A DNA stretch of 64,000 bases, taken from NCBI GenBank assembly GCA_964583105.1, contig CAZOUV010000003.1:14946-78945 (forward strand). The letters run 5' to 3'. This stretch comes from an uncultured Gammaproteobacteria bacterium (lineage in GTDB: Bacteria > Patescibacteriota > Microgenomatia > UBA8517). Position numbers and translations under genes: made by a program. Positions within the stretch are counted from its first letter, which is position 1; each line of letters opens with the position of its first letter. Under the pieces are notes generated by a model. It searched no databases and was not told the DNA's origin. It was given only the letters and a program-made list of their open reading frames with translations. Below are positions 1 to 64,000 of the stretch, in pieces.

Positions 1-89
1 CAAAATGTCACCTTTCGTAACATCAAAGATTCTTGTAAGCATGGGGATATGGGTTCCCGGCCTTACTTTTTTATTAACCTTATCAATAT

Positions 90-641
90 TCATTGTTTTA
101 CCCACCAATATGTTGGCGGCTCAAACATACCCCGGTCCCTAATGCCGTATGGTCTTGGATCAATAATATTGGGAGTAATTTTATGGGCTTTGGTATAAGC
201 ATCCACCGCATCGGGGACTTGAACTCTGAAAGTTGAATAGTAATCATCTCCGGAGACAATTCCCCCAGTTTTTACTTTTTTGCTCCAGATAATGAGGTCC
301 TGGATAACATAATCAAACGAATGGTTCGCGTCGATGAATACAAAATCCAGGCTGTTATCGGGAATATCGTTGGCCGCATCCAAACTCATTTTATTTATAA
401 TAACAGCGTTATATTTGGAGAGTTTCTGAGAGGCAATAGCTTTAAAATTTTTATTCCTTTCCCAACTCCCCGAAAGACGGTTCCCGTGGTAGGGTCTCCA
501 GATGTCAATGCAGTAAAGTTTAAGGTTAGGAATTGCCTTAAACATACTTTCGGAAAACTCTCCCTGGGCAACGCCGATTTCTGCCCCAATGGTAAATTTA
601 AGTTCGGCAAAATATTCTAAAAGTTCATATTTAGATTTCAT
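90..641 (-). CDS. class I SAM-dependent methyltransferase
   Basis: 183 aa with a Gly-rich SAM-binding region (IGAEIGVAQGEFS) and the acidic motif DFVFIDANH, typical of Methyltransf_24-type O-methyltransferases in glycan clusters. Confidence 0.55.
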   Translation of the reverse strand: MKSKYELLEYFAELKFTIGAEIGVAQGEFSESMFKAIPNLKLYCIDIWRPYHGNRLSGSWERNKNFKAIASQKLSKYNAVIINKMSLDAANDIPDNSLDFVFIDANHSFDYVIQDLIIWSKKVKTGGIVSGDDYYSTFRVQVPDAVDAYTKAHKITPNIIDPRPYGIRDRGMFEPPTYWWVKQ

Positions 642-1366
642 TTTGGTTTAAAGTATAATTTTAAAATATCTTCGGCACGGCCCCAATATGGAATCTCATA
701 GGCGCGGATGTCGCCAAGCCTTTTTCTTTCTCCCCGGCTTAAATAGCCAAACGCTTCCGGATGACTAAAAACAATATTTGTTCCGACGGTATAAAATTCT
801 TCCGACGGCCGAACTGTTACCCCCAATTTTTCTTCATAGCGGCCGGGGTCTCCCCAATAATGAAGCGGAACTTTTTCATCGGGAACCCCCTTAAATTTAT
901 TAAAACGTTCTTCAAGGGCTTCCACGAGCATATTGCGCGGCGCAATCAAACTATTTACGACTTTTCTTTTATTTCTGAATGAAAAAATAGGAGGATCGCT
1001 CCAGGTAAAAAGTGACCACTTGGCCATGTTAAACGAAAAAATATCGGATTGGGGGAGGTGATAATGAAAATGCTCATACGAATATAGAATGTCATCTTCA
1101 GCCATAGCTACATATTTTGTTTTGGCTTCTTTGCATCCAATTAAAATTTGCCGATAAAGATTTAAATGAGATCGGCCGATTTCGCCTACGCAAATATTTT
1201 TACCAAAAACAATCGGTTTTTGGGAAACCGAAATTAAGGGAAGATCTCCAATCGCCTTAAGAAGTTGTTTTTTGGTATTTTCCAAGAAGTAAGGATTATG
1301 AGCATCAAGCCAATTACTAGTATAATAAACAACTGTCAAGTCGTCTTTTGTTACTTTCACTCCCAT
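638..1366 (-). CDS. hypothetical protein, possible nucleotide-sugar transferase-like
   Basis: 242 aa ORF; its stop overlaps the upstream methyltransferase start. It has an acidic EDD motif and sits in a GT cluster. No confident family assignment. Confidence 0.3.
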   Translation of the reverse strand: MGVKVTKDDLTVVYYTSNWLDAHNPYFLENTKKQLLKAIGDLPLISVSQKPIVFGKNICVGEIGRSHLNLYRQILIGCKEAKTKYVAMAEDDILYSYEHFHYHLPQSDIFSFNMAKWSLFTWSDPPIFSFRNKRKVVNSLIAPRNMLVEALEERFNKFKGVPDEKVPLHYWGDPGRYEEKLGVTVRPSEEFYTVGTNIVFSHPEAFGYLSRGERKRLGDIRAYEIPYWGRAEDILKLYFKPK

Positions 1367-1435
1367 ATTACGCCGCCCTTTTTTTAATTCGAATATACAT
1401 CACACTGTGCCAGTAGTCTTGTTGAGCGAAGTTGT

Positions 1436-2152
1436 TCACAACAGTTTAATAAAACCGCCCTTTTTGATCGTTAAGACCCCGTATTCGTAACGGTCCAAGG
1501 CAATCCTTAAGTTTTTGATTAACATGGGATCATGGCCCTGGGGCGGATGATAAAGCAGTCGTTTTAGGTTTGATTCGAGGGAAAGATAGCGATAATTAAG
1601 AAGAAGTATTTTAGCCCTGACCCACCCTACGCCTTTAGGTAAGAAGGTTTCGTAGCGGCCGCGTCCAAATTTGATGTTGATGGTCGGATTAAAAACAATG
1701 GTTTTGTCAAAAAGACGGGTTCTGGCTCCAAATTTACATTCATCATAAATTTGACCTTTAGTGGTCGGAAATTTTTCCGAGTACATGGTGTAGCCGCAGG
1801 TTTTAATTGCTTTCGTACCACGTTTTTTTTGTTCATGTAAAACTTTTATGAGATACCGATTATAAATAAATTCGTCTGCATCGACGCACATCACCCAGTC
1901 AGCTTCCCTGCGGCTGTATTTTTTATAGAGTTTTTCGAAACAGGCATTGTATTCCGCTTCAACCGGCCAACCGGGGGAAAATTTGTAATTTAATAATCGG
2001 ACTTTTCTATTAGCTTTGGCAATTTTGACGGTGTTGTCGGTGCTTCCGTTATCAATGATGAAGATTTTATCGGCGAAAGTGGAATAGTGTTTTAAAAAAT
2101 AAGGCAGTAGATCTTCTTCGTTCCTCATGATGCTGTAAATATGAGTTTTCAT
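1436..2152 (-). CDS. family 2 glycosyltransferase
   Basis: The N-terminus (IYSIMRNEEDLLPYFLKHY ... IFIIDNGSTDNT) matches the GT2 (GT-A fold) signature, and a DAD acidic motif is present. Confidence 0.6.
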   Translation of the reverse strand: MKTHIYSIMRNEEDLLPYFLKHYSTFADKIFIIDNGSTDNTVKIAKANRKVRLLNYKFSPGWPVEAEYNACFEKLYKKYSRREADWVMCVDADEFIYNRYLIKVLHEQKKRGTKAIKTCGYTMYSEKFPTTKGQIYDECKFGARTRLFDKTIVFNPTINIKFGRGRYETFLPKGVGWVRAKILLLNYRYLSLESNLKRLLYHPPQGHDPMLIKNLRIALDRYEYGVLTIKKGGFIKLL

Positions 2153-2389
2153 TTCGTCTAAATATTATCACATTTTTTCCAAAGTAGAATCTTCTTTATG
2201 GCTGACATACTACCACAACCAGGCCTTTTCTGCCAGTTGAAGGGGAATGTTCGATGGTTTCGAAAGAAACAATAATGTCTATCGGTTCTAGGGTGGGGGG
2301 GGAGATTGCCGGCATCGGAAAAAGTCACTGTTTGACCGTTACCATGGACTTTGCACAGGGGTCAAGACGATATCTGTTGAGAATAAAAT

Positions 2390-3244
2390 TTAGGGTGTCC
2401 ATTTGTTTCTGTCCTCCGGCCAGCCCGGAACCGGCCAAAATCTTTCTATGAGCCAAGTAAAAGGAAGAGTTTGTTTATGCCAGGCGGTATTTGTCAGCCA
2501 CCTATTGGTATAATTTGCTCCTTTTTCAGATTCTCCTTTCTCCAAGGAATAGCCTCTTCCTTGGGTCTTGTGAAGATGGGCGTACCAGGTCTTTTTGTTG
2601 GTGACCACTCTTCCTCCCGATAGCCAGCATTTTAAACCAATTTCCTGAAATTCATTACTGAATGTCCCGTAATTTTCTTCGTCTTCAAGTTCAAGTTCGT
2701 AAAAATAATCTTTATTCATAAACCAACAAGATCCTTGAGCAGACATATTGTCATCAATCATTATTTTAGCTCTTTTTTTAGCTCTTTCCTCCCATATTCT
2801 TCCGTGCAGGCCATCTTGCCAATTACCACTTGCATTTGGATATGTTAGATATTCGTAATCAACATCCGGCTTTCCTACGTCCAGAATTTTCCATTTTTCC
2901 GCATCAAGTCTTTTTCTGCGGGGAATAACAACCCAATTGTCATTACAGTAGGACATGAGTTCTTTATCAAATCCCTCGGCAAACATGCAGTGGGCATCAC
3001 ATTTTAAGATATATTTACCCTTTGCTATGGCAACTGCGGAATTAATTGCTGCTCTCATTCCCTGAGGCTTTCCTCTATGAATAGTTACAATTCTATCATT
3101 CTTATCAAGTGGGGGATTGGGCCAGTATCCGTCAAGAACTACAACCACCTCTATTTCATCTTTCGCTTTTGACAAAATATCATTAACGGTTTTTCCTAAA
3201 TACTGCTCGTTTCTTGAAGGAATGATTATTGATAATTTCGGCAT
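2390..3244 (-). CDS. family 2 glycosyltransferase
   Basis: LSIIIPSRNE ... VVVVLDG ... CDAHC is a classic GT2 N-terminal pattern; 284 aa. Confidence 0.65.
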   Translation of the reverse strand: MPKLSIIIPSRNEQYLGKTVNDILSKAKDEIEVVVVLDGYWPNPPLDKNDRIVTIHRGKPQGMRAAINSAVAIAKGKYILKCDAHCMFAEGFDKELMSYCNDNWVVIPRRKRLDAEKWKILDVGKPDVDYEYLTYPNASGNWQDGLHGRIWEERAKKRAKIMIDDNMSAQGSCWFMNKDYFYELELEDEENYGTFSNEFQEIGLKCWLSGGRVVTNKKTWYAHLHKTQGRGYSLEKGESEKGANYTNRWLTNTAWHKQTLPFTWLIERFWPVPGWPEDRNKWTP

Positions 3245-3322
3245 ATAAATTTGAAAAACAATTACAACTTTCTCTTAGCGGTATTAAACCAGAAATTAAT
3301 GCGGTAATCAATCAACTCTTTA

Positions 3323-3943
3323 TTAATGGAATATGTTATGGAAGTAGTCGTAGGAAAGAGTTTGGCGATTTTTCCAACTAATAGGAAAGTTTGAATCCCC
3401 TTTGGTGTAACGGAAAGAACCCGACATAGTATCTTCTTTCATTATGTACCAACCCCCGTATTTATCTACAAATCCGTAAAAAGAAACCTCTCCATAATTA
3501 TCAATTTCGCTTATTTTATAACTGTCAGTTGGTTTTAGCGATGAATTTTGGTTTGATGGTCCACTATCAAGTAGCGTTGCACCTTGATTAACAGATCTTC
3601 CTAGGAGCAAACTTTCAACCTTTTTGGTAAACAAGGAAAAAAGGAAAAAAGAAAATCCGGCCGCTCCGACAAGTTTCAGAAATGCTCTTTTGTCTATATC
3701 CACAATATCAACAGCTTTTCTCTCTGCACCATTATCCTGTTCAACGGCAACGACAAATTTCTCGGGGTTTGGGTTTTCACTTTTACGCCCGATGAATTTA
3801 AAAGCAAAATAAATAAGTGGGGGATAAAGCAAACTTGCAATTGCAAGTTGTGTGTAGTTTGATGCTGTTATAAAGGATATAACAATCATGGTTGCAACTA
3901 AAGCTACACAGATATAGGAGATAATTTTATTTGTTATTGTCAT
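3323..3943 (-). CDS. hypothetical membrane protein
   Basis: 206 aa with two or three hydrophobic helices near the N-terminus; its stop overlaps the downstream gene start (ATGA-type coupling). Confidence 0.35.
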   Translation of the reverse strand: MTITNKIISYICVALVATMIVISFITASNYTQLAIASLLYPPLIYFAFKFIGRKSENPNPEKFVVAVEQDNGAERKAVDIVDIDKRAFLKLVGAAGFSFFLFSLFTKKVESLLLGRSVNQGATLLDSGPSNQNSSLKPTDSYKISEIDNYGEVSFYGFVDKYGGWYIMKEDTMSGSFRYTKGDSNFPISWKNRQTLSYDYFHNIFH

Positions 3944-5172
3944 ATGTTTTCGTTTTCTACAACTTCCACCAGATCTGAAAAAATATACCCTAGACCATCC
4001 TCAAGTTTTATTTGATACCAGCTGTTGGTAAGAGAAACATATTCAAATATCTCTCCGTCTTTGGCACTAGCAACTATTTTGGAGTCGAAAGAGGGGTTCT
4101 CACGAACATTAACGGATGAAAGCTCTTTATCATTAATTTTGACCGTTACTAATTTTGTATCTTTTTCTGTTTCAGTTCTTATCCCCGCAACAGATTCTTT
4201 AGGTATTGCTAGAGAAGTGTCTATATTTTGAGTTTCGATTTCGGGTGTTACCGGGGTTTGTCTATTTTTAAATGCAGTTTGAGCTATTCTTAGATACTTT
4301 GATACTATATCTGTATTGTTTGATCCTACAGTACTGCGTACATTGTTAAAACCGAACGAAAAAAGCAAAATATAGATAGATGTAGCCAGAGAAAACTTAA
4401 AAAAAGAATATCCAAACGACCCGTTTGACTTATTTTTTCTGTTTGAATAAGGATTATCCTTTTTATTTGGAGGCTGTCTCCTCACAAGATGAGCGTATTC
4501 TTTATCTAAAAATATACACTCGCAGAGTTTGAGATCTTTTTCATCCAAATCGTAATTTTCAACAAATTTTTGATAATTTTCGATACTTTTTATTTTGGAG
4601 TGTTGACTGTTGTTAAAAATTGTCAAAACCAAATTGCTATTTAGCCACGGAAGCTTGTTTTTTCCTGTATATACATCATAAGAAGAATATTTACTACTTT
4701 CTAAAGCCTCACGGTGTAAATAGTTGCTTAAATAAAGAAGAGAAGATTCATTTTCGATAAGGGCGGACTTATAGGGCCCCGCAAATAGGGGGCCTTGATG
4801 GTTGTATTTTTTATTGTAATACATAGAGTATCTTGTAGAAAGAGATCTCATAAATTTTTCCAAAAAACCACCAGCCAATTGACACAAAACAAGATGAAAA
4901 TGATTGGGGAAAAGTGTATATACTATAAGATCAATTTTATTATGGTAATTCTGGGGTTGATATGATATACCCCGGTATTTTTTACCACGGATCTCAAACT
5001 CTTTTTGAAAGAAATTCGGATCAGTAATGGGACTAAGATATTCCTTTAAAAAACCCAGGAAAATTTCGTAGTCTTGCTTGTCGTTAAAGATATTATTTCC
5101 GGAAATACTCTTGTTTGATATATGAAAGAATCCATTTTCTTTATCAATACGTTTGATATACTTGGCAGGCAT
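3940..5172 (-). CDS. HUH (IS200/Y1-transposase-like) domain protein with TM segment and C-terminal SH3b domain
   Basis: The N-terminal approximately 160 aa has an HUH-like motif (NHFHLVL) and a downstream Tyr-containing helix (GPYKSALIENESSLLYLSNYLH) reminiscent of IS200/RAYT transposases. A central hydrophobic helix (FSLATSIYILLFSFGF) follows. The C-terminus (SVNVRENPSFDSKIVASAKDGEIFEYVSLTNSWYQIKLEDGLGYIFSDLVEVV) is SH3b-like. Confidence 0.4.
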   Translation of the reverse strand: MPAKYIKRIDKENGFFHISNKSISGNNIFNDKQDYEIFLGFLKEYLSPITDPNFFQKEFEIRGKKYRGISYQPQNYHNKIDLIVYTLFPNHFHLVLCQLAGGFLEKFMRSLSTRYSMYYNKKYNHQGPLFAGPYKSALIENESSLLYLSNYLHREALESSKYSSYDVYTGKNKLPWLNSNLVLTIFNNSQHSKIKSIENYQKFVENYDLDEKDLKLCECIFLDKEYAHLVRRQPPNKKDNPYSNRKNKSNGSFGYSFFKFSLATSIYILLFSFGFNNVRSTVGSNNTDIVSKYLRIAQTAFKNRQTPVTPEIETQNIDTSLAIPKESVAGIRTETEKDTKLVTVKINDKELSSVNVRENPSFDSKIVASAKDGEIFEYVSLTNSWYQIKLEDGLGYIFSDLVEVVENENI

Positions 5173-5628
5173 ATTTTCACAATACCTTTAAAGGATATAG
5201 ATTTCAAGTACCTTTTTGTGCCTAAAAAATGTACTTTAAAGCAGATAGCCTGTGTAAAAATTATTATAAGGTGTCTAAATAATAAGTTACCTAAGCGTTT
5301 TCTTGATATTCGATACAGAATTGTGTTCGGTTTCAAATTATTTAAAATTTAGCCTTGAAGTATAAGCTCCTTGGTGTATAAAATATGCAACATCAAAAGT
5401 GTTAAAAGAGTTTTTAATTACATTTGAATTATCTACATTTTTCTTTTAAAAACGGACACTTCCTTACTTATAAAAAATATAAATATACAAAATTTTTGTT
5501 AACCGTTTTTAAATAAACGTAGCGTTTAAATATTAATTTATATATTAAATCTATAGGTCTTTAAACAACCACCTTATGGTGTATTTTCTTAAAAACATGT
5601 TATATTTGTTGTAAGAGTATTTAAGGAG

Positions 5629-6147
5629 GTGAGTATATTGATAAAAAAGAATTCAAAAATAATACTGATAATCATAGGTGTTATAGTTCTTTCATTGATT
5701 GCGTTTTTCCTACTTAAATCAAAAAACTCGGGCTCAGATAATACATCTCAAGGGACTGTTTTTGGTTCGATCAAGGATGCAATTTCCAAATCATTAAGTA
5801 TTAAATGCGAATATAAAGTAGGGGAGAGCACAACCATTGCCTATGTTAGGGGCAAGGAAATGAGAATTGATGGAAATTGGCAGGGACAAAGTAACTCCTC
5901 CGTAATTATCAAGGAAGACAAAATCTGGTCTTGGGATAATCTAAAGAAAGAGGGGGCCATTATTCCTATTAACAAAGACGAACAGGATCAAACCATATCG
6001 GAAGATTTCATAGATAGTCTTGAAGAACAGAGAGATTTCTGTAAAGTTTCCGTTTATTCCGATTCCGTATTCACACCCCCGGAAGACGTTAGCTTTCAGG
6101 ATTTGGGAGACTTAAATAATCTCATGGTTCCAGGGATTTCCGAATAA
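5629..6147 (+). CDS. hypothetical membrane-anchored protein
   Basis: N-terminal signal-anchor (ILIIIGVIVLSLIAFFLL). AAGGAGG RBS at 5623-5629; the likelier start is TTG at 5638. It follows a roughly 290 bp AT-rich promoter region. Confidence 0.35.
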   Translation: MSILIKKNSKIILIIIGVIVLSLIAFFLLKSKNSGSDNTSQGTVFGSIKDAISKSLSIKCEYKVGESTTIAYVRGKEMRIDGNWQGQSNSSVIIKEDKIWSWDNLKKEGAIIPINKDEQDQTISEDFIDSLEEQRDFCKVSVYSDSVFTPPEDVSFQDLGDLNNLMVPGISE

Positions 6148-6169
6148 TTGGTTGTGATACTATAAAATA

Positions 6170-7630
6170 ATGTTGGTTTTAGTAGCGGTTTTTCCGCTTT
6201 TGCTGTTTGTAGTTCTTCTTTTGCTGGGGAAGCTTAAGGTTCTTTGGGCTTCAGTAATTTCTTTATTGGCCACGTCTGTCCTTACGTTTTATGTCTGGAA
6301 AATAGATTTAAAACTGTTTTTATCCAGTATATTAAAAGGTGGTTTTATATCTTTTGATATACTTTTAATCGTTTTCGGAGCGATCCTTTTTATAGGACTT
6401 CTAAAAAAGATAAATATTATAGAAAATCTTTGCTACTATCTCGGTACTTTTTCCCAGGATTTAAGAATTCAGGTAATACTTCTTGCATGGTTTTTGGAAA
6501 ATTTTCTGGAAGGAACGGCAGGGTTTGGAACTCCTTCTGCGGTTGTTGCCCCTATCCTTATAGGACTTGGAATAACTCCGATTTGGGCAGTTGCCATAGC
6601 GATGTTGGGGAACAGTGCAAGTGTTGTCTTTGGCGCGGCAGGAACTCCCATAAGGGTGGGATTTTCAGGACTTGATATTTCCCGGGTTCCATATTATTCG
6701 GGACTTTTTAATTTAGTCGGAATTTTAGTTCCCGTCTTTATGCTTTTTGCGGTGACTTATAAAAAGGAAAACTGGAAAAAGTATTTTTGGGAAGGACTTC
6801 CTTTTTCTGTTTTTTCGGGAGTTGCCTACAGTATTCCCGCTTTTTTGATAACTTATTTGGGACAGGAATTTCCCGCTATTTTAGGGTCTATAGTAGGAAT
6901 ATTATTTGTCATTCTTGCCATTAAATTTAAGTTTCTTCTTCCAAAAAATATAATGAAATCTAATAAACAAGAATTTACGGGTGAAAAAATTCCCTTGAAA
7001 AAAGTTATCTTTCCATATCTTCTTCTGGTTTCACTTTTGATTTTAGGAAAATTCCTTTTGGAAAAAGTAGGCTACAGTTTCTATTTCGGCCTTAACCATA
7101 GATTTAGTCTTTTTAATCCGGGAATTATATTTTTACTTACTTCTTTTATAGTTTTTCTTATTTGGAGGAAACACCTAAATGCCACAAAAATATTGATAAC
7201 AAATTCCATCAAAAAATCCATAGAACCCTTTTTGGTTGTTTTTTCCATGTCTGCCCTTGCCCAAATAATGATTAACTCTGGACAAACCGAGGTCATTGCT
7301 CAAAACCTGAAGACAAACCTGCTTCCTGTTATCTCTCCCTTTCTTGGAGCATTTGGTAGCTTCATGACAGGTTCCGCAACGGTATCTAACATAATGTTTG
7401 GTGGACTTCTTGCTAAAGCAGCAGTTGATCTGGGAATGATTCCTTCAATTATTCTTTCTTTGGGGGTTGTGGGTGCCGCCGCGGGAAATATGATTGCCCT
7501 AGCCGATATAATGCCGGCTCTGGCAGTTGTAAACTTAAAAGGCAAGGAAAGGAGTATTTTAAAAAGGGTGTTCGTTCCCTGTCTTATATATATTGCCTTG
7601 GTAGGTATTATTGGCCTTGCAGTAGTATAA
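6170..7630 (+). CDS. L-lactate permease (LctP) family transporter
   Basis: 486 aa polytopic membrane protein carrying EGTAGFGTPSAVVAPILIGLG, which resembles the LctP family signature. Confidence 0.55.
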   Translation: MLVLVAVFPLLLFVVLLLLGKLKVLWASVISLLATSVLTFYVWKIDLKLFLSSILKGGFISFDILLIVFGAILFIGLLKKINIIENLCYYLGTFSQDLRIQVILLAWFLENFLEGTAGFGTPSAVVAPILIGLGITPIWAVAIAMLGNSASVVFGAAGTPIRVGFSGLDISRVPYYSGLFNLVGILVPVFMLFAVTYKKENWKKYFWEGLPFSVFSGVAYSIPAFLITYLGQEFPAILGSIVGILFVILAIKFKFLLPKNIMKSNKQEFTGEKIPLKKVIFPYLLLVSLLILGKFLLEKVGYSFYFGLNHRFSLFNPGIIFLLTSFIVFLIWRKHLNATKILITNSIKKSIEPFLVVFSMSALAQIMINSGQTEVIAQNLKTNLLPVISPFLGAFGSFMTGSATVSNIMFGGLLAKAAVDLGMIPSIILSLGVVGAAAGNMIALADIMPALAVVNLKGKERSILKRVFVPCLIYIALVGIIGLAVV

Positions 7631-7641
7631 TTCCCCAAAGA

Positions 7642-8604
7642 ATGAAAACCTGGCAAAAGATAAAAAGAAATCCTGAATTAATATCCAAATATTTAATCAG
7701 GGAAGAAGTAATTGATAAAATTCGAAGTTTTTTTAAAGCCCACGGTTTTCGTGAGGTTTTTACTCCGATTTTAGTACCAGTTCCCTCAATAGAGCCAAAT
7801 TTGGAAGTTTTTGAAACGCAGTTAAAAACTTTAAGAGGATTAAAAAGAAAAGGATTTTTAATTATGAGTCCTGAGTATTCTATAAAGAAACTTTTAGCTG
7901 CAGGGATAGGGAACTGTTTTGAAATAACCAAATGTTTCAGAAATGAAGAAGAAATTTCCCCACTTCATAATCCGGAATTTACAATGCTTGAGTGGTACAG
8001 AGTAGGGGTGGACTACAAAAAAATAATGCAGGATTTTGAAAATTTGTTTTTACAAATAATCGGCAAAGACAAACTTACATATCAGGATGTAACTTATGAC
8101 TTGAGTTTGCCTTGGCCAAGAATAAGTTTTAAGGAAGCTTTCAAAAAATATGCAAATAAAGATATTGAAAAGATAAAAGACGAGGATTTCTATAAAATAT
8201 TTTTTAATGAGGTGGAACCGAATATTAAAAAACTTAAAAAACCTGTAATTTTATACGATTATCCGGTTTCTCAGGCATCTCTTGCAAGAAAATGTAAAGA
8301 GAATCCTAAATTTGCCGAAAGGTTTGAAATATTTTTGGCCGGTATTGAACTCGGAAACTGTTTTTCGGAACTAACGGATTACAAAGAACAAAGAAAAAGG
8401 TTCGAAAAAGATCTTCTGAAAAGAAGAAAAAAGGGAAAAACTAATTACCCAATTGATAATGATTTGATCGAAGCGTTGAGAGAGGGCATACCTGAAGTTT
8501 CCGGTATTGCAGTAGGAGTTGACAGGCTTATCATGCTTGCAACAGATGTACCTAGTATTTCCGAGACATTATTTTTCTCCGACAAGGAGTTGTTTGATTT
8601 GTAG
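7642..8604 (+). CDS. epmA: EF-P lysine aminoacylase EpmA (GenX/PoxA; truncated class II LysRS paralog)
   Basis: 320 aa with class II aaRS core motifs (FREVFTPIL, FEITKCFRNEE, final GIAVGVDRL) and the size of EpmA. It lies immediately upstream of efp. Confidence 0.7.
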   Translation: MKTWQKIKRNPELISKYLIREEVIDKIRSFFKAHGFREVFTPILVPVPSIEPNLEVFETQLKTLRGLKRKGFLIMSPEYSIKKLLAAGIGNCFEITKCFRNEEEISPLHNPEFTMLEWYRVGVDYKKIMQDFENLFLQIIGKDKLTYQDVTYDLSLPWPRISFKEAFKKYANKDIEKIKDEDFYKIFFNEVEPNIKKLKKPVILYDYPVSQASLARKCKENPKFAERFEIFLAGIELGNCFSELTDYKEQRKRFEKDLLKRRKKGKTNYPIDNDLIEALREGIPEVSGIAVGVDRLIMLATDVPSISETLFFSDKELFDL

Positions 8605-8664
8605 GTCAAAATTAGGGTAAAATACACTAATCGACCTTTTTGCGGGTCGATATATTTTTTAAAT

Positions 8665-9228
8665 ATGGAAACGGTTAATGCGGGCAATATCACCAAAGGA
8701 AGCTATATTATTTTTAAGAGTGCTCCCGTAATGGTTACTAAAGCAGAGTTTATGTCTCCGGGAAAAGGCTCTCCCGTAATGAGAGTTAAATTTAAAAATG
8801 TACAAACAGGTTCTGCGGGGGAATATACCTATAAAACCAGCGAACAGGTTGAAGTTGCTGATATCTCCAAAAAAGAGATGCAGTTTCTTTACAGGGACGG
8901 AGGCGAACTTGTTTTTATGGATCCAAAATCTTACGACCAAGTATCAATCCCGGTTGGGCTTGTTGAAAAAGTCGGATATCTAATACCCAACCTTAAATGC
9001 TGGATTGTTTGGTACAAGGAAAAAGCAATAGGGGTAAATCTTCCTTCCCACGTAACCTTAAAAGTAGTCGAAAGTCCAAATGATGTTGCGGGAAACCGAG
9101 TAAATGCCCCCAAAAAGACGGTAAAATTAGAAACTGGAGTCGAAGCCCAAGTTCCACTTTTTATCAAAGTAGGAGAAAGTATTACACTAGACACTGAGAC
9201 AGATTCCTATCTTTCAAGAATACAGTGA
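8665..9228 (+). CDS. efp: translation elongation factor P
   Basis: 187 aa three-domain EF-P with the conserved loop SPGKGS carrying the modifiable Lys. Confidence 0.9.
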   Translation: METVNAGNITKGSYIIFKSAPVMVTKAEFMSPGKGSPVMRVKFKNVQTGSAGEYTYKTSEQVEVADISKKEMQFLYRDGGELVFMDPKSYDQVSIPVGLVEKVGYLIPNLKCWIVWYKEKAIGVNLPSHVTLKVVESPNDVAGNRVNAPKKTVKLETGVEAQVPLFIKVGESITLDTETDSYLSRIQ

Positions 9229-9232
9229 TTCC

Positions 9233-9616
9233 TTATACGTGATCTTCTTCGTCAGCCATTGCTTCAGCCTTTGTTGCATGAATTTTCCCGTCCGGATGAT
9301 TTGGAGGGGAGTAGATCGTGTAAAGTTTTAACTCCTCGGTTTCGGATGTATTAATCAAATTATGTTCTGTTCCTGCTGGAACAACAATTGAAATCCCATC
9401 TGAAAGAGCATTTTCTTCACCGTTCATAATAATTTTTCCCTGACCTTTCTCAACTCTAAAAAATTGATCGACTGTGTTATGTACTTCAACTCCGATATCT
9501 TCCTTCGGAAGAAGATTCATTACAACCAGCTGACAATATTTTCCTGTAAAAATAACCTGTCTGAAATTTTTGTTAGCTAAAGTAAGTTCTTCGATATTTC
9601 CTACGTATCCCGTCAT
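9233..9616 (-). CDS. cupin domain protein
   Basis: 127 aa with two cupin motifs (G..E.H..D..E...I..G ; VPAGTEHNLIN). Confidence 0.5.
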   Translation of the reverse strand: MTGYVGNIEELTLANKNFRQVIFTGKYCQLVVMNLLPKEDIGVEVHNTVDQFFRVEKGQGKIIMNGEENALSDGISIVVPAGTEHNLINTSETEELKLYTIYSPPNHPDGKIHATKAEAMADEEDHV

Positions 9617-9620
9617 ATAA

Positions 9621-10154
9621 TCACCCCCTTACTAATTTATATTTATAGTACCATGAATTAGTCAGCCTGTAGCTTGCAAAGATGATACCCGTATAGAAAA
9701 GATCTCCCAACAAAGTATTTCGGAAAAATGGAAGAGCCATAATAAAACACTCAATAAGCCCGTTAATGTTTTTAAGATAAAGAGGAGTAAAAGCCCAAAC
9801 CGCGAAATTGGTAACAACAAAAAAAACTACCGATGAGGCAAATGAAGCAAGAATAATGTTTTTGTAGTTTAGATTCTTTTTGACAAATCTTCCTATAAAA
9901 ACCGTAATTAAAAAGCTTGCATATACAAAAATTCTCATTTGAATACTGTCAAAACCTATAAACATATCCGAAAGAAACATGATTAAAAGGGGAACGATAA
10001 ATGCCTGCCTTTTACTTAAGTAGGTTCCTCCAAATAAAGCCATGGCTCCCACGGGAGTAAAGTTGGGAACGTGGGGAATAAGTCTTGCCAAAGCTCCCAA
10101 TAATATAAAACTTACAGGGTTTATTAGTTTTTTTAAAATGTGTTTATTTGCCAT
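9621..10154 (-). CDS. small polytopic membrane protein (ECF-transporter S-component-like)
   Basis: 177 aa with about 5-6 TM helices, the size and topology of ECF substrate-capture components. It overlaps the upstream DUF4430 gene by 22 nt. Confidence 0.3.
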   Translation of the reverse strand: MANKHILKKLINPVSFILLGALARLIPHVPNFTPVGAMALFGGTYLSKRQAFIVPLLIMFLSDMFIGFDSIQMRIFVYASFLITVFIGRFVKKNLNYKNIILASFASSVVFFVVTNFAVWAFTPLYLKNINGLIECFIMALPFFRNTLLGDLFYTGIIFASYRLTNSWYYKYKLVRG

Positions 10155-10540
10155 ACAATTTTATCTCCCGCCTTAATAATATAGCTTCCGGCACCTACTT
10201 CAGATGGTTTGTCATTGATAATAAGTTCCCAAAATTCGTTCTTTTTGGTATCCGCCATCCTTCCTTCAATAGATACGACATATGCATTTATTCCAGATCC
10301 TTCTGTTTTAATTTCTTTTACGGAAGTTTCGGTTGCATCAAGTGCGGTTTTTCCGATAAAGCCAGATATGTCAACAAGGGAGTATTCCGAAGAAGTTTTA
10401 ATAGTAAGAGTAGTTTCCTGATTTTGAACTTGATTCGTATTATCTTGATTTTTTTCAGATTTTGAAAAAGTTAAGAAGCTAATTACTGCAAATAGCAGAA
10501 TAACCGACAGGATTTTTAGAAGTTTTGTATGGTTTTTCAT
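10133..10540 (-). CDS. secreted DUF4430-like (transcobalamin beta-domain-like) protein
   Basis: Signal peptide. The C-terminal pattern EFWELIINDKPSEVGAGSYIIKAGDKIVWQ matches the DUF4430 beta-grasp motif (WxhxxNg...hGa..y.lkdGD.I.w). Confidence 0.45.
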   Translation of the reverse strand: MKNHTKLLKILSVILLFAVISFLTFSKSEKNQDNTNQVQNQETTLTIKTSSEYSLVDISGFIGKTALDATETSVKEIKTEGSGINAYVVSIEGRMADTKKNEFWELIINDKPSEVGAGSYIIKAGDKIVWQINTF

Positions 10541-10707
10541 ATATTCTGTGCTCGCAGTTTATCCTTTGGGTTCTGGGTATACAGTAGCGGCACTCCTGCA
10601 GATTTACGCTGCAATTCACCAAGTTACCCAATTTATCTTAGTTAAGTATCTAAAGTCAAGCGGTAATATTGCGGTAAATATGCGGTAATAGCTGAAGCTA
10701 AAAATGC
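10541..10707 (-). promoter_or_regulatory. leader region with cobalamin-riboswitch-like elements and three direct repeats
   Basis: The minus-strand leader contains GGUGAAUUGC ... AAAUCU ... GCCGCUACUGUAUA, resembling the GGUG..AAAUCC...CCCGC.ACUGUAA core of AdoCbl riboswitches. There are also three GCGGTAA(A)TA repeats at 11-bp spacing (10661-10692). Confidence 0.2.
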
Positions 10708-11985
10708 TTAATCAAATAATGTTATTGTTTCGGGAGTAGGTTTAAAAACAATAGTTTCAAGAATAGATTTAACTTCTTGAAGCGTAGTCTCCGATTCAGT
10801 CTTAATATTTATCCAACCAATTTCTGTAGTATCGATATATCTCTCTTTGGTCTTTCCACAGACAATATATGATTTATCACTAGAATCTTTTGGTTCGCTT
10901 ATTCTCCAAAAATTGGGTTTACTAAGTTGAATATAAGATGAAAAAAATTTGCCAGCACCCATAAAAGTTGTGTAATCAACATCGTCATAATAAATGCAAT
11001 TTCCACCACCACCGACACCTTGAGTAATTGTAATTGTTTCACCATTCTGGTTTGTGAGAATGAGGGTTAAAGATTTTGTGGGTTCGGCTGAAACTAATTG
11101 TTCTTTAGCAGTCCATGAGGAAGGGTAATTTATTTGAAAAGGAGAAATATAATTTCCAGTTTCTGGAGAATTATATATTTTCCAATTTGAAACATCTTCT
11201 GTTTGGATAGAGAACTTAAATGTGGAGAGTATTTGGTCAAAAATATCAAAAATTGTATTTGCTCTGCTCGTTGCAGTTGAAATATGTATATTGTAGGCAT
11301 TTTCCTGATAAACAAAATAAATATATTTCCATGTTTGTGAATATAGATTCGTTGTTTTTTGATAAGTAAATTCTATTGCTGGTTGACCCAAAAATGTAGT
11401 TGCCACCTTTTCAATTTTAGTATCTGCCAATAACCAACTGAAAGTTTTGGAAAAACATTCGTCTAATGTTGTACATTTTTTATTGATGCTTGTAGGATCG
11501 AGCTCGTTTATTAGTATGTTGAAACCAGTTCCCGGATCTTCTCCCGGGAGATTTGGGTCAAAAAAATCGGCAACATTTTGTTCAGATATTTGTTCATCTG
11601 TTAAGTTACCGGGACCTCTATTAGGCTCCCAACCGTTGGGATATTTTATTGAATATCCATATTTAGTATTTGAATAGGTTTTCCAGTTTGCGGTTGGATC
11701 TGTGGTGGCAATAGGGATTGGGGTGGATTCTATGATTGGTCTTCTAGATGTCAAATAATTTTTGTATACCCAATAACCCACTAAGCCAAGTCCTAAAATC
11801 GCAAATAAAATAATTAAGACAGGTAATAGTTTACTTTTTGTTTTGGGTACTTCCGGTACAATAGGTTGTTCTGGCGGTGGGGGAGGAATCGGTTGTTGTT
11901 CGGTTTTCATCCCGGTTTGAAGAATATCGGGAGTTTGCGGTACCGACGTGCTTTGTTGTAAAGGTTGATTCTCGTTCATACTCAA
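10708..11985 (-). CDS. secreted/membrane-anchored Pro-rich protein with C-terminal FDQILSTF domain
   Basis: 425 aa: Pro-rich N-terminus, one TM helix (LLPVLIILFAILGLGLVGYWV), a large extracytoplasmic domain, and a C-terminal motif shared with ORF 19330-19983. Confidence 0.4.
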   Translation of the reverse strand: MSMNENQPLQQSTSVPQTPDILQTGMKTEQQPIPPPPPEQPIVPEVPKTKSKLLPVLIILFAILGLGLVGYWVYKNYLTSRRPIIESTPIPIATTDPTANWKTYSNTKYGYSIKYPNGWEPNRGPGNLTDEQISEQNVADFFDPNLPGEDPGTGFNILINELDPTSINKKCTTLDECFSKTFSWLLADTKIEKVATTFLGQPAIEFTYQKTTNLYSQTWKYIYFVYQENAYNIHISTATSRANTIFDIFDQILSTFKFSIQTEDVSNWKIYNSPETGNYISPFQINYPSSWTAKEQLVSAEPTKSLTLILTNQNGETITITQGVGGGGNCIYYDDVDYTTFMGAGKFFSSYIQLSKPNFWRISEPKDSSDKSYIVCGKTKERYIDTTEIGWINIKTESETTLQEVKSILETIVFKPTPETITLFD

Positions 11986-12035
11986 ATAATATCACAGATC
12001 TAAAATTTTTAATTAACAAAGAGTGTTTTATAAGT

Positions 12036-12533
12036 ATGTTGACTTTTGTGAACCAAGGTGTTAGCCTACGGCTAATGAAAAGAGGACAGGTTCTTTTAGG
12101 CATATTTATAGTACTAGTTGTATTGGGAATTTTCTTTGGAACTAAAAAAGCCAGAGAACCTAAATTAAAAGTTACCGATACTGATACTGTTGAAACTCAG
12201 GAATTTGAAAACAGATTTAATATTACAATTCCTGATGATGTAGAAAAAATTGATCTTCAAGCCTCTTCCGGCTTTGAAGGTGCTGGAGTAGCTACAAGAA
12301 AGTTTGATAGAGGAAATTTTTCCCATGTAGTAATTGCTGATCTACCTGATCCCTCCTCTGGGAATTATCAAGCATGGCTTGTAAAAGACGATACTACAAA
12401 TATTTTTACCGGTTTGTTAAGGCTTGCTAAGGGGGGATATATTTTGGAATTTAATTCAAAGATAGATTATTCGGATTATAATAAAGTTGAGATAAGACTT
12501 CAGGATAAAATTGTGCTTTCGGGTTCATTCTGA
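12036..12533 (+). CDS. hypothetical membrane-anchored protein
   Basis: The ORF track starts at 11877, but that overlaps the opposite gene. The likely start is MLTFVNQ (12036) or MKRGQVLL (12075), followed by a signal-anchor. Confidence 0.35.
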   Translation: MLTFVNQGVSLRLMKRGQVLLGIFIVLVVLGIFFGTKKAREPKLKVTDTDTVETQEFENRFNITIPDDVEKIDLQASSGFEGAGVATRKFDRGNFSHVVIADLPDPSSGNYQAWLVKDDTTNIFTGLLRLAKGGYILEFNSKIDYSDYNKVEIRLQDKIVLSGSF

Positions 12534-12556
12534 TCAAAAAATGATAGAATGAAGTA

Positions 12557-13216
12557 ATGCTTTTTGTAAACTTCAAAACTTATCAAGAGGGAACGGGAAA
12601 AAACGCACTGGAACTTATCAAAGTATTGGAGGAAGTTGCGGAGAGCTCTCAGATAAAAATAATACCGGTAGTTCAGGCAACGGATATCAAAGAAGCGGTA
12701 GGAATATGCAAGCTTGAGATATGGGCCCAAAACGTAGATCCCGTAACATTCGGATCCCATACGGGATCTATTCTTGCTGAATCTGTCCTTGAGGATGGAG
12801 CTTTCGGAACATTTCTTAACCATTCAGAAAAGAAATTTACGGATTTAAATCTGCTTCAGGAAACGGTAAATAAATGTACAGAACTTGGCTTAAAAACTTT
12901 AGTATTTGCTTCAAGCCTTGAGGAACTGGGAAGTGTTTCTTCATTTAGTCCCACCTTTGTTGCATATGAGCCTCCGGAATTTATTGGAAGTACAACTTTA
13001 TCGGTTACATCTGCACAACCGGATGTGATTTTAAAAGCAGTCGAAATTGCTAAAACTCATAATTTACCATTAATAGTAGGTGCTGGAATTCATTCAAGAA
13101 ACGATGTTCAAAAAAGTTTGGAACTCGGGGCAACCGGAATTGCGGTTGCCAGGGATATTTTAAAAGCCGAAGATCCTAAAGCCGAACTTTTGGATCTAAT
13201 TGAAGGCTTTAAATAA
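12557..13216 (+). CDS. tpiA: triosephosphate isomerase, short archaeal-type
   Basis: 219 aa. N-terminal VNFKTY, and the overall length and layout (approximately 220 aa, IVGAGI near the C-terminus) fit archaeal-type TIM. Confidence 0.65.
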   Translation: MLFVNFKTYQEGTGKNALELIKVLEEVAESSQIKIIPVVQATDIKEAVGICKLEIWAQNVDPVTFGSHTGSILAESVLEDGAFGTFLNHSEKKFTDLNLLQETVNKCTELGLKTLVFASSLEELGSVSSFSPTFVAYEPPEFIGSTTLSVTSAQPDVILKAVEIAKTHNLPLIVGAGIHSRNDVQKSLELGATGIAVARDILKAEDPKAELLDLIEGFK

Positions 13217-13241
13217 GGAAAACTTGTTAGGATATCAAAAA

Positions 13242-13691
13242 ATGAAAGTATTTTTGGGAGCCGATCACAGAGGTTACTACCTTAAAGAGAAAATTTCCAA
13301 ATGGTTATTTGAGTGGAAATATGATTATTTTGATGTGGGAGCTCAAAGCCTGGAATTGGGAGATGACTATACCAAATATGCTTCCGAAGTTGCTTCTTTG
13401 GTTGCAGATAACAAGGGGTCAAGGGGAATTGTTCTTTGCGGCTCGGGTGTCGGGGTTGATATTGTTACCAATAAATTTGACGGCATAAGAGCGTCTATGG
13501 GTAAAACCAAGGAGCAGATAAAAGAGGGAAGGGAAGATGATGATATGAATATTCTGGTTATTGCGGCAGATTACACAGACGAGTATGAAGCGAAGGATAT
13601 GCTTAAGGCGTTTTTGGAAACGAAATTTCTGGGAAAAGAAAGACATAGAAAAAGATTAAAGGAAATTGAGAAAATAGAGGTAAACAATTAA
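13242..13691 (+). CDS. rpiB: ribose-5-phosphate isomerase B (RpiB/LacAB family)
   Basis: MKVFLGADHRG ... GIVLCGSGVGV are RpiB signatures. The start was moved to the internal Met at 13242. Confidence 0.7.
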   Translation: MKVFLGADHRGYYLKEKISKWLFEWKYDYFDVGAQSLELGDDYTKYASEVASLVADNKGSRGIVLCGSGVGVDIVTNKFDGIRASMGKTKEQIKEGREDDDMNILVIAADYTDEYEAKDMLKAFLETKFLGKERHRKRLKEIEKIEVNN

Positions 13692-13871
13692 TTAAACACC
13701 ATACTTCTCACTTATTTGTATACAATTGTCCCAAAAAGTGTCTACTGTGTCTTGGAAAACCCTGTTGACGTTTGGTCTACATTTACCTCCCTGTTGTCTT
13801 AGAATTTCAATTACCCTAATTCGTGCATCCAAAATAGCTTCAGGATTTCGGCCTCTTATGTATCTTTCCAT
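13692..13871 (-). CDS. small ORF (59 aa), unknown
   Basis: Read by hand: ATG GAA AGA TAC ... GGT GTT TAA. It is below the 60-aa cutoff of the ORF track and lies in the 235 bp gap between rpiB and pgk. Confidence 0.15.
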   Translation of the reverse strand: MERYIRGRNPEAILDARIRVIEILRQQGGKCRPNVNRVFQDTVDTFWDNCIQISEKYGV

Positions 13872-13925
13872 ACTAACATTATAGGATTATTTACCTAAAA
13901 GTCAAACTTCTGCTAAACTAAACTG

Positions 13926-14897
13926 ATGATTGACCTGCCTCAAGTTGGTGATTTAGACGTATTAAATAAAAAAGTTATTGTTCGTGCAGACTTAGACATA
14001 GACATTGGAGAAAACTACCGTCTTGAAGCTCTTCTTCCTACACTTAATTATTTATCTTCCAAATCTGCAAAAATAATTATTATCGGACATCTTGGAAGAC
14101 CTCGGGGTAAAGTTGTTGAAGAACTTAAAATGAAGCCAGTTGAAGAGAGTTTAAGAAAAATTGCCGTGGGAATTGAATTTGAAGTATTAGAAAATCTTAG
14201 GTTTGATATTGGAGAAGAAGAAAGTAATTTAGATTATGCCAAAAAACTTGCATCTTTGGGGGATGTCTATGTTAATGAAGCTTTTGCCTCTTCCCATAGA
14301 AATTCCGCTTCAATAACTGTTCTTCCCACGCTTCTTCCGCATGCTGCGGGAGTAAGGTTTGTTGAGGAAGTAAATAATTTATCTAAAGTTTTTGAAAATC
14401 CCCAAAGACCAGTGCTTTTAATAGTCGGAGGAAGTAAAAAAGATAAACTTGATTATATTGAGGCCCTTAAAAGTGTTACCGATAAAATCTTGGTTGGAGG
14501 AAGACTTCCGGAATATTATGGCGATAAAGCTTTGGAAAGCGTAAGAATGACAATTAACGAAAAACTGGTTATAGCCAACCTTATTATGGATAAGGAAGAC
14601 ATAACTCTTCACTCAGTCGAAAGATTTGAAAAAGAAATAAAAAGTGCTGGAACAATTATTCTTGCTGGTCCCATGGGTAGATATGAAGACGAAGGACACA
14701 GACAGGGAACCGAAAGAATATTTAGGGCAGTTGCAAATTCCAATACTTTTAAGATTGTAGGCGGGGGAGACAGTTTATCTGTTCTTTCAATGTTTAATCT
14801 TAAAGATAAATTTGATTGGATATCGGTTGGGGGAGGATCTATGCTTGAATTTTTGGCAAAAGGTACTTTGCCCGGAATAGAGGCACTACTTTCTTAA
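13926..14897 (+). CDS. pgk: phosphoglycerate kinase (short form)
   Basis: 323 aa. N-domain ...VIVRADLD...; NEAFASSHR corresponds to the PGK xAHRAHAS motif, and GGGDS to the PGK GGGDT hinge motif. Confidence 0.7.
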   Translation: MIDLPQVGDLDVLNKKVIVRADLDIDIGENYRLEALLPTLNYLSSKSAKIIIIGHLGRPRGKVVEELKMKPVEESLRKIAVGIEFEVLENLRFDIGEEESNLDYAKKLASLGDVYVNEAFASSHRNSASITVLPTLLPHAAGVRFVEEVNNLSKVFENPQRPVLLIVGGSKKDKLDYIEALKSVTDKILVGGRLPEYYGDKALESVRMTINEKLVIANLIMDKEDITLHSVERFEKEIKSAGTIILAGPMGRYEDEGHRQGTERIFRAVANSNTFKIVGGGDSLSVLSMFNLKDKFDWISVGGGSMLEFLAKGTLPGIEALLS

Positions 14898-14929
14898 TAC
14901 ATAAGTATGTTATTCTTAATTGGAAGGGG

Positions 14930-15139
14930 GTGAGAATAATGAAGTTGAAAAATATTTCAAAATGGTTGGTGGTTATAGGGGCAGCTAATTGGGGATTGGT
15001 AGGACTTTTAAATTTTAATTTAGTTACGTTTTTATTCGGTGGCTGGCCAGTGATTGAGAGGATTATCTATATACTTGTTGGTATTGCAGGTTTTTGGGCC
15101 ATATACAACAAACTAACCAAACCCTCAAAGAAAAAATAG
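14930..15139 (+). CDS. DUF378 small membrane protein
   Basis: VIGAANWGLVGLL is the DUF378 signature; 69 aa. Confidence 0.5.
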   Translation: MRIMKLKNISKWLVVIGAANWGLVGLLNFNLVTFLFGGWPVIERIIYILVGIAGFWAIYNKLTKPSKKK

Positions 15140-15183
15140 CTATAGATACAAAATCGGAGCGAAATTGATGATATCATGAATAT

Positions 15184-16290
15184 ATGATTAAAGTTGGTAT
15201 TAACGGATTTGGACGTATCGGAAGAATTGCTTTTAGGATCGGAATAGTAAAACATTCAGACGAAGTTATTTTTTCTGCAATAAATACTTCTGGAAGTATG
15301 GATACGGCCGGATGGGCGCATTTGGTAAATTATGATTCGACTTACAGGAAGTTTGACTATGAAGTTAGGGGAGAGGAGGCAAAAACCCCAGATAAAGTAA
15401 CAGATGAGGACCCTCTGATTGGTTATCTTTCAGTTCAAGAAAGGGGAATAAAAGTTCCCTTGTTGGCACAAAAAGATCCCGAAAAAATTCCCTGGGGAAA
15501 ATATGGAGTAGATGTTGTTATTGAATCAACCGGAAAATTTGTGACAGAGGAAGATGCTAAGAAGCATGCAAGGGGGGGGGCTAAAAGAGTTGTAATTTCG
15601 GCGCCAACTAAAGGTGAAAATGTAGGGACATATGTCATAGGTGTTAATGAAGTTAAAGGTTCTCCGGAGGTTATTTCAAATTCTTCATGCACCACAAATT
15701 GTGTAGCACCTGTTATGGCTGTTCTTCATTCAAAATTTGGGGTTGAAAAAGCGGCCATGACAACAATTCATGCCTATACTGATGATCAGAATCTTCAGGA
15801 CGGATCTCACAAAGATTTAAGGAGGGCCCGTTCTGCTGCTCAAAATATAGTTCCCACAACAACTGGTGCCGCAATTTCAACAACGGAAACAATTCCTGAA
15901 TTAAAAAACATCTTTGATGGACGTGCCCTAAGAGTTCCGGTTATTTGTGGTTCCATTACCGACTTTGCAATTGTTACAAAAAGAAATACTACGGTTGAAG
16001 AGGTAAATAAAGCCTTTATTGATGCTTCTAATAATGTCTTGTATAAGGGAATATTAACTATTTCCGATCAACCTTTGGTATCAACAGACATTATAGGTAG
16101 GAGTGAATCTTCTATCGTTGATTTGTCATTAACTCAAGTAATTGGGGGAAATTTAATTAAGGTTTTTTCCTGGTACGACAATGAATGGGGTTATGCAAAT
16201 CGTTTGGTAGAGCAGGTAATAAGAATTGGTAGAAACATGACGGGAGGAAAAGTTCCAACCGACCCTTTAACATTATCCTTTAATTCTTAA
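15184..16290 (+). CDS. gap: glyceraldehyde-3-phosphate dehydrogenase (type I)
   Basis: INGFGRIGR NAD-binding motif and SCTTNC catalytic Cys motif. A G9 homopolymer lies inside the CDS (15582-15590). Confidence 0.9.
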   Translation: MIKVGINGFGRIGRIAFRIGIVKHSDEVIFSAINTSGSMDTAGWAHLVNYDSTYRKFDYEVRGEEAKTPDKVTDEDPLIGYLSVQERGIKVPLLAQKDPEKIPWGKYGVDVVIESTGKFVTEEDAKKHARGGAKRVVISAPTKGENVGTYVIGVNEVKGSPEVISNSSCTTNCVAPVMAVLHSKFGVEKAAMTTIHAYTDDQNLQDGSHKDLRRARSAAQNIVPTTTGAAISTTETIPELKNIFDGRALRVPVICGSITDFAIVTKRNTTVEEVNKAFIDASNNVLYKGILTISDQPLVSTDIIGRSESSIVDLSLTQVIGGNLIKVFSWYDNEWGYANRLVEQVIRIGRNMTGGKVPTDPLTLSFNS

Positions 16291-16884
16291 ATGGAAGAAA
16301 AATATCAAAGACACCTAATGAGAAACGTAGCGTTTTTTGGTGATGCCGATGTTTCCGAAAAAGACCCCGTTTTTAAATCTGCATTTGGGACGGCCAAAAT
16401 TCTTGCGGAGAATGGTTATACGATTGTTGATGGTGGAGGCCCCGGTGTAATGCATGCCGCAACCGCAGGGGCCCAAGAAGCCGACGGTCCTACATTAACC
16501 ATTACCTTCGATCCTGTTAATGCTCCCGGATATGAAGGAAGGTATCTAAAAAATGTTCCGGATAAAGAGATTGTAACAACCAATTACATAGACAGAATGT
16601 TTAAACTCATGGAATACGGAGATATATTCGTAATATTTAGGGGAGGGAGTGGAACAATTAGCGAATTTGGTGCCGCTTGGGCATTGGCAAAACTTTATTA
16701 CGGACACCACAAACCCTTTATCTTATATGGTAATTTTTGGGCGGAAATAATTGATTGTTTAAGGCATAATATGAATTTAAGCAGTAAGGAACTTTCGGTT
16801 TTTGAAATTGTAAATTCTCCCAAAGAGGTACTTGCCGCAATTGAAAAATTTGAAAGGAAAATATCCGATGGTAAAAAACTCTAA
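16291..16884 (+). CDS. LOG family (TIGR00730) Rossmann-fold nucleotide phosphoribohydrolase-like protein
   Basis: GGGPGVM and the G..GSGTISE pattern typical of LOG/YvdD proteins. Confidence 0.55.
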   Translation: MEEKYQRHLMRNVAFFGDADVSEKDPVFKSAFGTAKILAENGYTIVDGGGPGVMHAATAGAQEADGPTLTITFDPVNAPGYEGRYLKNVPDKEIVTTNYIDRMFKLMEYGDIFVIFRGGSGTISEFGAAWALAKLYYGHHKPFILYGNFWAEIIDCLRHNMNLSSKELSVFEIVNSPKEVLAAIEKFERKISDGKKL

Positions 16885-17680
16885 TGATTTATCTAAAACC
16901 GCAAAGGAGATAAGACAGGATATTATCAGAATGCTTCATCAATCGGGTTCAGGACATCCTGCAGGTTCTTTAAGTATGGTTGAAATACTGGTTGCCTTGT
17001 ATTTTAAAATTATGCACCATGATCCAAAAAATCCAGATTGGGAAGATAGGGACAGGTTGGTTGTATCGAACGGACACACATGCCCCACCCTTTATTCAGT
17101 TCTTGCACATTGCGGCTATTTCCCTTTACAGAAACTAAAAACTTATGCCAAGTTAGGTTCTTCACTACAAGGACATCCCGAGCGAGAAAAACTTCTTGGA
17201 CTTGAAACAACATCTGGTCCTTTAGGTTGCGGTTTGGCTCAAGCCGCCGGAATTGCCTGGGTAGGAAAATCAGACAATTTGCACTACAGAGTTTTTTGTA
17301 CGGTATCAGATGCGGAACATGACGAGGGAAATCATTGGGAGGCAGTCCTTTTTGCAGCCAAATACAAACTTTCAAATCTGACCCTAATAGTTGACAGAAA
17401 CAATATTCAGATAGAAGGAAATATTGAAGATACGCTACCCCTGGAACCATTAAAAGAAAAATATTTGGCTTTTAATTGGAATGTTTTAGAAATTGATGGC
17501 CATGATGTTTCTGCAATTATTACTGCCGTTGAAGAAGCAAGAAGGGTGGATGATAGGCCCACGGTAATTATTGCCCGTACGGTTGCGGGAAAAGGAATTT
17601 CTTTTATGGAAGGGAAATCCGAGTGGCACGCAAGAGCTCCCAATAAAGAGGAAACTATGCTAGCACTAAAAGAATTATGA
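16868..17680 (+). CDS. transketolase, N-terminal (TPP-binding) subunit
   Basis: GHPAGSLSMVEILVALYF and the Mg-TPP motif region; split-transketolase architecture. The start was moved to MVKNSN (16868). Confidence 0.85.
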   Translation: MVKNSNDLSKTAKEIRQDIIRMLHQSGSGHPAGSLSMVEILVALYFKIMHHDPKNPDWEDRDRLVVSNGHTCPTLYSVLAHCGYFPLQKLKTYAKLGSSLQGHPEREKLLGLETTSGPLGCGLAQAAGIAWVGKSDNLHYRVFCTVSDAEHDEGNHWEAVLFAAKYKLSNLTLIVDRNNIQIEGNIEDTLPLEPLKEKYLAFNWNVLEIDGHDVSAIITAVEEARRVDDRPTVIIARTVAGKGISFMEGKSEWHARAPNKEETMLALKEL

Positions 17681-17708
17681 AAGATATAAATATTATTAGA
17701 ATGTATTA

Positions 17709-18662
17709 ATGATTAACGGTTTTAAATCTATTAGAGATGGATTTGGGGAAGCCTTGGTTGAGTTGGGAGAGAAAAACAAAAACATTGTCGTTCTTACAGC
17801 CGATCTAAAAGAATCAACAAGGGTTCATTTGTTTGCGGAAAAATTTCCCGAACGTTTTATCCAAGTTGGAGTTGCGGAGCAGGCTCTTGTTACGATTGCA
17901 TCCGGTATGGCAAAAGAAGGTAAAATTCCCTTTACCACAAGCTATGCCGCCTTTTCTCCCGGAAGAACACTTGATCAAATAAGAACAACGGTTGCATTAA
18001 ATAACCTCCCCGTAAAAATAGTTGGAGCACATGCGGGTCTGGGGGCCGGACCCTATGGTTCTACCCATCAGGCACTGGAAGACATTGCCATTATGAGAAC
18101 TGTTCCCAATATGGTCGTTGAAGTGCCTTGCGACTATGAGGAAGCAAAAAAGGCAACTTTTGAAATATCCAAAAACAAACTTCCTTCCTATTTAAGATTG
18201 GCAAGACAGGAATCTGGAATTGTTACCAAACCAAATTCTCCTTTTAAAATTGGACGGGCGGAGATTTTAAGAGATTTCAAAAATCCCCAAGCCACAATTA
18301 TTGCTTGCGGAACTTTGGTTTATGAAGCTTTGCTTGCGGCAGAAGAATTGGAGAAGAAGGGAATAGAGGTAATTGTAATTAATAATCGTACGATTAAACC
18401 CATGGATGAAAGAACAATAATAAGAGCGGCAAAAACTACGGGGGCGATTGTTACAGCAGAGGAACATCAGATAGACGGGGGAATGGGATCGGCAGTTTCG
18501 GAAATATTATCGAGAAATTTCCCTGTTCCCATTGAATTTATAGGAGTTCCGAACATTTTTGGAGAATCGGGAAAACCTAAGGAGCTTTTTAAAAAGTTCA
18601 AACTTACTTCAAAAGATATTGCTGAAGCCGTAAAAAGGGTTATTTCGCGCAAAAATTCTTGA
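17709..18662 (+). CDS. transketolase, C-terminal (pyrimidine-binding) subunit
   Basis: FIQVGVAEQALV ... pattern of the Tkt central and C-terminal domains; 317 aa. Confidence 0.85.
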   Translation: MINGFKSIRDGFGEALVELGEKNKNIVVLTADLKESTRVHLFAEKFPERFIQVGVAEQALVTIASGMAKEGKIPFTTSYAAFSPGRTLDQIRTTVALNNLPVKIVGAHAGLGAGPYGSTHQALEDIAIMRTVPNMVVEVPCDYEEAKKATFEISKNKLPSYLRLARQESGIVTKPNSPFKIGRAEILRDFKNPQATIIACGTLVYEALLAAEELEKKGIEVIVINNRTIKPMDERTIIRAAKTTGAIVTAEEHQIDGGMGSAVSEILSRNFPVPIEFIGVPNIFGESGKPKELFKKFKLTSKDIAEAVKRVISRKNS

Positions 18663-18676
18663 CACAGGACCCGTGT

Positions 18677-18698
18677 TGTACTAACATTGTACTAACAT
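18677..18698 (+). promoter_or_regulatory. tandem direct repeat operator (TGTACTAACAT x2) overlapping the antitoxin start codon
   Basis: Two perfect 11-bp tandem repeats; the second ends in the AT of the ATG at 18697. An imperfect palindrome ACACAGGACCCGTGT lies just upstream. Confidence 0.45.
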
Positions 18699-18936
18699 GC
18701 AAACACAGACTGTTTTTAGGGCCGGCAACAGCAAAGTAATGTCTCTTCCAGATGAATTAGGATTTAATTTTGGTGACAAAATTGTGGTAAATAGGGGACT
18801 TAAAAGGGGAACGGCGTTTATTAGTAAGGTTGGAACTGGTGTCTCCGTTTCTTCTGTAACTCCCGAATTTATCAGCATTCTTAATGGTATCAACAAAAGG
18901 TATGGCAAAGTACTTTCTGAACTTGCCAAAAGATAA
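18697..18936 (+). CDS. AbrB/MazE-fold antitoxin (Doc partner)
   Basis: 79 aa; VFRAGNSKVMSLPDEL is a swapped-hairpin AbrB/MazE/SpoVT signature. It lies 4 bp upstream of the doc toxin gene. Confidence 0.6.
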   Translation: MQTQTVFRAGNSKVMSLPDELGFNFGDKIVVNRGLKRGTAFISKVGTGVSVSSVTPEFISILNGINKRYGKVLSELAKR

Positions 18937-18940
18937 ATAA

Positions 18941-19333
18941 GTGATTAATACAGTTTTTCTAACCTTCGAACAAATTTTGGCAATTCATGATAGTCAGATC
19001 GAAATGTATGGTGGCAGTCATGGTATAAGAGAACTTTCCCTTCTTGAATCAGCAGTTATGCGTCCCCAAACAACTTTTGCGGGACGAGATCTTTATTCTT
19101 CCTTATTTGAAAAAACGGCCGTTTTGACATACTCATTGATTATAAATCATCCCTTTGTTGACGGAAACAAAAGAACGGGGATAGTTGCTGCACTTATATT
19201 TACTGAGATCAATGGTTTCAAAATAGTCTGCAGTGACAAAGAATTGTTATCATTATCTTTACGCGTAGTATCAAAAAAGATTAATTTACAGAATTTGGCG
19301 GATTGGTTTAAAAAACATTCAAAAAAAATCTAA
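18941..19333 (+). CDS. doc: Doc (death-on-curing) Fic-fold toxin
   Basis: HPFVDGNKRTG is the Doc variant of the Fic motif HxFx(D/E)GN(G/K)R; 130 aa. Confidence 0.8.
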   Translation: MINTVFLTFEQILAIHDSQIEMYGGSHGIRELSLLESAVMRPQTTFAGRDLYSSLFEKTAVLTYSLIINHPFVDGNKRTGIVAALIFTEINGFKIVCSDKELLSLSLRVVSKKINLQNLADWFKKHSKKI

Positions 19334-19983
19334 TCAGTTGTGGGTGTTGCTACATCTTTTGTTTCTACAAAATTAAAAGTCGAAAGGATTTGATCAAAAA
19401 TTTGCAGTTCTGAAGATTCAGTCACTGTTGTTTCCATTTTGATTGCAGCTTCGTTATATTTAAAAAGTGCAGTTGTAACTTGCTGTCCTTGACCATATCC
19501 CGGCCCCAGTTCTCCCGATATTTTAATTCCGTTTTCAAATTCTTCCTTTTTAACTTTTATGAGATTTTCTTCTGTTATTTCAATAGCTTGATCATAATTT
19601 TTGTAGCTTCCTGCAAGCCTCGCGTCTATTGAGACAAAAACACTTGAAGGGTTTTCAAAATCCGTCAGTAAAACAAAATAATCTTTTTCTCTTTCATCTA
19701 AAAAAAGGTTTGGAGGATAACTGAAACTGAATAGTTTTGAGTTAGATATCTTCCAGTCAGAAATTGGGTTTGTGGATGGGGAAGGAATTGGGGTTAATTG
19801 TGTTTGGTTTTGCGAAATTTGTTTGGAAAGTTTCTGAATCTGGACGTAAAAAAGACTGGCAATGGCAACCGAAACCATAAGAAGGATGGACATAATAATT
19901 ATCAAAGAACCTTTAGAATATCTGTTTGACGTAGTAATAGACGCAATTTTTATTTTCGATTGCTCTCCGATTTGAGATTCCAT
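19330..19983 (-). CDS. secreted protein with C-terminal FDQILSTF domain (paralog of 10708-11985 C-terminus)
   Basis: Signal-anchor. C-terminal ELQIFDQILSTFNFVETKDV compares with DIFDQILSTFKFSIQTEDV in the other protein. Confidence 0.4.
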   Translation of the reverse strand: MESQIGEQSKIKIASITTSNRYSKGSLIIIMSILLMVSVAIASLFYVQIQKLSKQISQNQTQLTPIPSPSTNPISDWKISNSKLFSFSYPPNLFLDEREKDYFVLLTDFENPSSVFVSIDARLAGSYKNYDQAIEITEENLIKVKKEEFENGIKISGELGPGYGQGQQVTTALFKYNEAAIKMETTVTESSELQIFDQILSTFNFVETKDVATPTTD

Positions 19984-20013
19984 AAGCCTATTGTATCATG
20001 ATAGAATTTATGT

Positions 20014-20985
20014 ATGAAAGAAACTGCCCAAAATTTAGCGACTTCACCAAAGGGTATTTTGGCTGCCGATGAGAGCACCAAAACAATAACAAAAAGATTC
20101 GAATCAATAGGTTTAATTTCAAACCCCGATCTTAATAAAAAATACAGAGAAATGCTTTTTACTACTCCCAAGATAGAGCAATTTATAAGTGGAGTAATTT
20201 TATATGATGAGACAATAAAACAAGGACTTGGAAAGATATTACAAAATAAAGGAATTGTTGTGGGAATTAAAGTTGACGAGGGTTTGGAACCTTTTAATGA
20301 AAGTGAAGAACAAACAACAAAAGGCTTAACGGGTTTAGAAGAAAGACTAGAAAAGTATTTGGGTATGGGAGCAAAATTTACCAAATGGAGGGGAGTATTT
20401 AAGATTTCAGATATTTATCCTTCTGATATCTTTTTAGAAGAAAATCTTAAAAGAATGGTTGAATATGCAAAAGTTTCTCAATCTGCGGGTCTTGTTCCAA
20501 TAGTTGAACCAGAAATACTTCTTGATGGAAACCACACAACAACAAGATGTGAGGAAATTGAAACAAAGGTGTTAAAACTTCTCTTTAATAGACTAATTTC
20601 CGAAAAAGTTGATTTAACCTCACTTTTGTTAAAAACAAGCATGATACTTCCCGGAAAAAATAGTGGTGTTAAGGCCGAACCTCTTGAAGTTGCCAAAGCT
20701 ACAGTAAGGACTCTTAAAAACTCTGTTCCCTCCGAAATTGCGGGAATTGTTTTTCTTTCCGGTGGACAATCTCCAGATGATGCAACTAATAATTTAAATG
20801 AAATTGAAAATAATTTGGACGGAATTACTTTCCCTGCTTCTTTCTCTTTTGCTAGAGCTCTTCAGGAAGAAGCATTAAATATTTGGAAGGGTAAAGATGA
20901 AAATATTAAAGAAGCACAGCAAGTATTTTACGATAGGGCAAGACTTGTTTCTCTTGCCAGGGAAGGAAAATTAAAAAATGGATGA
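20014..20985 (+). CDS. fructose-bisphosphate aldolase, class I
   Basis: GILAADES substrate-binding motif and overall class I (Schiff-base) aldolase layout; 323 aa. Confidence 0.8.
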   Translation: MKETAQNLATSPKGILAADESTKTITKRFESIGLISNPDLNKKYREMLFTTPKIEQFISGVILYDETIKQGLGKILQNKGIVVGIKVDEGLEPFNESEEQTTKGLTGLEERLEKYLGMGAKFTKWRGVFKISDIYPSDIFLEENLKRMVEYAKVSQSAGLVPIVEPEILLDGNHTTTRCEEIETKVLKLLFNRLISEKVDLTSLLLKTSMILPGKNSGVKAEPLEVAKATVRTLKNSVPSEIAGIVFLSGGQSPDDATNNLNEIENNLDGITFPASFSFARALQEEALNIWKGKDENIKEAQQVFYDRARLVSLAREGKLKNG

Positions 20986-21979
20986 AAATATAAATACATT
21001 TGATTTGCTAACTATTGGGGATGCAACCGTAGATGTATTTATGACTCCCTTAGAGACGGAAACGGTTTGTACGCTTGATAAAAAGGAATGTAAAATTTGT
21101 TTTTCCTACGGAGATAAAATTCCGGTAAGGGATTTGGAATTTACAATAGGGGGAAATGCCGCCAATAATGCGGTAGGAACATCAAGATTAGGACTTAAAG
21201 ACGCAATCGTTTTGACTTTGGGTGGAGATACTGTGGGAGATCTGATAATCGAAAGACTTATCAAAGAAAAAGTTGATACAGCATATGTTTCCAGACAACT
21301 CGCAACATCATCAAATTATTCAACAATTGTTAATTATTCCGGAGAAAGAACAATTTTTACATACCATGCCCCTAGAAGTTATGAGTTTCCCGTTTCTCTT
21401 CCCAAAACCCCATGGATATATTTAACCAGTATGGGTGAGACCTTTAAGCCTTTTTACAATCATTTTTTGGACTGGTTCAGGAAAAACCCCGGTATAAAAC
21501 TGGCTTTCAATCCTGGTACCTGGCAGATGAAAGGTGGTCTTGAGAGCATAAAAGACGTTCTTTCATTAAGTTATATTTTATATGTCAATAGAGAAGAAGC
21601 CGAAAAGTTAACTAATTTTCCAGATTCTCACGGAAAGGAAAGAGAGCTATTAACCATGGTCTCAAAACTCGGACCTAAAATATCGATTGTAACCGACGGA
21701 CCCGAAGGATCCTTGGCATATGATGGACAAAAGTTTATCAAATGCGGAATATATCCACAGGAAGTAACCGAAAGAACCGGAGCTGGAGACTCTTTTGGAA
21801 GCGGAATGGTTGCAGCACTTATTAAAGGAAAAACTCTAGATGAGGCACTTATTTGGGGAACAATAAATTCAGCGTCCGTCGTTTCTTTTGTCGGGGCACA
21901 AAAAGGACTTTTGAAAGAAACTGAAATGCGGGAGTGGCTTGAAAGAGGTAAAGATCAGGTTAAAGTTTCAGAATTTTAA
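20978..21979 (+). CDS. PfkB-family carbohydrate kinase (ribokinase/phosphofructokinase-like)
   Basis: GAGDSFGSGMVAAL anion-hole motif and N-terminal GG dipeptide region. It sits between the aldolase and a dehydrogenase. Confidence 0.7.
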   Translation: MDENINTFDLLTIGDATVDVFMTPLETETVCTLDKKECKICFSYGDKIPVRDLEFTIGGNAANNAVGTSRLGLKDAIVLTLGGDTVGDLIIERLIKEKVDTAYVSRQLATSSNYSTIVNYSGERTIFTYHAPRSYEFPVSLPKTPWIYLTSMGETFKPFYNHFLDWFRKNPGIKLAFNPGTWQMKGGLESIKDVLSLSYILYVNREEAEKLTNFPDSHGKERELLTMVSKLGPKISIVTDGPEGSLAYDGQKFIKCGIYPQEVTERTGAGDSFGSGMVAALIKGKTLDEALIWGTINSASVVSFVGAQKGLLKETEMREWLERGKDQVKVSEF

Positions 21980-21983
21980 CATT

Positions 21984-22970
21984 ATGAAAGTATTTGTAAC
22001 CAGAAAAATTCCAGGGGATCATTTAGACAAATTTATTGCTGCGGGGTATGACTGCGATATTTCAATATTTGCCAGACCACTTCTACCTGAAGAATTGATA
22101 CAAAAAGTAAAAGGAGTTGATGCAATAATTTCTCTCCTTAATGACAAAATTGATGGAGAAATTATGGATATTGCAGGATCAAATTTAAAAATTATTTCCA
22201 ACTATGCGGTGGGGTTTGATAATATCGAAGTTAGAGAAGCAACCGATCGAGGCATTGTTGTCACCAATACTTCCAATACTCAGGTTGATGAATCCGTGGC
22301 GGAACATACGTGGGCTTTAATATTATGCCTTGCAAGAAGAATAATTGAGGCAGATGAAGCTACCCGCAGGGGAACTTTTAAGGGTTGGGAACCGGATATT
22401 TTTTTGGGGGTAAACTTGGTGGGTAAAACTCTCGGAATAATAGGTTTGGGGAAGATCGGATCTTTTGTTGCTAAAAGGGCCAGGGGGTATGGCATGAATG
22501 TTTTATATAACAAACACAGTCCCGATATGGAAGCCGAGAAAGAACTTGGTATTAAATTTGCTTCTCTTGATGAATTATTAAGTAGCAGCGATTTCGTAAC
22601 CCTCCACGTTCCTTTAACGGAAGAGACGAGACATATGATTAATACGGCGACAATTTCCAAAATGAAAAAAGGATCCTACCTTATTAATACCGCAAGAGGC
22701 GCAATTGTTGAAGAAAGAGCCTTAGTTGACCTTCTAAGAAGCGGACACTTAGGGGGAGCGGCACTTGACGTCTTTGAAAATGAACCCGATATTCATCCGG
22801 AACTAATTAATATGCAAAATGTAATTACCACCCCCCATATAGCATCCGCAACCTATGAGGCTAGAGACATGATGAGTAAGCAAGCAGTGGAAGCTATTTT
22901 AGACTCTCTTTCCGGCAAAAAACCTCAAAATATAATTAATCCCGAGGTTTGGGAGAAAAGAAGAACATGA
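21984..22970 (+). CDS. D-isomer-specific 2-hydroxyacid dehydrogenase (glycerate/phosphoglycerate DH-like)
   Basis: GIIGLGKIGSFVAKRA NAD-binding motif and the catalytic R...E...H pattern. The start was moved to MKVFVT. Confidence 0.8.
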   Translation: MKVFVTRKIPGDHLDKFIAAGYDCDISIFARPLLPEELIQKVKGVDAIISLLNDKIDGEIMDIAGSNLKIISNYAVGFDNIEVREATDRGIVVTNTSNTQVDESVAEHTWALILCLARRIIEADEATRRGTFKGWEPDIFLGVNLVGKTLGIIGLGKIGSFVAKRARGYGMNVLYNKHSPDMEAEKELGIKFASLDELLSSSDFVTLHVPLTEETRHMINTATISKMKKGSYLINTARGAIVEERALVDLLRSGHLGGAALDVFENEPDIHPELINMQNVITTPHIASATYEARDMMSKQAVEAILDSLSGKKPQNIINPEVWEKRRT

Positions 22971-23899
22971 GAATATTTGGCAGAAAAAAAGAGGAAGAAG
23001 AACCCGTCTCCAATAAAGACACGAAATCTAAACTTAAAGATTTGAAGCCGGAAAACAAAAAAAAGAGAAAAGAACCTGAAAAACCCTGGGGAAAAAAGGA
23101 AAGATTACTTATTCTTTTTCTGCTTCTAATTTCAGTTTTAATTTCCATTCTTTTTTCTTTCTCATCCGGAAATTTTAAAATTCCAAAATTCCCGGATTTT
23201 AGTTTGGATAATATTTTTAAAGGAGAAACCGTAGTTATCGGAAACAAAGAGGCGGCCGAAAGGATATTAAGTGAAAACAAGGCAAATGAAATAATTAAGG
23301 AATTTGAAGATCTGACAGATGACCTAGAAGGAATATATGCTTTTGAAGTGATCGATCTATCAAGTGGATTCAAATTTGGAATAAATCAAAACGAAATAAT
23401 GCAGGCAGCTTCTTTAATAAAACTTCCACTAATGCTTTATTCTCAAGGAAAAATTGATAATTCCAAGATAGAGCTGATGGGTAAAAGAAGTGATAACACT
23501 GTTTTTAATGAGCTTGTAACCAAGTTTGGTAAAACTGTGATTCAGGATTACATTGCTAGCTTGGATATGAAAGAAACATCCTTGGAAGAAAACACAACAA
23601 CAGCCAACGAGATAGCAGATTTGTTTCTAAAAATTTACAAAGAAGATAATCAAAAAATTCTGGATTATCTTACTGATACAATTTTCGAAAAATGGATCAG
23701 AGCAGGAATCCCCCAAGATATTAAAGTTTCCCATAAATACGGTAGGGAAACGGGGGTTGTAAACGATGCGGGAATTGTCTATTCCCAAAAACCTTTTGTT
23801 TTGGTTATTTTGAGTCAGAATGCTGATGTTATCGAGGCAGATAAAATTATACCCGAGCTTACGGAAATGATATACTTAAAACATGAGGATCTTTTTTAA
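22967..23899 (+). CDS. class A beta-lactamase-like serine hydrolase with N-terminal Lys-rich tail and TM anchor
   Basis: SxxK (ASLIK), SDN (RSDNTV) and a degenerate KTG-like (HKYG) triad. The Lys/Glu-rich N-terminus is followed by a TM helix. Confidence 0.45.
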   Translation: MRIFGRKKEEEEPVSNKDTKSKLKDLKPENKKKRKEPEKPWGKKERLLILFLLLISVLISILFSFSSGNFKIPKFPDFSLDNIFKGETVVIGNKEAAERILSENKANEIIKEFEDLTDDLEGIYAFEVIDLSSGFKFGINQNEIMQAASLIKLPLMLYSQGKIDNSKIELMGKRSDNTVFNELVTKFGKTVIQDYIASLDMKETSLEENTTTANEIADLFLKIYKEDNQKILDYLTDTIFEKWIRAGIPQDIKVSHKYGRETGVVNDAGIVYSQKPFVLVILSQNADVIEADKIIPELTEMIYLKHEDLF

Positions 23900-24791
23900 G
23901 GCAATTTTAAGAAAACCAAAAACATTTGCAAGAACTTATTGGAAAAGCTTAACCAATCCTTCTTACTACAAAGACATTAAAGAAGCAAAGCTTTCTTTTT
24001 CAATAAAATATCTCTTTTTCCTATTTTTAATCGTCTCGTTTATTGTCGGACTTGGAATATCGTTAAGAATATTAGGTTTTATTTCCCAATCTCCGAAATT
24101 TGTTGGAGACACGAAAAATTTTGTTATTGAAACATATCCGGATGAACTCAAATTAACCCTGAAAGAAAATAAGATTACAACCAATGTTAAAGAACCTTAT
24201 TTTATAGACTTGAAGGAAGATAAAAAAACTTCAATTCAACCATTTGATCATCTAATAACTATTAATACCAAAGGTAAAGCGGAAGATATAAAAGAATATG
24301 ATTCTTTGTTTCTTATAACTGCAGATAATTTAATTGTCTCTGAAGGAAGTCCAAGCGCAAGTTATAGGGTTGTCCCGCTTAATGAAGCTCTCTCAAAAAT
24401 TCCCAATGGTATAAGTATGGATAAAACTCTTTTTACATCGGTTTTAGAAAGTTTTACCCCCTACCTTATAAAGTTTTTACCCAGAATAATCGTTGCAATA
24501 TCACTGCTAGTTCTTATCCTCTATCCTTTTTTGAGAGGAACTTTCGGTTTTATCTTTCAGGTTATTTTCCTCCTTCCAATATCGCTGCTTTTGTTTATTC
24601 TGGTTAAGATATTAAAGAAAAATCTTTCCTTTGCTAAAACCTATCAGATGTCCCTGCATGGGGCTACAATTCCGGTTACTTTATCTTTCATTTTTACTTT
24701 TCCTTCGCTTTATCCGCTTATAACAATTGTTTCCTGGTTGGTATTTTTTGTCTTTATGTTTTTGGTTATATCCAAACTCGACAAATCTTAA
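23883..24791 (+). CDS. hypothetical polytopic membrane protein
   Basis: 302 aa with several TM helices; it lies between the beta-lactamase-like gene and PBP1A. Confidence 0.35.
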   Translation: MRIFFKAILRKPKTFARTYWKSLTNPSYYKDIKEAKLSFSIKYLFFLFLIVSFIVGLGISLRILGFISQSPKFVGDTKNFVIETYPDELKLTLKENKITTNVKEPYFIDLKEDKKTSIQPFDHLITINTKGKAEDIKEYDSLFLITADNLIVSEGSPSASYRVVPLNEALSKIPNGISMDKTLFTSVLESFTPYLIKFLPRIIVAISLLVLILYPFLRGTFGFIFQVIFLLPISLLLFILVKILKKNLSFAKTYQMSLHGATIPVTLSFIFTFPSLYPLITIVSWLVFFVFMFLVISKLDKS

Positions 24792-24795
24792 AAGT

Positions 24796-27144
24796 TTAAG
24801 GGAGATTTACTTCAATCATTGCTCCAGTATCAAGTATTTGGGATTGACCATCTGGATGTGGAGTTGGGGAAGGAATCGGCAAACATGCAGGAACATTTTC
24901 TTTTAAGAAGTATTCGGTTTTTCCATAGCAATTTTTAACAACAAGTCCGTTAGGAATTTCCCAATTTTGGCTTGGAGTATTTCCGAGAAGATTGGTCATT
25001 ATTTTGTTCCAAATAGGGGAAGCTCCGGTTACCCCGGAGGCAATCCTGGACATTGGAGACGAGTCGTTATTTCCAACCCAGACCGCAACCAAATAATTCT
25101 GATTGAAGCCGATTGTAAGATTGTCTTTAAGATCATTACTGGTTCCGGTTTTTACGGCAACTTCAGGATGATTTGTTATAACCAAATAAGATCTGGTTCC
25201 AAATTCGGGAGATCTTGCATTATTGTCTTTAAGGATGTCTATCAGCTGATATGCAACCTCTGGGTTTATGACTTCCTCAAAATCATGATTTTTGTTTTTT
25301 TCTAATATTTTCCCTCTGTAATTTTTAATTTCGGAAATTGCAGACAGCTCCGGTTTCTTACCCATATTGGCAAGAGTTGCAAAGGTTTGGGCAAGTTCGA
25401 TAAGTTTGACATCTCCACCTCCAAGCGTAAGAGAAAGGCCATATTTCGATGGATCCTGCCATGAAGTAATTCCCATCAGCCTTCCCTGTTCAAGCATTTT
25501 AGTAACACCGTAGGAGGCCAAAACTTTAACTGCAGGAACATTTCGCGATTGGGCCAAAGCGTTTCTTAAGGTTATTTTTCCATGGTACTCTCCGTCATAA
25601 TTTTTAGGTATGTAGGCGGGAAGCCCTGCTACTTTAAATACCGTAGGTGAGTCGTCAAGAATTGATGCCGGGGTAAATCCATGCGATAGAGCGTAGGAAT
25701 AATTTACAATTTTTATGGATGATCCGGGTTGTCTTAACCTTAAAGTTACATTTACATTTCCTCCTTGACTGTCGAAATAATCTTTGGACCCGACCATTCC
25801 CAGAATCTCTCCTGTTTGAGGGTTAATTATTAATGCCGCACCATTTCCTACTTTAAGGTTTTTGAGCCTATCTACTTCTTCCTTGACTATTTGCTGAGCC
25901 ATTTCCTGAATTTCATAGTCGAGGGTAGTTGTTACTTCCAAGCCCCCCTTTTCAACTAGATCCTCACCATATTTATCTACCAGAATTTGTCTGACGAACA
26001 TAACGAAATGTGGAGCTTTAATGTTTTTATTTCCGGGAACAATTTTAATTTCCTCGTTTTTTGCTTCTTCTTCCTGCTCAACTGTTATAAATTTATTTAT
26101 TCTCATAAGATTTAAGACATCATCCCTTCTTTGGATCGCAAGTTCAGGACTACCCCCAAAAGGAGAATATTTGGAAGGACTTTTGGTAAGTCCGGCAAGA
26201 TATGCGGCTTCAGATAAAGTTAAATTATGAAGATTTTTGTTAAAATACTCTTCTGCTCCTTCCTTGATGCCATATGCGGTTCCTCCGTAGGAAACTTCAT
26301 TTAGATACATTTCAAGAATCTGATCTTTTGTATACATTCGTTCAGTTTGCATAGCAAGAATAATTTCTTTTACTTTTCTTATTATGGTTTTTTCGGAAGA
26401 TAATAGTGCGTTTTTAACAAGCTGTTGGGTTATGGTAGAGCCACCCGATAATTCATCGGTTTTAATATTCCTGACAACTGCCCTGACAATGCCTCTAATG
26501 GAATAGCCTGAATGTGAATAAAATTCCGCATCTTCGGCAGCCAGGGTTGCAAGTCTGACATGAAGTGGGATTTCGTTTAAAGTTGCGGGAGTTCTATTTT
26601 GGTCCTTAAATATTTTATATAAAAGTACTCCATTTCTATCGTAAATTTTTGTAGATACCTCCAGTGGTCTTGAAACAAGATTCTTGGGGGAGGGAAGGCC
26701 CTTAAATATTGTTATGTAGAAAAAAAAGAAGATACAAATCAGGCAAAATAATCCAATTATTATTTTAGGTTTAAGTTTTAAGGTAGGAAATTTGATTCTA
26801 AAAGAGGGTAATTTAAATTTTGGAAATTTGAATTTGGGCAATCTAATTTTTGGAAATTTGATTTTACCTTTGGGAGCTTTGTAAACAACCTTTTTAAATT
26901 TTCGAAGTTTGAATTTGGGAAAGGTTATTTTTTTAATTTTTATTTTAAATTTTGAAAGACTAAAAAGTATATTTACAACAAAAGAAAAAAGACCCAAAAC
27001 AGAAATAGCCACAAAAGAAAGACTCCAATATAACGGGCGGCCAATTAAAAAAAGCACTTTTTTTACTGCCTTGAGCATGTGGCGGTATTGTAGCACTTTA
27101 CGGCTAATAAAAAAGAAATTAATCAAGTGAATCTTGACATGCAA
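24796..27144 (-). CDS. PBP1A-family bifunctional peptidoglycan glycosyltransferase/transpeptidase
   Basis: GT51 motifs (EDAEFYSHSGYS, GGSTITQQLVKN), transpeptidase SxxK/SxN/KTG pattern (KTGTSND). The N-terminus has KFP(K/L) repeats. Confidence 0.85.
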   Translation of the reverse strand: MHVKIHLINFFFISRKVLQYRHMLKAVKKVLFLIGRPLYWSLSFVAISVLGLFSFVVNILFSLSKFKIKIKKITFPKFKLRKFKKVVYKAPKGKIKFPKIRLPKFKFPKFKLPSFRIKFPTLKLKPKIIIGLFCLICIFFFFYITIFKGLPSPKNLVSRPLEVSTKIYDRNGVLLYKIFKDQNRTPATLNEIPLHVRLATLAAEDAEFYSHSGYSIRGIVRAVVRNIKTDELSGGSTITQQLVKNALLSSEKTIIRKVKEIILAMQTERMYTKDQILEMYLNEVSYGGTAYGIKEGAEEYFNKNLHNLTLSEAAYLAGLTKSPSKYSPFGGSPELAIQRRDDVLNLMRINKFITVEQEEEAKNEEIKIVPGNKNIKAPHFVMFVRQILVDKYGEDLVEKGGLEVTTTLDYEIQEMAQQIVKEEVDRLKNLKVGNGAALIINPQTGEILGMVGSKDYFDSQGGNVNVTLRLRQPGSSIKIVNYSYALSHGFTPASILDDSPTVFKVAGLPAYIPKNYDGEYHGKITLRNALAQSRNVPAVKVLASYGVTKMLEQGRLMGITSWQDPSKYGLSLTLGGGDVKLIELAQTFATLANMGKKPELSAISEIKNYRGKILEKNKNHDFEEVINPEVAYQLIDILKDNNARSPEFGTRSYLVITNHPEVAVKTGTSNDLKDNLTIGFNQNYLVAVWVGNNDSSPMSRIASGVTGASPIWNKIMTNLLGNTPSQNWEIPNGLVVKNCYGKTEYFLKENVPACLPIPSPTPHPDGQSQILDTGAMIEVNLP
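26760..26950 (-). repeat. imperfect tandem repeats (about 15 bp, AATTTGAATTTGGG-like) encoding KFKFPKFKLP repeats in the PBP1A N-terminus
   Basis: The repeating aatttg(g)a(a)tttggg units are visible directly in the sequence. The corresponding protein segment is ITFPKFKLRKFKK...KFPKIRLPKFKFPKFKLPSFRIKFPTLKLKPK. Confidence 0.6.
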
Positions 27145-27169
27145 ACGATGTACATATAAGATATGTACA
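27134..27169 (+). promoter_or_regulatory. promoter plus palindromic operator of brnTA (TTGACA; TGTACATAT-AAG-ATATGTACA)
   Basis: TTGACA at 27134-27139. A perfect 9-bp inverted repeat at 27149-27169 ends 1 bp before the ATG at 27170. Confidence 0.45.
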
Positions 27170-27475
27170 ATGAAGATCAGGGGTAAGATAGTTGGCTTTG
27201 AATGGGATAAGGGAAATTTAGATAAAAGTTACAAGAAACATGGAATTGAGCCAAAGCAGACAGAAGAAGTATTTATTGACAGCGAATCGATTGTTTTACC
27301 GGATGTTAGACACTCTCAAAAAGAGGATAGATTTATTATTATTGGCAGGACATTGGAAAAAAAACATCTTTTCATAATCTTTACGTTCAGGGGAAGCAAT
27401 GTCCGAGTAATTTCAGCAAGAAGAATGCACAAAAAGGAGGTGGAAAGATATGAAAAACTTAAAAAGAATACCTAA
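27170..27475 (+). CDS. brnT: BrnT-family (DUF497) ribonuclease toxin
   Basis: GFEWDKGN hallmark motif. The 12-aa N-terminal extension in the ORF track is encoded by the palindrome and is probably not translated. Confidence 0.7.
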   Translation: MKIRGKIVGFEWDKGNLDKSYKKHGIEPKQTEEVFIDSESIVLPDVRHSQKEDRFIIIGRTLEKKHLFIIFTFRGSNVRVISARRMHKKEVERYEKLKKNT

Positions 27476-27710
27476 ATTTAAAACCGAAGAGGAAGAAAGG
27501 AAATTCTGGCAAAAAGCCGACTCTACTGAATATGTAGATTGGTCAAAAGCGGAGAAATGGGTATTTCCTGACCTAAAACTAACATCCACACCGATAACCA
27601 TAAGAATTCCAGAATCTCTGCTTAGCAGAGTAAAAACTAAAGCCCACCAGAGAGATATTCCGTACCAATCTTTGATAAAACAATATATTTATAGGGGTTT
27701 GGAGGTTTAA
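27450..27710 (+). CDS. brnA: BrnA-family antitoxin (CopG/RHH-like)
   Basis: KTEEEERKFWQKADSTEYVDW resembles the BrnA EEAEFWDTHD motif. The C-terminal RHH-like region overlaps brnT by 26 nt. Confidence 0.6.
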   Translation: MKNLKRIPKFKTEEEERKFWQKADSTEYVDWSKAEKWVFPDLKLTSTPITIRIPESLLSRVKTKAHQRDIPYQSLIKQYIYRGLEV

Positions 27711-27946
27711 TTAATCTTTTCAAATTCGAGTTTTGAGATGCACTTGTCGTAGTCCGAGCTGGTCTGGGTTCCATTTCCTTTATTACAGCCTCTAGTTAAA
27801 ATTTCCTGTTTCGGTGCACATTCCCTGCTGTAGATTTCATTAACAACTGAGCCATTTTCCGAAATCTGTGTAACAGAAATCTTAATAATAGGAGGTTCGG
27901 CTAATCTTCCTGCTTTTCTGCAATTTGAACACTTTTTTTCTTGCAT
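27707..27946 (-). CDS. small Cys-containing protein, unknown
   Basis: 79 aa with CxxC at the N-terminus and further Cys residues, suggesting a possible zinc ribbon. Confidence 0.2.
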   Translation of the reverse strand: MQEKKCSNCRKAGRLAEPPIIKISVTQISENGSVVNEIYSRECAPKQEILTRGCNKGNGTQTSSDYDKCISKLEFEKIN

Positions 27947-27986
27947 ACCCCGTAGTCTAGGCAGTGTGTGTGTGTGAATGTCAAGA

Positions 27987-30194
27987 TTAGAGGGGGTATC
28001 TAATTACTGCCGAGGTTGAAGCGATGGGGCATTCCATGCAGTAAATAGTCCCTAAAGGATCTATATAAACGGCTTTGTTTTGCGTAGATATTTGATCCGG
28101 GGGGGTATCCTGAGTTGCCTGTTGTTGTGTTGAATTAAGAATTGTAATATCCATTCGTTGTCCTGTTGTTTTTTCGGGGATAGATCCTTCCATAAAGTAT
28201 TCAAATCTGGTAGGACAACCCGCAGCTTCTCCTTCACCCAGAGGTAAAAGTCCATCAACCGCGCAAACCGTTTTTCCAATAATTGAGTCCGGTTGGCCCG
28301 GCCATGAATGACCTTCCTCTTCTTTGTTATATATTCCTTTCTCGGATTTATCTAGAACAGCTTTCATAATTTTATTCCAAATAGGTGAAGCTCCTGAAAC
28401 TCCCGAAACAGCTCCTCCCATGGGGGCGTTATCGTTGTTCCCGACCCAGGTTACAACCACCGCTTGGGGAGTAAATCCAATTGTCCAATTATCACGTCTG
28501 TCGTTAGTTGTTCCGGTTTTGACCGATACTTCGGGATGGCCCTTGACATTTAAGTATGAGGATTCTCCAAAAGCCTGCATTCTAGCATTATTATCAAGTA
28601 GTGCATGAGATATTAAAAAAGTTACGTCTGGAGGAAGCACTCTTTCACCATTAAGTTCAATATCTGCGATTTTTGTTTCCTGGTAAACTTTTCCCTTCCA
28701 GTCAGTGACCTTGGTTATAGCGATTAAATCCTCTTTGATTCCACTGTTTGCAAAAACTCCGAAGGCAACTGCCATGTCGTAGGGTCTAACTTCTCCTCCC
28801 CCTAAAGTCAAAGAAAGTCCGTATTGATCAGGATCCGTTAAGGTGGTTAAACCCATTTGATTGGCAAAATAAACAAGATTGTCAACACCGTTTAAAGCAA
28901 GAATTCTGACGGCAGGAATATTGTATGAATTTCCCAATGCAAATCTTGCCTGTACAAGCCCATGGAATGTTCCGTCATAATTTACGGGACAATAATCGGG
29001 TTGGCCGGCAACCTTAAAACAAGTTGGTACATCCGCAAGAGCTGTTGCCAAATTTATTTTGTTGTCCTTTAGGGCCAAAGCGTAGTTAATAGGTTTTATT
29101 GACGAACCGGGTTGTCTTTTGGCTAAGATAACATTTACTTTCCCATCTTCGTCTTCAGCAAAGTAGTCATAAGAACCCACCATCGCCAAAATCTCTCCAG
29201 TTGCCGGTTTTGTAACAATTGCCGCACCGTTTCCAACCTTTTGTTTTTTAAGTTTTGCAACTTCAGTAGCAACTGTAGCTTGGGCCAGATCTTGTAAATC
29301 AAGATCGAGGGTGGTATTAACTCTTAATCCACCTTGTTCTACAAGCCTTTCTCCGTATTTTTCAGTTAAAAGTTCTTTTACCCAAAGGGCAAAATGCGGC
29401 GATTTTGGAGGGGTGATGTTTGCATACTTAAGTTCTTCGGCCAAAGTTTTATCAGCTTCTTCTTGGGTTATTTTTTTGTTTTCAACCATATTTTTAAGTA
29501 CTGTTTTTTGTCTCTCTTTTGCATATTCGGGATGTGCACCAAAGGGGGAATATCTTGTCGGGGATTGGGGAAGGCCCGCTAAAAGAGCCGCTTCGGCAAG
29601 ACTTAAGTCTTTGGCGGATTTATCAAAATAAAGTTCGCTGGCTGTTTCAATTCCGTATGCTGTTGAGCCATAGGGGATTTGATTTAAATACATCTCAAGT
29701 ATCTTATCTTTGGTATAGATGGTTTCAACAACTAAAGTTAATGCGAACTCCCGGATTTTTCTTCTGATAGTTCTTTCCTGAGTTAAAAGCGAATTTTTGA
29801 CAAGTTGTTGGGTCAAGGTGGAGCCTCCTTGAAGTTTTCTTTTAAAAACAATATTAAAAACACTTCTTATTATCCCTGTCGTCGAAAATCCAGAATGTTT
29901 ATAAAAGTCCTTGTCTTCAATAGATATTGTTGCATCTATTACATGTTTGGGAATATCTTTTAGGTCGATAGGACTTCTTCTTTGCTGGGTGTAAATTTCG
30001 TAAATTAATTTTCCATTTCTGTCAAATAATTTTGTTGAAACAGGAATTGCGTCCGATGAAAGTTTGGTGGGAAGCGGTATTCCCCAGAACAACCAGAGAA
30101 ATAGAGAAATTGTAACGGTAAAAAAAATTAACTTTTTTCGGTTTTTCTCTACCTTTAAAAATAATTTTACTTTTTCGAAAAAACTAACTCTCAT
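27987..30194 (-). CDS. PBP1A-family bifunctional peptidoglycan glycosyltransferase/transpeptidase (second paralog)
   Basis: EDKDFYKHSGFS, GGSTLTQQLVKN, KTGTTNDRRDNW. 735 aa, with an Asp/Gln-rich C-terminal tail. Confidence 0.85.
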   Translation of the reverse strand: MRVSFFEKVKLFLKVEKNRKKLIFFTVTISLFLWLFWGIPLPTKLSSDAIPVSTKLFDRNGKLIYEIYTQQRRSPIDLKDIPKHVIDATISIEDKDFYKHSGFSTTGIIRSVFNIVFKRKLQGGSTLTQQLVKNSLLTQERTIRRKIREFALTLVVETIYTKDKILEMYLNQIPYGSTAYGIETASELYFDKSAKDLSLAEAALLAGLPQSPTRYSPFGAHPEYAKERQKTVLKNMVENKKITQEEADKTLAEELKYANITPPKSPHFALWVKELLTEKYGERLVEQGGLRVNTTLDLDLQDLAQATVATEVAKLKKQKVGNGAAIVTKPATGEILAMVGSYDYFAEDEDGKVNVILAKRQPGSSIKPINYALALKDNKINLATALADVPTCFKVAGQPDYCPVNYDGTFHGLVQARFALGNSYNIPAVRILALNGVDNLVYFANQMGLTTLTDPDQYGLSLTLGGGEVRPYDMAVAFGVFANSGIKEDLIAITKVTDWKGKVYQETKIADIELNGERVLPPDVTFLISHALLDNNARMQAFGESSYLNVKGHPEVSVKTGTTNDRRDNWTIGFTPQAVVVTWVGNNDNAPMGGAVSGVSGASPIWNKIMKAVLDKSEKGIYNKEEEGHSWPGQPDSIIGKTVCAVDGLLPLGEGEAAGCPTRFEYFMEGSIPEKTTGQRMDITILNSTQQQATQDTPPDQISTQNKAVYIDPLGTIYCMECPIASTSAVIRYPL

Positions 30195-30200
30195 GATATA

Positions 30201-30698
30201 TTGATATTATATATGGACGAGAGCCTTAAAAAGAAGTCTTGGTGGCTAAATTTGGAAACAGATATCCAAGAACTTCTAGAAGAGTCTTTTTTACTCCTCG
30301 AACTTTTTGAAAAAGAACCGGGAAAATTTAAAGATTATTCCTTCGTGGTTTTCCCTGCGGCCAAAGCATATGAGGGATTCCTTAAAAAATTGTTTTTGGA
30401 TAAAGGTTTCATTACAAAAGAGGATTACTTCGGAAAAAAATTTAGAATAGGTAAATCCCTAAATCCTTATTTGGATAAAGAACTAAGAGACGAAAGTGTA
30501 TATGACAAGATAGTAGCTCATTGCGGCGGTAAATTTCTGGCAGATCTTTTCTGGGAAACTTGGAAAAGTTGTCGAAATATTGTTTTTCATTGGTTTCCCG
30601 ATGAAAAAAATATAGTTACACTACCTGAGGCTGGGCAAAAACTGGAAATGATAGTTACTGCAATTGATGAAGCAAATAAAGCGTGCCATACTAAATAA
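30201..30698 (+). CDS. hypothetical protein with HEPN-like Rx4H motif
   Basis: 165 aa, predicted helical. CRNIVFHWF near the C-terminus fits R-N-x3-H. No other family was recognised. Confidence 0.3.
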   Translation: MILYMDESLKKKSWWLNLETDIQELLEESFLLLELFEKEPGKFKDYSFVVFPAAKAYEGFLKKLFLDKGFITKEDYFGKKFRIGKSLNPYLDKELRDESVYDKIVAHCGGKFLADLFWETWKSCRNIVFHWFPDEKNIVTLPEAGQKLEMIVTAIDEANKACHTK

Positions 30699-31346
30699 AT
30701 GCTTAAAAAAGAGAAAATAATCAAAAACATTACCGTATACGCGATTTATATACTGATTATCTGGGGTTTTTATAGAGTTTTATTTAAACTTCCCGATAAT
30801 TTAGAAGAACTGATATTAAAACCGATCATCTGGCTTACTCCACTTATATTTCTTCTTAAAAAGGAAAAACTAGGGATCGGTTCTTTGGGAGTAACCCTAA
30901 AGAACTTATTCCCTGCAGTTTATTTAAGTTTGGGTCTGGGTGCAATTTTTGCAATTGAAGCAATATTTTTAAATTTCTTAAAATATAAAACTTTTAATTT
31001 TGGATCAAACATTGGGGAGGGGGGATTGGTGCTATCGCTGATTATTTCTTTCGCAACAGCCTTTTCAGAGGAAATTTCTTTTAGGGGTTATATCTTTAAC
31101 AGATTATGGAGTGTTTTGAATAACGAATGGCTTGCCAATTTTGTTACTAGTACTATCTGGTCACTGGTTCATGTGCCGATAACCATATTTGTTTGGAAGT
31201 TAAGTTTATCTGCAGCAATTTTATACCTATTTCTGACATTTCTTTTTGGGCTTGGATCGGCCTTTGTCTTTGCTAAAACCAAAAACGTATTTTCCTCAGT
31301 TTTTCTCCATGTCCTCTGGCAGTGGCCGATTATTCTTTTTAGATAA
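30699..31346 (+). CDS. CPBP-family (CAAX/Abi) intramembrane metalloprotease
   Basis: Motif 1 EExxxR (FSEEISFRGY), motif 2 (SLVHV) and motif 3 (FLHVLWQ); about 6 TM helices. The start codon abuts the stop of the preceding ORF. Confidence 0.65.
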   Translation: MLKKEKIIKNITVYAIYILIIWGFYRVLFKLPDNLEELILKPIIWLTPLIFLLKKEKLGIGSLGVTLKNLFPAVYLSLGLGAIFAIEAIFLNFLKYKTFNFGSNIGEGGLVLSLIISFATAFSEEISFRGYIFNRLWSVLNNEWLANFVTSTIWSLVHVPITIFVWKLSLSAAILYLFLTFLFGLGSAFVFAKTKNVFSSVFLHVLWQWPIILFR

Positions 31347-31406
31347 CAACTTTTCTTAATTTTGTTTGACTTAGATTGAGTAAAGAAGTAGTATTGTTAC
31401 TACCTG

Positions 31407-32048
31407 ATGTTAAAAAGGATTGCGTTAATTTTGTCCACAGTTATTTTTGCATTCTTTATTCTTTCAATTTCTGTTTTAAGATCTTCAGCAATAAGACCCA
31501 ACATTAGAGTTTATTCCGCAACCCCAAGACCCGAGTTAAACAAAGAAGGCGTAGATAATAATATTGAAGTGCTTTATATCATGCCTTATTGTGGAAGAAT
31601 CCTTCCCGATAGTCCAATTTGGCCATTAAAGGCGTTAAGGGACAGGCTTTGGATGCTTGTAACAACAAATAACATGAGGAAGGCCGAACTTTCTTTGTTA
31701 TTTGCAGATAAAAGATTAATGTCATCATATGAACTTTTCAAATTAAACAAACCCCAAATAGCTTTAACGACACTGACAAAAGCAGAAAAATACTTAGAGG
31801 AAGCAAGTATTATTGAGAAGGAAGAAAGGGCAAGGGGGGTGGATACAAAATCATTTTTAATTACTTTAGCAACTGCCTCCTTGAAACACCGTGAAGTTAT
31901 TGAAGAGATGTTAGCCTTTGTTCCTGATGACATAAAACCGAGTGTTATAAAAACAGAAGATTATGCCAAGATTATATTTAAGGAGACCCATGAAGTTCTA
32001 CAATCCTTTGGAATATCTACGCCCGAAAGCCCCTTCGATATCAACTAA
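31407..32048 (+). CDS. hypothetical signal-anchored protein
   Basis: N-terminal TM helix followed by a soluble, probably alpha-helical domain. Confidence 0.3.
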   Translation: MLKRIALILSTVIFAFFILSISVLRSSAIRPNIRVYSATPRPELNKEGVDNNIEVLYIMPYCGRILPDSPIWPLKALRDRLWMLVTTNNMRKAELSLLFADKRLMSSYELFKLNKPQIALTTLTKAEKYLEEASIIEKEERARGVDTKSFLITLATASLKHREVIEEMLAFVPDDIKPSVIKTEDYAKIIFKETHEVLQSFGISTPESPFDIN

Positions 32049-32212
32049 ATTTCTCTTTTGGTATTAATTATTTCTCCATGTATTTTTTGTTAAGTTTTGT
32101 TTTTTGATAATTACCGAAAAATTATTGCGGTAATATCAACTTTTTCAGGCATAACCTGAATTTGAAGTGATCTTTTTTGACACAATTATTGCTAGTTGAC
32201 TGTCCATAAGTG

Positions 32213-32250
32213 GTGTTGATATATGTGTACTGTAACTATAGATAGTGTTT
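32213..32250 (+). promoter_or_regulatory. candidate NrdR box(es) upstream of nrdR-nrdJ
   Basis: AACTATAGATAGTGT (32234-32248) matches 13 of 16 positions of the acacwAtATaTwgtgt consensus. An adjacent partial half-site GATATATGTGT lies at 32218-32228. Confidence 0.3.
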
Positions 32251-32282
32251 TTTGTTTTCATTAGTGAAACCGGAAAATCAAT

Positions 32283-32741
32283 ATGAAGTGTCCTTTTTGT
32301 AAATTTAACGATTCTGAAGTTTTGGAGTCAAGGGTTACCGAAAACGGAAGTTGCATAAGAAGAAGGAGGTCTTGCCCTAAATGCAAAAAAAGATTTACAA
32401 CACAGGAAAAGATTAAAGATTCGGTTATTTGGGTGATTAAAAAAGACGGAAGACGGGAACTTTTTGATAGAGAAAAAGTAAAAAGGGGGATTGTAAGGGC
32501 TTTGGAAAAAAGACCGGTGGGAATGAACGTTGTTGACGAGATAGTTAACGAAATCGAAAGAGAGATGCTTGGAGAGGAAAAGGAAGAAATTCCCACAACG
32601 GTAATTGGAAAAGCGGTTTTAAGAAAACTTAAGAAAATCGACAAAGTAGCGTGGTTGAGGTTTGCAAGTGTCTATTTTGAATTTGAAAATTTGGATGATT
32701 TCGAAAAGATAATTGATAAAAAACAAATGGGCAAAAAATAA
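32283..32741 (+). CDS. nrdR: transcriptional repressor NrdR
   Basis: MKCPFCKF...CPKCKKRF zinc ribbon plus ATP-cone; 152 aa. Confidence 0.9.
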   Translation: MKCPFCKFNDSEVLESRVTENGSCIRRRRSCPKCKKRFTTQEKIKDSVIWVIKKDGRRELFDREKVKRGIVRALEKRPVGMNVVDEIVNEIEREMLGEEKEEIPTTVIGKAVLRKLKKIDKVAWLRFASVYFEFENLDDFEKIIDKKQMGKK

Positions 32742-32742
32742 A

Positions 32743-35307
32743 ATGTTGCAAAAAATTACAAAAGAAAAAAATAAACAAAGAAAAACCGCTATTAAAAAAA
32801 GTTATACAAACGGTACAAACGGTCACTCAAAAAATTTTCATCTTTCTCTAGATTCATTGGTTTTTTTACCCTACGAAAAGATAAAAGAAGAGATACATAA
32901 AAAAATAGGTTACATGCCAGATAAACCCAAAGATTTGAAAAAGGGTTTTTGGACAGAACAAGCTGTTAAGGTATTAAGTGAGAGATATTTAATGAAAGAC
33001 GCTAAAGGGAAGATTATTGAAACACCTGAAGATTTGTGCTGGAGAGTTGCCTGGGAAGTTGCTTCCGCTGAAGCAAGATGGGGAAAAACCAAAAAGGAAG
33101 TATTAGATATTGCTAAAACATTTTACAACCTTTTGATTGGCCATGAATTTCTTCCTAACTCTCCGACACTAATGAATGCTGGAACGGAAAACCATTTACA
33201 ATATTCTGCCTGTTTCGTGATTCCAGTTGAAGATTCAATTGAAGGGATTTTTGATGCACTGAAATATCAAGCACTGATTCATAAAACCGGAGGAGGAACA
33301 GGATTTTCTTTTTCAAGACTTAGGCCCAACGGGTCGATGGTTAAAACTTCTTCAGGTACAGCATCGGGCCCAGTTTCTTTTATGAGGATTTTTGATGCTG
33401 CCACCAATGAAGTGAAACAGGGCGGTAAAAGAAGGGGTGCAAACATGGGCATTTTAAGAGTTGACCATCCTGATATTTTGGAATTTATTCATTGCAAGGA
33501 AAATGGAGGAATAACGAATTTTAATATTTCAGTGGGGATTACAGATAAATTTATGCATGCTTACAAAGAAGGAAAGGAATATGAACTTGTTAATCCCAAA
33601 ACAAAAGAAGTTTCAGGAAAACTTTCGGCAAAAAAGGTTTTCGATGAAATTGTCAAACTTGCTTGGAAAACGGGAGACCCGGGAATAATATTTATAGACA
33701 GAATTAATACGGGTTCTGCAAATCCAATTCCTTCATTGGGACCAATAGAATCAACAAACCCTTGCGGAGAACAGCCTTTATACCCCTTTGATTCATGTAA
33801 TTTGGGAAGTATTTTTTTAAATTATTTTGTTAAAAAAGAAGAAAATAAAAGCACTATTGATTGGGATAAGTTGGAGCAGGTAACCAAAAAAGCTGTAAGG
33901 TTTTTAGATAATGTAATCGAAGTCAATCCATATACTCTTCCCCAAATAAGACAAACAACGCTTGCCATAAGAAGAATTGGGCTTGGGGTAGCCGGTTGGG
34001 CGGACCTTTTGATTGAATTAGGAATTTCCTATGGTAGTCAGGAGGCCTTAGATCTTGCTAAAAAGTTAATGAGTTTTGTTAACCAAAAAGCAAAAGAAGA
34101 GTCGTATCAGCTTGCTAAAGAAAGAGGACCGTTTCCTCTTTGGCAGGAAAGTATTTACAAAGATGATTTTCCCAGAAGAAATTCGACACTTACAACAATT
34201 GCTCCGACCGGGACAATATCAATAATTGCAGGTTCTTCTAGTGGGATTGAACCCCTTTTTGCAATTGCATATGAACATATAGTTAGGGATAAACACCTGG
34301 ATAGAAAACTTGCTTTTGTTAACCCGAAATTTGAAGAAGTATTAAGAGAAAAGGAAATTTGGTCTGATGAAATTAAGAATAAGCTGGCAAAAACAGGAGT
34401 AGTTGGGCAAATAGCAGAAATTCCTGAAGAGATAAGAAAAGTTTTTTCAACTGCCCATGAAATTGAACCCGTTTGGCATATCAAAATGCAGGCCGTGTTT
34501 CAAGAAAATACCGAGAATGCGGTTTCAAAAACAATTAATCTAAGACATGATTCTAGGGAAGAAGATGTTAAAAATGCGTATCTTCTTGCCTGGGATATGG
34601 GATGTAAGGGAATAACCATATTTAGGGACGGCAGTAAGGGAGAACAAGTTTTAAACCTTGGTTTAAACGATAAAAAAGAAACAAACGGAGTTGTCAAAGA
34701 ATCTCACAATGAGCCCTTAGTAACAAGACCATATAAAGTTTCCGGTTCAACCTACAGAATTACAACTCCGGTAGGAACAGCGTTTATTACAATTAATGAA
34801 AACGAAAGTAAAGAACCGATTGAACTTTTTATAAATATTGGGAAAGCGGGAAGTGATCTTGCCGCAATGGCTGAGGCTTTAGGAAGAACAATTTCGACCG
34901 CCTTTAGGTTTCGAGGAGAACTTTCCCCCAAAGAAAGGGCTAAAGAAATTGCCTTTCAACTTTCGGGAATTGGAGGAAGAAGGTCGATAGGTTTCGGACC
35001 CGCAAAAATTCTTTCTCTTCCGGATGCGGTGAGCATTGCTCTTTCCAGTCATTACAATTTTAAAATCAACGGAAATTTAATGGTCGGAAGTATTTTAGGA
35101 GGAAACGGGGTCTTAGCAAGCGGAACCGTACCTACTGTGAGGGCTACCCAGCATCAGGAAACTGATGCAACCTTAGACCCCGCAGCAGTTGCGATTTCGC
35201 TTAGTGAGACTCATGTAGGAGATATCTGCCCGTCCTGCGGGGCATCGGCTCTTGTCAACGAAGAAGGCTGTTCCAAGTGTCATGCTTGCGGACATTCGGA
35301 GTGTTAG
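32743..35307 (+). CDS. nrdJ: class II (adenosylcobalamin-dependent) ribonucleotide reductase NrdJ
   Basis: NPCGEQPL active-site motif, class II layout, C-terminal Cys-rich zinc ribbon (CPSCGAS...CSKCHACGHSEC). The start was set at MLQKIT, 1 nt after the nrdR stop. Confidence 0.9.
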   Translation: MLQKITKEKNKQRKTAIKKSYTNGTNGHSKNFHLSLDSLVFLPYEKIKEEIHKKIGYMPDKPKDLKKGFWTEQAVKVLSERYLMKDAKGKIIETPEDLCWRVAWEVASAEARWGKTKKEVLDIAKTFYNLLIGHEFLPNSPTLMNAGTENHLQYSACFVIPVEDSIEGIFDALKYQALIHKTGGGTGFSFSRLRPNGSMVKTSSGTASGPVSFMRIFDAATNEVKQGGKRRGANMGILRVDHPDILEFIHCKENGGITNFNISVGITDKFMHAYKEGKEYELVNPKTKEVSGKLSAKKVFDEIVKLAWKTGDPGIIFIDRINTGSANPIPSLGPIESTNPCGEQPLYPFDSCNLGSIFLNYFVKKEENKSTIDWDKLEQVTKKAVRFLDNVIEVNPYTLPQIRQTTLAIRRIGLGVAGWADLLIELGISYGSQEALDLAKKLMSFVNQKAKEESYQLAKERGPFPLWQESIYKDDFPRRNSTLTTIAPTGTISIIAGSSSGIEPLFAIAYEHIVRDKHLDRKLAFVNPKFEEVLREKEIWSDEIKNKLAKTGVVGQIAEIPEEIRKVFSTAHEIEPVWHIKMQAVFQENTENAVSKTINLRHDSREEDVKNAYLLAWDMGCKGITIFRDGSKGEQVLNLGLNDKKETNGVVKESHNEPLVTRPYKVSGSTYRITTPVGTAFITINENESKEPIELFINIGKAGSDLAAMAEALGRTISTAFRFRGELSPKERAKEIAFQLSGIGGRRSIGFGPAKILSLPDAVSIALSSHYNFKINGNLMVGSILGGNGVLASGTVPTVRATQHQETDATLDPAAVAISLSETHVGDICPSCGASALVNEEGCSKCHACGHSEC

Positions 35308-35319
35308 TAAAAACTTCTA

Positions 35320-35865
35320 ATGACAATCTATACCAAAAAAGGGGATAGGGGAAAAACAGGATTATATTCAACACATAAATCCAAAAATATTAGAGTTGGT
35401 AAGGATTCTTTGATAATCGAAGCAATTGGTTGTATTGATGAGACAAACACTTTTTTGGGTCTTGCAACCTCTTTTATTAAATTCGGTAAACTCAAAAACA
35501 AAGTAATTGAAATACAAAAACATCTTTTTGAAGTGGGGGCAATTCTGGCCGGAGCAAACTTAAATTTAGATGACAGAATTGTTTTACAGATGGAAAAAGA
35601 AATTGATGAAATGGATAAAACGCTCCCAACATTAAAACATTTTATTCTTCCAGGAGGGGGATATGCGGGGAGTCTTTTATTTATGGCCAGAACTTTTGTG
35701 AGACGTGCTGAAAGACGAGTGGTGACAATTTCTAAAAAAAGTAAATTAAATCCCGATTTACTAATTTATCTCAATAGGCTTTCAGATTATGTATTTACCT
35801 TAGCAAGATACTCAAATTTTAAAGAGGGCGGGAAAGAAGAGATTTGGAAGAGCTTTGGGAAATGA
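35320..35865 (+). CDS. PduO-type ATP:cob(I)alamin adenosyltransferase
   Basis: IYTKKGDRGKTGL N-terminal signature of the PduO family; 181 aa. Confidence 0.8.
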   Translation: MTIYTKKGDRGKTGLYSTHKSKNIRVGKDSLIIEAIGCIDETNTFLGLATSFIKFGKLKNKVIEIQKHLFEVGAILAGANLNLDDRIVLQMEKEIDEMDKTLPTLKHFILPGGGYAGSLLFMARTFVRRAERRVVTISKKSKLNPDLLIYLNRLSDYVFTLARYSNFKEGGKEEIWKSFGK

Positions 35866-35880
35866 TACAATTGATGTGCC

Positions 35881-36201
35881 ATGCCCATATTTCCCGAAAG
35901 AGAAAAAAATGTAATTGAAACACCCGAAGAGGCCTCGGCCTTAACTATTGAAAGAAAAGAAGTTGTAACTCCAATTCCAGTTTCTTTTTCCAAACAAGTA
36001 AAAACCGATTCCGGAAAGCCCCTCATGGAAATTCCGGGTCAAGGGGGGAAGATTAAAATAACAATACCCAAGTCTCAGGTTGAATTAGAAACTCTTTCAA
36101 AAGGATCTGTATCAGATTCCATTACCTGGTTTGCTGCGTTTTGGATTAGAATGATTAAGAAAGCTCTGCATTTCGGATGGGAGCTTTTGGGTGGTCACTA
36201 G
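35881..36201 (+). CDS. hypothetical small protein
   Basis: 106 aa; it overlaps the start of the downstream ATPase by 11 nt, suggesting translational coupling. Confidence 0.3.
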   Translation: MPIFPEREKNVIETPEEASALTIERKEVVTPIPVSFSKQVKTDSGKPLMEIPGQGGKIKITIPKSQVELETLSKGSVSDSITWFAAFWIRMIKKALHFGWELLGGH

Positions 36202-38539
36202 TATGGTTACAGAAACGTTATTTGATTACAATTTAATTATTAATATTCTCCTTTTTTCGGGAGTAGCAGCTACTTTATTTGTCGCATTGTGGCAAATTGC
36301 TTTAACCTTTTTTAAACACAGGGGTAGAGAAGAAAGAAGTGTTGACTCGGTTCTTCTTCAGATTGCACTGCCAAGAAATAACGAAACCAAGATTGATGCC
36401 ATGGAACAAGTATTTTCTTCTCTATATTCGATTAAAAAAGGTGGATGGAAACAAAGATTTTCGGTTCAACCTACCGTCTCTTTTGAAATTGTGGCCATGC
36501 AGGAAGACATAAGATTCTTTGTCTGGTGCCCCAAAAAACTTCAAGATCTTTTGGAAAAGCAGATTAACGGAGGTTTTCCGGAAGCGGAAATTAAGGAAGT
36601 TCCCGAAGTTGATATTTTTAAAGAAAAAGGTAAGGTTGCCTATAAATCCCTTCAGCTTTCCAAGGCAAATTTCTATCCCCTTAAAACCTTTAAAGATTTG
36701 GCAACTGATCCACTAAGTTCGGTTACATCTACCTTGGCTAAAATGGGACCCGATGAAGCCGCATCCGTTCAGATACTTGTATCTCCTGCTGAAAGTGCTT
36801 GGCAAAAATCGGGAAGTAAATTTATTTCTGATACCAAAAAACAGGAATCCGATCCTGAGAAAGCAAAATTTTCAACCTCAGCAAAAACTTTGGAAGCGGT
36901 TGAAAGTAAAATTGCAAAACCCGGATTTGAGACATCAATAAGAATTGTTGTTGTCTCCGAAACATCGGAAATTGCAAAATCACATCTTGATAATATTGCA
37001 TCCTCCTTTAGCCAATTTGCATCAGATACAAATCTTTTAAAGAAGAGAAAAATTGTCAATAAAGGTGCTTTCATGGAAGATTTTCTTTACAGGTATCAGC
37101 CGATGTTTAATATGCCCGGCAATAGAATGTCTGTTTTAAATTCTGAGGAACTTGCAACAATATATCATTTTCCCAATAAACAAGTCACAACCCCGCATAT
37201 TTTTTGGCTTAACGCAAAAACAGCCCCGGCCCCTTCTCAAATACCCATGGAGGGAATGTTTTTAGGCAATAGTATTTATAGGGGAATTAAAAGACCAGTC
37301 TTTATTTCCAACGAGGACAGGATGAGACACGTTTATATTATTGGTAAAACCGGAACCGGAAAATCCGAACTACAAAAAGAAATGATAATTCAGGATATTA
37401 AAGATGGTAACGGCCTTTGTTTTATAGATCCTCACGGAGATGCTCTTCAGGAGATATTAAAACAGGTGCCTCCTGAAAGAGCAGAGGATGTAATTTACTT
37501 TAATCCTGCAGATACCGAGCGTCCCATGGGACTTAACCTTCTAGAGGCAAAAACAGAAGATGAAAAACACTTCGCCGCAACATCAATTATCAATATGATG
37601 TATAAACTTTTCGATCCTTATAAAACAGGTATTGTGGGTCCCCGTTTTGAACACGGAGTCAGAAACGCAATGCTCACGGCAATGAGTGAAGAAGGTAACA
37701 CCTTTGTTGAAGTAATGCGCATAATGACCGACTCGCGCTATGTCCAAGAGCTTCTTCCCAAGGTTCAGGACCCCATTGTTAGAAGATACTGGACCGATCA
37801 GATTGCCCAAACCGCGGACTTTCATAAATCCGAAGTTTTAGATTATACGGTTTCCAAATTCGGAAGGTTTGTTACAAATAGACTCATAAGAAACATTATC
37901 GGTCAATCAAAATCGGCATTTGATTTCAGGCAAATTATGGATCAGGGTAAAATTCTCCTTATCAGTCTTGCCAAGGGAGAGCTGGGAGAGGAAAACTCAA
38001 ACTTTTTGGGACTTATTTTAATTCCCAGGATTTTGATGGCGGCCATGAGTAGGGCCGATATGCCTAAGGAGCAAAGACGAGACTTTTTCCTTTACGTAGA
38101 TGAGTTTCAGAATTTTGCCACCCCCGATTTTGCAACCATTCTTTCTGAGGCAAGAAAATACAGCTTGGGTCTTTGTGTAGCAAATCAGTTTATAGGTCAG
38201 GTGGAAGAGGAAGTTAAAAATGCGGTATTTGGTAATGTCGGAACAATAGTTGCATTCAGAGTGGGAGTGACGGATGCAAACTATTTACAGCATGAATTTA
38301 CTCCGACGTTTGCGGAAGATGATTTATTAAACATTGAAAGATATCATGCTTATATAAAAACCACGGTTCATAATGAACCAGTTCCTCCTTTTTCCATGGA
38401 TTTGACCAAAGACATGGCTCAACAAAAAGCTTCCGAAAATGAAAGAGTTGCAGAAATAATAAAAGAAATGAGTAGGATAAAGTACGGTAGGGATGGGAGA
38501 ATAGTTGAGGCGGAGATTGCAAGACGTTCTAACCTATGA
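36191..38539 (+). CDS. membrane-anchored FtsK/HerA-superfamily ATPase, type IV coupling protein-like (VirD4/TraD/TraG-like)
   Basis: N-terminal TM helix. Walker A is IIGKTGTGKS, followed by FIDPHGD. Walker B is FFLYVDEFQNF. The C-terminal ANQ region is present. The unique N-terminal domain of about 330 aa is unassigned. Confidence 0.55.
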   Translation: MVTSMVTETLFDYNLIINILLFSGVAATLFVALWQIALTFFKHRGREERSVDSVLLQIALPRNNETKIDAMEQVFSSLYSIKKGGWKQRFSVQPTVSFEIVAMQEDIRFFVWCPKKLQDLLEKQINGGFPEAEIKEVPEVDIFKEKGKVAYKSLQLSKANFYPLKTFKDLATDPLSSVTSTLAKMGPDEAASVQILVSPAESAWQKSGSKFISDTKKQESDPEKAKFSTSAKTLEAVESKIAKPGFETSIRIVVVSETSEIAKSHLDNIASSFSQFASDTNLLKKRKIVNKGAFMEDFLYRYQPMFNMPGNRMSVLNSEELATIYHFPNKQVTTPHIFWLNAKTAPAPSQIPMEGMFLGNSIYRGIKRPVFISNEDRMRHVYIIGKTGTGKSELQKEMIIQDIKDGNGLCFIDPHGDALQEILKQVPPERAEDVIYFNPADTERPMGLNLLEAKTEDEKHFAATSIINMMYKLFDPYKTGIVGPRFEHGVRNAMLTAMSEEGNTFVEVMRIMTDSRYVQELLPKVQDPIVRRYWTDQIAQTADFHKSEVLDYTVSKFGRFVTNRLIRNIIGQSKSAFDFRQIMDQGKILLISLAKGELGEENSNFLGLILIPRILMAAMSRADMPKEQRRDFFLYVDEFQNFATPDFATILSEARKYSLGLCVANQFIGQVEEEVKNAVFGNVGTIVAFRVGVTDANYLQHEFTPTFAEDDLLNIERYHAYIKTTVHNEPVPPFSMDLTKDMAQQKASENERVAEIIKEMSRIKYGRDGRIVEAEIARRSNL

Positions 38540-38552
38540 TAATCTTTCCGTT

Positions 38553-39398
38553 ATGAATATTGGAGTAATTGGCTGGGGTTTTGTGGGTCAGGCAACCGGA
38601 AAAGGACTTGCCACAAACAAAAAAAACAAAATCTTTGTTTATGATAAACAAAGAACAAGCCCATTAACCTTAGAGGAAGTTGTAGAAAAATCGGAATTTA
38701 TCTTTATTTGTGTGCCTACCCCGATGTATTCAGACTACTCCGGAATGAGTATGGCTATTGTAGAAGAAGTTGCGGGACAGATTGCAAAAGTAGCCAAGGG
38801 AACGGATAAAATAGCGATTGTTAAATCTACGGTTCTTCCGGGCCTTACTCAAAGTTTCATTAAAAAATACCCCAAAGTTAATTGGGCAATGAATCCGGAA
38901 TTTCTTACACAGAACAATGCAAACTATGATTTTATGCACCCCGCAAGAACGGTTATTGGAGCCTCATCCAAGAAAGTGGGGGAAAGGATAAAAGCTCTTT
39001 ATCAAACAATTTACCCCAATGATCAAACATATTTCATAATGGACGTAACCAGCGCAGAACTTACAAAGTATATGAGCAATAACATGCTTGCCTCACAGAT
39101 AATTGTTGCAAACGAGTTTTACTTCTTAGCTAAAAAAGTAGGAGCTGATTATGAAAAAGTAAAGGAAGCCGTTGGGGCTGATAAAAGAATAGGGAGATTT
39201 TTACAAGTGCCAGGTTGGGATGGAGATTTTGGTTTTGGACAAGCTTGTTTCCCAAAGGACATGATTGGTATTTTGGGTCACGCCAAAAAATTAAAAGTAG
39301 ATATGTCAGCCTTATCTGCAATATGGCAAAAGAATTTAAAAATAAGAAAAAACAGAGACTGGGAACACATGACTTCTGCCTTCAGAAAGAAAAATTAA
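38553..39398 (+). CDS. UDP-glucose/GDP-mannose dehydrogenase family protein, apparently lacking the C-terminal UDP-binding domain
   Basis: IGWGFVG Rossmann motif and the catalytic GFGQACFPKD Cys motif. It has only about 281 aa, against about 390-440 for full-length enzymes. The 280 bp downstream is noncoding. Confidence 0.45.
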   Translation: MNIGVIGWGFVGQATGKGLATNKKNKIFVYDKQRTSPLTLEEVVEKSEFIFICVPTPMYSDYSGMSMAIVEEVAGQIAKVAKGTDKIAIVKSTVLPGLTQSFIKKYPKVNWAMNPEFLTQNNANYDFMHPARTVIGASSKKVGERIKALYQTIYPNDQTYFIMDVTSAELTKYMSNNMLASQIIVANEFYFLAKKVGADYEKVKEAVGADKRIGRFLQVPGWDGDFGFGQACFPKDMIGILGHAKKLKVDMSALSAIWQKNLKIRKNRDWEHMTSAFRKKN

Positions 39399-39678
39399 TT
39401 TTTTGTTAAGGGGATGGAAAGAAGGTCATCAAATCTTATTAAACCCAACATCGTACCTCGTTCTGTGACTGAGTTACAATGGAGGGAATCCATGCTTTCT
39501 CCAGTTGTTGGGGACATCAGGTCTGGGGGAAAAATTCTTTCAGTTTGCATAAACAATGGCATGGTTTATTATAATGTTTGTATGAGTTATCGTTATTGTC
39601 GCCAATGTAGCGATCAGGATTATTGTTCGGAAAGATCAATTGGAACTTCAAATCTGCTATAATTTCATCGTAGTTTTC

Positions 39679-39749
39679 GGATCCGTCGTTTAACGGCAAG
39701 ACGGGTCTCTTATAAAGACCAAACGATAGTTCGACTCTATCCGGATCCA
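39679..39749 (+). tRNA. tRNA with UAU anticodon (tRNA-Ile, AUA-decoding type)
   Basis: Folded by hand. Acceptor is GGATCCG/CGGATCC. D-stem is GTTT/AGAC with loop AACGGCA. Anticodon stem is GGTCT/AGACC with loop CTTATAA. Variable loop is AAAC. T-arm is GATAG-TTCGACT-CTATC. Discriminator is A. U8, U33, A37 and G18G19 are present. Confidence 0.7.
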
Positions 39750-40002
39750 CTCAAAAAAGTTTTATTTTGATTACTTTTTAGTATTTAATTTTGATCCAGG
39801 AAGGTGTAGTTCCAATAAACCAAATACACCTCGAAAGGTCATCTCACCCTCAACCACTGGATTAATTGCTCGACCCGGAATTGGGAGAGTTACTACTCCA
39901 GCCACAAAACCCGCTATACCTATCGCAAGATTATCTCTTGTAAAGCCTAAAAAGTTCCGTGGTTTATTTTCAAGTAATTTTTCTCTTTCAGACACTTTAT
40001 AT

Positions 40003-40866
40003 TTATAATTCAATTAGGACCTGCCTCTTTCCTGATTCAGTTACTCCTGCAAGTTCAAGGTAACGTTCTGTTGTTGAAAGCCTTCTGTGTCCCGAAACTT
40101 GTGAAAGAAGAACAAGATCAACACCTCCTTTGATGTTTTCAATCATGAATGTTGTTCTTAAATCATTTACTGAATAATTTGGGATTTCCGCTCTTTGCAT
40201 GTACCTGTCAATTGCTGCCCTTATGTTTCTTACGGCAATGGGTTTTCCGGACTTACTTATAAATACATATTCAGATTGAACTTTTGGTCTATTTGTAAGA
40301 TATAAATCAAGCGCGTCTTTGGCGGGTTTGTTTAAAGGAATTGTCCTTTCTGCTTGTGTTGCATATGCTTCTATTTTTACGGTTCCGTCCTTGACGTCTT
40401 CGGTTTTAAGATTGGCTACTTCCGAAATTCTTATTCCGGTTTGCAATATGAGTTCAACCATGGCTGCAATTCTGGTATCGCCCCTTACAACATCTCTCAA
40501 GGCTCTGTATTCCAGTTGTGACAGAAATTTGGGAAGAGAGCTTTCAACTTTTGGGTGAGAAACCGTATTTGAGGTATCACTTGTAAGGAGTCCCTCAGAA
40601 ACAAGCCATCTGAAAAATGTTTTAACGGCATTTAGTTTTCTTGAAACCGACTTAGGAGTATATTTTTGGGTCAAAAGGGTATCTCTAAAACTTTCCAAAT
40701 CAGATGAAACAACCTGGTCTATTAAAGGTTTGTTTTTGTTTAGAAGAAATGCAACTAATTGATCAAGATCTGCTCTATAGGCAATAACCGTTGAGGGAGA
40801 TCTTCCTTTTACCTTTAAACTCTCGATAAATTTCGGAACAAGGTTTTTAACCGTTTCTTGTGTCAT
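40003..40866 (-). CDS. tyrosine site-specific recombinase (XerC/XerD/phage integrase family)
   Basis: N-terminal SAM-like core-binding domain. The C-terminus has GHRRLSTTERYLEL (conserved His and catalytic Tyr); the box II His residues are replaced (NDLRTTF). Confidence 0.75.
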   Translation of the reverse strand: MTQETVKNLVPKFIESLKVKGRSPSTVIAYRADLDQLVAFLLNKNKPLIDQVVSSDLESFRDTLLTQKYTPKSVSRKLNAVKTFFRWLVSEGLLTSDTSNTVSHPKVESSLPKFLSQLEYRALRDVVRGDTRIAAMVELILQTGIRISEVANLKTEDVKDGTVKIEAYATQAERTIPLNKPAKDALDLYLTNRPKVQSEYVFISKSGKPIAVRNIRAAIDRYMQRAEIPNYSVNDLRTTFMIENIKGGVDLVLLSQVSGHRRLSTTERYLELAGVTESGKRQVLIEL

Positions 40867-40929
40867 AATACTATTTAAACGTGGGTAGTGATCCTATATT
40901 ATAGTTACAATTTTCTTTAAGTCAACACT

Positions 40930-41316
40930 ATGGGAGAAAAACTAAAACAAAAATTTGTAAAAGCAAGAATTTACTTACTCATTCTTTTTATCATTCTTTT
41001 TACCCTTTCCCTTTTTAGAAATATTTTGAAAATCAATCGTGCTAAAGAAAGAATTGAAAACGAAAAAGAAAAAGTTGTTGAGTTGGAGAGTCAGGGCAGA
41101 ATTCTGGAAGAGGAATTAAGAAAAATGCAAGGAAACAAATATTTAGAGGATCAATTAAGGGATAAACTGGGACTTGCCAAAGAAGGAGAAAGCATAGTTA
41201 TTTTGCCGGATCCGGAAATTCTTAAAAGTCTGGTTCCTAATATCCCCGATGAAAAAGATTACTTGCCCGATCCGACTTATGTAAAATGGCTAAAGTTGTT
41301 TGATATGAAAATATGA
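40930..41316 (+). CDS. FtsB/DivIC-like septum formation initiator (TM + coiled coil)
   Basis: TM helix, a coiled coil, then YLEDQLRDKLGLAKEGESIV matching the FtsB/DivIC C-terminal motif. Confidence 0.45.
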   Translation: MGEKLKQKFVKARIYLLILFIILFTLSLFRNILKINRAKERIENEKEKVVELESQGRILEEELRKMQGNKYLEDQLRDKLGLAKEGESIVILPDPEILKSLVPNIPDEKDYLPDPTYVKWLKLFDMKI

Positions 41317-41600
41317 CATTTATTAAAAAGGAAGAAGATTTTGTCTGCAAAGTTTGCGGAACAAAAGTAAAAGGAACGGGATATACCAACCATTGTCCGA
41401 ATTGTCTTTGGAGTTTACATGTAGATGAAGTTATCCCGGGGGATAGACTATCTGAGTGTAAAGGACTTATGGAACCAATTAATGCGGAAATGAAAAACGG
41501 AGAATACATAATTATCCACAGATGCCAGAAATGTAAAAAAACAATTAAAAACAAGGCTTCGGAAAACGACAATATTGAAGAGATAATTAAACTTCTATAA
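41313..41600 (+). CDS. RNHCP-domain zinc-ribbon protein
   Basis: YTNHCPNCLWSLHVD is the RNHCP signature. CKVCG and a C-terminal CQKCKK are also present. Confidence 0.6.
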   Translation: MTFIKKEEDFVCKVCGTKVKGTGYTNHCPNCLWSLHVDEVIPGDRLSECKGLMEPINAEMKNGEYIIIHRCQKCKKTIKNKASENDNIEEIIKLL

Positions 41601-41608
41601 AACTTCTG

Positions 41609-41678
41609 TTGCGGAGCCAGGAGTTGAACCTGGCCTGCGAGATTATGAGCCTCGCGTGCAGCCGTACACTACCCCGCA
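41609..41678 (-). tRNA. tRNA with CAU anticodon (Met or Ile2/lysidine type)
   Basis: Minus-strand fold. Acceptor is TGCGGGG/CTCCGCA, anticodon stem CGAGG/TCTCG with loop CTCATAA, T-arm CCAGG-TTCAACT-CCTGG, discriminator A. The D-loop is short. Confidence 0.65.
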
Positions 41679-41750
41679 TATAACTAACATGGCTATTATA
41701 ACATACGGGTTTGTGAGTAGCTTTCCTTTAAGGTAAAATACTTAATTAAG

Positions 41751-41822
41751 CCAACGTAGCTCAGTGGTAGAGCGGAGCCCTCATAAAGCTTAGGCCGAAG
41801 GTTCAATCCCTTCCGTTGGCAC
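41751..41822 (+). tRNA. tRNA with CAU anticodon (elongator Met or Ile2 type)
   Basis: GCCAACG acceptor, TAGCTCAGTGGTAGAGC D-arm, anticodon loop CTCATAA, T-arm GAAGG-TTCAATC-CCTTC, G1-C72 pair. Confidence 0.8.
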
Positions 41823-41856
41823 TCTTCTAGTTTTTAGTTATTGACTTATTGGCATA

Positions 41857-41871
41857 CATTGTATTACAATG
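41857..41871 (+). promoter_or_regulatory. palindromic operator CATTGTA-T-TACAATG overlapping the start codon of the second brnT
   Basis: Perfect 7-bp inverted repeat; its final ATG is the ORF start. A TTGACT box lies at 41841-41846. Confidence 0.4.
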
Positions 41872-42153
41872 AAATCTGGTAAGAGTATGAAACTGGTTTG
41901 GGACGAGTGGAACAAGGAACATATTAAAAAACATAAAGTTTCCGTTTCTGAAGTCAAACAGGCCTGTAAGAACGAGATTGTTACTAAACAATCATATCTA
42001 AACAGGCAAATGATTTTAGGAGTAACGAAAAACAAGAGACTTTTGACAGTATTTCTCTCTTTTGAGAAACAGAAAGAAGGATATGTTGTGTCAGCAAGAG
42101 ATATGAGTTTAAAAGAAAGGAAAGTTTATTATGAAAAGACCAAAACCAATTAA
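41869..42153 (+). CDS. BrnT-family (DUF497) toxin, second copy
   Basis: LVWDEWNKEHIKKHKVSVSEV matches the BrnT FEWDxxK...KHGV pattern; 94 aa. Confidence 0.65.
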   Translation: MKSGKSMKLVWDEWNKEHIKKHKVSVSEVKQACKNEIVTKQSYLNRQMILGVTKNKRLLTVFLSFEKQKEGYVVSARDMSLKERKVYYEKTKTN

Positions 42154-42412
42154 ACCATTTAAATCTTTGAAAGAAGAAGCCAATTTTTGGGATACTCACG
42201 ATGTAAGTAAAGTATTTAAAAATCCAAAAATTTCTCTTTCCGAATTATTATCCCTTGAACCTAAAAAGGAAGTAATAATGACCTTAAGGGTTCAGAAAGT
42301 GGTTAAAGAAAAAATAGACAAAGTAGCAAAAATAAAAGGGATTAACCCCGCAACTCTTTCCAGAATGTGGCTTGTGGAAAGATTGACAAGGGAAGAAGGT
42401 TTGGTATACTAA
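42131..42412 (+). CDS. BrnA-family antitoxin, second copy
   Basis: EEANFWDTHD motif and a C-terminal RHH-like region. It overlaps the toxin gene by 23 nt. Confidence 0.65.
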   Translation: MKRPKPIKPFKSLKEEANFWDTHDVSKVFKNPKISLSELLSLEPKKEVIMTLRVQKVVKEKIDKVAKIKGINPATLSRMWLVERLTREEGLVY

Positions 42413-42570
42413 CGCTAGTTTTATAAATGCTTTGAGAAGATCGGTTGGGATCTTTGAATAGCTGGCAAAGCTACTCGAAAGAGATGTCGAGCCCAGAGGC
42501 GAAACTGTAAAAGTCAGCAACGAGTGTCGGAAACGGAGCTCGTCAAGAATAAGGTTTTCTTATCTTAACG

Positions 42571-42597
42571 ATCTCGCTTTGGCGAGATTTTTGATTT
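42571..42597 (+). terminator. rho-independent terminator-like hairpin
   Basis: ATCTCGC-TTTG-GCGAGAT followed by TTTTGATTT, downstream of brnA. Confidence 0.5.
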
Positions 42598-42683
42598 AAG
42601 ACAACAAAAATAGGGTGGTACCCCCGAGAGGGCCCTTGTAAATTAACGATTTGTTTCGTTGGTTTGCAAGGGCTTTTTTGTTT

Positions 42684-42755
42684 GGGAATGTAGCTCAAGG
42701 GCAGAGTATCCGTCTCCAAAACGGAAGATTGAGGGTTCAAGTCCCTCCATTCCCA
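42684..42755 (+). tRNA. tRNA-Trp (CCA)
   Basis: GGGAATG/CATTCCC acceptor, anticodon stem TCCGT/ACGGA with loop CTCCAAA, T-arm GAGGG-TTCAAGT-CCCTC. Confidence 0.85.
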
Positions 42756-42831
42756 CATATGGAAAGAATTAAATTTATAACACCGGCTATGTTAATTAGA
42801 AAGGAAACCTCGCAAGAGGGGTATCTCTGGC

Positions 42832-44238
42832 ATGACTATGTTTGGAATAAATATATTACTTAAACATATAAATAATAACTCTTTTATTGATAGGGAAGTT
42901 TCAGGTGCCCTAAAAAGAAGAGGGGAGAAAGAAATCTTTAATAGATTTTTGGTATCAGAACTTTCTTCGGGAGATAAAGTCATCGATTTTATGCTCAAAG
43001 AAGTTAAACAAAATACTAAAAACCTTTTAAAAGAAGGAATAATTATACCTGATCAGGTTTTACTTGATTTTACTATCTCAATTTTGAAGGCGGGTGGGAG
43101 TGAGAAACTGAATACCTACGACACAATTGTCAGGAAAATTATTGAACAAGAAAGCCCAAGATTTAAAAAACTTCACAACGATATAGATAAAGGCAGGTTT
43201 GACGGCAGATTACCCTTTGGGTATCCGGATGCAAGCAAAAGGGCGGCAGGGATGTTAACTGCCAAGATAAAAGATACTGCTCAAGATGTTAGAGAAGATT
43301 ATTTGGAGCAAAAATTTGTTGGAGATAAGATTAGAGAATTTTCCAAAGAAATGTTTTACGGAATTAATAAATTGGACCTATCGGGTAATGAACTGGTTAG
43401 ATATTTGAACATTCTCTATGGACTATCTCTTGTGCAAGTTGCACCTACGGAAAACCCCATACTTTTAAAAAGTAGAATATGTGAGGCCATAAGACAAAAA
43501 GAGCCAATTGATCTTGTGTATATAAAAAGCTTACGTTATTCCTATCCAGGGGGAAAAGGCATGAAATTAGTTAACCACCTTAATGAAGAAGAGACATTAA
43601 ATTTAGACGGGACAAAAAGGAAGTATTTCAGCGAGCATTTAATATTAGAAAGATTAGGTAAATTTGTTCAAATTTTTAATAATGCAGATGTAAAAGTTCA
43701 CTTAAATATAATAATTGCAGATAATGATCTTGATATTCTTTTCCCTATCGGTAGCGGTTTTGTGCCCGACAGCGATATTTATACAGCAAAAGAAGATATT
43801 AATTATTATCTGGAAAATTTTTGTCGTACCTGTGAGAATATGCACGCTGATGTTTATCTTTTAACAGATTTTATTAAACAAAAACATCTTGAGGGTAGTT
43901 ATACAAAGATGGTTAAATTTATTTATTCGGATGTTAAAAATCAAAGAAACATCATATCTGAAAGAGAAATCGAAGAAAGAGTAAATTTCAGATATGAATT
44001 TTTTGGACAGATCTATGGAAAAAAGTATTCAAGGGAATGTGCAAGAGAGGCAATGTATAACCAAATTGCAAATGTTATGGCCCTGTCAGAAGTTTTTAAT
44101 TCTTTTAAAAAACCTCCGGTTGTGGTGATTGATTACAGGGGACTGGAGAATAAAATGATTGGTGGACTAGAACCAAATTCCAGAAGCGTGTTCTTGACCA
44201 AACTTAAAGAGCCAACGATAATAGAGAAAGTGAAATGA
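42832..44238 (+). CDS. hypothetical 468-aa protein, no recognisable family
   Basis: Long ORF between tRNA-Trp and trpS. Its stop overlaps the trpS start (ATGA). No P-loop, HIGH or KMSKS motifs were seen. Confidence 0.4.
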   Translation: MTMFGINILLKHINNNSFIDREVSGALKRRGEKEIFNRFLVSELSSGDKVIDFMLKEVKQNTKNLLKEGIIIPDQVLLDFTISILKAGGSEKLNTYDTIVRKIIEQESPRFKKLHNDIDKGRFDGRLPFGYPDASKRAAGMLTAKIKDTAQDVREDYLEQKFVGDKIREFSKEMFYGINKLDLSGNELVRYLNILYGLSLVQVAPTENPILLKSRICEAIRQKEPIDLVYIKSLRYSYPGGKGMKLVNHLNEEETLNLDGTKRKYFSEHLILERLGKFVQIFNNADVKVHLNIIIADNDLDILFPIGSGFVPDSDIYTAKEDINYYLENFCRTCENMHADVYLLTDFIKQKHLEGSYTKMVKFIYSDVKNQRNIISEREIEERVNFRYEFFGQIYGKKYSRECAREAMYNQIANVMALSEVFNSFKKPPVVVIDYRGLENKMIGGLEPNSRSVFLTKLKEPTIIEKVK

Positions 44239-45218
44239 AAAAAAGAGTATTTTCAGGTACAAGAGCAACCGGAAGGTTGCATTTGGGTAATTATCTTGGA
44301 GCCGTAAAAGGTTACCTTGAACTTCAGGATAATTCCAATTATGAAACCATTTATATGGTTATGGATTTGCATGCCATAACGACACCGTTTGACAAAGAAA
44401 AACTATCCAATAATACAAAAAACGTAATTATGGATTATCTGGCCTGTGGTCTTGATCCTGAAAAATCTATAATTACTGTTCAATCTTTGGTTCCGGAACA
44501 CACTTATTTGGCCCAAATTCTTTCCTCCGAAATAACGGTTGCCAGAATGCAGCACTTGCCTACATTTAAGGACAAGGTAAAACAATACCCCAAAAATGTT
44601 TCCATGGCCCTTCTTAATTATTCGGTTCTCATGGCTGCCGATATTCTTCTTTATAAGGCATCTTTGGTTCCCGTGGGGATTGATCAGGAACCGCATTTGG
44701 AAGTTGCCCGAGAAATTGCACGAAAAATGAACGAAAAATACGGTACGGATTTTCCTGAACCAACTAGGTTTTCAACAAAAGGAGAATATGTACCCTCATT
44801 GGTTGGAGAAGGCAAGATGAGTAAGGGCGTTGAGGGAAGCTATATAAACATTACCGATGACTTAGAAACCATCAAAAGTAGATTGGCACAGGCTCCAACC
44901 GATAGCGGGAAGGGAGATAAAATTCCCAAAGAAGGGGGAGTTGCAAACCTACTTACCTTTGTTGAGCTTTTTGAAGGAGAAGATAAAAGAAAGAAATATG
45001 AGAAAGATTATATTGGAAATGGTATTAGATACGGAGAATTAAAGGAAGAACTTGCGAAAGCCATATATAAAGAACTTAAGCCAATACAGGAAAAAAGAAA
45101 AGAATTTGAAAACAATCCTTTTTTAGTAGATGAAATAATTAAAGAAGGAGCCCAGAAAGCAAGTAGAATTGCTAAAGAAACCATTAAAGAAGTAAAAAAG
45201 AAAATTGGTCTTATTTAA
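44235..45218 (+). CDS. trpS: tryptophan--tRNA ligase
   Basis: Class Ic aaRS. The HIGH region is degenerate (GRLHLGNYLGA) and KMSKG is present; 327 aa. Confidence 0.9.
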   Translation: MKKRVFSGTRATGRLHLGNYLGAVKGYLELQDNSNYETIYMVMDLHAITTPFDKEKLSNNTKNVIMDYLACGLDPEKSIITVQSLVPEHTYLAQILSSEITVARMQHLPTFKDKVKQYPKNVSMALLNYSVLMAADILLYKASLVPVGIDQEPHLEVAREIARKMNEKYGTDFPEPTRFSTKGEYVPSLVGEGKMSKGVEGSYINITDDLETIKSRLAQAPTDSGKGDKIPKEGGVANLLTFVELFEGEDKRKKYEKDYIGNGIRYGELKEELAKAIYKELKPIQEKRKEFENNPFLVDEIIKEGAQKASRIAKETIKEVKKKIGLI

Positions 45219-45573
45219 TATGGATACTATTTCATTTGACGATTTTCAAAAGGTTGATATAAGGGTTGGAACCGTTATTAAGGCGGAAGTTCCTTCTTGG
45301 AGCCATTGGGTGATGAAAATTACTGCCGATTTGGGTCCCGAAATTGGCGAAAAAGTTTGTTTTTCAGGAATAATGAAGTTTTTTAAGCCCGTTAGTTTTG
45401 TAGGTAAACAGTTTCCTTTTGTTGTTAATTTAGAGCCTAAAAAGATTGGACCGGAGAAGGATTTTTCTGAGGTTATGATGATTATGGCCTGCCCCGGAGG
45501 AGATGACAACGACATTGCTCCTGTTTTATTTAAACTTCAGAAAAAGGTTCCAAATGGAACAAAAGTCTTTTAG
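45205..45573 (+). CDS. tRNA-binding domain protein (CsaA/Trbp111-like OB fold)
   Basis: FQKVDIRVGTVIKAE ... pattern of the MetRS C-terminal/EMAP tRNA-binding domain; 122 aa. Confidence 0.6.
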   Translation: MVLFNMDTISFDDFQKVDIRVGTVIKAEVPSWSHWVMKITADLGPEIGEKVCFSGIMKFFKPVSFVGKQFPFVVNLEPKKIGPEKDFSEVMMIMACPGGDDNDIAPVLFKLQKKVPNGTKVF

Positions 45574-47448
45574 ATGCTACAATTCCTCCGTATGAAGAAA
45601 AAGAAAGAACTCTCAAAAAGAAAGGGGGTCCAGGTTAAGATTAGAATTAATTTAAGAAGTATTCTTTTAGGCATATTTTTGCTTTTATTTATTCTTCCTG
45701 CAATTTTTTCCTTTCTTGATTTAAAAGGTGGTAGTTCCAAGGTGGAACTTTCTCAGGCCCTTTTGGATTTGAAAGAAGGAAAAATAGAAAAAGTAACCAT
45801 TCAGGAAAACAAACTTCTTTTGGGTTACAAAGATGGAAATTTAAAATATACAACCAAGGAAGAAAGCGATAGTTTTGTGTCCCTTTTAGAAAAGGTGGAT
45901 ATGGATCCTACTAAAGTAAACTACACAATTGCAGACTCAACCTTGACAAAAGCTTTTGGCGGGGTTTTGGGGACACTTCTGCCTATTCTTTTAATGATAG
46001 GGGCCTTTTATTTTATTTTTAAGCTTCAGAGTCGAGGTGCCCAGGACATTTTCTCATTTGGAAGAAGCAAAGCAAAACTTTTTGCCAAAGGAAAACAGGA
46101 TATAACTTTTAAAGACGTTGCGGGAGTAGATGATGCCAAAAAGGAACTTGAGGAAGTTGTAGATTTTCTTAAAAACCCAGCAAAGTACAGAAAGATAGGA
46201 GCAAGAACACCCAAAGGGGTGCTTCTTTTTGGTCCATCCGGAGTTGGTAAAACACTTCTTGCAAAGGCGGTTGCTGGAGAGGCCAATGTGCCGTTTTTTA
46301 GTATGGCAGGCTCTGAATTTATGGAAATGCTCGTAGGTGTGGGCGCTAGCAGAGTTCGTGATTTATTCCAAAATGCCAAAGCTTCTGCTCCATCCATTAT
46401 TTTTATAGACGAAATAGATGCAATAGGAAGGCAGCGTGGAAGAGGGCTTATGGGGGGGCACGACGAAAGAGAACAAACCTTAAATCAAATACTTGTTGAG
46501 ATGGACGGTTTTACCCCCAATGACAATGTTTTGGTAATGGCAGCAACCAACAGGGGAGATTTATTGGATCCAGCACTTCTTCGACCAGGAAGATTTGATA
46601 GAAGAGTTACTTTGGATATGCCGGACAAAGAAGGAAGACTGGCAATTCTTACGATTCACGCCAAAGGAAAGAAATTTACAAAAGGAATTAATTGGCTAAA
46701 GATTGCAGACAGAACCGTAGGTTTTTCAGGAGCAGATCTTGAAAACATGCTTAATGAAGCTGCAATTACGGCAGCAAGAAACGGCAAGGATGCAATTGAT
46801 ATGCTTGATCTGGAGGAATCTGCCACAAAGGTAAAATTAGGCCCCGCTAAGAAAAAGATTCAAACCCAAGAGGATAGAAACTTGACAGCATATCATGAAG
46901 CGGGACATGCTCTTGTTTCCCATAAACTTACTAAAACAGATCCCGTGCAAAGAATTTCCATTGTTGCCCGGGGAATGAGCTTGGGACATACGGAAATTTC
47001 TCCAGAAACGGGTGATAGAACTCACGAAACTAAAACAAGACTTACTCAGGCCATAACAGCAATGCTTGGAGGCAGGGCTGCAGAACAGATAGTATTCAAT
47101 GAACTTACCGCTGGAGCTTCTAATGACATAAAAGTTGCTACAAAATATGCAAAGGCAATGGTGGTTGATTTTGGAATGAGCCCCTTGGGACCGGTTAATT
47201 TGGGAGGAAACAGTGAAATGGGTGACTTTGGCAATTTGGAGTGGTACGAGGGCTCACAGATCTCCCCAGCCTTTGCTGAGAAGGTAGACAACGAAATATC
47301 AAAGATATTAGACAAATCCTATAAAGAAGCAGAAACGATTATTAAAAAGAACAGAAAGACTTTGGATGCAATTGTTAAAAAACTAATGGAGAAAGAAACA
47401 TTAGATAAAGATGAATTTGAGAAGATAGTTGGGAAGAAAATAGTATAA
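45574..47448 (+). CDS. ftsH: ATP-dependent zinc metalloprotease FtsH
   Basis: N-terminal TMs, AAA+ module ([24 protein letters not shown]), HEAGH zinc motif. Confidence 0.9.
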
Positions 47449-47459
47449 TCGAGAAAATT

Positions 47460-47678
47460 ATGGTGGAATCTGAACTTAAACCAAAACAAAAAAGGAGTGA
47501 AGAAGGTAAAAAAAATGAGAAAGCACCTGTTGATTTAACTAATCTTCGTGCAGAAGTCAGAAAAGTTATTGATTTCATTAATCCAAATCCTCTATCACAA
47601 GGATGCTGTGAACCAGTTGGTTATTCACAATATGGGTCAGTGATAGACGAAGACGGCCACGATCCAGATAATGATTGA
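47460..47678 (+). CDS. small acidic hypothetical protein
   Basis: 72 aa with a Lys-rich N-terminus and an acidic C-terminus; coding status uncertain. Confidence 0.2.
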   Translation: MVESELKPKQKRSEEGKKNEKAPVDLTNLRAEVRKVIDFINPNPLSQGCCEPVGYSQYGSVIDEDGHDPDND

Positions 47679-47717
47679 TTTTGTGCTTCGCTGAATTTAA
47701 GTTAAAATAACCTCATA

Positions 47718-48611
47718 ATGAGCAAGCTTGTATTAATTGATGCCTTTGCAATTCTTCACAGAGCCTTCCATGCAATTCCTCCCTTAACCAATAAAAAAGG
47801 AGAGCCTACTAATGCCATATACGGCTTTGTTTCTATGATTTTAAGAGTGATTACGGATTTAAAGCCCGATTCTTTAGCTGTTTGTTTTGATGTTAAAGTT
47901 CCCACATTCAGACATAAAGAATTTAAAAAATATCAATCCCAAAGGCCTCCAATGGCAGATGAACTTACTGGTCAAATTCAAAAAGCAAAAGATTTTTTGA
48001 TAGCTGCAAATATCCCCATTTACCTTAAAGAAGGTTATGAAGCGGATGATCTCTTGGGAACTATTGCGAAAAAGGCAAAGGTAGACGAAGTAGTTATTGC
48101 AACAGGGGATAAAGATATACTTCAGCTTGTTGACGAAAAAATAAAAATCTATATGCCGATTGTGGGACTTTCTTCTGCCAAGCTTTTCGGAAGGGAAGAG
48201 GCCAAAGAAAGAATGGGGGTAGACCCCATACAGATTCCCGACTATAAAGCTTTAGTTGGAGACCCTTCCGATAACTATCCGGGAGTAGCAGGAATTGGTC
48301 CTAAGACAGCGATAGGACTTTTAGAGAAGTATTTAAATATTGATAAAATATATGCACATTTAAAGGATATAGAACCGAAATTAAGGGAAAAACTTGAAAG
48401 GGGTAAAAAGGATGTTATTCTCTTTCATAGGCTTGCAACTATAGTTAAAGATGTTGATATTAAAATAGACTTTGAGGAAATGAAGAAGTGGAATATTAAG
48501 TCTTCCAATGTATTAAAATTGTTTGAGGAGTTTGGTTTTAAAACTTTAACCAAAAGAATTAAGGAAGTAGGAGAAAAAATAGATCAGGAGAAACAAGGAA
48601 GTTTATTTTAA
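47718..48611 (+). CDS. 5'-3' exonuclease (Pol I N-terminal domain-like FEN)
   Basis: LVLIDAFAILHRAFHA N-terminus, acidic metal-binding clusters, and an H3TH region GIGPKTA. Confidence 0.8.
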   Translation: MSKLVLIDAFAILHRAFHAIPPLTNKKGEPTNAIYGFVSMILRVITDLKPDSLAVCFDVKVPTFRHKEFKKYQSQRPPMADELTGQIQKAKDFLIAANIPIYLKEGYEADDLLGTIAKKAKVDEVVIATGDKDILQLVDEKIKIYMPIVGLSSAKLFGREEAKERMGVDPIQIPDYKALVGDPSDNYPGVAGIGPKTAIGLLEKYLNIDKIYAHLKDIEPKLREKLERGKKDVILFHRLATIVKDVDIKIDFEEMKKWNIKSSNVLKLFEEFGFKTLTKRIKEVGEKIDQEKQGSLF

Positions 48612-48615
48612 ATAT

Positions 48616-49728
48616 ATGAAAATTGCTTTAGTTCATGATTATATAAAAGAGTTTGGGGGAGCAGAGAGGGTATTAAAAACCCTCTCCGAAATGTATCCCG
48701 ATGCTCCTATTTACACTGCATTTTGTCTAAAAGGATCCACCGCAGAAAAGGAGTTTAGAGGAAAGAAAATAATCGAAAGCAAGTTCGCTCCGATATTAAA
48801 AATCTGGAAATTATATTCTCCTTTAAGGTTTTTGATTCCTCAGATTTGGGGAAGTTTTGATTTAAGTAAGTATGACTTAGTAGTTACTTCCTCAAGTTGG
48901 TATGTTACAAGGGGTTTTAAGGTAGGGAAAAATACAAAGGTAATAGATTATTGCCACACACCCCCAAGATGGCTTTACGGATATGAAACCTCCATCGGAT
49001 TTACAAAGTACTGGCCGGTAAAGGTTTATGCCGCAATTGTTGGACATTTTATAAGAATGTTTGATTTTAAAACAGCCCAAGAAGTTAACTATTTTATAGC
49101 CAATTCAAAAAACGTTGCCGAAAGAATCAAGAAATTTTACAGGAGGGATTCAACCGTAATTTATCCTCCCTGCGATGTAGAAAAAATAATCAATTTAACC
49201 AAGGGTGTCAAAAAAGAAGATTTCTATCTTTTTGCAGGAAGAATAACGGGCGCAAAAGGAATCGAGGAAGTAATAAAGGTTTCCCAAAAAATAGGTTTTA
49301 AGGTAAAGATTGCAGGTGAAGCTTCTGGCTACTCAAAAATATTTAAGGAAAATAAAAACAAAGTTGAATTTCTGGGAAGGCTTAGTGATGAAGAACTATT
49401 TGAAACCTATGCCAAGGCAAAAGCATTTTTCGCATTGGCCCGTGATGAAGATTTCGGAATGACAGTAATTGAAGCACAAGCTGCGGGAACTCCTGTTATT
49501 GCATTTAATGGTGGAGGTTTTAAGGAAACGGTGACTAATGGGCTAACGGGTGTATTTGTAGATGAAACGAACGAAGAAGAATTAAGGAAGGCGATGGAAA
49601 GGATATCTAAAACGAAATGGAATAAGGAAAAATTAATACAAAACGCAAAAAGATTTTCCAAAGAGAACTTTATCAAAAAGATGACAAATTTTGTTAGTTC
49701 TTCTTATTATATAGCCAAGACACCTTAA
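48616..49728 (+). CDS. family 4 glycosyltransferase (GT-B)
   Basis: EDFGMTVIEAQAAGTPVIA matches the GT4 E-x7-E motif region. Confidence 0.75.
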   Translation: MKIALVHDYIKEFGGAERVLKTLSEMYPDAPIYTAFCLKGSTAEKEFRGKKIIESKFAPILKIWKLYSPLRFLIPQIWGSFDLSKYDLVVTSSSWYVTRGFKVGKNTKVIDYCHTPPRWLYGYETSIGFTKYWPVKVYAAIVGHFIRMFDFKTAQEVNYFIANSKNVAERIKKFYRRDSTVIYPPCDVEKIINLTKGVKKEDFYLFAGRITGAKGIEEVIKVSQKIGFKVKIAGEASGYSKIFKENKNKVEFLGRLSDEELFETYAKAKAFFALARDEDFGMTVIEAQAAGTPVIAFNGGGFKETVTNGLTGVFVDETNEEELRKAMERISKTKWNKEKLIQNAKRFSKENFIKKMTNFVSSSYYIAKTP

Positions 49729-49778
49729 AAATCACAGTTACCCTTCATATTTTAAAAAAATGGGTTATGAGGAGAAAT

Positions 49779-50288
49779 TTATTTATGAGTAATTGTTCTT
49801 TGACCAAATATCCACAACCAATTTTTAATATGATCCAGTTGTTTAATATCATCCAACAGATCGAATATTAAATGAGTTAAGATACCTCCCGAAGAAAGAA
49901 GCAGAAAACGGTTTTGCGTAGAAGTTGAGTAAATAAAAACGATGACGGTTAAAGTTAACCCTGCCAGATTATGAAAGATCAAACGGTTAAATTTTTTGTG
50001 ATGTATTGTGGCAAGCTCTGCGGCCTCTTTATATTTTCCTTCTTTAATTGTTTTAAAAATGAGTTTAGCTTCCGGAATACCTTTGCATGTTGTGGAGAGT
50101 GATACTAACGAGTCAAGATCAACCAAGTATGTTCCAAAAATGAATATCAAAACATTCTTTAAAAGAAGGGGGATATTAAATACAAGACTTAAAAAAAAGA
50201 ATCCCAATATTGCTATGAAGAAATGTTGGCTATAATGCCTCAAAGCCTTGTCTTTGGCAAAGTATTTGGTGTATAAAGTAGTAAACAT
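49779..50288 (-). CDS. YdjM/DUF457-family membrane-bound metal-dependent hydrolase-like protein
   Basis: 169 aa polytopic protein with His-containing motifs (HNLAGLT, THLIFDLLDD). Confidence 0.45.
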   Translation of the reverse strand: MFTTLYTKYFAKDKALRHYSQHFFIAILGFFFLSLVFNIPLLLKNVLIFIFGTYLVDLDSLVSLSTTCKGIPEAKLIFKTIKEGKYKEAAELATIHHKKFNRLIFHNLAGLTLTVIVFIYSTSTQNRFLLLSSGGILTHLIFDLLDDIKQLDHIKNWLWIFGQRTITHK

Positions 50289-51042
50289 GTCCGTAACCAG
50301 TTCAATTATAGATTCTAAGGATGATCTTGTAAAACCGAGTAAAAAGAGTTATTGGGGTTATGATTTGTCGGTTGAGATTGTTGACAGCAATAAAATATCC
50401 CAAAAAGTCAGACTCCTACCATCCGAAGAAAGGGCCGTCGCTCACGAACTTTCCGGAAAAGAACCTGTAGAGGAGGTAATTATTCTTAAAAACATCAAAA
50501 AGTCCTTAGGAAGGCTTACCACAAACCAAATAAAAGAAATCTTGGATGATATGGGTTTTAATGTGGACCCCACATTTTCGGGTAAACATTTTGCCGATTT
50601 CGAAGCGGTTATGAACATAGGCGGATATTCCGTTCCCGGGTGGGTAAAGTTTGCAAGAGCGGTTGCCAAAATTTTTCCTTCACAGGAGAAGGATTTACTT
50701 TTAAAACTTGCACCAGGTAAGGACAGACTTCATTTAAGAGTTTTTGAAATGAACGATGGAAGTTGGATGATAATTTCCCACACCGATTTTAATTGGATTA
50801 ATTTGAACATACCTAGAATATATAAAGCTCATATAAATTCCGGAGGACCGGTGGGGAGTGGAGATTATATAACAGGAACCATCATGCTCTTTGTACTTTT
50901 TAAAAAATTTGTGGAGTTTCTTAAAAGAGATAAAAACCTTCCCTATGCCGAAATAGAAATGCTCACCAGATGGGCATATAACCGAAGCCTTTCTCAAAAA
51001 CTGGGAAGAATTTTAAACATTTCTCCTGCCCTAAGTCTATAA
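50248..51042 (+). CDS. hypothetical protein
   Basis: 264 aa ORF with no recognisable motifs; the start may be an internal Met at 50284. Confidence 0.3.
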   Translation: MSLAKYLVYKVVNMSVTSSIIDSKDDLVKPSKKSYWGYDLSVEIVDSNKISQKVRLLPSEERAVAHELSGKEPVEEVIILKNIKKSLGRLTTNQIKEILDDMGFNVDPTFSGKHFADFEAVMNIGGYSVPGWVKFARAVAKIFPSQEKDLLLKLAPGKDRLHLRVFEMNDGSWMIISHTDFNWINLNIPRIYKAHINSGGPVGSGDYITGTIMLFVLFKKFVEFLKRDKNLPYAEIEMLTRWAYNRSLSQKLGRILNISPALSL

Positions 51043-51049
51043 TATTTGT

Positions 51050-51892
51050 ATGCCTGAACTTCCAGAGGTAGAAACAATAAAACTACAGCTTGAAAAATAC
51101 CTTAAAGGAAAGAAAATTATATCGGTTGATGTAAAAAACAGAAAACTATTTCGGGGGGATGAAAGTAATTTAGTTGGTGGAGAGGTTTCCACTGTTAGGA
51201 GATTTGGAAAGGTTACTTCAATTGATTTATCAAACGGTTATTCGATTCTTACACATGTTAAATTAACAGGACAATATATTTATCGTGGCCCTGAACTTAA
51301 AAACACAATTCTTTCTAAAAAAGTTATCGGCGGTATTCCGGGATTCCACACGCATGTAATTTTTAAATTTAATAAAGGCGTTCTTTACTATAATGACGTC
51401 AGACGTTTCGGTTGGGTAAGGGTAGTCAAAACACTTGATGTGGAGACAGAGCCTTTTATTAAAAAACTCGGTCCGGAACCCTTTAAGGATTTAACTCTTG
51501 ATATGTTTTCCGAAATTCTTTCCAAAACAGGACGTGCCATAAAACTTGTTCTGATGGATCAGGAAAAAATCGGGGGGGTGGGCAATATCTATGCCAATGA
51601 TGCCCTTTGGTTTGCAAAGATTAATCCTAAAAGGAAATCAAATACATTGAATCAGAAAGAAAAAGGAGACCTTTATGATGCAATACTTGAAGTTTTAAAA
51701 AACGGGCTTAAATATGGAGGAGCCAGTGAACTTGCCTTTGTTACTCCTGACGGAAAAGAAGGGGAATATCAAAAACATACGCTTGCATATGGAAACGAAG
51801 GAAGTCTGTGTCAAAGGTGTAAAAAGGAAAAAATAGAGAAATTCTTTTTGTCGGCTAGGGGAACTTACTTTTGTCCCTCGTGTCAAAAATAG
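51050..51892 (+). CDS. mutM: formamidopyrimidine-DNA glycosylase (Fpg/MutM family)
   Basis: MPELPEVE N-terminus with catalytic Pro2 and Glu3, H2TH region, C-terminal zinc finger C..C...C..C. Confidence 0.85.
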   Translation: MPELPEVETIKLQLEKYLKGKKIISVDVKNRKLFRGDESNLVGGEVSTVRRFGKVTSIDLSNGYSILTHVKLTGQYIYRGPELKNTILSKKVIGGIPGFHTHVIFKFNKGVLYYNDVRRFGWVRVVKTLDVETEPFIKKLGPEPFKDLTLDMFSEILSKTGRAIKLVLMDQEKIGGVGNIYANDALWFAKINPKRKSNTLNQKEKGDLYDAILEVLKNGLKYGGASELAFVTPDGKEGEYQKHTLAYGNEGSLCQRCKKEKIEKFFLSARGTYFCPSCQK

Positions 51893-53000
51893 TATATTTC
51901 TTAAATGTGGTGTATAAATCAAGAAGTTTTTGAGCTGTTGCCTTAGCTGAAAAACTTAAAGAATATTCATAAGTTTTTTGTGAAAGGTTGTAATAGTATT
52001 CCCTGTTTTTTAACATTTCACTTATTTTTTCGGCGATTTCTCTTGAATTCTTTTCGCAAATAAATCCCGATTTATTATCAATTACTATTTCCTCAAGACC
52101 TGAATTTTTTAAGGCTAAGGTTGGAATTCCCGATGCCATAGCTTCCAGAATGGAAAGCGGCATGACTTCGGAAAGTGAAGGTGTCACAAAAAGATGAACC
52201 GATTTGTATATTTCCGGAATAAGCTTCCTGTCGACGGTTCCCGTAAAAGTTATATTTTCTTCAAGACCCATTTTTAAAGTTTGATCCTGCATTTTTTGAA
52301 AGAGAAGTCCTGAACCCAAAATCCAGAATTTAAAATTCGGAGTTGTCTTTTTAAGATCTCTGGCAATTTTAATAAGTTCAAAAGGATTCTTTTCTCTTTC
52401 AAGCCTTCCCGTAAAAGCTAGAGTCGGGGGATTAAGAGGTTTTTCTTTAGGTTTAGCAAAAAAGTAATCTTCAACACCGTTATTTATGACAATAGTGTTT
52501 TTAATTCCGTGTTTAAGTAATCTTTTTTCGGTATTAACGGAAGGACAAATTACTCTCTTTGATTTTTGAGACATCTTAATAAGATCTTTAATTAACATCT
52601 TTGAAGTTAGGTCATAACCTCTGGGGAAATAGTAATTAAGATATTGTTCGTATTGGGTATGGGCGGTAAAAAAAAGAGGTTTATCCAGTTTTTCTGCCAT
52701 CTGCGAAGCTGCTTGCCCGATTACCAAAGGGTGATGTGTATGAATAACGTCTATTTTTAATCTTTTTAATTTTCTTAAGGATAAAAAGGGAATTCCAACA
52801 GGGTAGTTTTTGATGAATGGATTGGGCAAAGACGGATAACGGATTACGTCTTTATCTAAATCTCGATATCCAGGAAAAGACGGGGCAAGAATATATACCT
52901 TGTGACCCATTTTTCTTAAAGCCTGAGCCGTCGACGAAATATGAAAGGTTACGCCGTTTGCGGTTGGTAGATAAGACGCTGTAACAAACAAAATACGCAT
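51855..53000 (-). CDS. family 4 glycosyltransferase (GT-B)
   Basis: EVMPLSILEAMASGIPTLA GT4 motif; 381 aa. The 3' end overlaps the convergent mutM. Confidence 0.75.
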   Translation of the reverse strand: MRILFVTASYLPTANGVTFHISSTAQALRKMGHKVYILAPSFPGYRDLDKDVIRYPSLPNPFIKNYPVGIPFLSLRKLKRLKIDVIHTHHPLVIGQAASQMAEKLDKPLFFTAHTQYEQYLNYYFPRGYDLTSKMLIKDLIKMSQKSKRVICPSVNTEKRLLKHGIKNTIVINNGVEDYFFAKPKEKPLNPPTLAFTGRLEREKNPFELIKIARDLKKTTPNFKFWILGSGLLFQKMQDQTLKMGLEENITFTGTVDRKLIPEIYKSVHLFVTPSLSEVMPLSILEAMASGIPTLALKNSGLEEIVIDNKSGFICEKNSREIAEKISEMLKNREYYYNLSQKTYEYSLSFSAKATAQKLLDLYTTFKKYTIFDTRDKSKFP

Positions 53001-53023
53001 AAGGTGTATTATACTTCTTAAGT

Positions 53024-54079
53024 ATGATTAAAAGCATAAATTTGGTCAATTTTAGAAATTTTAAGAAAAAATCAATTGATTTTTCCAATGAGTTGACTGT
53101 TATTGTTGGTCCTAATGCCAGCGGTAAAACAAATATTTTGGAATCTCTATTTCTTCTTTCGTCAGGTAAAAGTTTTAAGGCACAAATTGAAGAGGAGGTG
53201 GTTAATTATTCCGCAGATATAGCAAGAGTAAAAGGGAAAACCGAAAAGGAAATATTGGAATCTGTTGTAACCAGAGGTTTTTTGGATCCGGGAAACGGAA
53301 ATCCCGAGAAAATTGCCAGAAAGAAACTGTTGGTTTCGGGAGTTCCCAAACGTTTAATTGATTTTGCTGGAAATTTCAAAGTTGTTCTATTCGGCCCCTG
53401 GGATTTGGATTTGGTTACCGAAAGCCCTTCCTTAAGAAGAAAATTTTTGGATATGGTTTTGTCTCAAGTGGATAGAGAGTATAGAAGAGCCATTCTTTCC
53501 TACGAAAAGGGCTTAAGACAGAGAAACAGACTTCTTTTTAGGATTAGAGAAGAAGGACTTTCCAGAAGCCAGCTATTATTCTGGAATCAACTTTTAATCA
53601 AAAATGGAGACTACATATCAGAAAAAAGAGAAGGCTTAATTAGTTTTATCAATTCCGAAAAGGATTTAAACAACACCAAGTTTGAAATATCTTACGATAA
53701 AAGTTCAATATCAGAAGGAAGATTAAATGAATATGCGGAAGAAGAAATTGCTGCGGCGACAACTTTAGTAGGGCCCCATAGAGATGATTTTTCTTTTAGG
53801 ATTCAAACAAATAAAAAAGAAACAAGAGACCTTGCAACTTACGGGTCACGCGGAGAGCAGAGAATGGGGATTCTCTGGTTAAAATTGAGAGAACTGGCAT
53901 ATGTTGAAGAAAAAACAAACGAAAAACCAACTCTTCTTTTAGACGATATTTTCTCAGAACTTGACCACCAGCACCGCGAAGTAGTACTATCGTTAGTAGA
54001 TAACCAACAAACCATAATAACAACAGCCGATGAACATTTTATCAAGGGTTTTGGAAAGAAAAATGTTATAAAATTATGA
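53024..54079 (+). CDS. recF: DNA replication and repair protein RecF
   Basis: Walker A GPNASGKTN, signature region and Walker B LLLDDIFSELD. Confidence 0.85.
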   Translation: MIKSINLVNFRNFKKKSIDFSNELTVIVGPNASGKTNILESLFLLSSGKSFKAQIEEEVVNYSADIARVKGKTEKEILESVVTRGFLDPGNGNPEKIARKKLLVSGVPKRLIDFAGNFKVVLFGPWDLDLVTESPSLRRKFLDMVLSQVDREYRRAILSYEKGLRQRNRLLFRIREEGLSRSQLLFWNQLLIKNGDYISEKREGLISFINSEKDLNNTKFEISYDKSSISEGRLNEYAEEEIAAATTLVGPHRDDFSFRIQTNKKETRDLATYGSRGEQRMGILWLKLRELAYVEEKTNEKPTLLLDDIFSELDHQHREVVLSLVDNQQTIITTADEHFIKGFGKKNVIKL

Positions 54080-54336
54080 TGTCAGGAGAAAGACCTCTTT
54101 ATAAAAGAAATTGGTGGAATGGTAAAAAGATAAGGATTGGGTCTTATGGAAGTGGACATAATGATCCAATAGACGAAAATCCTCCACCCGGTTTAAGTAA
54201 GGATCAACTTACTACCCAGCCTCCACGCACATTGGCTGGCGTAACTTCAGAACAACTGGAACGTTCGGTGCAAAAAGGGGGTCCTTCTACTTCAGCAGCC
54301 CACATAGAGGAAGCTCTAGAGAAAAAAGAGGACTGA
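54076..54336 (+). CDS. small hypothetical protein (GC-rich ORF)
   Basis: 86 aa; the local GC content is visibly higher than in the flanks. It lies upstream of fic. Confidence 0.2.
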   Translation: MMSGERPLYKRNWWNGKKIRIGSYGSGHNDPIDENPPPGLSKDQLTTQPPRTLAGVTSEQLERSVQKGGPSTSAAHIEEALEKKED

Positions 54337-54376
54337 TCTATTGTATTTCCCGCATTATTTGCGGTATATTTAAAGC

Positions 54377-55438
54377 ATGTATTCTCCAAAGTATGTGATT
54401 TCGAATAAAATTCTTAAAAATATCGGTGCTATTGAGGCCTCTAAGGAAGTTATTGAATCTGCTCCTTTGGTTCCTACATTTCAAAAACAGTTTCAAACAG
54501 ACGCTGTTATTAAAACAGTTCATCACGGAACACATATTGAAGGAAACGACCTAACCCTACTTCAAACTAAAAAAATTCTTGAGGGAGGAGAAGTTTACGG
54601 CAGACCCAGAGATATTCAGGAAGTTATCAATTACAGAAATGTTGTTACCCTTCTTGACGAACTTGCTTTTAAAAGGGGAGGCTATGAATCCGAAATGCTC
54701 AAGGAAATACATAAATTAACTGTGGAAAAAATAGTTGCTTCCGAGAAAGTTGGAGTTTTTAGGACTTCTCAGGTAGTAATTAAAGATGAAGTAACTGGAG
54801 AAGTTGTTTTTTCCCCACCCCCATTTGTGGAAGTTCCTTACCTGTTGGACGATTTCTTTGCCTGGCTTAATTCGACAGAAGCCTTGGAGGTACACCCCAT
54901 CTTAAAAGCCGGAATTACGCACTATATCTTAGTTGCAATCCATCCTTTTGTGGAAGGAAACGGAAGAGTCTCAAGAGCATTCACCACATTAATTCTTATT
55001 AGAGACGGATATGATATCAAAAAATTCTTTTCGATCGAGGAACACTTTGATAATGACCCGGCTTCTTACTATCAGGCATTTTCCCAGGTTGACAAACAAT
55101 CAAGTAATATTGGAGCCAGGGATTTAACGGCTTGGCTCGAATACTTCACACAAGCTGTTGCTTCCGAACTTTCAAAAATAAAAGAAAAGGTTAAAAAACT
55201 CTCAATCGATACAAGACTTAAGGTAAAAATGGGGGAGCAGGTGTCACTTAGCGAAAGACAGGTTAGGCTTTTTGAGTATGTTTCAGACCAGGGATCAGCC
55301 GGAATGCTTGATCTTAAGAAGGTTTTACCTATGGTTTCAGATGACACAATTTTAAGGGACGTAAGAGATTTATTGGAAAAGGGTATTATCAAAAAAACAG
55401 GAAGCACGAAAGCGTCGCGTTATGTAATTGCAAAATAA
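54377..55438 (+). CDS. Fic-family protein (AMPylase-like) with C-terminal wHTH
   Basis: HPFVEGNGRVSRAF is the canonical Fic motif. An N-terminal HGTHIEGND resembles the intramolecular inhibitory helix motif (S/T)xxxE(G/N). Confidence 0.8.
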   Translation: MYSPKYVISNKILKNIGAIEASKEVIESAPLVPTFQKQFQTDAVIKTVHHGTHIEGNDLTLLQTKKILEGGEVYGRPRDIQEVINYRNVVTLLDELAFKRGGYESEMLKEIHKLTVEKIVASEKVGVFRTSQVVIKDEVTGEVVFSPPPFVEVPYLLDDFFAWLNSTEALEVHPILKAGITHYILVAIHPFVEGNGRVSRAFTTLILIRDGYDIKKFFSIEEHFDNDPASYYQAFSQVDKQSSNIGARDLTAWLEYFTQAVASELSKIKEKVKKLSIDTRLKVKMGEQVSLSERQVRLFEYVSDQGSAGMLDLKKVLPMVSDDTILRDVRDLLEKGIIKKTGSTKASRYVIAK

Positions 55439-55646
55439 TATGTCAGCACTTGATCCGCAGTTTATGTACATGATTCTTATTTTACCCTCTATTTTTGGTC
55501 TTACTTTAATCGGGGAGGGAATAAACAAGCTTATTCATGAAGAATGGGGAGGAATAATATCGGTCATCTTCGGTGTTGTTTTTGTAGGAATGGTTGTTTT
55601 TGCATACCTCTTCTTTTCAAGCTATTTAGCCAGCAAAATGGTCTAA
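55428..55646 (+). CDS. small membrane protein
   Basis: 72 aa with two hydrophobic helices. Confidence 0.25.
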   Translation: MQNNMSALDPQFMYMILILPSIFGLTLIGEGINKLIHEEWGGIISVIFGVVFVGMVVFAYLFFSSYLASKMV

Positions 55647-55942
55647 TAACTTTTCATACCAAGAGTGACACAATGATAGCACTTACTATAATAACATGAA
55701 GCAGTACCTTTTGTTTCATCAACTTCGTCTAAAGGTATCGACTCGAAAGGCATACCAGAAAGAGTCGGATCTTTCCACATTTTGCACAAAACTTTATCGC
55801 CGGATCTTTCCATGGCTGGTAGAGGTACTCTCATACAACCATGAATTTGTGTGAGGTTTATAGGATTTTCTGTAGCCACGCGGTGATTATACATAATTAT
55901 AATCATAATAATCAAATTTTGGGTTTCTGGTGTTTTAAACAA
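55643..55942 (-). CDS. hypothetical Cys-containing protein
   Basis: 99 aa with a CYYSKCYHC cluster; unknown function. Confidence 0.2.
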   Translation of the reverse strand: MFKTPETQNLIIMIIIMYNHRVATENPINLTQIHGCMRVPLPAMERSGDKVLCKMWKDPTLSGMPFESIPLDEVDETKGTASCYYSKCYHCVTLGMKSY

Positions 55943-55994
55943 ACGTGTCGACTGTTTTTTGACATGTACTTAAAATCAATAAATAATCGTTTAA

Positions 55995-57725
55995 GTGTTT
56001 TCGAAGGGGTATAATAGGCATATGCTTATTAAGGAACTTTCGGAATATCTTGAAAGACTTGAAAAAACGTCTTCCCGTATTGAAATAACCGAGATCCTTT
56101 CAAAACTTTTTAAAAAGACTCCGGTTGATGAAATAGATAAAGTCTGTTATTTGGTCTTAGGGGGTCTTGCTCCAAGCTATGAAAGTGTAATTTTAAATAT
56201 TGCCGAAAAAATGATGTTTAGGGTTATTGCCATGGCATATGGTAAAGATATTTCAGAAATAATAAAAACTTATAAAGAAAAAGGAGATTTGGGAAACACC
56301 GCCTTTAGTTTAGCCAAGAAAAATGCAGACAAATTAAGCGTTTTACGGGTTCATGAAGAGCTTGTGAAGGTTGCAAAAGAAGGTGGAGAGGGAAGTCAGG
56401 AAAGAAAAGTGGACCTTTTAGCAAATCTTCTTAAAAATCTTGATCCACTCTCGTCTAAATATGTCTCCAGAATTCCTGTAGGCCGTCTTAGACTGGGCTT
56501 TTCTGATAAAACGGTACTTGATGCTCTTTCGTGGATGCAGACGGGAAATAAAAGCCTAAAACCATTATTGGAAAAGGCATATCAGGTTCTTCCGGATGTT
56601 GGACTTTTAGCTCGTAGTGTAAAAGAAAAGGGAGTAGAGAAAGCTTGTAAGGGAATTGTACCTGTCGTCGGAATTCCGGTTTTACCCATGCTTGCCCAAA
56701 GAATTAAATCACCCTCCGAAATGATTGAAAAAATGGGAGAGGTTGATGTAGAACCCAAACTGGATGGCCTTAGAATACTGATCCATTTTGTCAGAGGTAA
56801 ATTTATTAAAGCTTTTACTAGAAACTTAAATGAGACTTCCCATATGTTTCCTGAACTGACAAGGATGGAAAAATTTGTTGACTGCGATTCGGCTATTTTT
56901 GACTGTGAGGCTGTTGGACTTGATGAAAAAACTAAACTTATGGCCAACTTTCAGACAACCATGACAAGAAGAAGAAAGCACGATATAGGAGAAACCTCAA
57001 AAAAAGTTGCAATTGAATTTTTTATTTTTGACATCATTTCCAAAGACGGGGAGAGCTTGATGGATAAGAACTATCCTGAAAGAAGGAAGTTTATGGAAGA
57101 AACCATAAAGTTTGGGGGACCTTTCAAATTGGTTCCCTATGAATTAACCAAAAGCCCAGAAAGAATTGGAGAGCTTTATCTACAAAGAATAAAAGAAGGA
57201 TATGAAGGAATTATGGTCAAGAAAGTTACCTCAGGCTATATTCCGGGACGTACAGGTTGGAGATGGGTAAAAATGAAGCAGGGGGAAGAAGCTAAGGGAA
57301 AACTTGCAGATACCATGGACGTTGTTGTCATGGGCTATACCGTTGGTCGGGGAAAAAGAGTAGGTTTCGGGGTAGGACAGTTTTTGATAGGAGTAAGAGA
57401 CGGAGAAAGAATAAAAACCGCTTCAAAAATAGGAACGGGACTAACAGATGAACAGTTTAGGGAAATGAAGAGAAGACTTACAAAATTGGAAGTAAAAAAT
57501 AAACCCAAAGAATATGAAGTACATAAAAACTACACTCCGGACTACTGGGTAACCCCATCTTTGGTTGTAGAGATTGCAGCCGATGAAATAACCAAAAGCC
57601 CAACCCATACCGCAGGAATTGCCTTAAGATTTCCAAGACTTGTAAGGTTCAGAGATGACAGAAGCCCAAATGATGTAACAACCCTAAAAGAACTTAAAAG
57701 GCTTTTTGATTTGCAAAAGTCATAA
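55995..57725 (+). CDS. ATP-dependent DNA ligase
   Basis: Motif I KLDGLR (adenylation Lys). Motif-IV-like EGIMVK and motif-V-like DVVVMG fit an ATP-dependent ligase. The start is possibly the internal Met at 56022, after a TATAAT-like box. Confidence 0.85.
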   Translation: MFSKGYNRHMLIKELSEYLERLEKTSSRIEITEILSKLFKKTPVDEIDKVCYLVLGGLAPSYESVILNIAEKMMFRVIAMAYGKDISEIIKTYKEKGDLGNTAFSLAKKNADKLSVLRVHEELVKVAKEGGEGSQERKVDLLANLLKNLDPLSSKYVSRIPVGRLRLGFSDKTVLDALSWMQTGNKSLKPLLEKAYQVLPDVGLLARSVKEKGVEKACKGIVPVVGIPVLPMLAQRIKSPSEMIEKMGEVDVEPKLDGLRILIHFVRGKFIKAFTRNLNETSHMFPELTRMEKFVDCDSAIFDCEAVGLDEKTKLMANFQTTMTRRRKHDIGETSKKVAIEFFIFDIISKDGESLMDKNYPERRKFMEETIKFGGPFKLVPYELTKSPERIGELYLQRIKEGYEGIMVKKVTSGYIPGRTGWRWVKMKQGEEAKGKLADTMDVVVMGYTVGRGKRVGFGVGQFLIGVRDGERIKTASKIGTGLTDEQFREMKRRLTKLEVKNKPKEYEVHKNYTPDYWVTPSLVVEIAADEITKSPTHTAGIALRFPRLVRFRDDRSPNDVTTLKELKRLFDLQKS

Positions 57726-59214
57726 CTCGAATTCCGTCGAAGCTCTTTTCTTCCAGTAATTTTCCTGTTTTATTTATATTTTTAATTGCATTATCTTTGT
57801 ATAAAGAAGGAATTCTTGGTGTTTCGTCTACTATCAAAAACATGTATTTTTCTTTCCCTGTGGTTTTTTTGAGTGTGTTATAGGGTGTAAGTTGATCTCC
57901 TCCCAACCATGAGGGCTTATAACCCCATTTATTTCCATACCAGTCATAGTTCCATGCCCAAACGGCATTTATATAAAGAGGATTTGTGACAGTATCTATT
58001 GCAAAAAGTTCACCTTCCGATTTTTCATAAGTGTATTTCATTGCCTCAATTTGTCTTGAAAGAATAGCTGCTTTATCTGGTTCCAATAAAGGTTGTCCCG
58101 ATCCATATGAGTTTTTAATTGCGGAAAGATTCATATAAATAAAAAATAAAATAACGGGAATAAATATAAGCTTTGGTTTTATCTTGGAAATTAAGTATAC
58201 CCCCATGATAATTCCTGCCCCCTGCCTTCCTATTAAAAACCATGGTGCATTGTGAGATCCTAATATCAGCATGATGATGGGGGAGAAGAGCCAGACAAGA
58301 AGAAAAAGATTTCTTTTTCTTATCTTTTTATCTTTTTTTTCTTTAATAATCTCATAAATAAAAAACAAAACTACAATTAAACCAAAAGCAAGACCAAACC
58401 CTTTATTTTGAGGCCAGAAGTTTAAATAAAAAGTTTCCCATTTGGTAAGCAGGAATTCTTTTAAAAGTGGGATAAACCCCGCATGGGTTTCTCCTACAAG
58501 TTTCCCTGCCCCTAATAAGCTTAATATTCCTGTAAATCGAAATTTAATTTCGGTTGCGATCATTGTCGAAAGTGATGCAAGAAGAATAAACACGGAAATA
58601 AATATTGTTTTTATGTTTGGAAACCTAGGTTTAAGAACGAACCATAAAATAAAAAATACTGGAATTAAATAAATAAAGAAAAGTTCAAGTTGAATCGAAA
58701 GTCCCAAAGAAACCATTGAAAGAAAAAGTCCCCATTTTTTCTTTTCGTAATATTCCCAAATTCCAAAAAAGAATAGAGGAACGGAAAGAAGAGTAAGAGT
58801 TGGGTTTGAAAGCCAGCCCGCAAAGGAAACATAGTAATATGAAACTGCAGTTAGGATACCTGCAGTTATTCCTACTTTTTTACTCTTAAATAAATCCTTG
58901 GCAAGTAAAAAAATTACAACTGCAGAGAAGGCATTAAAAAGAGAGTTCCATAAAACAATGTATATGGGATTATGGGAGAAAATAAGGGGAATTGCCGTAA
59001 AATACAGCCAGAAAACTCCATGATGTAGATTTGGGTTATTACCTGCAGTAGGACCTATTATTTTCAAATCTCCCTGAAGAATTTTTAAAGAATCAAACAA
59101 ATCTCTTGCCTGATCGAAACCTATTATTGTATTTGCGGGCCAGACGGAAATAAACCTGACCGCAAATGCAAAAAGAAATATTAAAAGTGAAATGGTTAAT
59201 ACTTTTTTATTCAT
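57694..59214 (-). CDS. ArnT/PMT-like (GT39/GT83) membrane glycosyltransferase
   Basis: 506 aa polytopic protein; the N-terminal FAVRFISVWPANTIIGFDQARDL resembles the GT-C first loop with a DxD/D..R motif. Confidence 0.55.
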   Translation of the reverse strand: MNKKVLTISLLIFLFAFAVRFISVWPANTIIGFDQARDLFDSLKILQGDLKIIGPTAGNNPNLHHGVFWLYFTAIPLIFSHNPIYIVLWNSLFNAFSAVVIFLLAKDLFKSKKVGITAGILTAVSYYYVSFAGWLSNPTLTLLSVPLFFFGIWEYYEKKKWGLFLSMVSLGLSIQLELFFIYLIPVFFILWFVLKPRFPNIKTIFISVFILLASLSTMIATEIKFRFTGILSLLGAGKLVGETHAGFIPLLKEFLLTKWETFYLNFWPQNKGFGLAFGLIVVLFFIYEIIKEKKDKKIRKRNLFLLVWLFSPIIMLILGSHNAPWFLIGRQGAGIIMGVYLISKIKPKLIFIPVILFFIYMNLSAIKNSYGSGQPLLEPDKAAILSRQIEAMKYTYEKSEGELFAIDTVTNPLYINAVWAWNYDWYGNKWGYKPSWLGGDQLTPYNTLKKTTGKEKYMFLIVDETPRIPSLYKDNAIKNINKTGKLLEEKSFDGIRVMTFANQKAF

Positions 59215-59299
59215 TCGAACTTAAAAAGATTGTAACATGTTCTTGACTAGTATAAGCATCTTGTGAAAAGATGAAAACAGAATTGGGGGTGAGAAGAAA

Positions 59300-59620
59300 A
59301 TGAAGGGAACAGGTCTTAAAAAAGAAACAGCAGCCGCTCTTTCCTATGTATTGGGTCCTATTACGGGTATTATCTTTCTTGTTTTAGAGAAAGATCCATT
59401 TGTTAGATTCCACGCAATGCAGTCGATAGTTGTTTTTGTAATAATGTTTGGCTTGCAGTGGGTTTTAACACTTACAATAATTTTGGTATTTCTAGTTCCT
59501 CTTATTGGAATTGTTACATTCATTCTTTGGTTACTACTTATTTACAAAGCTTGGATGGGAGAAAGCTGGGAAGTGCCAATACTTGGAAAATTAGCAAAAA
59601 AACTACTAAAGAAAGCTTAA
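59300..59620 (+). CDS. DUF4870-like small membrane protein
   Basis: ALSYVLGPITGIIFLVLEKDPFVRFHAMQS matches the DUF4870 pattern. Confidence 0.45.
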   Translation: MKGTGLKKETAAALSYVLGPITGIIFLVLEKDPFVRFHAMQSIVVFVIMFGLQWVLTLTIILVFLVPLIGIVTFILWLLLIYKAWMGESWEVPILGKLAKKLLKKA

Positions 59621-59989
59621 GGAGTAGGATGTTTGGTTCTTGGGTGTATTTTTTTTCTAAAGTTATTGTGTCTGTATAGTTGTCTAACACAAGTCTTATT
59701 TTTTGTTGCAGTATTGGTTCGTTTAGTTGTGGGGTGCGGGGGTTTTGCGAAGAGAACACATTTTACAACAGGCTTCATTATTTATTCCCCTGCAGTGGAA
59801 ACTGATTCCCCCCCTTTCATTAAGTTTATATTCAATAAGTCCAGAAGTTATTGCTTTACGCCGACCCCTAAGGGGACATATTGTAGGTGTCCAGTATTTT
59901 GCAAGCAATAAATATATTTCTTGGCGACCCATATTTTTCAGATTCTATTTCCCCTTCTACTTGTTGTCAAGTTCGGTTAAAATTGAAAC

Positions 59990-60463
59990 ATGAAACTAAT
60001 TATCGGTCTTGGAAACCCGGGGGAGAAGTACAAAAATAACCGTCACAATGTTGGTTATATGGTTGTTGATAGAATAAAAGAAAGGGGTTTGAGAATTAAG
60101 GATGCAGTTATAGTCAAAACCAATACGTTCATGAACGATTCGGGGACTTCAGTTGGGGAAATTATAAGTAAAAATAAAGTGGATTTAGGGAATTTATATA
60201 TTATTCACGACGATCTTGATTTACCCTTAGGAACTTGGAAAATCCAGTATGCAAAAGGGCCCAAAGATAACGGAGGAATTAACTCAATTGAGCAAATTTT
60301 GAGTACGGAAAACTTCTGGAGAATAAGAGTGGGAATTGATAACAGAAATCCCGAAAAAAGAATTTCAGGGGAGGAATATGTTTTGCAGGATTTTACCACT
60401 GAAGAGAAAATTATTTTAGATGGGGTACTTAATGAAATATGCAGCAAATTGGAGACATTATAA
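59990..60463 (+). CDS. pth: peptidyl-tRNA hydrolase
   Basis: LIIGLGNPGEKYKNNRHNVG N-terminal Pth signature with the catalytic His; 157 aa. Confidence 0.9.
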   Translation: MKLIIGLGNPGEKYKNNRHNVGYMVVDRIKERGLRIKDAVIVKTNTFMNDSGTSVGEIISKNKVDLGNLYIIHDDLDLPLGTWKIQYAKGPKDNGGINSIEQILSTENFWRIRVGIDNRNPEKRISGEEYVLQDFTTEEKIILDGVLNEICSKLETL

Positions 60464-60714
60464 AAAAGTTTGAGAGCAACAAAGACAAATATATATCTCA
60501 GGAGTTTCAGAAATATGGATACGATTTGGCACAAGAGTTGGGAGATCCCAAAAACGTTTCGATGTATATAAAACTTGCCAAAATTTCTCCGAGGGCATAC
60601 CTTGAAATTGCCCGTAATTTTGTCAAGGATGCCTATAAAGTAAAAAGCAGGCCCGCCTTGTTTCTTTGGAAACTGAAAGAATTAAATAAAGAAGCTTATG
60701 GGAAATTACATTGA
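60439..60714 (+). CDS. hypothetical protein
   Basis: 91 aa helical protein with no motifs; it overlaps both the pth end and the cvpA-like start. Confidence 0.3.
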   Translation: MQQIGDIIKKFESNKDKYISQEFQKYGYDLAQELGDPKNVSMYIKLAKISPRAYLEIARNFVKDAYKVKSRPALFLWKLKELNKEAYGKLH

Positions 60715-61657
60715 TTTAATTATTATTTTGGTTTTAATCTATTTTGCAACGGAAGCGTGGCGTCACGGCTTCTGGGTCATAATAGTTGATTTCATTTCTT
60801 TTTTAAGTTCAATACTAATATCTTTAAGTCTATATAAATACGTATCCGTTTTTTTAAGAAGCAATTTTTCCCTTTCAAGTTCAATTTCCAATGCGGTGGG
60901 TTTTTTAGTAGCAGCAATTATTATTGAAGGGATACTGGGGTTTATTCTGGCAAGAATTCTTCATAGATTTCCGGAGAAAATTAAGGAAGGGTTTTTACTT
61001 AGAGTTATGGCAACAATCCCCGCAATAGGCGAGGGTTTTATTTTAATTGCTTTTTTCTTAACTCTTGCAGTTGCTTTTCCTTTAAAACCCTCAATTAAAG
61101 CAGATATTATCGGATCAAAAATTGGCAGCATAATTCTTAACAAAACGGTTATTGTCGAAAAGTCCGTTAATGAAATATTTGGGGGAGTAATTGAGGATTC
61201 CTTAACCTATCTTACAGTGAAGCCCGGAAGCAACGAACGGGTACAATTAGATTCACCCAATAATGTTCTTAGTAGGGATGAAAAAAGCGCAAAAGAAATG
61301 TTTAATCTAATTAATAACGAGAGAGATAGGTTGGGAATTTCAAAACTTTCATGGGATGAAAAATTGGCGGTATTATCATCAAACTACGCTTTATATATGT
61401 GGGAGAATTACTATTTTGGTCATACGGATTCATTCGGAAACGATGTTGGTGATAGACTTGAGGATTCCAAAATACAATACTCCATTGCAGGAGAAAATCT
61501 TGCCCTTGCTCCAACCTTAGTTTTTGCCCATAACGGACTTATGAATTCAGAGGGCCACAGGGAAAATATTTTGAATGAGAAGTTCGATAAAATTGGTATA
61601 GGGGTTGTTGATAATGGTGTATACGGAAAAATTTTTGTCCAAGTCTTTACCAACTGA
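60698..61657 (+). CDS. CvpA-family membrane domain fused to CAP (SCP/PR-1-like) domain
   Basis: N-terminal about 4 TM helices resembling CvpA. C-terminal GHTDSFGNDVGDRLE...GENLALA...HNGLMNSEGHRENILNEKFDKIGIGV matches CAP-domain motifs (HY/GH...GEN...H..N). Confidence 0.6.
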   Translation: MGNYIDLIIILVLIYFATEAWRHGFWVIIVDFISFLSSILISLSLYKYVSVFLRSNFSLSSSISNAVGFLVAAIIIEGILGFILARILHRFPEKIKEGFLLRVMATIPAIGEGFILIAFFLTLAVAFPLKPSIKADIIGSKIGSIILNKTVIVEKSVNEIFGGVIEDSLTYLTVKPGSNERVQLDSPNNVLSRDEKSAKEMFNLINNERDRLGISKLSWDEKLAVLSSNYALYMWENYYFGHTDSFGNDVGDRLEDSKIQYSIAGENLALAPTLVFAHNGLMNSEGHRENILNEKFDKIGIGVVDNGVYGKIFVQVFTN

Positions 61658-61672
61658 TGCTAGAATAAATTA

Positions 61673-62149
61673 ATGAAACGTATTTTCTTTATTCATGTTT
61701 CCTTTCTTGTTTCTTTTTTTATTATTCTTTCTCTTATTAATTCCTGGTTTAATTTATCTTTTTGGCCTCTTTGGCTGGGGGCTTTAATCGGAAGTTTTCT
61801 TCCTGAGCTTGACAGCCTTATTTACATATTTTTTGTTAATTCTCAGGAATTAACATCCCAAAGAGTAATCTTTTATTTTAAAAAGGGGAGTTTTTTAACT
61901 GCGTTGAAACTTTTGTTTGACACAAGCGCAGAAAGAGTTAATCTGGTGTTTCATTCTCTTTCATTTATTACTGTTTTATATATTCTTCTTTTCTGGCTTG
62001 TAACATCATCTGGAAGCATATTCGGAAAAGGGGTTGTTTTTGCCATGCTTTTACACCTGATTGTTTCCGAACTGATAAAAAGGAAATATCCTTTCTGGTA
62101 TCCGCTAATTGGCCTGGGAATACTTCTTGTGTTGGGGGTAATGGCTTAG
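61673..62149 (+). CDS. hypothetical polytopic membrane protein
   Basis: 158 aa with about 4 TM helices. Confidence 0.3.
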   Translation: MKRIFFIHVSFLVSFFIILSLINSWFNLSFWPLWLGALIGSFLPELDSLIYIFFVNSQELTSQRVIFYFKKGSFLTALKLLFDTSAERVNLVFHSLSFITVLYILLFWLVTSSGSIFGKGVVFAMLLHLIVSELIKRKYPFWYPLIGLGILLVLGVMA

Positions 62150-62165
62150 TATCATAGGACCTTGT

Positions 62166-63410
62166 ATGATTTCGGCTTATGTCAACTCTCAAAAACAACT
62201 TTCTCAGGTAGTTTCTTTTTTGGAAAAAGAATATTCGGATAAAAAAAGATTTCAAAAAGCTGTTTTACTTCTTAAAAAACCCCAAAGATTGTTATCGAAA
62301 AATTTATCAATAAAATTAGATAGTGGAAAAACAAAGTTGTTTAAGGCATATAGAAGTCAATTTAACGACGCCAGAGGCCCATTTAAAGGTGGAATAAGAT
62401 ATCACCCCAATGTTTCTGAAGATGAAGTAAAAGCCCTTTCTTTTTGGATGGCAGTTAAATGTGCCGTAGTGGGGATTCCCTATGGAGGAGCCAAAGGGGG
62501 AATTGTCGTTGACACTTCAACCTTAAGCCAAAATGAATTAAAGAGATTGTCATATGCTTATGCGGAGTTTCTTACTCCTTATATTGGCCCTTGGATTGAC
62601 GTTCCTGCTCCTGATGTAAATACAGATGGACAAATAATGGCTTGGCTACTTGAGGCCTACGAGAATAAGATCGGACACCAATCTCCCGCTACATTTACCG
62701 GAAAGCCTCTTGAACTTGGCGGTTCTCAGGGAAGAACTGAAGCAACAGGATTAGGGGGGGTGGTTGTTCTAAAAGAATACCTCAAGAAAAAAGGACTAAA
62801 TCCCAAAAAAACCACAATTGCCGTACAGGGCATAGGCAATGTAGGCTATTTTTTTGCGAAGATAGCTCAGGAAGAGGGATTGAAAGTAGTTGCCATATCG
62901 GATTCAAAAGGTGGAATTTACAATCCTAAAGGACTAAATATTGAAAAAATTAAAGAAGAGAAAGAAAAAACTGGAAAGATTAAAGCAAATATTACAAATG
63001 AGGAACTTTTAACCTTACCTGTAGATATCTTAGTTCCCGCAGCTTTGGAAAATACAATAACAAAGGAGAATGCAAATAGGATAAAAGCAAAAGTTGTATT
63101 TGAAATGGCCAATGGTCCCACAACTTCGGGGGCAGACGAAATTTTAGAAAAAAGGAAAATAGACGTAATTCCCGATGTTTTGACAAATGCAGGAGGAGTA
63201 ACTGTATCCTATTTCGAATGGGCCCAAAACCTAAACGGATATTATTGGGAGAAGGAAGATGTGCTGACAAAAGAAAGAAAAATAATGATTGAAGCATTTA
63301 ACGATATCTATGATGAGGCAAAAGAAAGAAAGATAACATACAGGAAAGCAGCTTTTATACTTGCTGTTAAAAGAATAATTGACGCAATGATACTTCGGGG
63401 GAGGGTTTAA
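62166..63410 (+). CDS. gdhA: glutamate dehydrogenase (Glu/Leu/Phe/Val dehydrogenase family)
   Basis: GGAKGG catalytic-region motif and GIGNVG NAD(P)-binding motif; 414 aa. Confidence 0.9.
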   Translation: MISAYVNSQKQLSQVVSFLEKEYSDKKRFQKAVLLLKKPQRLLSKNLSIKLDSGKTKLFKAYRSQFNDARGPFKGGIRYHPNVSEDEVKALSFWMAVKCAVVGIPYGGAKGGIVVDTSTLSQNELKRLSYAYAEFLTPYIGPWIDVPAPDVNTDGQIMAWLLEAYENKIGHQSPATFTGKPLELGGSQGRTEATGLGGVVVLKEYLKKKGLNPKKTTIAVQGIGNVGYFFAKIAQEEGLKVVAISDSKGGIYNPKGLNIEKIKEEKEKTGKIKANITNEELLTLPVDILVPAALENTITKENANRIKAKVVFEMANGPTTSGADEILEKRKIDVIPDVLTNAGGVTVSYFEWAQNLNGYYWEKEDVLTKERKIMIEAFNDIYDEAKERKITYRKAAFILAVKRIIDAMILRGRV

Positions 63411-63667
63411 TAGATATTTCCTCTAAAATCAATCTCTCTTATATAAATTACATTCTCTTTTTGATCAATTTGATAGATGATTCTGAATTTTCTATATCTT
63501 AGTCTGTAACTCGAACGGGTATTTAATAATTTTTTAATATCCATATTACCGGTTTTGAAGGGATCTCGAGCTATTCTTTCGATTTTTGAAACAAGAACCA
63601 GAAGATCCTTTTTAGCTATTTTTTTAAAAAATTTAAAAACTGCAGGATGGTAGAGTAATTTATACAT
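63407..63667 (-). CDS. RelE/ParE-family toxin
   Basis: 86 aa basic protein with the RelE-like C-terminus YRLRYRKFRIIYQID...IYIREIDFRG. It overlaps the antitoxin gene by 8 nt. Confidence 0.7.
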   Translation of the reverse strand: MYKLLYHPAVFKFFKKIAKKDLLVLVSKIERIARDPFKTGNMDIKKLLNTRSSYRLRYRKFRIIYQIDQKENVIYIREIDFRGNIY

Positions 63668-63926
63668 GACCTAGGAGCTTTTTGACATCTTCGTGTTTTA
63701 CCCAACCTACTTTTGAAGCATCCTCTTTCTCATATTCCTCTGCCCTGAGAGATAAATAGTAATCTTCAAGCTGCTCTGAGATTTTATTGAACTCTTCGAC
63801 AGAAAGAATTACAGCGCGGGGAGTACTTCTGTTAAATAAGAAAAGAGGGGATAGGTCGGCTTTAGCCAATACTTCTTCTGTCTTAAATCTTAAGTCGGAT
63901 ATTGTACTTATGTTTGTAGATAACAT
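63660..63926 (-). CDS. Phd/YefM-family antitoxin
   Basis: ISDLRFKTEEVL ... RAVILSVEEF N-terminal YefM-like motif; 88 aa. Confidence 0.6.
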   Translation of the reverse strand: MLSTNISTISDLRFKTEEVLAKADLSPLFLFNRSTPRAVILSVEEFNKISEQLEDYYLSLRAEEYEKEDASKVGWVKHEDVKKLLGHV

Positions 63927-64000
63927 ATTTATAACACAATTATAATCTTTTATGATAGAATGTCAAGAGTAGATAAATTTATTCCCTGCAGCAGTCAAGG

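Follow-up and report, generated by a model that had tools for sequence, protein, structure and literature searches.

In the 64-kb window (the whole stretch of DNA that was analysed), which comes from an ultrasmall bacterium (CPR/Microgenomates), the minus strand carries a gene whose product starts with a Y1 HUH domain and its helical extension, continues through a single transmembrane (TM) helix and a disordered linker, and ends in an SH3b domain. Its 410-aa reading frame, which an earlier note had called from the letters of the DNA, was borne out, and no description of an HUH-TM-SH3b architecture was found in the literature. The downstream end of the fusion gene abuts the gene of a membrane protein, called the partner here, whose start codon lies on the stop codon of the fusion gene in a 4-bp overlap (ATGA, 3940-3943), and a group of glycosylation genes follows. 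A promoter containing a palindrome lies upstream, and a degenerate palindrome relic lies within the reading frame itself (Table 1).

Table 1. Features of the fusion gene and its surroundings, in coordinates of the window
Feature	Position	Strand	Details and basis
HUH-TM-SH3b fusion gene	3940..5172	minus	410 aa, ATG start; end coordinate includes the stop codon
Y1 HUH core domain	4693..5139	minus	residues ~12-160; Pfam, Foldseek, motif alignment
HUH motif H91-F92-H93	4894-4902	minus	inside the Y1 HUH core
Putative nucleophile Y151	4720-4722	minus	alignment to RayT-annotated relatives
Helical C-terminal extension of the HUH module	4495..4692	minus	residues ~161-226; AF2, conservation
3' flanking palindrome relic, degenerate	4468..4491	minus	codons 228-235; CTTGTGAGGAGACAGCCTCCAAAT = LVRRQPPN
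Transmembrane helix, single	4324..4404	minus	residues 257-283; AF2 helix, hydropathy, conserved columns
Extracytoplasmic linker, variable, low-confidence	4156..4323	minus	residues 284-339; pLDDT, alignment
SH3b domain, C-terminal	3958..4155	minus	residues ~340-405; Pfam, profile and fold matches
Partner gene	3323..3943	minus	206 aa; after 43/43 fused genes; AF2 model
Promoter and palindrome	5179..5208	minus	cross-locus comparison, promoter scan, pattern match
Downstream glycosylation genes	90..3244	minus	Pfam assignments, gene tables
GT2 (284 aa)	2390..3244	minus	Pfam
GT2	1436..2152	minus	Pfam
Conserved 242-aa protein, no assigned family	638..1366	minus	
Methyltransf_24	90..641	minus	Pfam

Domains, topology and partner of the fusion protein

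In the Pfam search, the C-terminal part of the window protein matched SH3_3 (PF08239; residues 352-402, E=8e-12) with 45.6 bits against a cutoff of 27, and the N-terminal part matched Y1_Tnp (PF01797; residues 77-154, E=1.4e-4) with 22.4 bits, just below the cutoff of 23. Both families are also precomputed in most of about 40 full-length homologs. The NCBIfam model REP_Tyr_transpos reached 20 bits (E=5e-4; cutoff 80), and no HTH or winged-helix family was found in the fusion protein by Pfam or NCBIfam. The AF2 model has a mean pLDDT of 79.7, with values above 90 for most of residues 10-220 and 340-405. When compared with PDB by Foldseek, the HUH region matched the RAYT structure 4er8 (TMt 0.64) and the ISDra2 TnpA 2xo6 (TMt 0.62, rmsd 2.6 over 134 columns), and the SH3b region matched 2krs and 2kt8 (TM 0.77-0.78; 0.78 for 2krs). 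Profile matches of the SH3b region were 4krt (E=3e-15), 2krs and 2kq8. Y151, in the motif “YLHRE”, falls on the tyrosine of “YIHLNP” when the protein is aligned to RayT-annotated relatives. The N-terminal HUH-like domain with its tyrosine helix and the C-terminal SH3b domain, both proposed in the earlier note, are confirmed by these motifs, scores and folds, with Y1_Tnp slightly below threshold.

The helical extension is modelled as helices at residues 165-218 with pLDDT above 90; it is conserved (“SSY” motif, W176, Y200 and F203) and common to standalone paralogs of about 225 aa. The central hydrophobic helix that had been noticed before is a single TM helix according to AF2 and hydropathy, and F267, L270, G274 and N277 in it are conserved in the family alignment. 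Over 70 family members, K/R counts of 2.87 on the N side and 1.6 on the C side favour N-in/C-out; this bias is found in 49 members and the opposite one in 8, and it backs the topology predicted earlier, which puts the nuclease-like domain in the cytoplasm and SH3b on the outer side. The linker has a pLDDT below 50 at residues 305-336, and its length and sequence vary across the alignment.

Directly behind each of the 43 distinct fused genes lies the gene of the partner, which is found behind none of the 29 true standalone ones. Locus counts use the 43 distinct fused genes, as L060 and L072 are 100% identical and represent an assembly duplicate. The partner is a conserved membrane protein of about 200 aa with three TM helices, a “DIDKRAFLK” motif ahead of TM3 and, in the AF2 model, an extracytoplasmic 4-stranded beta domain at the C-terminus. 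Partner homologs are 39-57% identical, a stronger conservation than that of the fusion protein. The partner matched no family in Pfam or NCBIfam, the PADLOC defence-system search returned nothing for either protein, and Foldseek found no PDB match to the partner fold with E below 0.1 (best E=0.1). A perfect palindrome in the partner gene, AACTTGCAATTGCAAGTT at 3832-3849, was considered as a third site and rejected as a coincidence, because it has no DNA-level conservation in 30 other partner genes.

A homolog of the 284-aa GT2 was found downstream at 31 of the 43 fused modules and at no true standalone gene (0 of 29); no GT2 was found within 7 kb at 12 of the 43, several of which are on short contigs. 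Judged from gene order, the two-gene module of fusion and partner usually heads a GT2/methyltransferase operon. The fusion gene had been described as embedded, with translational coupling, in a glycosyltransferase cluster. The coupling holds through the ATGA overlap, but the coupled gene encodes the conserved membrane protein and not a glycosyltransferase, and the fusion gene is the first gene of the cluster rather than embedded in it.

The fused family, its catalytic residues and its standalone paralogs

When grouped at 50% identity, proteins of fused length fall into at least about 130 clusters, which come from many assemblies, and the named records belong to Microgenomates or WWE3. Source names of the homologs are limited to “SH3 domain-containing protein”, “putative transposase” and “hypothetical protein”. 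The fused proteins make up a single clade in the NJ tree; the fusion arose once, in an ancestor of Microgenomates/WWE3 bacteria. The window contains one copy of the fusion gene, the database clusters mostly have one member on one contig, and no tnpB was found by Pfam among the neighbour genes in the window, in agreement with the earlier remark that no second transposon gene is nearby. Besides, a 42%-identical ortholog (P0002) adjoins the same tRNA-synthetase-like, EF-P and cupin genes as the window copy. The single copy in the window, the lack of tnpB and the synteny with this ortholog show that the fusion gene is not an IS copy. Together with the single clade and the loss of catalytic residues, this supports an exapted, domesticated HUH domain, as the earlier note had suspected, instead of a mobile element.

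The H-H-Y triad (H91, H93 and Y151) is intact in the window protein; of 70 fused proteins, 29 have a changed triad, as against none of 37 standalone paralogs of about 225 aa (Fisher p=4e-7), so that the conservation of these residues, which was to be checked, holds for the window copy but not for the whole family. H91 is kept in 57 and H93 in 63 of the 70 fused proteins, and Y151 is replaced by H, F, S, K or D, or falls in a gap in one truncated copy, in 22. The non-catalytic residues N20, Y115, R114 and S164 are invariant or almost so. The members without one of the catalytic residues, 41% of the family, keep the entire module, partner and palindromes included; L021, L024, L043 and L060 are examples that have kept the palindromes. 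Because 41% of the fused members are without a HUH histidine or the tyrosine, catalysis is dispensable in the fused family; the window protein, whose triad is intact, may have residual activity.

The standalone paralogs are flanked by matching palindromes, in the manner of REPtrons or TIRtrons. At least 10 nt are common to the 5' and 3' flanks in 26 of 27 standalone genes, with a median of at least 20 nt, compared with a median of 7 nt in cross-locus control flanks. The possibility that these paralogs are recent IS copies was rejected, since their DNA identity within a genome is only about 66% and the similarity stops at the palindromes. A beta-hairpin insertion at residues 56-70 was considered as a fusion-specific feature and also rejected; the nearest standalone paralogs have the same insertion.

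Palindromes around the HUH-coding region

Upstream of the fused genes, the palindrome CTTGNAA-N9-TTNCAAG stands 35-36 nt before the ATG in 33 of the 43 loci and no more than 75 nt before it in 41 of 43, and it is homologous to the palindromes flanking the standalone paralogs. The element covers part of a sigma-70-like promoter, namely the -35 box, which is its left arm, and the spacer, in which its right arm lies; the right arm is conserved across proteins that are only 30-45% identical. In the window, the promoter has the -35 box TTGAAA (5207-5202), a 17-nt spacer and the -10 box TATTGT (5184-5179), which ends 7 nt before the A of the ATG, and there is no SD sequence. The comparison of loci shows the ancestral 5' palindrome kept inside a promoter of leaderless type. 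No covariation above shuffles was found in 36 fused 5' palindromes. As the left arm coincides with the -35 box, the conservation of the 5' palindrome may reflect a promoter role alone.

The internal palindrome sits at the old stop position, where the standalone proteins end. Its core is present with at most two mismatches at codons ~196-242 in about 22-25 of the 43 fused genes, mostly in frame 0. Counted without regard to phylogeny, its Leu is encoded by CTT in 19 of 20 and 13 of 13 instances (27% background) and its Arg by AGG in 13 of 13 (19% background); as a control, all six Leu codons occur in a protein-conserved motif of the partner. These codon counts show that the putative 3' palindrome has been kept in the coding sequence against synonymous drift. 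The two-sided flanking is represented in the window copy by a degenerate 5' palindrome (CTTGAAA-N9-TTTAAAG at 5208-5186; 11 of 12 core positions) and, on the 3' side, only by the in-frame relic, which agrees with the family consensus CTTGAAAGGAGAGACCTTGCAAG at 16 of 23 positions. It might be that the internal palindrome works as RNA or as an internal promoter, not as a protein-binding site.

It took a locus-to-locus comparison to recognise the palindrome. A generic scan for IS200/IS605-type hairpins and repeats at 3000-6200 gave nothing convincing, the 456-nt upstream region folded as ssDNA had z=-1.6, and Rfam returned only tRNAs, both at 3000-6000 (E up to 1) and over the whole window at gathering thresholds. 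With at most two mismatches, the palindrome has 6 matches in the window versus 7.8 expected, and no dispersed REP family is found there. The earlier impression that no terminal hairpins lie nearby is right for generic scans, but degenerate palindromes do exist at 5186..5208 and codons 228-235.

Interpretation and comparison with known systems

A constant membrane partner at the head of a glycosylation operon makes the fusion protein look like a former transposase recycled into a cell-envelope function. We regard it, with moderate confidence, as a domesticated RAYT/TIRYT-type (class 2 TnpA-Y1) HUH domain that would act as a membrane-tethered regulator of the operon; from the architecture and the conserved DNA we infer a role as palindrome-binding regulator or sensor of envelope glycosylation. 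The ancestral reading frame ran through the 3' flanking palindrome of the element and gained the TM helix and the extracytoplasmic SH3b domain, after which the fusion was inherited with the partner as a two-gene module. In the proposed mechanism, the cytoplasmic HUH domain would still recognise its cognate palindromes, either as a duplex or extruded into a hairpin, making the fusion protein a membrane-tethered DNA-binding (auto)regulator of the glycosylation operon, and the external SH3b domain and the external beta domain of the partner would report cell-wall or cell-surface status. The logic would be like that of ToxR/ToxS, except that a decayed nuclease would do the DNA binding.

The same operon could also be served by a scaffold that does not bind DNA, in which the HUH fold would be a protein-protein or ligand platform and would, together with the partner, recruit soluble glycosyltransferases and methyltransferases to the membrane; the complex would be placed on the wall through SH3b, and the upstream DNA would be a promoter only. 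RodZ, whose cytoplasmic HTH binds MreB, offers an analogy. Such a scaffold fits the tight operon link to GT2 and methyltransferase genes, the decay of catalytic residues beside other, invariant surface residues, the lack of covariation in the 5' palindrome and the stronger conservation of the partner. However, we consider it rather unlikely, as it explains neither the retention of the internal palindrome at synonymous sites, when set against the codon control in the partner motif, nor the conservation of the right arm of the 5' palindrome in the spacer.

It is improbable that the fusion protein still works as an ssDNA endonuclease or transposase anchored in the membrane, so that family members with an intact triad would cleave and rejoin the flanking palindromes or other ssDNA, perhaps in DNA uptake or REP-like mobilisation. 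The window protein does keep its catalytic residues, as do 41 of 70 members their triad, palindromes still flank the HUH-coding module and the standalone sister paralogs appear fully functional, but so many members maintain module, partner and palindromes after losing a catalytic residue, and in the window the palindrome is not dispersed and the gene has no second copy, with stable synteny. That the fusion gene is a common IS200/IS605 insertion, or that an error of assembly or annotation joined a transposase to an SH3b gene, has next to no probability. Although some homologs are named “putative transposase” and there is a weak Y1_Tnp match, this is already refuted by the same continuous ORF in all those clusters and assemblies, by the absence of tnpB and of a second copy in the window, by a length about three times that of IS200 TnpA, and by the Y motif YxH, which is not the Y---Q of subclass 1.1 (PMC6006769).

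RAYTs themselves are domesticated Y1 HUH transposases and widespread. The same domain coexists in two forms, one intact, standalone and palindrome-flanked, the other a membrane-tethered fusion with decaying catalysis in which the DNA elements are kept; this contrast is an unusually clean natural experiment, and “binding without cutting” is directly testable. The family also shows a REP-like end absorbed into a reading frame, and it points to a membrane module of two proteins at the head of operons for cell-surface glycosylation in Microgenomates. Tentatively, it might even represent a new class of transmembrane one-component signal transducer in CPR bacteria, in which a decayed RAYT-type HUH nuclease would be the DNA-recognition module, the REP-like ends would be the promoter/operator and an intragenic site, and the sensing of wall or host surface by SH3b and partner would be passed on to surface glycosylation; it would then also be the first TnpA-Y1 transposase, as opposed to TnpB/IscB, exapted for gene regulation. 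We hold this to be a doubtful but possible extension.

RAYT/TIRYT proteins are TnpA-REP, class 2 of the TnpA-Y1 family, with REPtrons and TIRtrons (PMC6006769, PMC3733652), and class 2 proteins have downstream serine motifs (PMC6006769). The HUH domain probably belongs to this branch and not to IS200 proper: the fusion protein shares the HUH/Tyr fold (4ER8), the fused family has the class-2 motifs H.YN[KR]G, NHFHLL, YxH and the downstream SSY, the fusion gene is single-copy and chromosomal with a cognate palindrome just upstream, and its closest standalone paralogs are palindrome-flanked on both sides. It differs by the TM helix and extracellular SH3b domain, the 3' palindrome absorbed into the frame, the 41% of fused members without catalytic residues, the obligate membrane partner with its link to the glycosylation operon, and the lack of a dispersed REP family in the window. 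With the IS200/IS605 TnpA proteins of subclass 1.1 (IS608, ISDra2), whose Y motif is Y---Q (PMC6006769), it shares the Y1 HUH fold (TMt 0.62-0.65 to 2xo6 and 2xm3), but the fusion gene is without LE/RE ends, tnpB and multiple copies, and its product has 410 aa versus about 130-150 aa of TnpA.

The SH3b domain matches the modules of autolysins and endolysins (4krt, 2krs, 2kt8) in sequence and fold, but comes without a hydrolase and is anchored by an N-terminal TM helix to the cytoplasmic HUH domain. ToxR/ToxS and CadC are bitopic membrane one-component regulators with a cytoplasmic OmpR-type winged-helix DNA-binding domain. The fusion protein differs from ToxR in having a cytoplasmic HUH nuclease fold and no winged helix, with SH3b as the external domain. 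As a functional analogy only, it may resemble ToxR/ToxS and CadC in joining a nucleic-acid-binding fold in the cytoplasm to an external sensor domain through one TM helix; like ToxR, it has a small membrane partner, predicted to be co-transcribed, immediately downstream in all 43 loci, and its gene adjoins the operon that it would putatively control.

Domain architecture and predicted topology of the fusion protein

The earlier note had read this gene as an HUH-like N-terminal domain joined to a C-terminal SH3b domain in one 410-aa protein, and the Pfam, NCBIfam, AlphaFold2 and Foldseek results bear this out. In Pfam, SH3_3 matched residues 352-402 (E=8e-12) and Y1_Tnp was borderline at residues 77-154 (22.4 bits, cutoff 23), and NCBIfam gave a weak match to REP_Tyr_transpos. 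An AlphaFold2 model computed from 34 homologs has a mean pLDDT of 79.7 (>90 over most of residues 10-220 and 340-405), and Foldseek against PDB recovered the SH3b domains 2krs and 2kt8 (TM about 0.78), the RAYT-REP complex 4er8 (TMt 0.64) and ISDra2 TnpA (TMt 0.62-0.65, rmsd 2.6 over 134 columns).

The model contains one long helix (residues 257-283) with disordered segments on either side, and the alignment of 70 family members shows one strongly hydrophobic segment, with K/R residues biased to its N-terminal side (2.87 vs 1.6; 49 members vs 8, n=70). The predicted topology therefore has the HUH domain on the cytoplasmic side and SH3b outside, in agreement with the central helix and orientation that the note had proposed. 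In one family member (L019:2984-4381; L numbers denote loci from the family scan), the TM helix is followed by two SH3b domains in tandem.

Features of the window
Feature	Position	Strand	Remark
Fusion gene	3940..5172	-	single ORF, ATG start, 410 aa
Partner gene	3323..3943	-	ATG overlaps fusion-gene stop (ATGA)
5' palindrome, CTTGAAA-N9-TTTAAAG	5186..5208	-	11/12 core positions
Internal palindrome, CTTGTGAGGAGACAGCCTCCAAAT	4468..4491	-	16/23 consensus positions
tRNA-Ile, UAU anticodon	39679-39750	+	ARAGORN; anticodon uncommon in bacteria

Family extent, locus stability and the partner gene

A database search returned about 40 full-length homologs (32-43% identity), most with precomputed Y1_Tnp and SH3_3 and most in clusters of one member on one contig; the names given by the sources are “SH3 domain-containing protein”, “putative transposase” or “hypothetical protein”. 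With residues 1-285 as query, an exhaustive phmmer search gave 179 cluster representatives at E 1e-30 or better, and about 130 of the best 150 of these are of fused length (335-473 aa). Scanning one genome per species yielded 74 loci, whose named hosts are Woese-, Levy-, Davies-, Gottesman-, Roizman- and Amesbacteria, “Microgenomates”, WWE3 and a few Saccharibacteria. L012, L013, L015, L019, L020 and about 25 other loci come from MAGs titled “uncultured Gammaproteobacteria” or “Pseudomonadales” (TPA_asm); the module's other occurrences are all in Microgenomates, WWE3 or other Patescibacteria, and these MAG titles look like wrong or placeholder taxonomy.

There is no second copy of the fusion gene within the 64-kb window and no tnpB among its neighbours there. 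Besides, P0002, an ortholog with 42% identity, adjoins the same class-II tRNA-synthetase-like, EF-P and cupin genes as the window copy, so the position is old and stable. All three observations uphold the view of an exapted HUH domain instead of a mobile element.

In all the retrieved gene tables, a gene of about 200 aa without a Pfam family (the partner) comes after the fusion gene in the same orientation, and GT2 and methyltransferase genes usually come next. When all loci were scored with HMMs for the N-domain, TM segment, SH3b and partner, the partner was immediately downstream in 43 of 43 distinct fused genes and a homolog of the window's 284-aa GT2 lay within 7 kb in 31 of 43, whereas neither was found at any of 29 true standalone HUH genes (about 225 aa). 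Three “standalone” genes with a partner are all visibly decaying fused copies: L041 (split ORF), L069 (SH3b lost) and L074 (truncated, partner frameshifted). L080 is decaying too (internal deletion), in a genome that also holds the intact module L030; HUH/Tyr residues are mutated in L069, L074 and L080. Since the upstream neighbours vary among loci, the fusion gene is taken as the head of the cluster. The note had called it translationally coupled and embedded in a glycosyltransferase cluster: the overlap and the downstream GT2 stand, but the coupled gene is the partner and the fusion gene is the cluster head.

Partners share 39-57% identity and are thus better conserved than the fusion protein; their family has at least 108 homologs (about 190-225 aa) and no Pfam or NCBIfam model. 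In the partner model, a TM hairpin (residues 3-50) and a loop are followed by a third TM helix, before which stands an invariant D..R.FLK motif that resembles a Tat signal but has KR. The C-terminal residues 143-204 are very confidently predicted as a small 4-stranded beta domain, which by K/R logic should lie outside the cell; the fold had no informative PDB match.

Several loci have other neighbours. L005:1-5394 and L008:1-6011, a few kb upstream of the module, contain giant ORFs, listed in the gene tables with products of 10,025 aa and 2,241 aa, and a convergent dCache_1 sensor gene comes just after the partner in L005 and L009. L003:3076-4724, upstream of the module, encodes a 23S-rRNA intervening-sequence protein and a LAGLIDADG endonuclease, in a 3-kb stretch without other called genes that is presumably an intron-containing rRNA gene.

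Catalytic residues and palindromes

The N-domain aligns with proteins of about 225 aa annotated RayT, with which it shares the motifs H.YN[KR]G, NHFHLL, Y(S/A)MYYN, G.LF.G.[FY]K, Y(I/L)H and SSY; by this alignment Y151 is the counterpart of the catalytic Tyr. The triad of H91, H93 and Y151 is intact in the window protein. Among 70 distinct fused proteins, H91 is retained in 57, H93 in 63 and Y151 in 48 (Tyr replaced 9 times by His, 7 times by Phe), and 29 have at least one substitution, whereas all three residues are intact in 37 of 37 true standalone paralogs (29/70 vs 0/37, Fisher's exact p=4e-7). N20, R114, Y115 and S164, which have no catalytic role, show little or no variation among the fused proteins. 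In an NJ tree all 69 retained fused N-domains and two decayed copies form one clade, consistent with a single fusion event, and within it catalysis appears to be dispensable.

Standalone paralogs are flanked by imperfect matching palindromes, one just upstream and one overlapping or directly after the stop, for example GCCTCGCAAGG-CCTCC-CCTTGCGAGGC on both sides of L056 and CTTGCAGGGTTGTTCCTTTCAAGG on both sides of L050. At least 10 nt are common to the 5' and 3' flanks in 26 of 27 (median 20, capped), against a median of 7 in cross-locus controls; stem sequences vary by lineage and are palindromic throughout. The same arrangement has been described for RAYT and TIRYT genes (PMC3733652; PMC6006769, subclass 2.1). 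The standalone genes L038, L040, L044, L049-L052 and L054-L081 lie at about 6001-6700 of each locus in CPR genomes, with HUH/Tyr intact and lineage-specific palindromes on both sides, the 3' one often overlapping the stop. Recent transposition was rejected for L040 and L051, paralogs in one genome, whose DNA is only about 66% identical.

The 5' element of fused genes is that of their nearest standalone sisters (L038, L040, L044, L050). In 33 of 43 fused loci, tACTTGCAAagtCTCtcCTTtCAAG is found 35-36 nt upstream of the ATG, and in 41 of 43 at least 9 of 12 core positions are matched within 75 nt of the ATG (22 perfect). It doubles as a promoter (-35 TTGCAA, 17 nt, TAnnnT box ending 6-7 nt before the ATG) in which no Shine-Dalgarno sequence occurs, and a generic promoter scan independently picked TTGAAA-17-TATTGT at window 5207->5179; we infer that the mRNA is leaderless. 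Covariation in 36 5' palindromes was not above shuffles (73.1% paired vs 72.5%; 129 of 500 shuffles scored at least as high), so hairpin and duplex recognition are indistinguishable.

A further copy of the palindrome lies within fused genes, at codons ~196-242, which is where the standalone proteins stop; about 22-25 of 43 match the core there with at most 2 mismatches, mostly in frame 0 (CTT GAA AGG AGA GAC CTT GCA AG, LERRDLAS). By raw counts that ignore kinship, its Leu is CTT in 19/20 and 13/13 instances (background 27%) and its Arg AGG in 13/13 (background 19%), whereas the protein-invariant partner motif QLA[IV]A uses all six Leu codons. This suggests that the internal element is under constraint as nucleic acid. 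In several genes (L013, L021, L023 and L027, codons ~215-235), (T/C)AATGT, a sequence similar to the 5' -10 box, comes after it at the spacing of that box, and the element might be an internal promoter yielding an HUH-less TM-SH3b product. A perfect 18-nt palindrome in the partner gene (AACTTGCAATTGCAAGTT, 3832-3849) has the half-sites of the promoter palindrome and spans the codons for QLAIAS; it was rejected as a third site, with no DNA conservation in 30 other partners, and is probably a coincidence. The upstream and the internal palindrome are both degenerate in the window copy, where the note had seen no obvious terminal hairpins; its statement that no second transposon gene is obvious nearby holds. 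By these features, the fusion gene would derive from a REPtron/TIRtron through whose 3' end the reading frame was extended.

Possible function and comparison with known systems

The data above show domestication, the fusion, the predicted topology, the linkage to partner and operon, the decay of catalytic residues and the retention of palindromes. From these we infer that the HUH domain has been retained to recognise its cognate palindromes, which include the operon's promoter. The protein would then be a membrane-tethered (auto)regulator, its state set from outside by SH3b and the partner's external domain. As a new kind of transmembrane regulator this is a tentative proposal. Members without the nucleophile that keep both palindromes (e.g. 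L024, L043, L060) favour binding over cutting, and speak against a still-active membrane-anchored nuclease, an unlikely reading that would concern the triad-intact members. The 5' element could also be conserved purely as a promoter, and for the internal one a role as RNA or as an internal promoter is conceivable. That the protein is a DNA-independent scaffold for the glycosylation machinery is possible but doubtful. An ordinary IS or an artefact is extremely improbable.

Full-text literature searches turned up no Y1_Tnp-SH3b protein and no HUH protein anchored in a membrane. C-terminal HTH or DnaA-like extensions are known in subclass 2.1 (Quentin et al., PMC6006769), and the retrieved part of that paper has no mention of transmembrane or SH3 fusions. 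By its motifs and the flanking palindromes, the domain is assigned to the RAYT/TIRYT branch of the TnpA-Y1 superfamily, not to IS200/IS605 proper, and the fusion is a form of domesticated Y1 transposase, itself a known kind. As a putative membrane-tethered regulator, the fusion protein with its partner would be analogous to ToxR/ToxS, but its lack of a winged helix places it outside that family.

Follow-up and report, generated by a model that had tools for sequence, protein, structure and literature searches.

Numerous bacteria require vitamin B12 that they are unable to synthesise, and in most of these no inner-membrane importer is known (PMC6072759). Among the importers that have been described, ECF-CbrT of Lactobacillus delbrueckii (PDB 6FNP) works together with the EcfAA'T module (PMC5997447), onto whose EcfT component docking requires an AxxxA motif in helix 1 (PMC11109136). 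BtuM of Thiobacillus denitrificans (PDB 6FFV and 8OVV) is a solitary B12 transporter with the S-component fold, in which an invariant L3 cysteine (Cys80) ligates cobalt and is essential; the situation that defines this ECF-free transporter is the neighbourhood of a TonB-dependent receptor (PMC6072759). On the extracellular side, Burroughs, Iyer and Aravind (2007) predicted that bacterial SLBB proteins act as B12 scavengers for organisms that do not make the vitamin, and reported most bacterial transcobalamin-like proteins from operons that also contain CbiO/CbiQ-like genes (PMC1796856). As far as regulation is concerned, the short riboswitches of the AdoCbl-II class (RF01689) have as prototype env8HyCbl, which is made a translational switch by an irregular kissing loop (PMC5028336).

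Here we describe, in a small Woesebacteria-like bacterium of the candidate phyla, a locus of a 64-kb window (the window being the whole stretch of DNA that was analysed), in which an RNA switch, a DUF4430 protein and a DUF6580 membrane protein, to judge from comparison of sequences, most likely form an unstudied route of vitamin B12 import (Table 1). The preliminary description of this locus, which had read it as a B12-uptake module with a riboswitch, proved largely right. In particular, the leader of 167 nt, the open reading frame of 135 aa and the overlapping one of 177 aa all lie on the minus strand where it had placed them, and the leader holds the strings that it had quoted, GGUG...AAAUCU...GCCGCUACUGUAUA. 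The two-gene module that it had drawn within 9233-10707 stands as regards both genes, whose reading frames overlap by 22 nt, but a third co-oriented gene, encoding a cupin, had gone unmentioned.

Table 1. Features of the putative B12-import locus and of the B12-related enzymes encoded in the same window.
Feature	Position	Strand	Remarks
Leader, intergenic, 167 nt	10541-10707	-	contains the cobalamin riboswitch supported by comparative evidence
Promoter-like site	10630..10659	-	TTGACT, 18-nt spacer, TAAATT
Cobalamin riboswitch aptamer core	10566..10622	-	class-II / AdoCbl-II type, four-way junction
P3	10619-10622 with 10566-10569	-	
P4	10609-10613 with 10597-10601	-	
P5	10593-10594 with 10586-10587	-	L5 within GUGCCGC
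P6	10582-10584 with 10573-10575	-	
P13/L13 regulatory hairpin	10546..10557	-	CUG-CGAGCA-CAG; ends 5 nt before the start codon
DUF4430 gene, 135 aa	10133..10540	-	membrane-anchored or secreted; proposed extracytoplasmic corrinoid binder
DUF6580 gene, 177 aa	9621..10154	-	six helices; proposed S-component-like corrinoid transporter
Cupin_2 gene, 127 aa	9233..9616	-	Pfam PF07883
NrdR, B12-dependent class II RNR NrdJ, PduO-type adenosyltransferase	32283..35865	+	Pfam and NCBIfam matches over the curated cut-offs
NrdR	32283-32741	+	
NrdJ	32713-35307	+	
PduO	35320-35865	+	

At the Rfam gathering threshold no riboswitch was found in the 64-kb window, four tRNAs being the only matches. When the leader was searched in E-value mode, RF01689 matched it at 10558-10635(-) with 24.6 bits, short of the 36.5-bit gathering score (E 0.0015 in a 351-nt search), and the alignment covered all model positions from 1 to 81. 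Two of the six outer pairs of the closing helix (P1/P2 of RF01689) are non-standard in this alignment, and the flanks of the leader are neither conserved nor complementary among relatives. Moreover, the fold of the single leader sequence is as stable as that of shuffled sequence (z 0.06), which makes it uninformative. A score under the threshold, a missing outer P1 helix and a thermodynamically ordinary fold are what a decayed remnant or a chance likeness would also give, in which case there would be no working riboswitch and the operon would be constitutive. Evidence from related sequences makes this highly improbable. Specifically, a covariance model (R2) trained only on 19 riboswitches of other lineages, with the window's own lineage left out, has a single match in the 64-kb window, at 10535-10641(-) (82.7 bits, E 2.9e-18), in which every modelled pair is a standard pair. 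In addition, the equivalently placed leaders of L001, L002, L003, L009 and L061 score above the Rfam threshold (36.8-53.4 bits). Once related sequences are used, the likeness of the leader RNA is, on this comparative evidence, far beyond chance.

The helices P3-P6 of the predicted four-way junction are backed by covariation. Among close relatives (alignment A2, L081-L087: seven related contigs, with five distinct sequences counting that of the window), the aptamer core is kept in all seven related contigs, and both sides have changed together in P4 (UGCAG/CUGCA to CACGG/CCGUG) and in P6 (CUG/CAG to CCG/CGG). Among relatives with only 56-80% protein identity, the leader hardly differs between the first base of P3 and the AUG, except in the short linker between P3 and P13, while the sequence just upstream of P3 diverges freely. 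In a MAFFT alignment of 11 leaders fitted to no structure (A3), 92.5% of the cells are paired versus 74.6% in shuffles, and both sides have changed in 10 of 17 pairs; the observed values of pairing and both-side change were reached by none of 500 shuffles, and slid controls gave 21-51% paired. Taken helix by helix, P4 is 96% paired, with both-side changes in four of its five pairs, P5 is 100% paired (two of two), P6 is 100% paired (one of three) and P3 falls to 75% because of register shifts. Covariation in P3-P6 looks the same in the 19 riboswitch sequences of other lineages; a second MAFFT alignment with more distant riboswitches (A5), in which P6 and P3 were poorly aligned, was set aside and replaced by A6, which is model-guided and so leans towards the structure of the model. 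The constancy of the stretch from P3 to the AUG next to a diverging upstream sequence, the compensatory nature of the few stem changes and the match of the leave-lineage-out model (E 3e-18) all speak against a remnant. The assignment of the leader to the cobalamin riboswitches of the short class-II type (AdoCbl-II, RF01689-type) is supported by these comparisons. The AdoCbl-riboswitch likeness noticed at first is borne out by the compensatory changes in relatives and by the only match of R2 in the window, and the structure of the leader is conserved; its being shorter than usual and without a classical B12 box would follow from its belonging to the short class-II type.

Just upstream of the aptamer, a consensus scan gives nine of 12 consensus matches for the promoter-like site. 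In the leaders L081-L087 (A2) TTGAC does not vary, and a TAnnTT-like -10 hexamer holds its position; in the window this hexamer (10635-10630) is also the 5' strand of the outer helix expected by RF01689. We infer a promoter function for this site, with transcription predicted to start at about 10622-10625, that is, at the foot of a minimal P3-P6 aptamer with no outer P1. At the other end of the leader, the P13 loop reads CGAGCA in 10 of the 11 leaders of A3 (CGAGUCA in L005), and its stem has changed on both sides in all three pairs, the variants being CUG/CAG, UCC/GGA, ACC/GGU and CCUU/AAGG. L5 (GUGCCGC) is complementary to GCGAGCAC over 7 bp with one bulged A, a pairing that is present in the minimum-energy fold of the single sequence. 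By analogy with env8HyCbl (PMC5028336), the P13 loop would be the kissing-loop partner of L5; both loops are nearly invariant in the window's group, and the contact itself consequently carries no covariation signal. No Shine-Dalgarno sequence lies in or beside P13 in the window's lineage, unlike in L003 and L001, so that the way in which P13 would block initiation is less clear.

The 135-aa protein matches Pfam DUF4430 (PF14478; 65.3 bits against a cut-off of 23.8, E 7e-18) and carries a hydrophobic helix at its N-terminus, and phmmer relates it to haptocorrin 4kki (E 7.5e-4). In its AF2 model (pLDDT 82.6) a helix at residues 5-29 is followed by a beta-grasp. The 19 best Foldseek matches of the model (E 1.4e-6 to 8e-5, probability 1.00) consist of 17 chains of transcobalamin, haptocorrin or intrinsic factor and both chains of the bacterial DUF4430 structure 3u7z; the matches include 5np4, an isolated beta domain with bound Cbl. 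According to the predicted model, the protein has the beta domain fold of transcobalamin, intrinsic factor and haptocorrin, and the beta-grasp likeness proposed from its sequence agrees with both the Pfam match and the Foldseek result (E about 1e-6, probability 1.0). Such a fold suggests that the protein may capture corrinoid.

The 177-aa membrane protein falls in Pfam DUF6580 (PF20221; 178.8 bits against a cut-off of 27, E 1e-52, residues 9-168) rather than in an unrelated family. Its match to ECF-ribofla_trS (PF07155) remains below the cut-off (19.9 versus 26.7 bits), no curated S-component family of Pfam or NCBIfam matches it above threshold, and NCBIfam gave no model for either this protein or its DUF4430 partner. 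The protein has the six-helix S-component fold, with BtuM, rather than an S-component bound to an ECF module, as its closest structure. Searched against the PDB, the DUF6580 profile finds as its only sequence match a chain of the ECF-CbrT entry 6fnp, a marginal match (E 0.0029) confined to the N-terminal half (residues 5-106), whose alignment includes a common loop-1 motif, P-N-x-x-P-V/I. The BtuM chains of the PDB were matched neither by the single DUF6580 sequence nor by the family profile at E up to 10. In other words, the proposal of an ECF S-component-like protein holds for the fold but not for family membership, as DUF6580 stands outside the curated ECF S-component families, CbrT and BtuM. 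Homologues in the database number 3192, the nearest being labelled Candidatus Woesebacteria; the matches listed include more than 590 GTDB species representatives and come from candidate-phyla bacteria, Bacteroidota, Ignavibacteriota, Verrucomicrobiota (including Akkermansia) and Planctomycetota. No cysteine is invariant in the DUF6580 alignment (A1), whose only Cys-rich column lies in helix 5 (15/26), and membership of the BtuM family was ruled out by the missing cysteine together with the missing sequence similarity. A histidine, His28, is invariant and belongs to the loop-1 motif P-H-x-P-N-F.

The S-component fold, the sole PDB sequence match to a chain of ECF-CbrT and the weak Pfam match to the riboflavin S-component would also suit an ordinary group-II ECF S-component, driven by ATP like CbrT through a shared EcfA/A'/T module encoded elsewhere, with the same regulation and substrate. 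The genes of group-II S-components usually lie apart from those of the ECF module that serves them, which counts in favour of this alternative. So does the reported occurrence of transcobalamin-like proteins mostly with CbiO/CbiQ-like genes (PMC1796856). We nevertheless regard it as rather unlikely, given that only eight of 188 DUF6580 sequences carry the AxxxA motif for docking to EcfT in helix 1, the typical end of this helix being I-G-A-x-A-R-I-I. Moreover, in a context sample of 80 loci, each from the representative genome of another species, 79 are without an adjacent ABC ATPase (one has it within 2.5 kb), and no open reading frame with a Walker A motif and LSGG was found in the 64-kb window. 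DUF6580 is also common beside TonB-dependent receptors in Bacteroidota, Ignavibacteriota and Verrucomicrobiota, the setting by which the ECF-free BtuM is defined (PMC6072759); BtuM is also its closest structure. A dedicated (group I) ECF transporter was ruled out, no ATPase or T-component genes being found nearby. DUF6580 is best read, from its sequences and their contexts, as a putative and so far undescribed family of B12 transporters.

The gene neighbourhoods of the same 80 loci bear on the substrate. A cobalamin-clan riboswitch reaching the Rfam gathering score lies within 2.5 kb of DUF6580 in 29 loci, and a further five have one according to model R1 (E below 1e-3). DUF4430 stands immediately upstream of DUF6580 in about 26 loci, a count from which the large multi-domain reading frame L024:1-1788 was left out, as the iterated HMM matched it by construction. 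A reductase related to the B12-dependent enzyme of the window is encoded in 14 of the 80 loci and PduO in 11. The usual order is RNR-[riboswitch]-DUF4430-DUF6580-PduO, with RNR and PduO directly flanking the DUF4430-DUF6580 pair in other candidate-phyla genomes. In Ignavibacteriota, Chlorobi and Bacteroidota the order is riboswitch, TonB-dependent receptor and DUF6580, and in L035 and L065 DUF6580 comes directly after the riboswitch. The window itself encodes the B12-dependent class II RNR and the PduO adenosyltransferase recognised earlier, with NCBIfam matches above the cut-offs for both NrdJ (NF006417, 1016 bits, cut-off 961; TIGR02504, 708, cut-off 400) and PduO (TIGR00636, 166 bits, cut-off 108), and in many genomes the pair adjoins a B12-dependent RNR. 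Two observations count against a B12-salvage reading: in L043 the riboswitch before DUF6580 is a SAM-II and not a cobalamin one, and transcobalamin-like proteins of Lactobacillus sakei have been proposed to bind heme (bioRxiv 10.1101/864751). The two proteins might import something other than complete cobalamin, such as cobinamide or another corrinoid precursor, cobalt or heme, with only a loose link to B12 status through the riboswitch. We consider this improbable, as the partners of DUF6580 are corrinoid-specific (a transcobalamin beta domain in candidate phyla, a BtuB-like receptor in Gram-negative bacteria) and the neighbouring B12-dependent reductase and adenosyltransferase need a complete corrinoid. 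In addition, neither the loci nor the window's reading frames, part of which were scanned against Pfam, showed any genes of corrin biosynthesis. Candidate-phyla bacteria are generally described as being without such genes.

The cupin gene starts 4 nt downstream of DUF6580 and is probably co-transcribed with it, but outside the B12 module. This cupin follows DUF6580 only in close Woesebacteria relatives, and none of the 80 wider loci has it. In Shapirobacteria the same protein lies beside EF-P, without DUF4430 or DUF6580, and it occurs in unrelated contexts elsewhere, being widespread and extremely conserved. Its absence from the 80 loci and its placement next to EF-P without B12 genes ruled it out as a B12-processing enzyme of the operon, and the cupin appears unrelated to B12.

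Taken as a whole, the operon is probably a cobalamin-repressed B12 salvage operon that would work as follows. At high cobalamin, ligand bound in the four-way junction would clamp L5 onto L13, as in env8HyCbl, and the clamp would block translation initiation of the DUF4430 gene and, through the overlap of the frames, of DUF6580. At low cobalamin both proteins would be made. The DUF4430 protein, anchored to the outer face of the membrane by its N-terminal helix, would capture corrinoid, going by its modelled fold, and pass it on to the six-helix DUF6580 protein for transfer across the membrane, probably without a dedicated ECF ATPase module, as in BtuM. Once in the cytoplasm, the corrinoid would be converted to adenosylcobalamin by the PduO-type adenosyltransferase, which would both trap it and supply the class II RNR; the identities of these two enzymes are firm, and gene clustering in related genomes suggests their coupling to import. 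A wider and more tentative proposal, to which we give somewhat less than even weight, is that DUF6580 proteins are widespread corrinoid transporters independent of an energising module, a third B12 importer of the S-component fold after CbrT and BtuM, binding B12 without the cysteine of BtuM, perhaps by His28, and fed in candidate phyla by a tethered transcobalamin-type beta domain. If this is true, DUF6580 would be the main B12 entry route of reduced-genome candidate-phyla bacteria.

Candidate-phyla bacteria rely on a B12-requiring RNR for DNA precursors, and where they get the cofactor is therefore relevant to how far they depend on neighbouring organisms. The comparative evidence would give a specific role to a Pfam domain of unknown function, DUF6580, which also lies behind BtuB-like receptors in abundant gut and environmental groups (Bacteroidota, Ignavibacteriota, Akkermansia). 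The Rfam threshold for AdoCbl-II appears to miss a minimal form of the riboswitch without the outer P1 helix, so that riboswitches in candidate-phyla genomes are probably undercounted. The literature found contained nothing on DUF6580 (PF20221), on cobalamin riboswitches in Patescibacteria or on the candidate phyla radiation in connection with cobalamin, RNR or adenosyltransferase, and only incidental mentions of DUF4430.

Compared with the AdoCbl-II class, the leader of the window is likewise a short four-way junction, has no large P6 extension and retains the conserved GCCGCUACUG core. Like env8HyCbl, it has a short linker to P13, and the P13 loop could pair with L5 around an unpaired purine. 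It differs from the class in its score (24.6 bits, under 36.5), in an outer helix replaced by the -10 promoter hexamer, in a P3 of 4 bp in a shifted register and in a P13 without a Shine-Dalgarno sequence. The DUF4430 protein belongs to the same domain family as the SLBB transcobalamin-like proteins (DUF4430; 3U7Z) and is, like them, exported or surface-tethered; it has no alpha (toroid) domain. In the 2007 study such proteins of Firmicutes and archaea were associated with CbiO/CbiQ-like ECF genes (PMC1796856), whereas the partner here is DUF6580, in an overlapping frame and with no ATPase genes. DUF6580 shares with CbrT the S-component fold and, as proposed, the cobalamin substrate, but is without the AxxxA docking motif or a nearby module. 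Its likeness to BtuM is structural only: the L3 cysteine is missing, and DUF6580 is found in candidate phyla, Bacteroidota, Ignavibacteriota and Verrucomicrobiota, whereas BtuM is found mostly in Proteobacteria. Finally, unlike BtuM, DUF6580 is paired in candidate-phyla genomes with a putative extracellular binding protein.

The leader and the genes that follow it are best read as a cobalamin-repressed salvage operon, whose working parts would be a class-II riboswitch lacking P1, a tethered binding protein of the transcobalamin type and a cysteine-free transporter of the S-component fold, resembling the solitary B12 transporter BtuM. The operon would feed a PduO-type corrinoid adenosyltransferase and a class II, B12-dependent ribonucleotide reductase (RNR), two enzymes announced in the preliminary description and both found in the window, which has a G+C content of 36%; the label of the nearest homologues is Candidatus Woesebacteria. 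The B12 module is split, with the uptake genes at 9.6-10.7 kb and the RNR-PduO genes at 32.7-35.9 kb. About 330 nt 3' of the PduO gene, a TrwB/VirD4-type coupling-protein-like ATPase is encoded (PF10412, DUF87, TraG-D_C).

Features of the window discussed in the text
Feature	Position	Strand	Remarks
Lactate permease gene	6170-7630
Stretch with the synthetase-like gene (320 aa)	7642-9228	plus	directly 5' of EF-P
Cupin ORF, 127 aa	9233-9616	minus	Cupin_2 (Pfam); start 4 nt past DUF6580 ORF
DUF6580 ORF, 177 aa	9621-10154	minus	PF20221, E 1e-52 (Pfam); 22-nt overlap with DUF4430 ORF
DUF4430 ORF, 135 aa	10133-10540	minus	PF14478, E 7e-18 (Pfam)
Intergenic leader, 167 nt	10541-10707	minus
Hairpin P13	10546-10557		CUG-CGAGCA-CAG
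Promoter-like site	10659-10630	minus	TTGACT-18-TAAATT
425-aa protein gene	10708-11985	minus
NrdR	32283-32741
Vitamin B12-dependent RNR	32713-35307		NF006417 and TIGR02504, both above cut-off
PduO-type adenosyltransferase	35320-35865
Coupling-protein-like ATPase, 782 aa	36191-38539	plus

At curated Rfam thresholds, the whole window yields four tRNAs and no riboswitch. In E-value mode, RF01689, the Rfam model of AdoCbl-II class-II cobalamin riboswitches, does align along its entire length, to 10558-10635(-); its 24.6 bits, however, fall short of the gathering score, 36.5. Since this single score left the case open, related sequences were brought in. The DUF4430-DUF6580-cupin operon recurs with the same synteny in seven contigs of close relatives, whose leaders are nearly invariant from the first base of helix P3 to the AUG, the short P3-P13 linker excepted, and diverge immediately 5' of this block, except for a TTGAC hexamer. 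The few differences within the block are compensatory, with P4 passing from UGCAG/CUGCA to CACGG/CCGUG and P6 from CUG/CAG to CCG/CGG. In more distant candidate-phyla genomes (loci L001, L002, L003, L009 and L061) the equivalent RNA is above the Rfam threshold, at 36.8-53.4 bits. When 11 leaders were aligned with MAFFT without structure fitting and pairs were scored on hand-drawn helices P3, P4, P5, P6 and P13, 92.5% of the cells were paired, against 74.6% in shuffles, with changes on both sides in 10 of 17 pairs; slid controls went down to 21-51%. Finally, a covariance model of 19 riboswitches from other lineages, with none of the window's clade but with a training alignment arranged by an initial model in which that clade was included, finds a sole match in 64 kb on both strands, 10535-10641(-), at 82.7 bits and E 2.9e-18, all modelled pairs being standard pairs. 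Single-sequence folding of the leader gives no signal (z 0.06). At the level of the aligned sequences, the leader is a conserved, covarying RNA, which together with the sole match of the covariance model bears out its earlier description as like a cobalamin riboswitch.

In the relatives, the -35 hexamer of the promoter-like site is invariant and the position of the -10-like hexamer is kept, the latter being the exact sequence taken by the Rfam model as the 5' strand of an outer helix. As the flanks of the aptamer are neither conserved nor complementary in the relatives' leaders, the transcript probably starts at the foot of P3, and the window's lineage would carry a minimal aptamer without P1. 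Such P1-less class-II riboswitches of this lineage fall below the Rfam gathering score, and standard annotation would miss them. The gene ending at the riboswitch promoter has a TTG start and encodes a 425-aa protein with a proline-rich N-terminus, one transmembrane segment and a PsbP-like match (PF18933) barely above threshold (31 bits versus 27), a domain unusual for a non-photosynthetic candidate-phyla bacterium.

The hairpin P13 lies about 10 nt past P3 and ends 5 nt 5' of the AUG. Ten of the 11 aligned leaders share its loop, CGAGCA, the exception being L005 with CGAGUCA. The stem covaries (UCC/GGA, ACC/GGU, CCUU/AAGG), and its 3' strand also serves as a Shine-Dalgarno sequence in L003 and L001; no such sequence is visible in the window's lineage. 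Loop L5 (GUGCCGC) is complementary to GCGAGCAC apart from one A that would stay unpaired; the minimum-energy single-sequence fold pairs L5 with L13, and both loops hardly vary. In env8HyCbl, the class-II prototype, whose linker measures 7 nt (PMC5028336), an irregular kissing loop between L5 and L13, in which unpaired purines are conserved, is stabilised when cobalamin binds and hides the ribosome binding site (PMC5028336; see also PMC10653944). Given this complementarity and this precedent, we propose that a kissing loop of the env8HyCbl manner would mediate cobalamin-dependent translational repression here.

The DUF4430 protein begins with a hydrophobic helix (residues 5-29) with no lipobox cysteine, followed by a low-complexity linker and the domain. 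Its AF2 model (pLDDT 82.6) has 19 best Foldseek matches (E 1e-6 to 8e-5, probability 1.0), of which 17 are transcobalamin, haptocorrin or intrinsic factor chains, including 5np4, the isolated human beta domain with bound cyanocobalamin; the other two belong to the bacterial DUF4430 structure 3u7z. Haptocorrin is also found directly from the sequence by phmmer. The fold foreseen in the preliminary description, that of the B12-binding domain of transcobalamin and intrinsic factor, is therefore confirmed by prediction, and the protein would bind cobalamin. Exported bacterial transcobalamin-like domains were predicted in 2007 to be B12 scavengers by Burroughs, Iyer and Aravind, with operons containing CbiO/CbiQ-like genes (PMC1796856).

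With each GTDB species represented by one genome, a scan matched at least 600 stretches, at least 593 of them encoding DUF6580 relatives, and the best 80 loci were examined with 2.5-kb flanks. A cobalamin-clan riboswitch reaches the Rfam gathering score in 29 of these 80, and the first covariance model adds five (E < 1e-3). DUF4430 lies immediately 5' of DUF6580, often overlapping it, in about 26, a relative of the window's RNR in 14 and PduO in 11, with RNR-[riboswitch]-DUF4430-DUF6580-PduO as a recurrent order; the proposed check for co-occurrence in related genomes turns out positive. In Ignavibacteriota, Chlorobi and Bacteroidota, a riboswitch precedes a TonB-dependent receptor and DUF6580, or the controlled receptor is divergent, and in L035 and L065 the riboswitch is directly 5' of DUF6580.

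Some loci show other features. In a Flavobacteriaceae MAG (L043:2344-3010), the place expected for a cobalamin riboswitch, directly 5' of DUF6580, is taken by a SAM-II riboswitch (RF01726, 55.6 bits; gathering score 44). A connection with B12-dependent methionine synthesis, or another substrate of this paralogue, could lie behind this. In an Akkermansia muciniphila MAG (L049:1781-2998), a single 405-aa ORF has DUF6580 as its C-terminal half and a PF01902 domain (Diphthami_syn_2, PP-loop ATPase-like) as its N-terminal half; the latter may be a fused domain for energising or processing. In several candidate-phyla loci, a second cobalamin riboswitch follows the DUF6580/PduO genes, at L005:3657-4891, L007:3625-5078 and L030:3093-4406, and also at L064:2944-3143 and L078:1087-1256. 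In the first three it precedes a 360-430-aa protein with no Pfam family above threshold, and related ORFs follow PduO without their own riboswitch (L002:3662-5056, L009:3563-4756, L061:3609-4793). These proteins form an uncharacterised B12-regulated family, with no homologue among the window's ORFs.

The cupin follows DUF6580 in the closest relatives only and is absent from the 80 best wider loci; its family is very conserved and very large (6636 hits). In Shapirobacteria it stays beside the EF-P gene, which in the window meets the operon's end head-to-head, and an unrelated 278-aa ORF replaces the B12 genes; in Anaerolineae and other genomes its contexts are unrelated. We take the cupin for a resident gene, with the B12 pair placed ahead of it in the window's lineage, and for one that is probably co-transcribed with the pair but has no functional link to it. 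The Shapirobacteria ORF (L088:1633-2469) has no Pfam match. It is flanked by the 59-aa ORF on one side and the cupin/EF-P genes on the other, a syntenic slot that the riboswitch-DUF4430-DUF6580 unit occupies in the window's lineage. Beyond EF-P, the class II aminoacyl-tRNA-synthetase-like protein (PF00152 only) would suit an EpmA/PoxA-type EF-P lysyl-transferase in size and position, and is preceded by the lactate permease gene; all three genes adjoin the B12 operon in the close relatives L081 and L086, the first two (synthetase-like and EF-P) in L083 and L084.

The membrane protein had been described as ECF-S-like. Its predicted fold is indeed the S-component fold, but its Pfam match to the ECF riboflavin S-component family is sub-threshold and the AxxxA motif of helix 1, by which S-components dock to EcfT (PMC11109136), is present in no more than 8 of the 188 members of the family. 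NCBIfam matches neither this protein nor the DUF4430 one, the NCBI label on the family is already 'putative transport protein', and a literature search of incomplete coverage found no publication naming DUF6580 or describing its pairing with DUF4430. The family is strongly conserved, with invariant residues including R24, P27, H28, N31, F32, P34, D63, N116, W120 and N146. Its profile matches a single solved sequence, 6fnp_A (E 0.0029, N-terminal half), a chain from the entry of the B12 transporter ECF-CbrT that we take to be CbrT, the ECF-type B12 S-component, with which it shares a loop-1 P-N-x-x-P motif. The main rival explanation, in which DUF6580 would depend on a shared ECF module whose genes lie elsewhere, would suit this likeness; an ABC ATPase lies within 2.5 kb at just one of the best 80 loci, no window ORF has both a Walker A motif and LSGG, and we consider this rival rather unlikely. 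The preferred reading remains an importer that would work independently of an ECF module. Membership of BtuM was rejected, as DUF6580 lacks the defining invariant cysteine and BtuM is undetectable from it by sequence; the protein belongs to neither the BtuM nor the CbrT family. The protein closest to it by sequence and the one closest by structure are both B12 importers, and BtuM itself was first pointed to by co-localisation with btuB and an absent ECF module, the same kind of context evidence, namely receptor co-localisation with no ECF module nearby, that now accompanies DUF6580.

Follow-up and report, generated by a model that had tools for sequence, protein, structure and literature searches.

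At the locus examined here, which lies within a window of 64,000 nucleotides (the whole stretch of DNA that was analysed), a gene encoding a small putative HEPN RNase is immediately followed by a gene encoding a putative CPBP intramembrane protease. Both are framed by genes for a class A PBP and for a signal-anchored DUF5667 protein. The features are as follows, in positions of the window:

27987..30194, minus strand: class A PBP (PBP1A; transglycosylase and transpeptidase), divergent to the HEPN gene, with 18 nt between its start codon and the HEPN ATG
30175..30202, plus strand: weak promoter-like site TCGAAA-16-TATATT with extended TG, ending ~10 nt before the HEPN ATG
30213..30698, plus strand: single-domain HEPN protein of the RnlA/LsoA class, 161 aa (alternative TTG start at 30201)
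30363..30374, plus strand: K51-A-Y-E54 of the HEPN protein, counterpart of RnlA R255/E258 (LsoA RAIEG lies over KAYEG in the alignment)
30522..30524, plus strand: Cys104, part of a conserved pair of cysteines (Cys in 75/80 orthologs)
30573..30590, plus strand: R121-N-I-V-F-H126, Rx4H HEPN RNase motif, counterpart of RnlA R318...H323 (aligned with LsoA RHGLFH)
30684..30686, plus strand: Cys158, conserved Cys near the C-terminus (Cys in 78/80 orthologs)
30699..31346, plus strand: CPBP / Rce1-like intramembrane metalloprotease, 215 aa, multi-pass (PF02517, E 9.8e-16)
31068..31085, plus strand: CPBP motif 1, E124-E125-I-S-F-R129 (EExxxR)
31158..31172, plus strand: CPBP motif 2, W154-S-L-V-H158 (W154 and H158 in 72/72 orthologs)
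31308..31322, plus strand: CPBP motif 3, H204-V-L-W-Q208 (H204 in 69/72 orthologs)
31407..32048, plus strand: signal-anchored DUF5667 protein (PF18915, E 8e-9) with one N-terminal TM segment, residues 5-23

The HEPN ORF ends with TAA (30696-30698) and starts either at TTG 30201 or, more probably, at ATG 30213, since the N-termini of its orthologs line up with the latter. The CPBP ATG (30699) directly abuts this stop codon. Both ORFs are thus arranged as an earlier sequence-only reading had described them, and the same is true of the flanks, with the divergent PBP1A gene on one side and the signal-anchored protein followed by nrdR on the other. Across all lineages, the PBP1A gene is the most persistent neighbour of the HEPN gene, and it is likewise divergent from the fusion genes of Shapirobacteria and from the genes of diverged orthologs. 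The DUF5667 gene, on which no relevant literature was found, lies downstream in 77/80 loci and directly after the HEPN gene where CPBP has been deleted; it may belong to the operon as its third gene. As the promoter scan returned 8 sites against 8.8 expected from shuffles, the promoter-like site at 30175..30202 is no better than chance and provides a weak, positional hint only. The terminator scan likewise gave site counts no better than in shuffled sequence, and the Rfam scan retrieved only four tRNAs, all elsewhere in the window.

The HEPN protein and the CPBP protease

The product of the first gene is predicted to be all-helical (structure model, pLDDT 89.9), with the all-alpha helical-bundle fold of HEPN proteins, and R121-N-I-V-F-H126 corresponds to the conserved Rx4-6H motif that constitutes the RNase active site. 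This motif had already been noticed from the sequence in a predicted all-helical protein, and it proved to be more than a chance match, since R121, N122 and H126 are invariant in 80/80 orthologs as well as in all of the 25 fusions described below. The catalytic tetrad of RnlA (R255, E258, R318 and H323) corresponds here to K51, E54, R121 and H126, all of which are invariant, K51 and E54 being found in 80/80 orthologs. The first position shows a conservative Arg-to-Lys change, K51 versus RnlA R255. In RnlA, R255 and E258 are substrate-binding and His-positioning residues (PMC8266594).

It had been stated that this protein fits no family. This holds in so far as its Pfam matches stay below the gathering cutoffs, with 26.9 bits for HEPN_RnaseLS (PF18869; cutoff 29) and 22.3 bits for RnlA-toxin_DBD (PF19034; cutoff 27), but not entirely, as HEPN_RnaseLS reaches an E-value of 6.9e-6. 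Among family members, 43/43 match both profiles at E <=0.01 (best 1.6e-8), and the nearest structural neighbours are the HEPN domains of RnlA and LsoA. NCBIfam and PADLOC profile searches with the HEPN protein gave no match, and a search of 1.84 billion proteins with a profile of the family yields no more than 221 representatives. By its profile matches, the protein is best described as an outlying relative of the RNase LS-like HEPN clade and not as a curated member. The profile search and structure comparison that had been suggested as a check thus support a HEPN domain of the RnlA/LsoA class with a conserved Rx4H site. One ortholog carries the NCBI name "type II toxin-antitoxin system RnlA family toxin".

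Neither a TM segment nor a signal peptide is predicted in the unfused HEPN protein, while N-terminal TM segments precede the HEPN domain in 13/16 of the more distant relatives examined. One such TM-anchored relative has an AAA ATPase and S8 peptidase as neighbours; a further distant relative lies in a region with transposase and TA genes. In a viral structure library, the best match is a phage "RNaseLS-like protein".

Besides the active site, two cysteine residues are conserved. Cys158 stands in the consensus E-C-[KRN]-[ILVM]-x, followed by a tail of 2-13 aa, and is kept in all 25 fusions, where it is internal. Three sequences (L029, L035 and L120) are devoid of C158, and C104 is gone in 3/3 of them, a joint loss which points to two cysteines paired in structure or function and not to a lone modification site. 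In the genome set, loss of Cys158 coincided with loss of CPBP (2/7 CPBP-less loci versus 0/72 with CPBP, p 0.007). When 64 non-redundant metagenome loci were added to this comparison, the figures became 2/15 versus 1/117, with a hand-calculated, post hoc p of ~0.03. The link was weakened because all 8 added CPBP-less loci retain both cysteines and L120, without either, has CPBP; it is regarded as weak. A strict CaaX box at the HEPN C-terminus is ruled out by the tail of 2-13 residues and by the exact spacing in only 70/193 sequences. A MYXO-CTERM-like tripartite signal (Cys motif, TM helix and Arg-rich cluster) was also rejected, the unfused HEPN protein having no TM segment and only 2-13 residues past the Cys.

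The second protein scores above the gathering cutoff of PF02517 (58.3 bits versus 22.4) and contains several predicted hydrophobic segments. Furthermore, a Foldseek comparison matched the membrane half of a modelled fusion to the Rce1 structure 4cad with a probability of 0.99. The sequence-only reading had credited it with all three conserved CPBP motifs. The family assignment and the Glu/Glu/Arg/His/His residues stand, E124, E125 and R129 being invariant in 72/72 CPBP orthologs and in all 25 fusions. The other two motifs depart from the canonical form: motif 2 is WxxxH instead of the consensus FxxxH, and motif 3 is HxxxQ/E instead of HxxxN/D, position 208 being E in 39 and Q in 27 of the 72 orthologs. 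The conservation of these residues supports a catalytically competent protease. NCBIfam Mrt_core scores 22.6 bits versus a cutoff of 100.

Pairing, inheritance and selection

Of the 79 genome loci that could be assessed, 71 have CPBP directly downstream of HEPN, to which one fusion is added; among independent metagenome loci the figure is 45/53. The order of the two genes is thus conserved in related genomes, with an adjacency of 89% over 132 loci, a statistic which is inflated by the conserved synteny of small CPR genomes. A lack of this gene order among relatives, which the sequence-only reading had named as a refutation, is therefore not what was observed. The gaps are mostly of -8 to +12 nt, with frequent overlaps of 1, 4 and 8 nt. 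In addition, 25 full-length in-frame HEPN-CPBP fusion clusters were found, which form two clades ~42% identical to each other and have both active sites intact in 25/25 cases. In the predicted structure of a fusion, helix 137-158 runs on into TM helix 160-195. Collectively, the adjacency and the in-frame fusions support that HEPN and CPBP are a genuine functional gene pair. Literature searches for HEPN with CPBP, with CAAX or with Patescibacteria retrieved nothing relevant, and the searchable literature yielded no account of such a partnership, be it for a HEPN or for a CPBP protein.

The partnership is not obligatory, as ~11% of the loci are without CPBP and at least one lineage (L087) has CPBP without HEPN. 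The genome set shows six or more independent deletions of CPBP, and 8 more metagenome loci are without it. These are clean deletions, no CPBP remnants being found in the CPBP-less loci, and the five catalytic-site residues of HEPN are intact in all of them. In one lineage, a kinase-like gene is inserted between HEPN and CPBP.

The block is present in 80/80 species genomes, including 5 complete chromosomes, and also occurs in more diverged lineages. Synteny extends over ~12 kb and takes in genes that clearly have nothing to do with the pair (nrdR and nrdJ, for instance); the genes around the pair are housekeeping ones. HEPN distances follow those of PBP1A (Mantel r 0.78, reached by 0/2000 permutations). 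The dN/dS of the pair is 0.04-0.10, the same range as for PBP1A, and in the CPBP-less sister pair L012/L018 the HEPN gene shows an omega of 0.07, indicative of purifying selection. No copies were found in IMG/VR viral contigs, INPHARED phages or PLSDB plasmids, and the HEPN, CPBP and DUF5667 proteins matched none of the defence-system models of PADLOC-DB v2 at E <=1. The pair is therefore vertically inherited across Woesebacteria/Microgenomates (CPR/Patescibacteria), as part of a fully syntenic chromosomal block under purifying selection.

Proposed function and rival explanations

The reading favoured here, to which we give about an even chance, is that of a conserved membrane-attached RNase operon, vertically inherited and with a housekeeping or stress-regulatory role, and not of an addictive TA pair or a mobile defence island. 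It is built on what was observed: the domain identities, the conserved active sites, the coupling and fusion of the genes, vertical inheritance, purifying selection and the dispensability of each partner. The first gene would encode a minimal one-domain endoribonuclease from the RnlA/LsoA branch of the HEPN superfamily, and the second a competent CPBP (Rce1-like) intramembrane metalloprotease. Both would act as a physical unit on the cytoplasmic face of the membrane, presumably also in the unfused form. Most species encode them as two polypeptides, the translation of which would be coupled. Two lineages encode a single fused polypeptide in which, according to the model, the last HEPN helix passes with hardly a break into TM helix 1. 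Judging from RnlA, cleavage of RNA would require two HEPN domains paired via their Rx4H faces, and attachment to a membrane protein would localise this pairing and probably gate it. The RNase module may be tied to envelope biogenesis or envelope status, a role pointed to by the class A PBP which divergently adjoins the unit in every lineage examined, this link being positional.

A more speculative proposal, which has a small chance of being correct, follows an Ire1-like logic: CPBP would sense the state of the envelope or peptidoglycan and, through the rigid helix or a Cys104/Cys158 contact, induce HEPN dimerisation and membrane-proximal RNA cleavage. This proposal leans on the locus of CPBP, between a divergent class A PBP and a following extracytoplasmic DUF5667 protein. 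If it is true, the module could be the main membrane-bound RNase starting mRNA decay or regulating envelope genes, and an RnlA-type "toxin" domain would be a core housekeeping enzyme in reduced genomes.

Alternatively, the locus could be a fixed chromosomal abortive-infection or anti-phage module, in which CPBP would sense a phage protein or a phage-induced perturbation of the membrane or envelope and release or activate the HEPN RNase, so that RNA is degraded and the infected cell is halted. This has a minor but real chance, considering that RnlA and LsoA, its nearest relatives with a known function, act against phages as mRNA endoribonucleases, that a phage RNaseLS-like protein tops the viral structure matches, that distant relatives adjoin an AAA ATPase and S8 peptidase or lie near transposase and TA genes, and that CPBP/"Abi" proteins had been associated with immunity loci by the sequence-only reading. 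Known defence genes are typically patchy, located on islands and fast-evolving. This pair, however, occupies the same position in 80/80 species genomes among housekeeping neighbours, with a phylogeny congruent with PBP1A, housekeeping-like dN/dS, no PADLOC match and no phage or plasmid copies. Two counterpoints have to be kept in mind: apart from the present case, RnlA/LsoA-type domains are known solely as anti-phage toxins, restrained by small antitoxins, and a lineage-fixed defence system could give the same conservation pattern. The idea that CPBP is the obligatory immunity protein or antitoxin of a HEPN RNase toxin, which was the leading one from the sequence alone, fares worse and is very improbable. 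The intact HEPN active site, the tight and often overlapping linkage, the type II TA nature of RnlA-RnlB and the NCBI toxin name of one ortholog are in line with it. Yet an obligatory toxin-antidote relationship is incompatible with the loss of either partner while the other stays intact: CPBP was deleted at least six times independently and is absent from 8 metagenome loci with HEPN catalytic residues intact throughout, HEPN is still under purifying selection without it (L012/L018), and CPBP also occurs without HEPN. Moreover, neither an RnlB-like gene nor a spare small antitoxin ORF was found beside HEPN with Pfam and the ORF list, and inheritance is vertical with no mobility. The toxin/immunity or phage-defence module originally envisaged is thus not borne out, the pair being a vertical syntenic block with housekeeping-like dN/dS, no phage, plasmid or PADLOC counterpart, and partners that are lost singly.

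Another possibility is that HEPN is the substrate of the Rce1-like protease, Cys158 being modified (e.g., lipidated) and the tail trimmed to yield a lipid-anchored RNase, much as in the CaaX processing of eukaryotes or as proposed for sorting signals that contain a Cys and would be cut by CPBP "myxosortases". Cys158 is present in 78/80 orthologs and is followed by 2-13 residues; a tail of exactly 3 is the most frequent (70/193), and position +2 is I, L, V or M in 169/193 sequences. Furthermore, CPBP genes recurrently adjoin clients with an invariant C-terminal Cys, in which cleavage is expected just past the modified Cys, and the unfused HEPN protein otherwise has no membrane anchor of the kind present in its fused and TM-bearing relatives. 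This scenario is nevertheless improbable: the tail length is variable, with CaaX spacing in only 36% of sequences, position +1 is usually K, R or N, and Cys158 is kept internally in 25/25 fusions, where the anchor would be redundant. In addition, C158 is always lost with C104 (3/3), the link between Cys loss and CPBP loss fell from p 0.007 to ~0.03, post hoc, and no candidate for a Cys-modifying enzyme was found in the syntenic block. Finally, the two genes could be functionally unrelated and adjacent only because gene order is frozen in small CPR genomes, as the synteny of the whole ~12 kb block including nrdR and nrdJ, their independent losses and the kinase-like insertion would allow. There is very little chance of this, given the in-frame fusions (25 clusters from two diverged clades, with both active sites kept), the predominance of stop/start overlap or abutment, and the recurrent membrane anchoring of distant HEPN relatives.

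In the favoured reading of a membrane-attached RNase operon, the RnlA/LsoA catalytic domain, cut down to a 161-aa core, would be a strongly conserved vertical gene of a whole CPR class. Should its coupling to CPBP be regulatory, RNA cleavage would be tied to the status of the membrane or envelope in organisms with tiny genomes and few known regulators, and one of the many uncharacterised bacterial CPBP proteases would gain a function. The evolutionary pattern also speaks against the RnlA family toxin label given by NCBI, which calls for caution in annotation.

Comparison with known systems

The closest characterised systems are RnlA and LsoA (RNase LS), from the E. coli rnlAB and lsoAB anti-T4 type II TA modules, to which the HEPN protein is only 12-17% identical. 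While these toxins have three domains (the TBP-like NTD and NRD, and HEPN), the protein described here is devoid of both N-terminal TBP-like domains, has Lys instead of Arg at the first active-site position, and is paired with a CPBP membrane protease in place of the RnlB/LsoB antitoxin. In addition, RnlA/LsoA systems are patchy or mobile, in contrast to the vertical and syntenic HEPN gene.

With the CPBP/Rce1-like type II CAAX proteases (MmRce1, myxosortases and the staphylococcal MroQ, SpdC/LyrA and LnsB), the second protein shares the Rce1 fold and the Glu/Glu/Arg/His/His residues, but the partner residue of motif 3 is E or Q instead of N or D. Its envelope-related context is reminiscent of SpdC/LyrA and other staphylococcal CPBPs. 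As for myxosortases, its neighbour has a conserved C-terminal Cys; however, myxosortase clients carry a tripartite sorting signal (motif, TM helix and Arg cluster) which the HEPN neighbour does not have. Among known CPBPs, none is paired or fused with HEPN or any nuclease in the searchable literature.

RNase Y and RNase E, on which no relevant literature was found for Patescibacteria, are conserved chromosomal endoribonucleases that sit on the cytoplasmic side of the membrane and start mRNA decay. Their location resembles that of the proposed module, while their folds and catalytic mechanisms are unrelated. HEPN-superfamily RNases held at the membrane are also known, namely Ire1, whose KEN domain is counted in the HEPN family, and the Cas13b accessory protein Csx28. 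Ire1 becomes active when its membrane-embedded or luminal part drives it to dimerise. Apart from shared membership of the superfamily, neither protein is related in sequence to the HEPN protein of the window, the partner of which is a protease and not a kinase or sensor domain; the likeness lies in a HEPN-type domain placed at the membrane and, for Ire1, in a dimerisation switch that matches the logic proposed here.

The HEPN and CPBP genes and their setting

The two abutting genes are set between a divergent PBP1A gene and a DUF5667 gene. Confirmation of the gene coordinates showed that the sequence-only reading had described the ORFs, the abutting stop and start codons, the RNIVFH motif and the flanking genes accurately.

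27987-30194 (-), class A PBP (PBP1A), upstream of HEPN, divergent
30213-30698 (+), HEPN protein, 161 aa, ATG 30213 to TAA 30698 (TTG 30201 is an alternative start, +4 codons)
30522-30524 (+), C104 codon, HEPN gene
30573-30590 (+), coding sequence of R121-N-I-V-F-H126, within the HEPN gene
30684-30686 (+), C158 codon, HEPN gene
30699-31346 (+), CPBP, 215 aa, ATG directly after the HEPN stop codon
31407-32048 (+), signal-anchored DUF5667 protein, downstream of CPBP
32283-32741, nrdR, after the DUF5667 gene; followed by the class II ribonucleotide reductase gene
36191-38539 (+), TrwB-like coupling-protein homolog, beside the tRNA cluster
40003-40866 (-), tyrosine recombinase (Phage_integrase/Xer type), beside the tRNA cluster
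39679, 41609 (-), 41750, 42684, four-tRNA cluster

The ATG at 30213 is favoured by the alignment of ortholog N-termini. Since the start codons of PBP1A and HEPN are 18 nt apart (30195-30212), the two promoters must be located within the coding sequences on either side, unless the HEPN mRNA has almost no leader; a TATATT resembling a -10 box, upstream of the HEPN ATG, ends at 30202. The remainder of the window is ordinary chromosome, and its TrwB-like/recombinase/tRNA region may represent an integrated element or nothing more than XerC/D.

Pfam and profile matches, a helical model and conserved site residues identify the window protein as a minimal HEPN of RNase LS class, consisting of that one domain. 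Pfam searching recovered PF18869 (HEPN_RnaseLS; E 6.9e-6, 26.9 bits, below the cutoff of 29) and PF19034 (RnlA-toxin_DBD; E 1.8e-4, likewise just under threshold); both models were matched by 43/43 aligned family members (best E 1.6e-8). The family profile matched LsoA chain 5hy3_A over residues 13-154 (E 0.002), and AlphaFold2, supplied with the family alignment, returned an all-helical model (pLDDT 89.9, pTM 0.87), while no TM segment was predicted in the HEPN protein. In the sequence alignment, KAYEG falls over RAIEG of LsoA and RNIVFH over RHGLFH. It has been shown that R255, E258, R318 and H323 of RnlA, which meet at the canonical HEPN dimer interface, are each needed for RNase activity and toxicity (PMC8266594). 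Their counterparts K51, E54, R121 and H126 are, together with N122, invariant in 80/80 orthologs, and the active site is apparently intact. The HEPN protein with an Rx4H motif recognized from sequence was thus upheld by the model, the LsoA match and the invariance of R121, N122 and H126.

The second protein, also correctly recognized, is a bona fide CPBP/Rce1-like protease (PF02517, E 9.8e-16, Pfam). E124, E125, R129, W154 and H158 are invariant in 72/72 orthologs and H204 is kept in 69/72; its motifs depart from consensus in having WxxxH for FxxxH and HxxxE/Q for HxxxN/D. In the model of a fusion homolog, the membrane half matched Rce1 (4cad) with probability 0.99. The CPBP looks catalytically competent.

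Pairing, fusion and inheritance

The HEPN protein was used to retrieve 80 species-representative genomes. CPBP directly follows HEPN in 71 of them and is fused to it in frame in one (locus L077; L-numbers denote homologous loci compared with the window); it is missing from seven, and one contig stops too early for a verdict. In 64 added non-redundant metagenome loci, CPBP is downstream in 45, absent in 8 and cut off in 11. The adjacency first noticed in the window is therefore retained in 117/132 assessable loci (89%), genomes and metagenomes together. Gaps are concentrated between -8 and +12 nt, with frequent 1-, 4- and 8-nt overlaps, as is usual for operon partners that are translated together. 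L086, a locus with a diverged ortholog, has a cytidylate-kinase-like (AAA_18) gene at 6681-7328 between the two, overlapping the start of CPBP.

Searching with a single fusion protein as query returned 25 clusters of full-length HEPN-CPBP fusions (369-393 aa), forming two clades ~42% identical, of Candidatus Shapirobacteria type and ADurb.Bin219 type, with both active sites invariant throughout. In the fusion model (pLDDT 83.5, pTM 0.69), helix 137-158, the last of the HEPN domain, leads almost without a break into the first TM helix (160-195), which puts the modelled HEPN domain at the membrane's cytoplasmic face. Membrane attachment recurs in this HEPN clade, since 13 of 16 more distant relatives from an exhaustive profile search carry 1-4 predicted N-terminal TM segments before an RNxxxH HEPN domain. 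Collectively, several independent lines concur that the HEPN and CPBP genes are truly linked.

Some distant TM-bearing, RnlA-like HEPN relatives lie outside the syntenic block: L081/L082 (5001-5939), L083 (6001-7098) and L085 (6001-6957), with 1-4 TM helices. One adjoins an AAA ATPase and an S8 peptidase, and others have RDD or DUF4190 membrane proteins as neighbours, with transposase and TA genes also present in one such region. In these relatives, a membrane-anchored HEPN domain may serve a separate purpose of conflict type.

The family has few members and a narrow spread, with 221 representatives at E < 1e-3 in a set of 1.84 billion proteins. One block is common to 80/80 genome loci, five complete chromosomes among them: PBP1A, PBP1A (-); HEPN, CPBP, DUF5667, NrdR, NrdJ and a cobalamin-adenosyltransferase-like gene (+). 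More diverged lineages retain the divergent PBP1A-HEPN arrangement even with different downstream genes. Pairwise identities of HEPN and PBP1A are correlated (Mantel r 0.78, reached by 0/2000 permutations) as strongly as those of PBP1A and NrdR; mean identities are 57.6% for HEPN, 55.0% for CPBP, 41.6% for DUF5667, 65.2% for PBP1A and 69.8% for NrdR. For locus pairs with unsaturated synonymous sites, HEPN dN/dS ranges from 0.04 to 0.10, apart from a single very close pair at 0.22, and PBP1A lies in the same range. The module is vertically inherited and under purifying selection. HEPN relatives were absent from IMG/VR viral contigs, INPHARED phages and PLSDB plasmids, and PADLOC gave no match.

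Within this block, the tandem PBP paralogs (24796-27144 and 27987-30194, both -; ~47% identical) are kept as a pair in almost every one of the 80 genomes, a noteworthy feature at genome sizes of ~1 Mb. Between them lies a BrnT/BrnA pair (RNase toxin / CopG antitoxin; 27134-27710, +; Pfam E 2e-23 and 1e-30), found in other intergenic slots of this block in L034 (7132-7699), L060 (5419-5911) and L088 (3136-3676) and missing from most genomes; its behaviour is that of a mobile TA cassette moving within an otherwise frozen region. The NrdJ match is interrupted by a ~1.1 kb insertion, probably an intein or intron, in L050, L056 (parts at 8515-9441 and 10534-12054), L057 and L060; the window copy (32713-35307) is seemingly uninterrupted. 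A distant RNR type (23-39% identity) takes its place in some loci.

Loss of either partner and the competing explanations

On the PBP1A tree, CPBP was lost independently at least six times to give the seven CPBP-less genomes (L012+L018, L020, L029, L035, L048, L068); L023, sister of L035 at 91% PBP identity, retains CPBP. The deletions are clean, no CPBP remnants having been found in these loci. K51, E54, R121, N122 and H126 are kept in every CPBP-less genome, and in the sister pair L012/L018 a HEPN omega of 0.07 indicates that purifying selection persists. Conversely, L087 has the arrangement PBP1A <- -> CPBP-DUF5667 with no HEPN gene; its DUF5667 protein (5865-6803) is longer (312 aa) and has an extra DUF4430 domain. 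Each partner is thus independently dispensable, and repeated CPBP loss with an intact, still selected HEPN, plus the reverse case, makes an obligatory toxin-antidote relationship very unlikely. The toxin/immunity role suggested from sequence is not sustained, and we give a classical toxin-antidote pair scant credence. Mere synteny, HEPN and CPBP being neighbours without a functional link, is just as hard to credit beside the fusions. A lineage-fixed abortive-infection or defence module is unlikely, if worth keeping in mind.

Cys is conserved at C104 in 75/80 orthologs and at C158 in 78/80, and both are invariant in fusions. C158 was always lost along with C104 (3/3 cases: L029, L035, L120), so that the two form a pair, which may have a disulfide or redox role, bind metal, contact CPBP or be modified. 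Close to the C-terminus (consensus E-C-[KRN]-[ILVM]-x), C158 is followed by a tail of 2-13 residues, most often of three (36%). Because the neighbour is of the CAAX-protease family, a model in which HEPN is a client of CPBP was considered; for CPBP 'myxosortases', cleavage of clients is predicted right after a modified, invariant C-terminal Cys. However, the CaaX-like tail is not fixed in length, and the association of Cys loss with CPBP loss weakened from an initial p of 0.007 to ~0.03, calculated by hand and post hoc, when the set of loci was enlarged; CPBP is present in L120, where both Cys are missing. We retain the client model as a minority rival, and an improbable one.

Domain identities, conserved sites, gene coupling and fusion are all observed. 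The reading we favour, at about even confidence, is a conserved RNase module, tethered to the membrane and coupled to CPBP, with a tie to the envelope locus. Unfused HEPN and CPBP would form a physical complex, RNase activity towards an RNA substrate would, by analogy with RnlA, be gated by HEPN dimerisation, and gene position only would suggest the link to the envelope.

Relation to known systems

In public annotation, the HEPN orthologs appear as 'hypothetical' or 'RnlA family toxin', the fusions merely as 'CPBP family intramembrane metalloprotease'. A literature search found no mention of HEPN-CPBP pairing or of DUF5667; the 2013 HEPN census gives RNase H-like and TBP-like domains as the sole fusion partners of RNase LS, and RnlB as its operon partner. 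Unlike the competent-looking window CPBP, SpdC/LyrA and LnsB (unrelated to LsoB) are non-catalytic CPBP relatives. The window protein is not a member of an RnlAB/LsoAB system: it scores below the Pfam cutoff and lacks the two N-terminal TBP-like domains of RnlA/LsoA, and the pair has neither an RnlB partner nor mobility. In fold and active site, the protein works like the RnlA/LsoA HEPN RNases.
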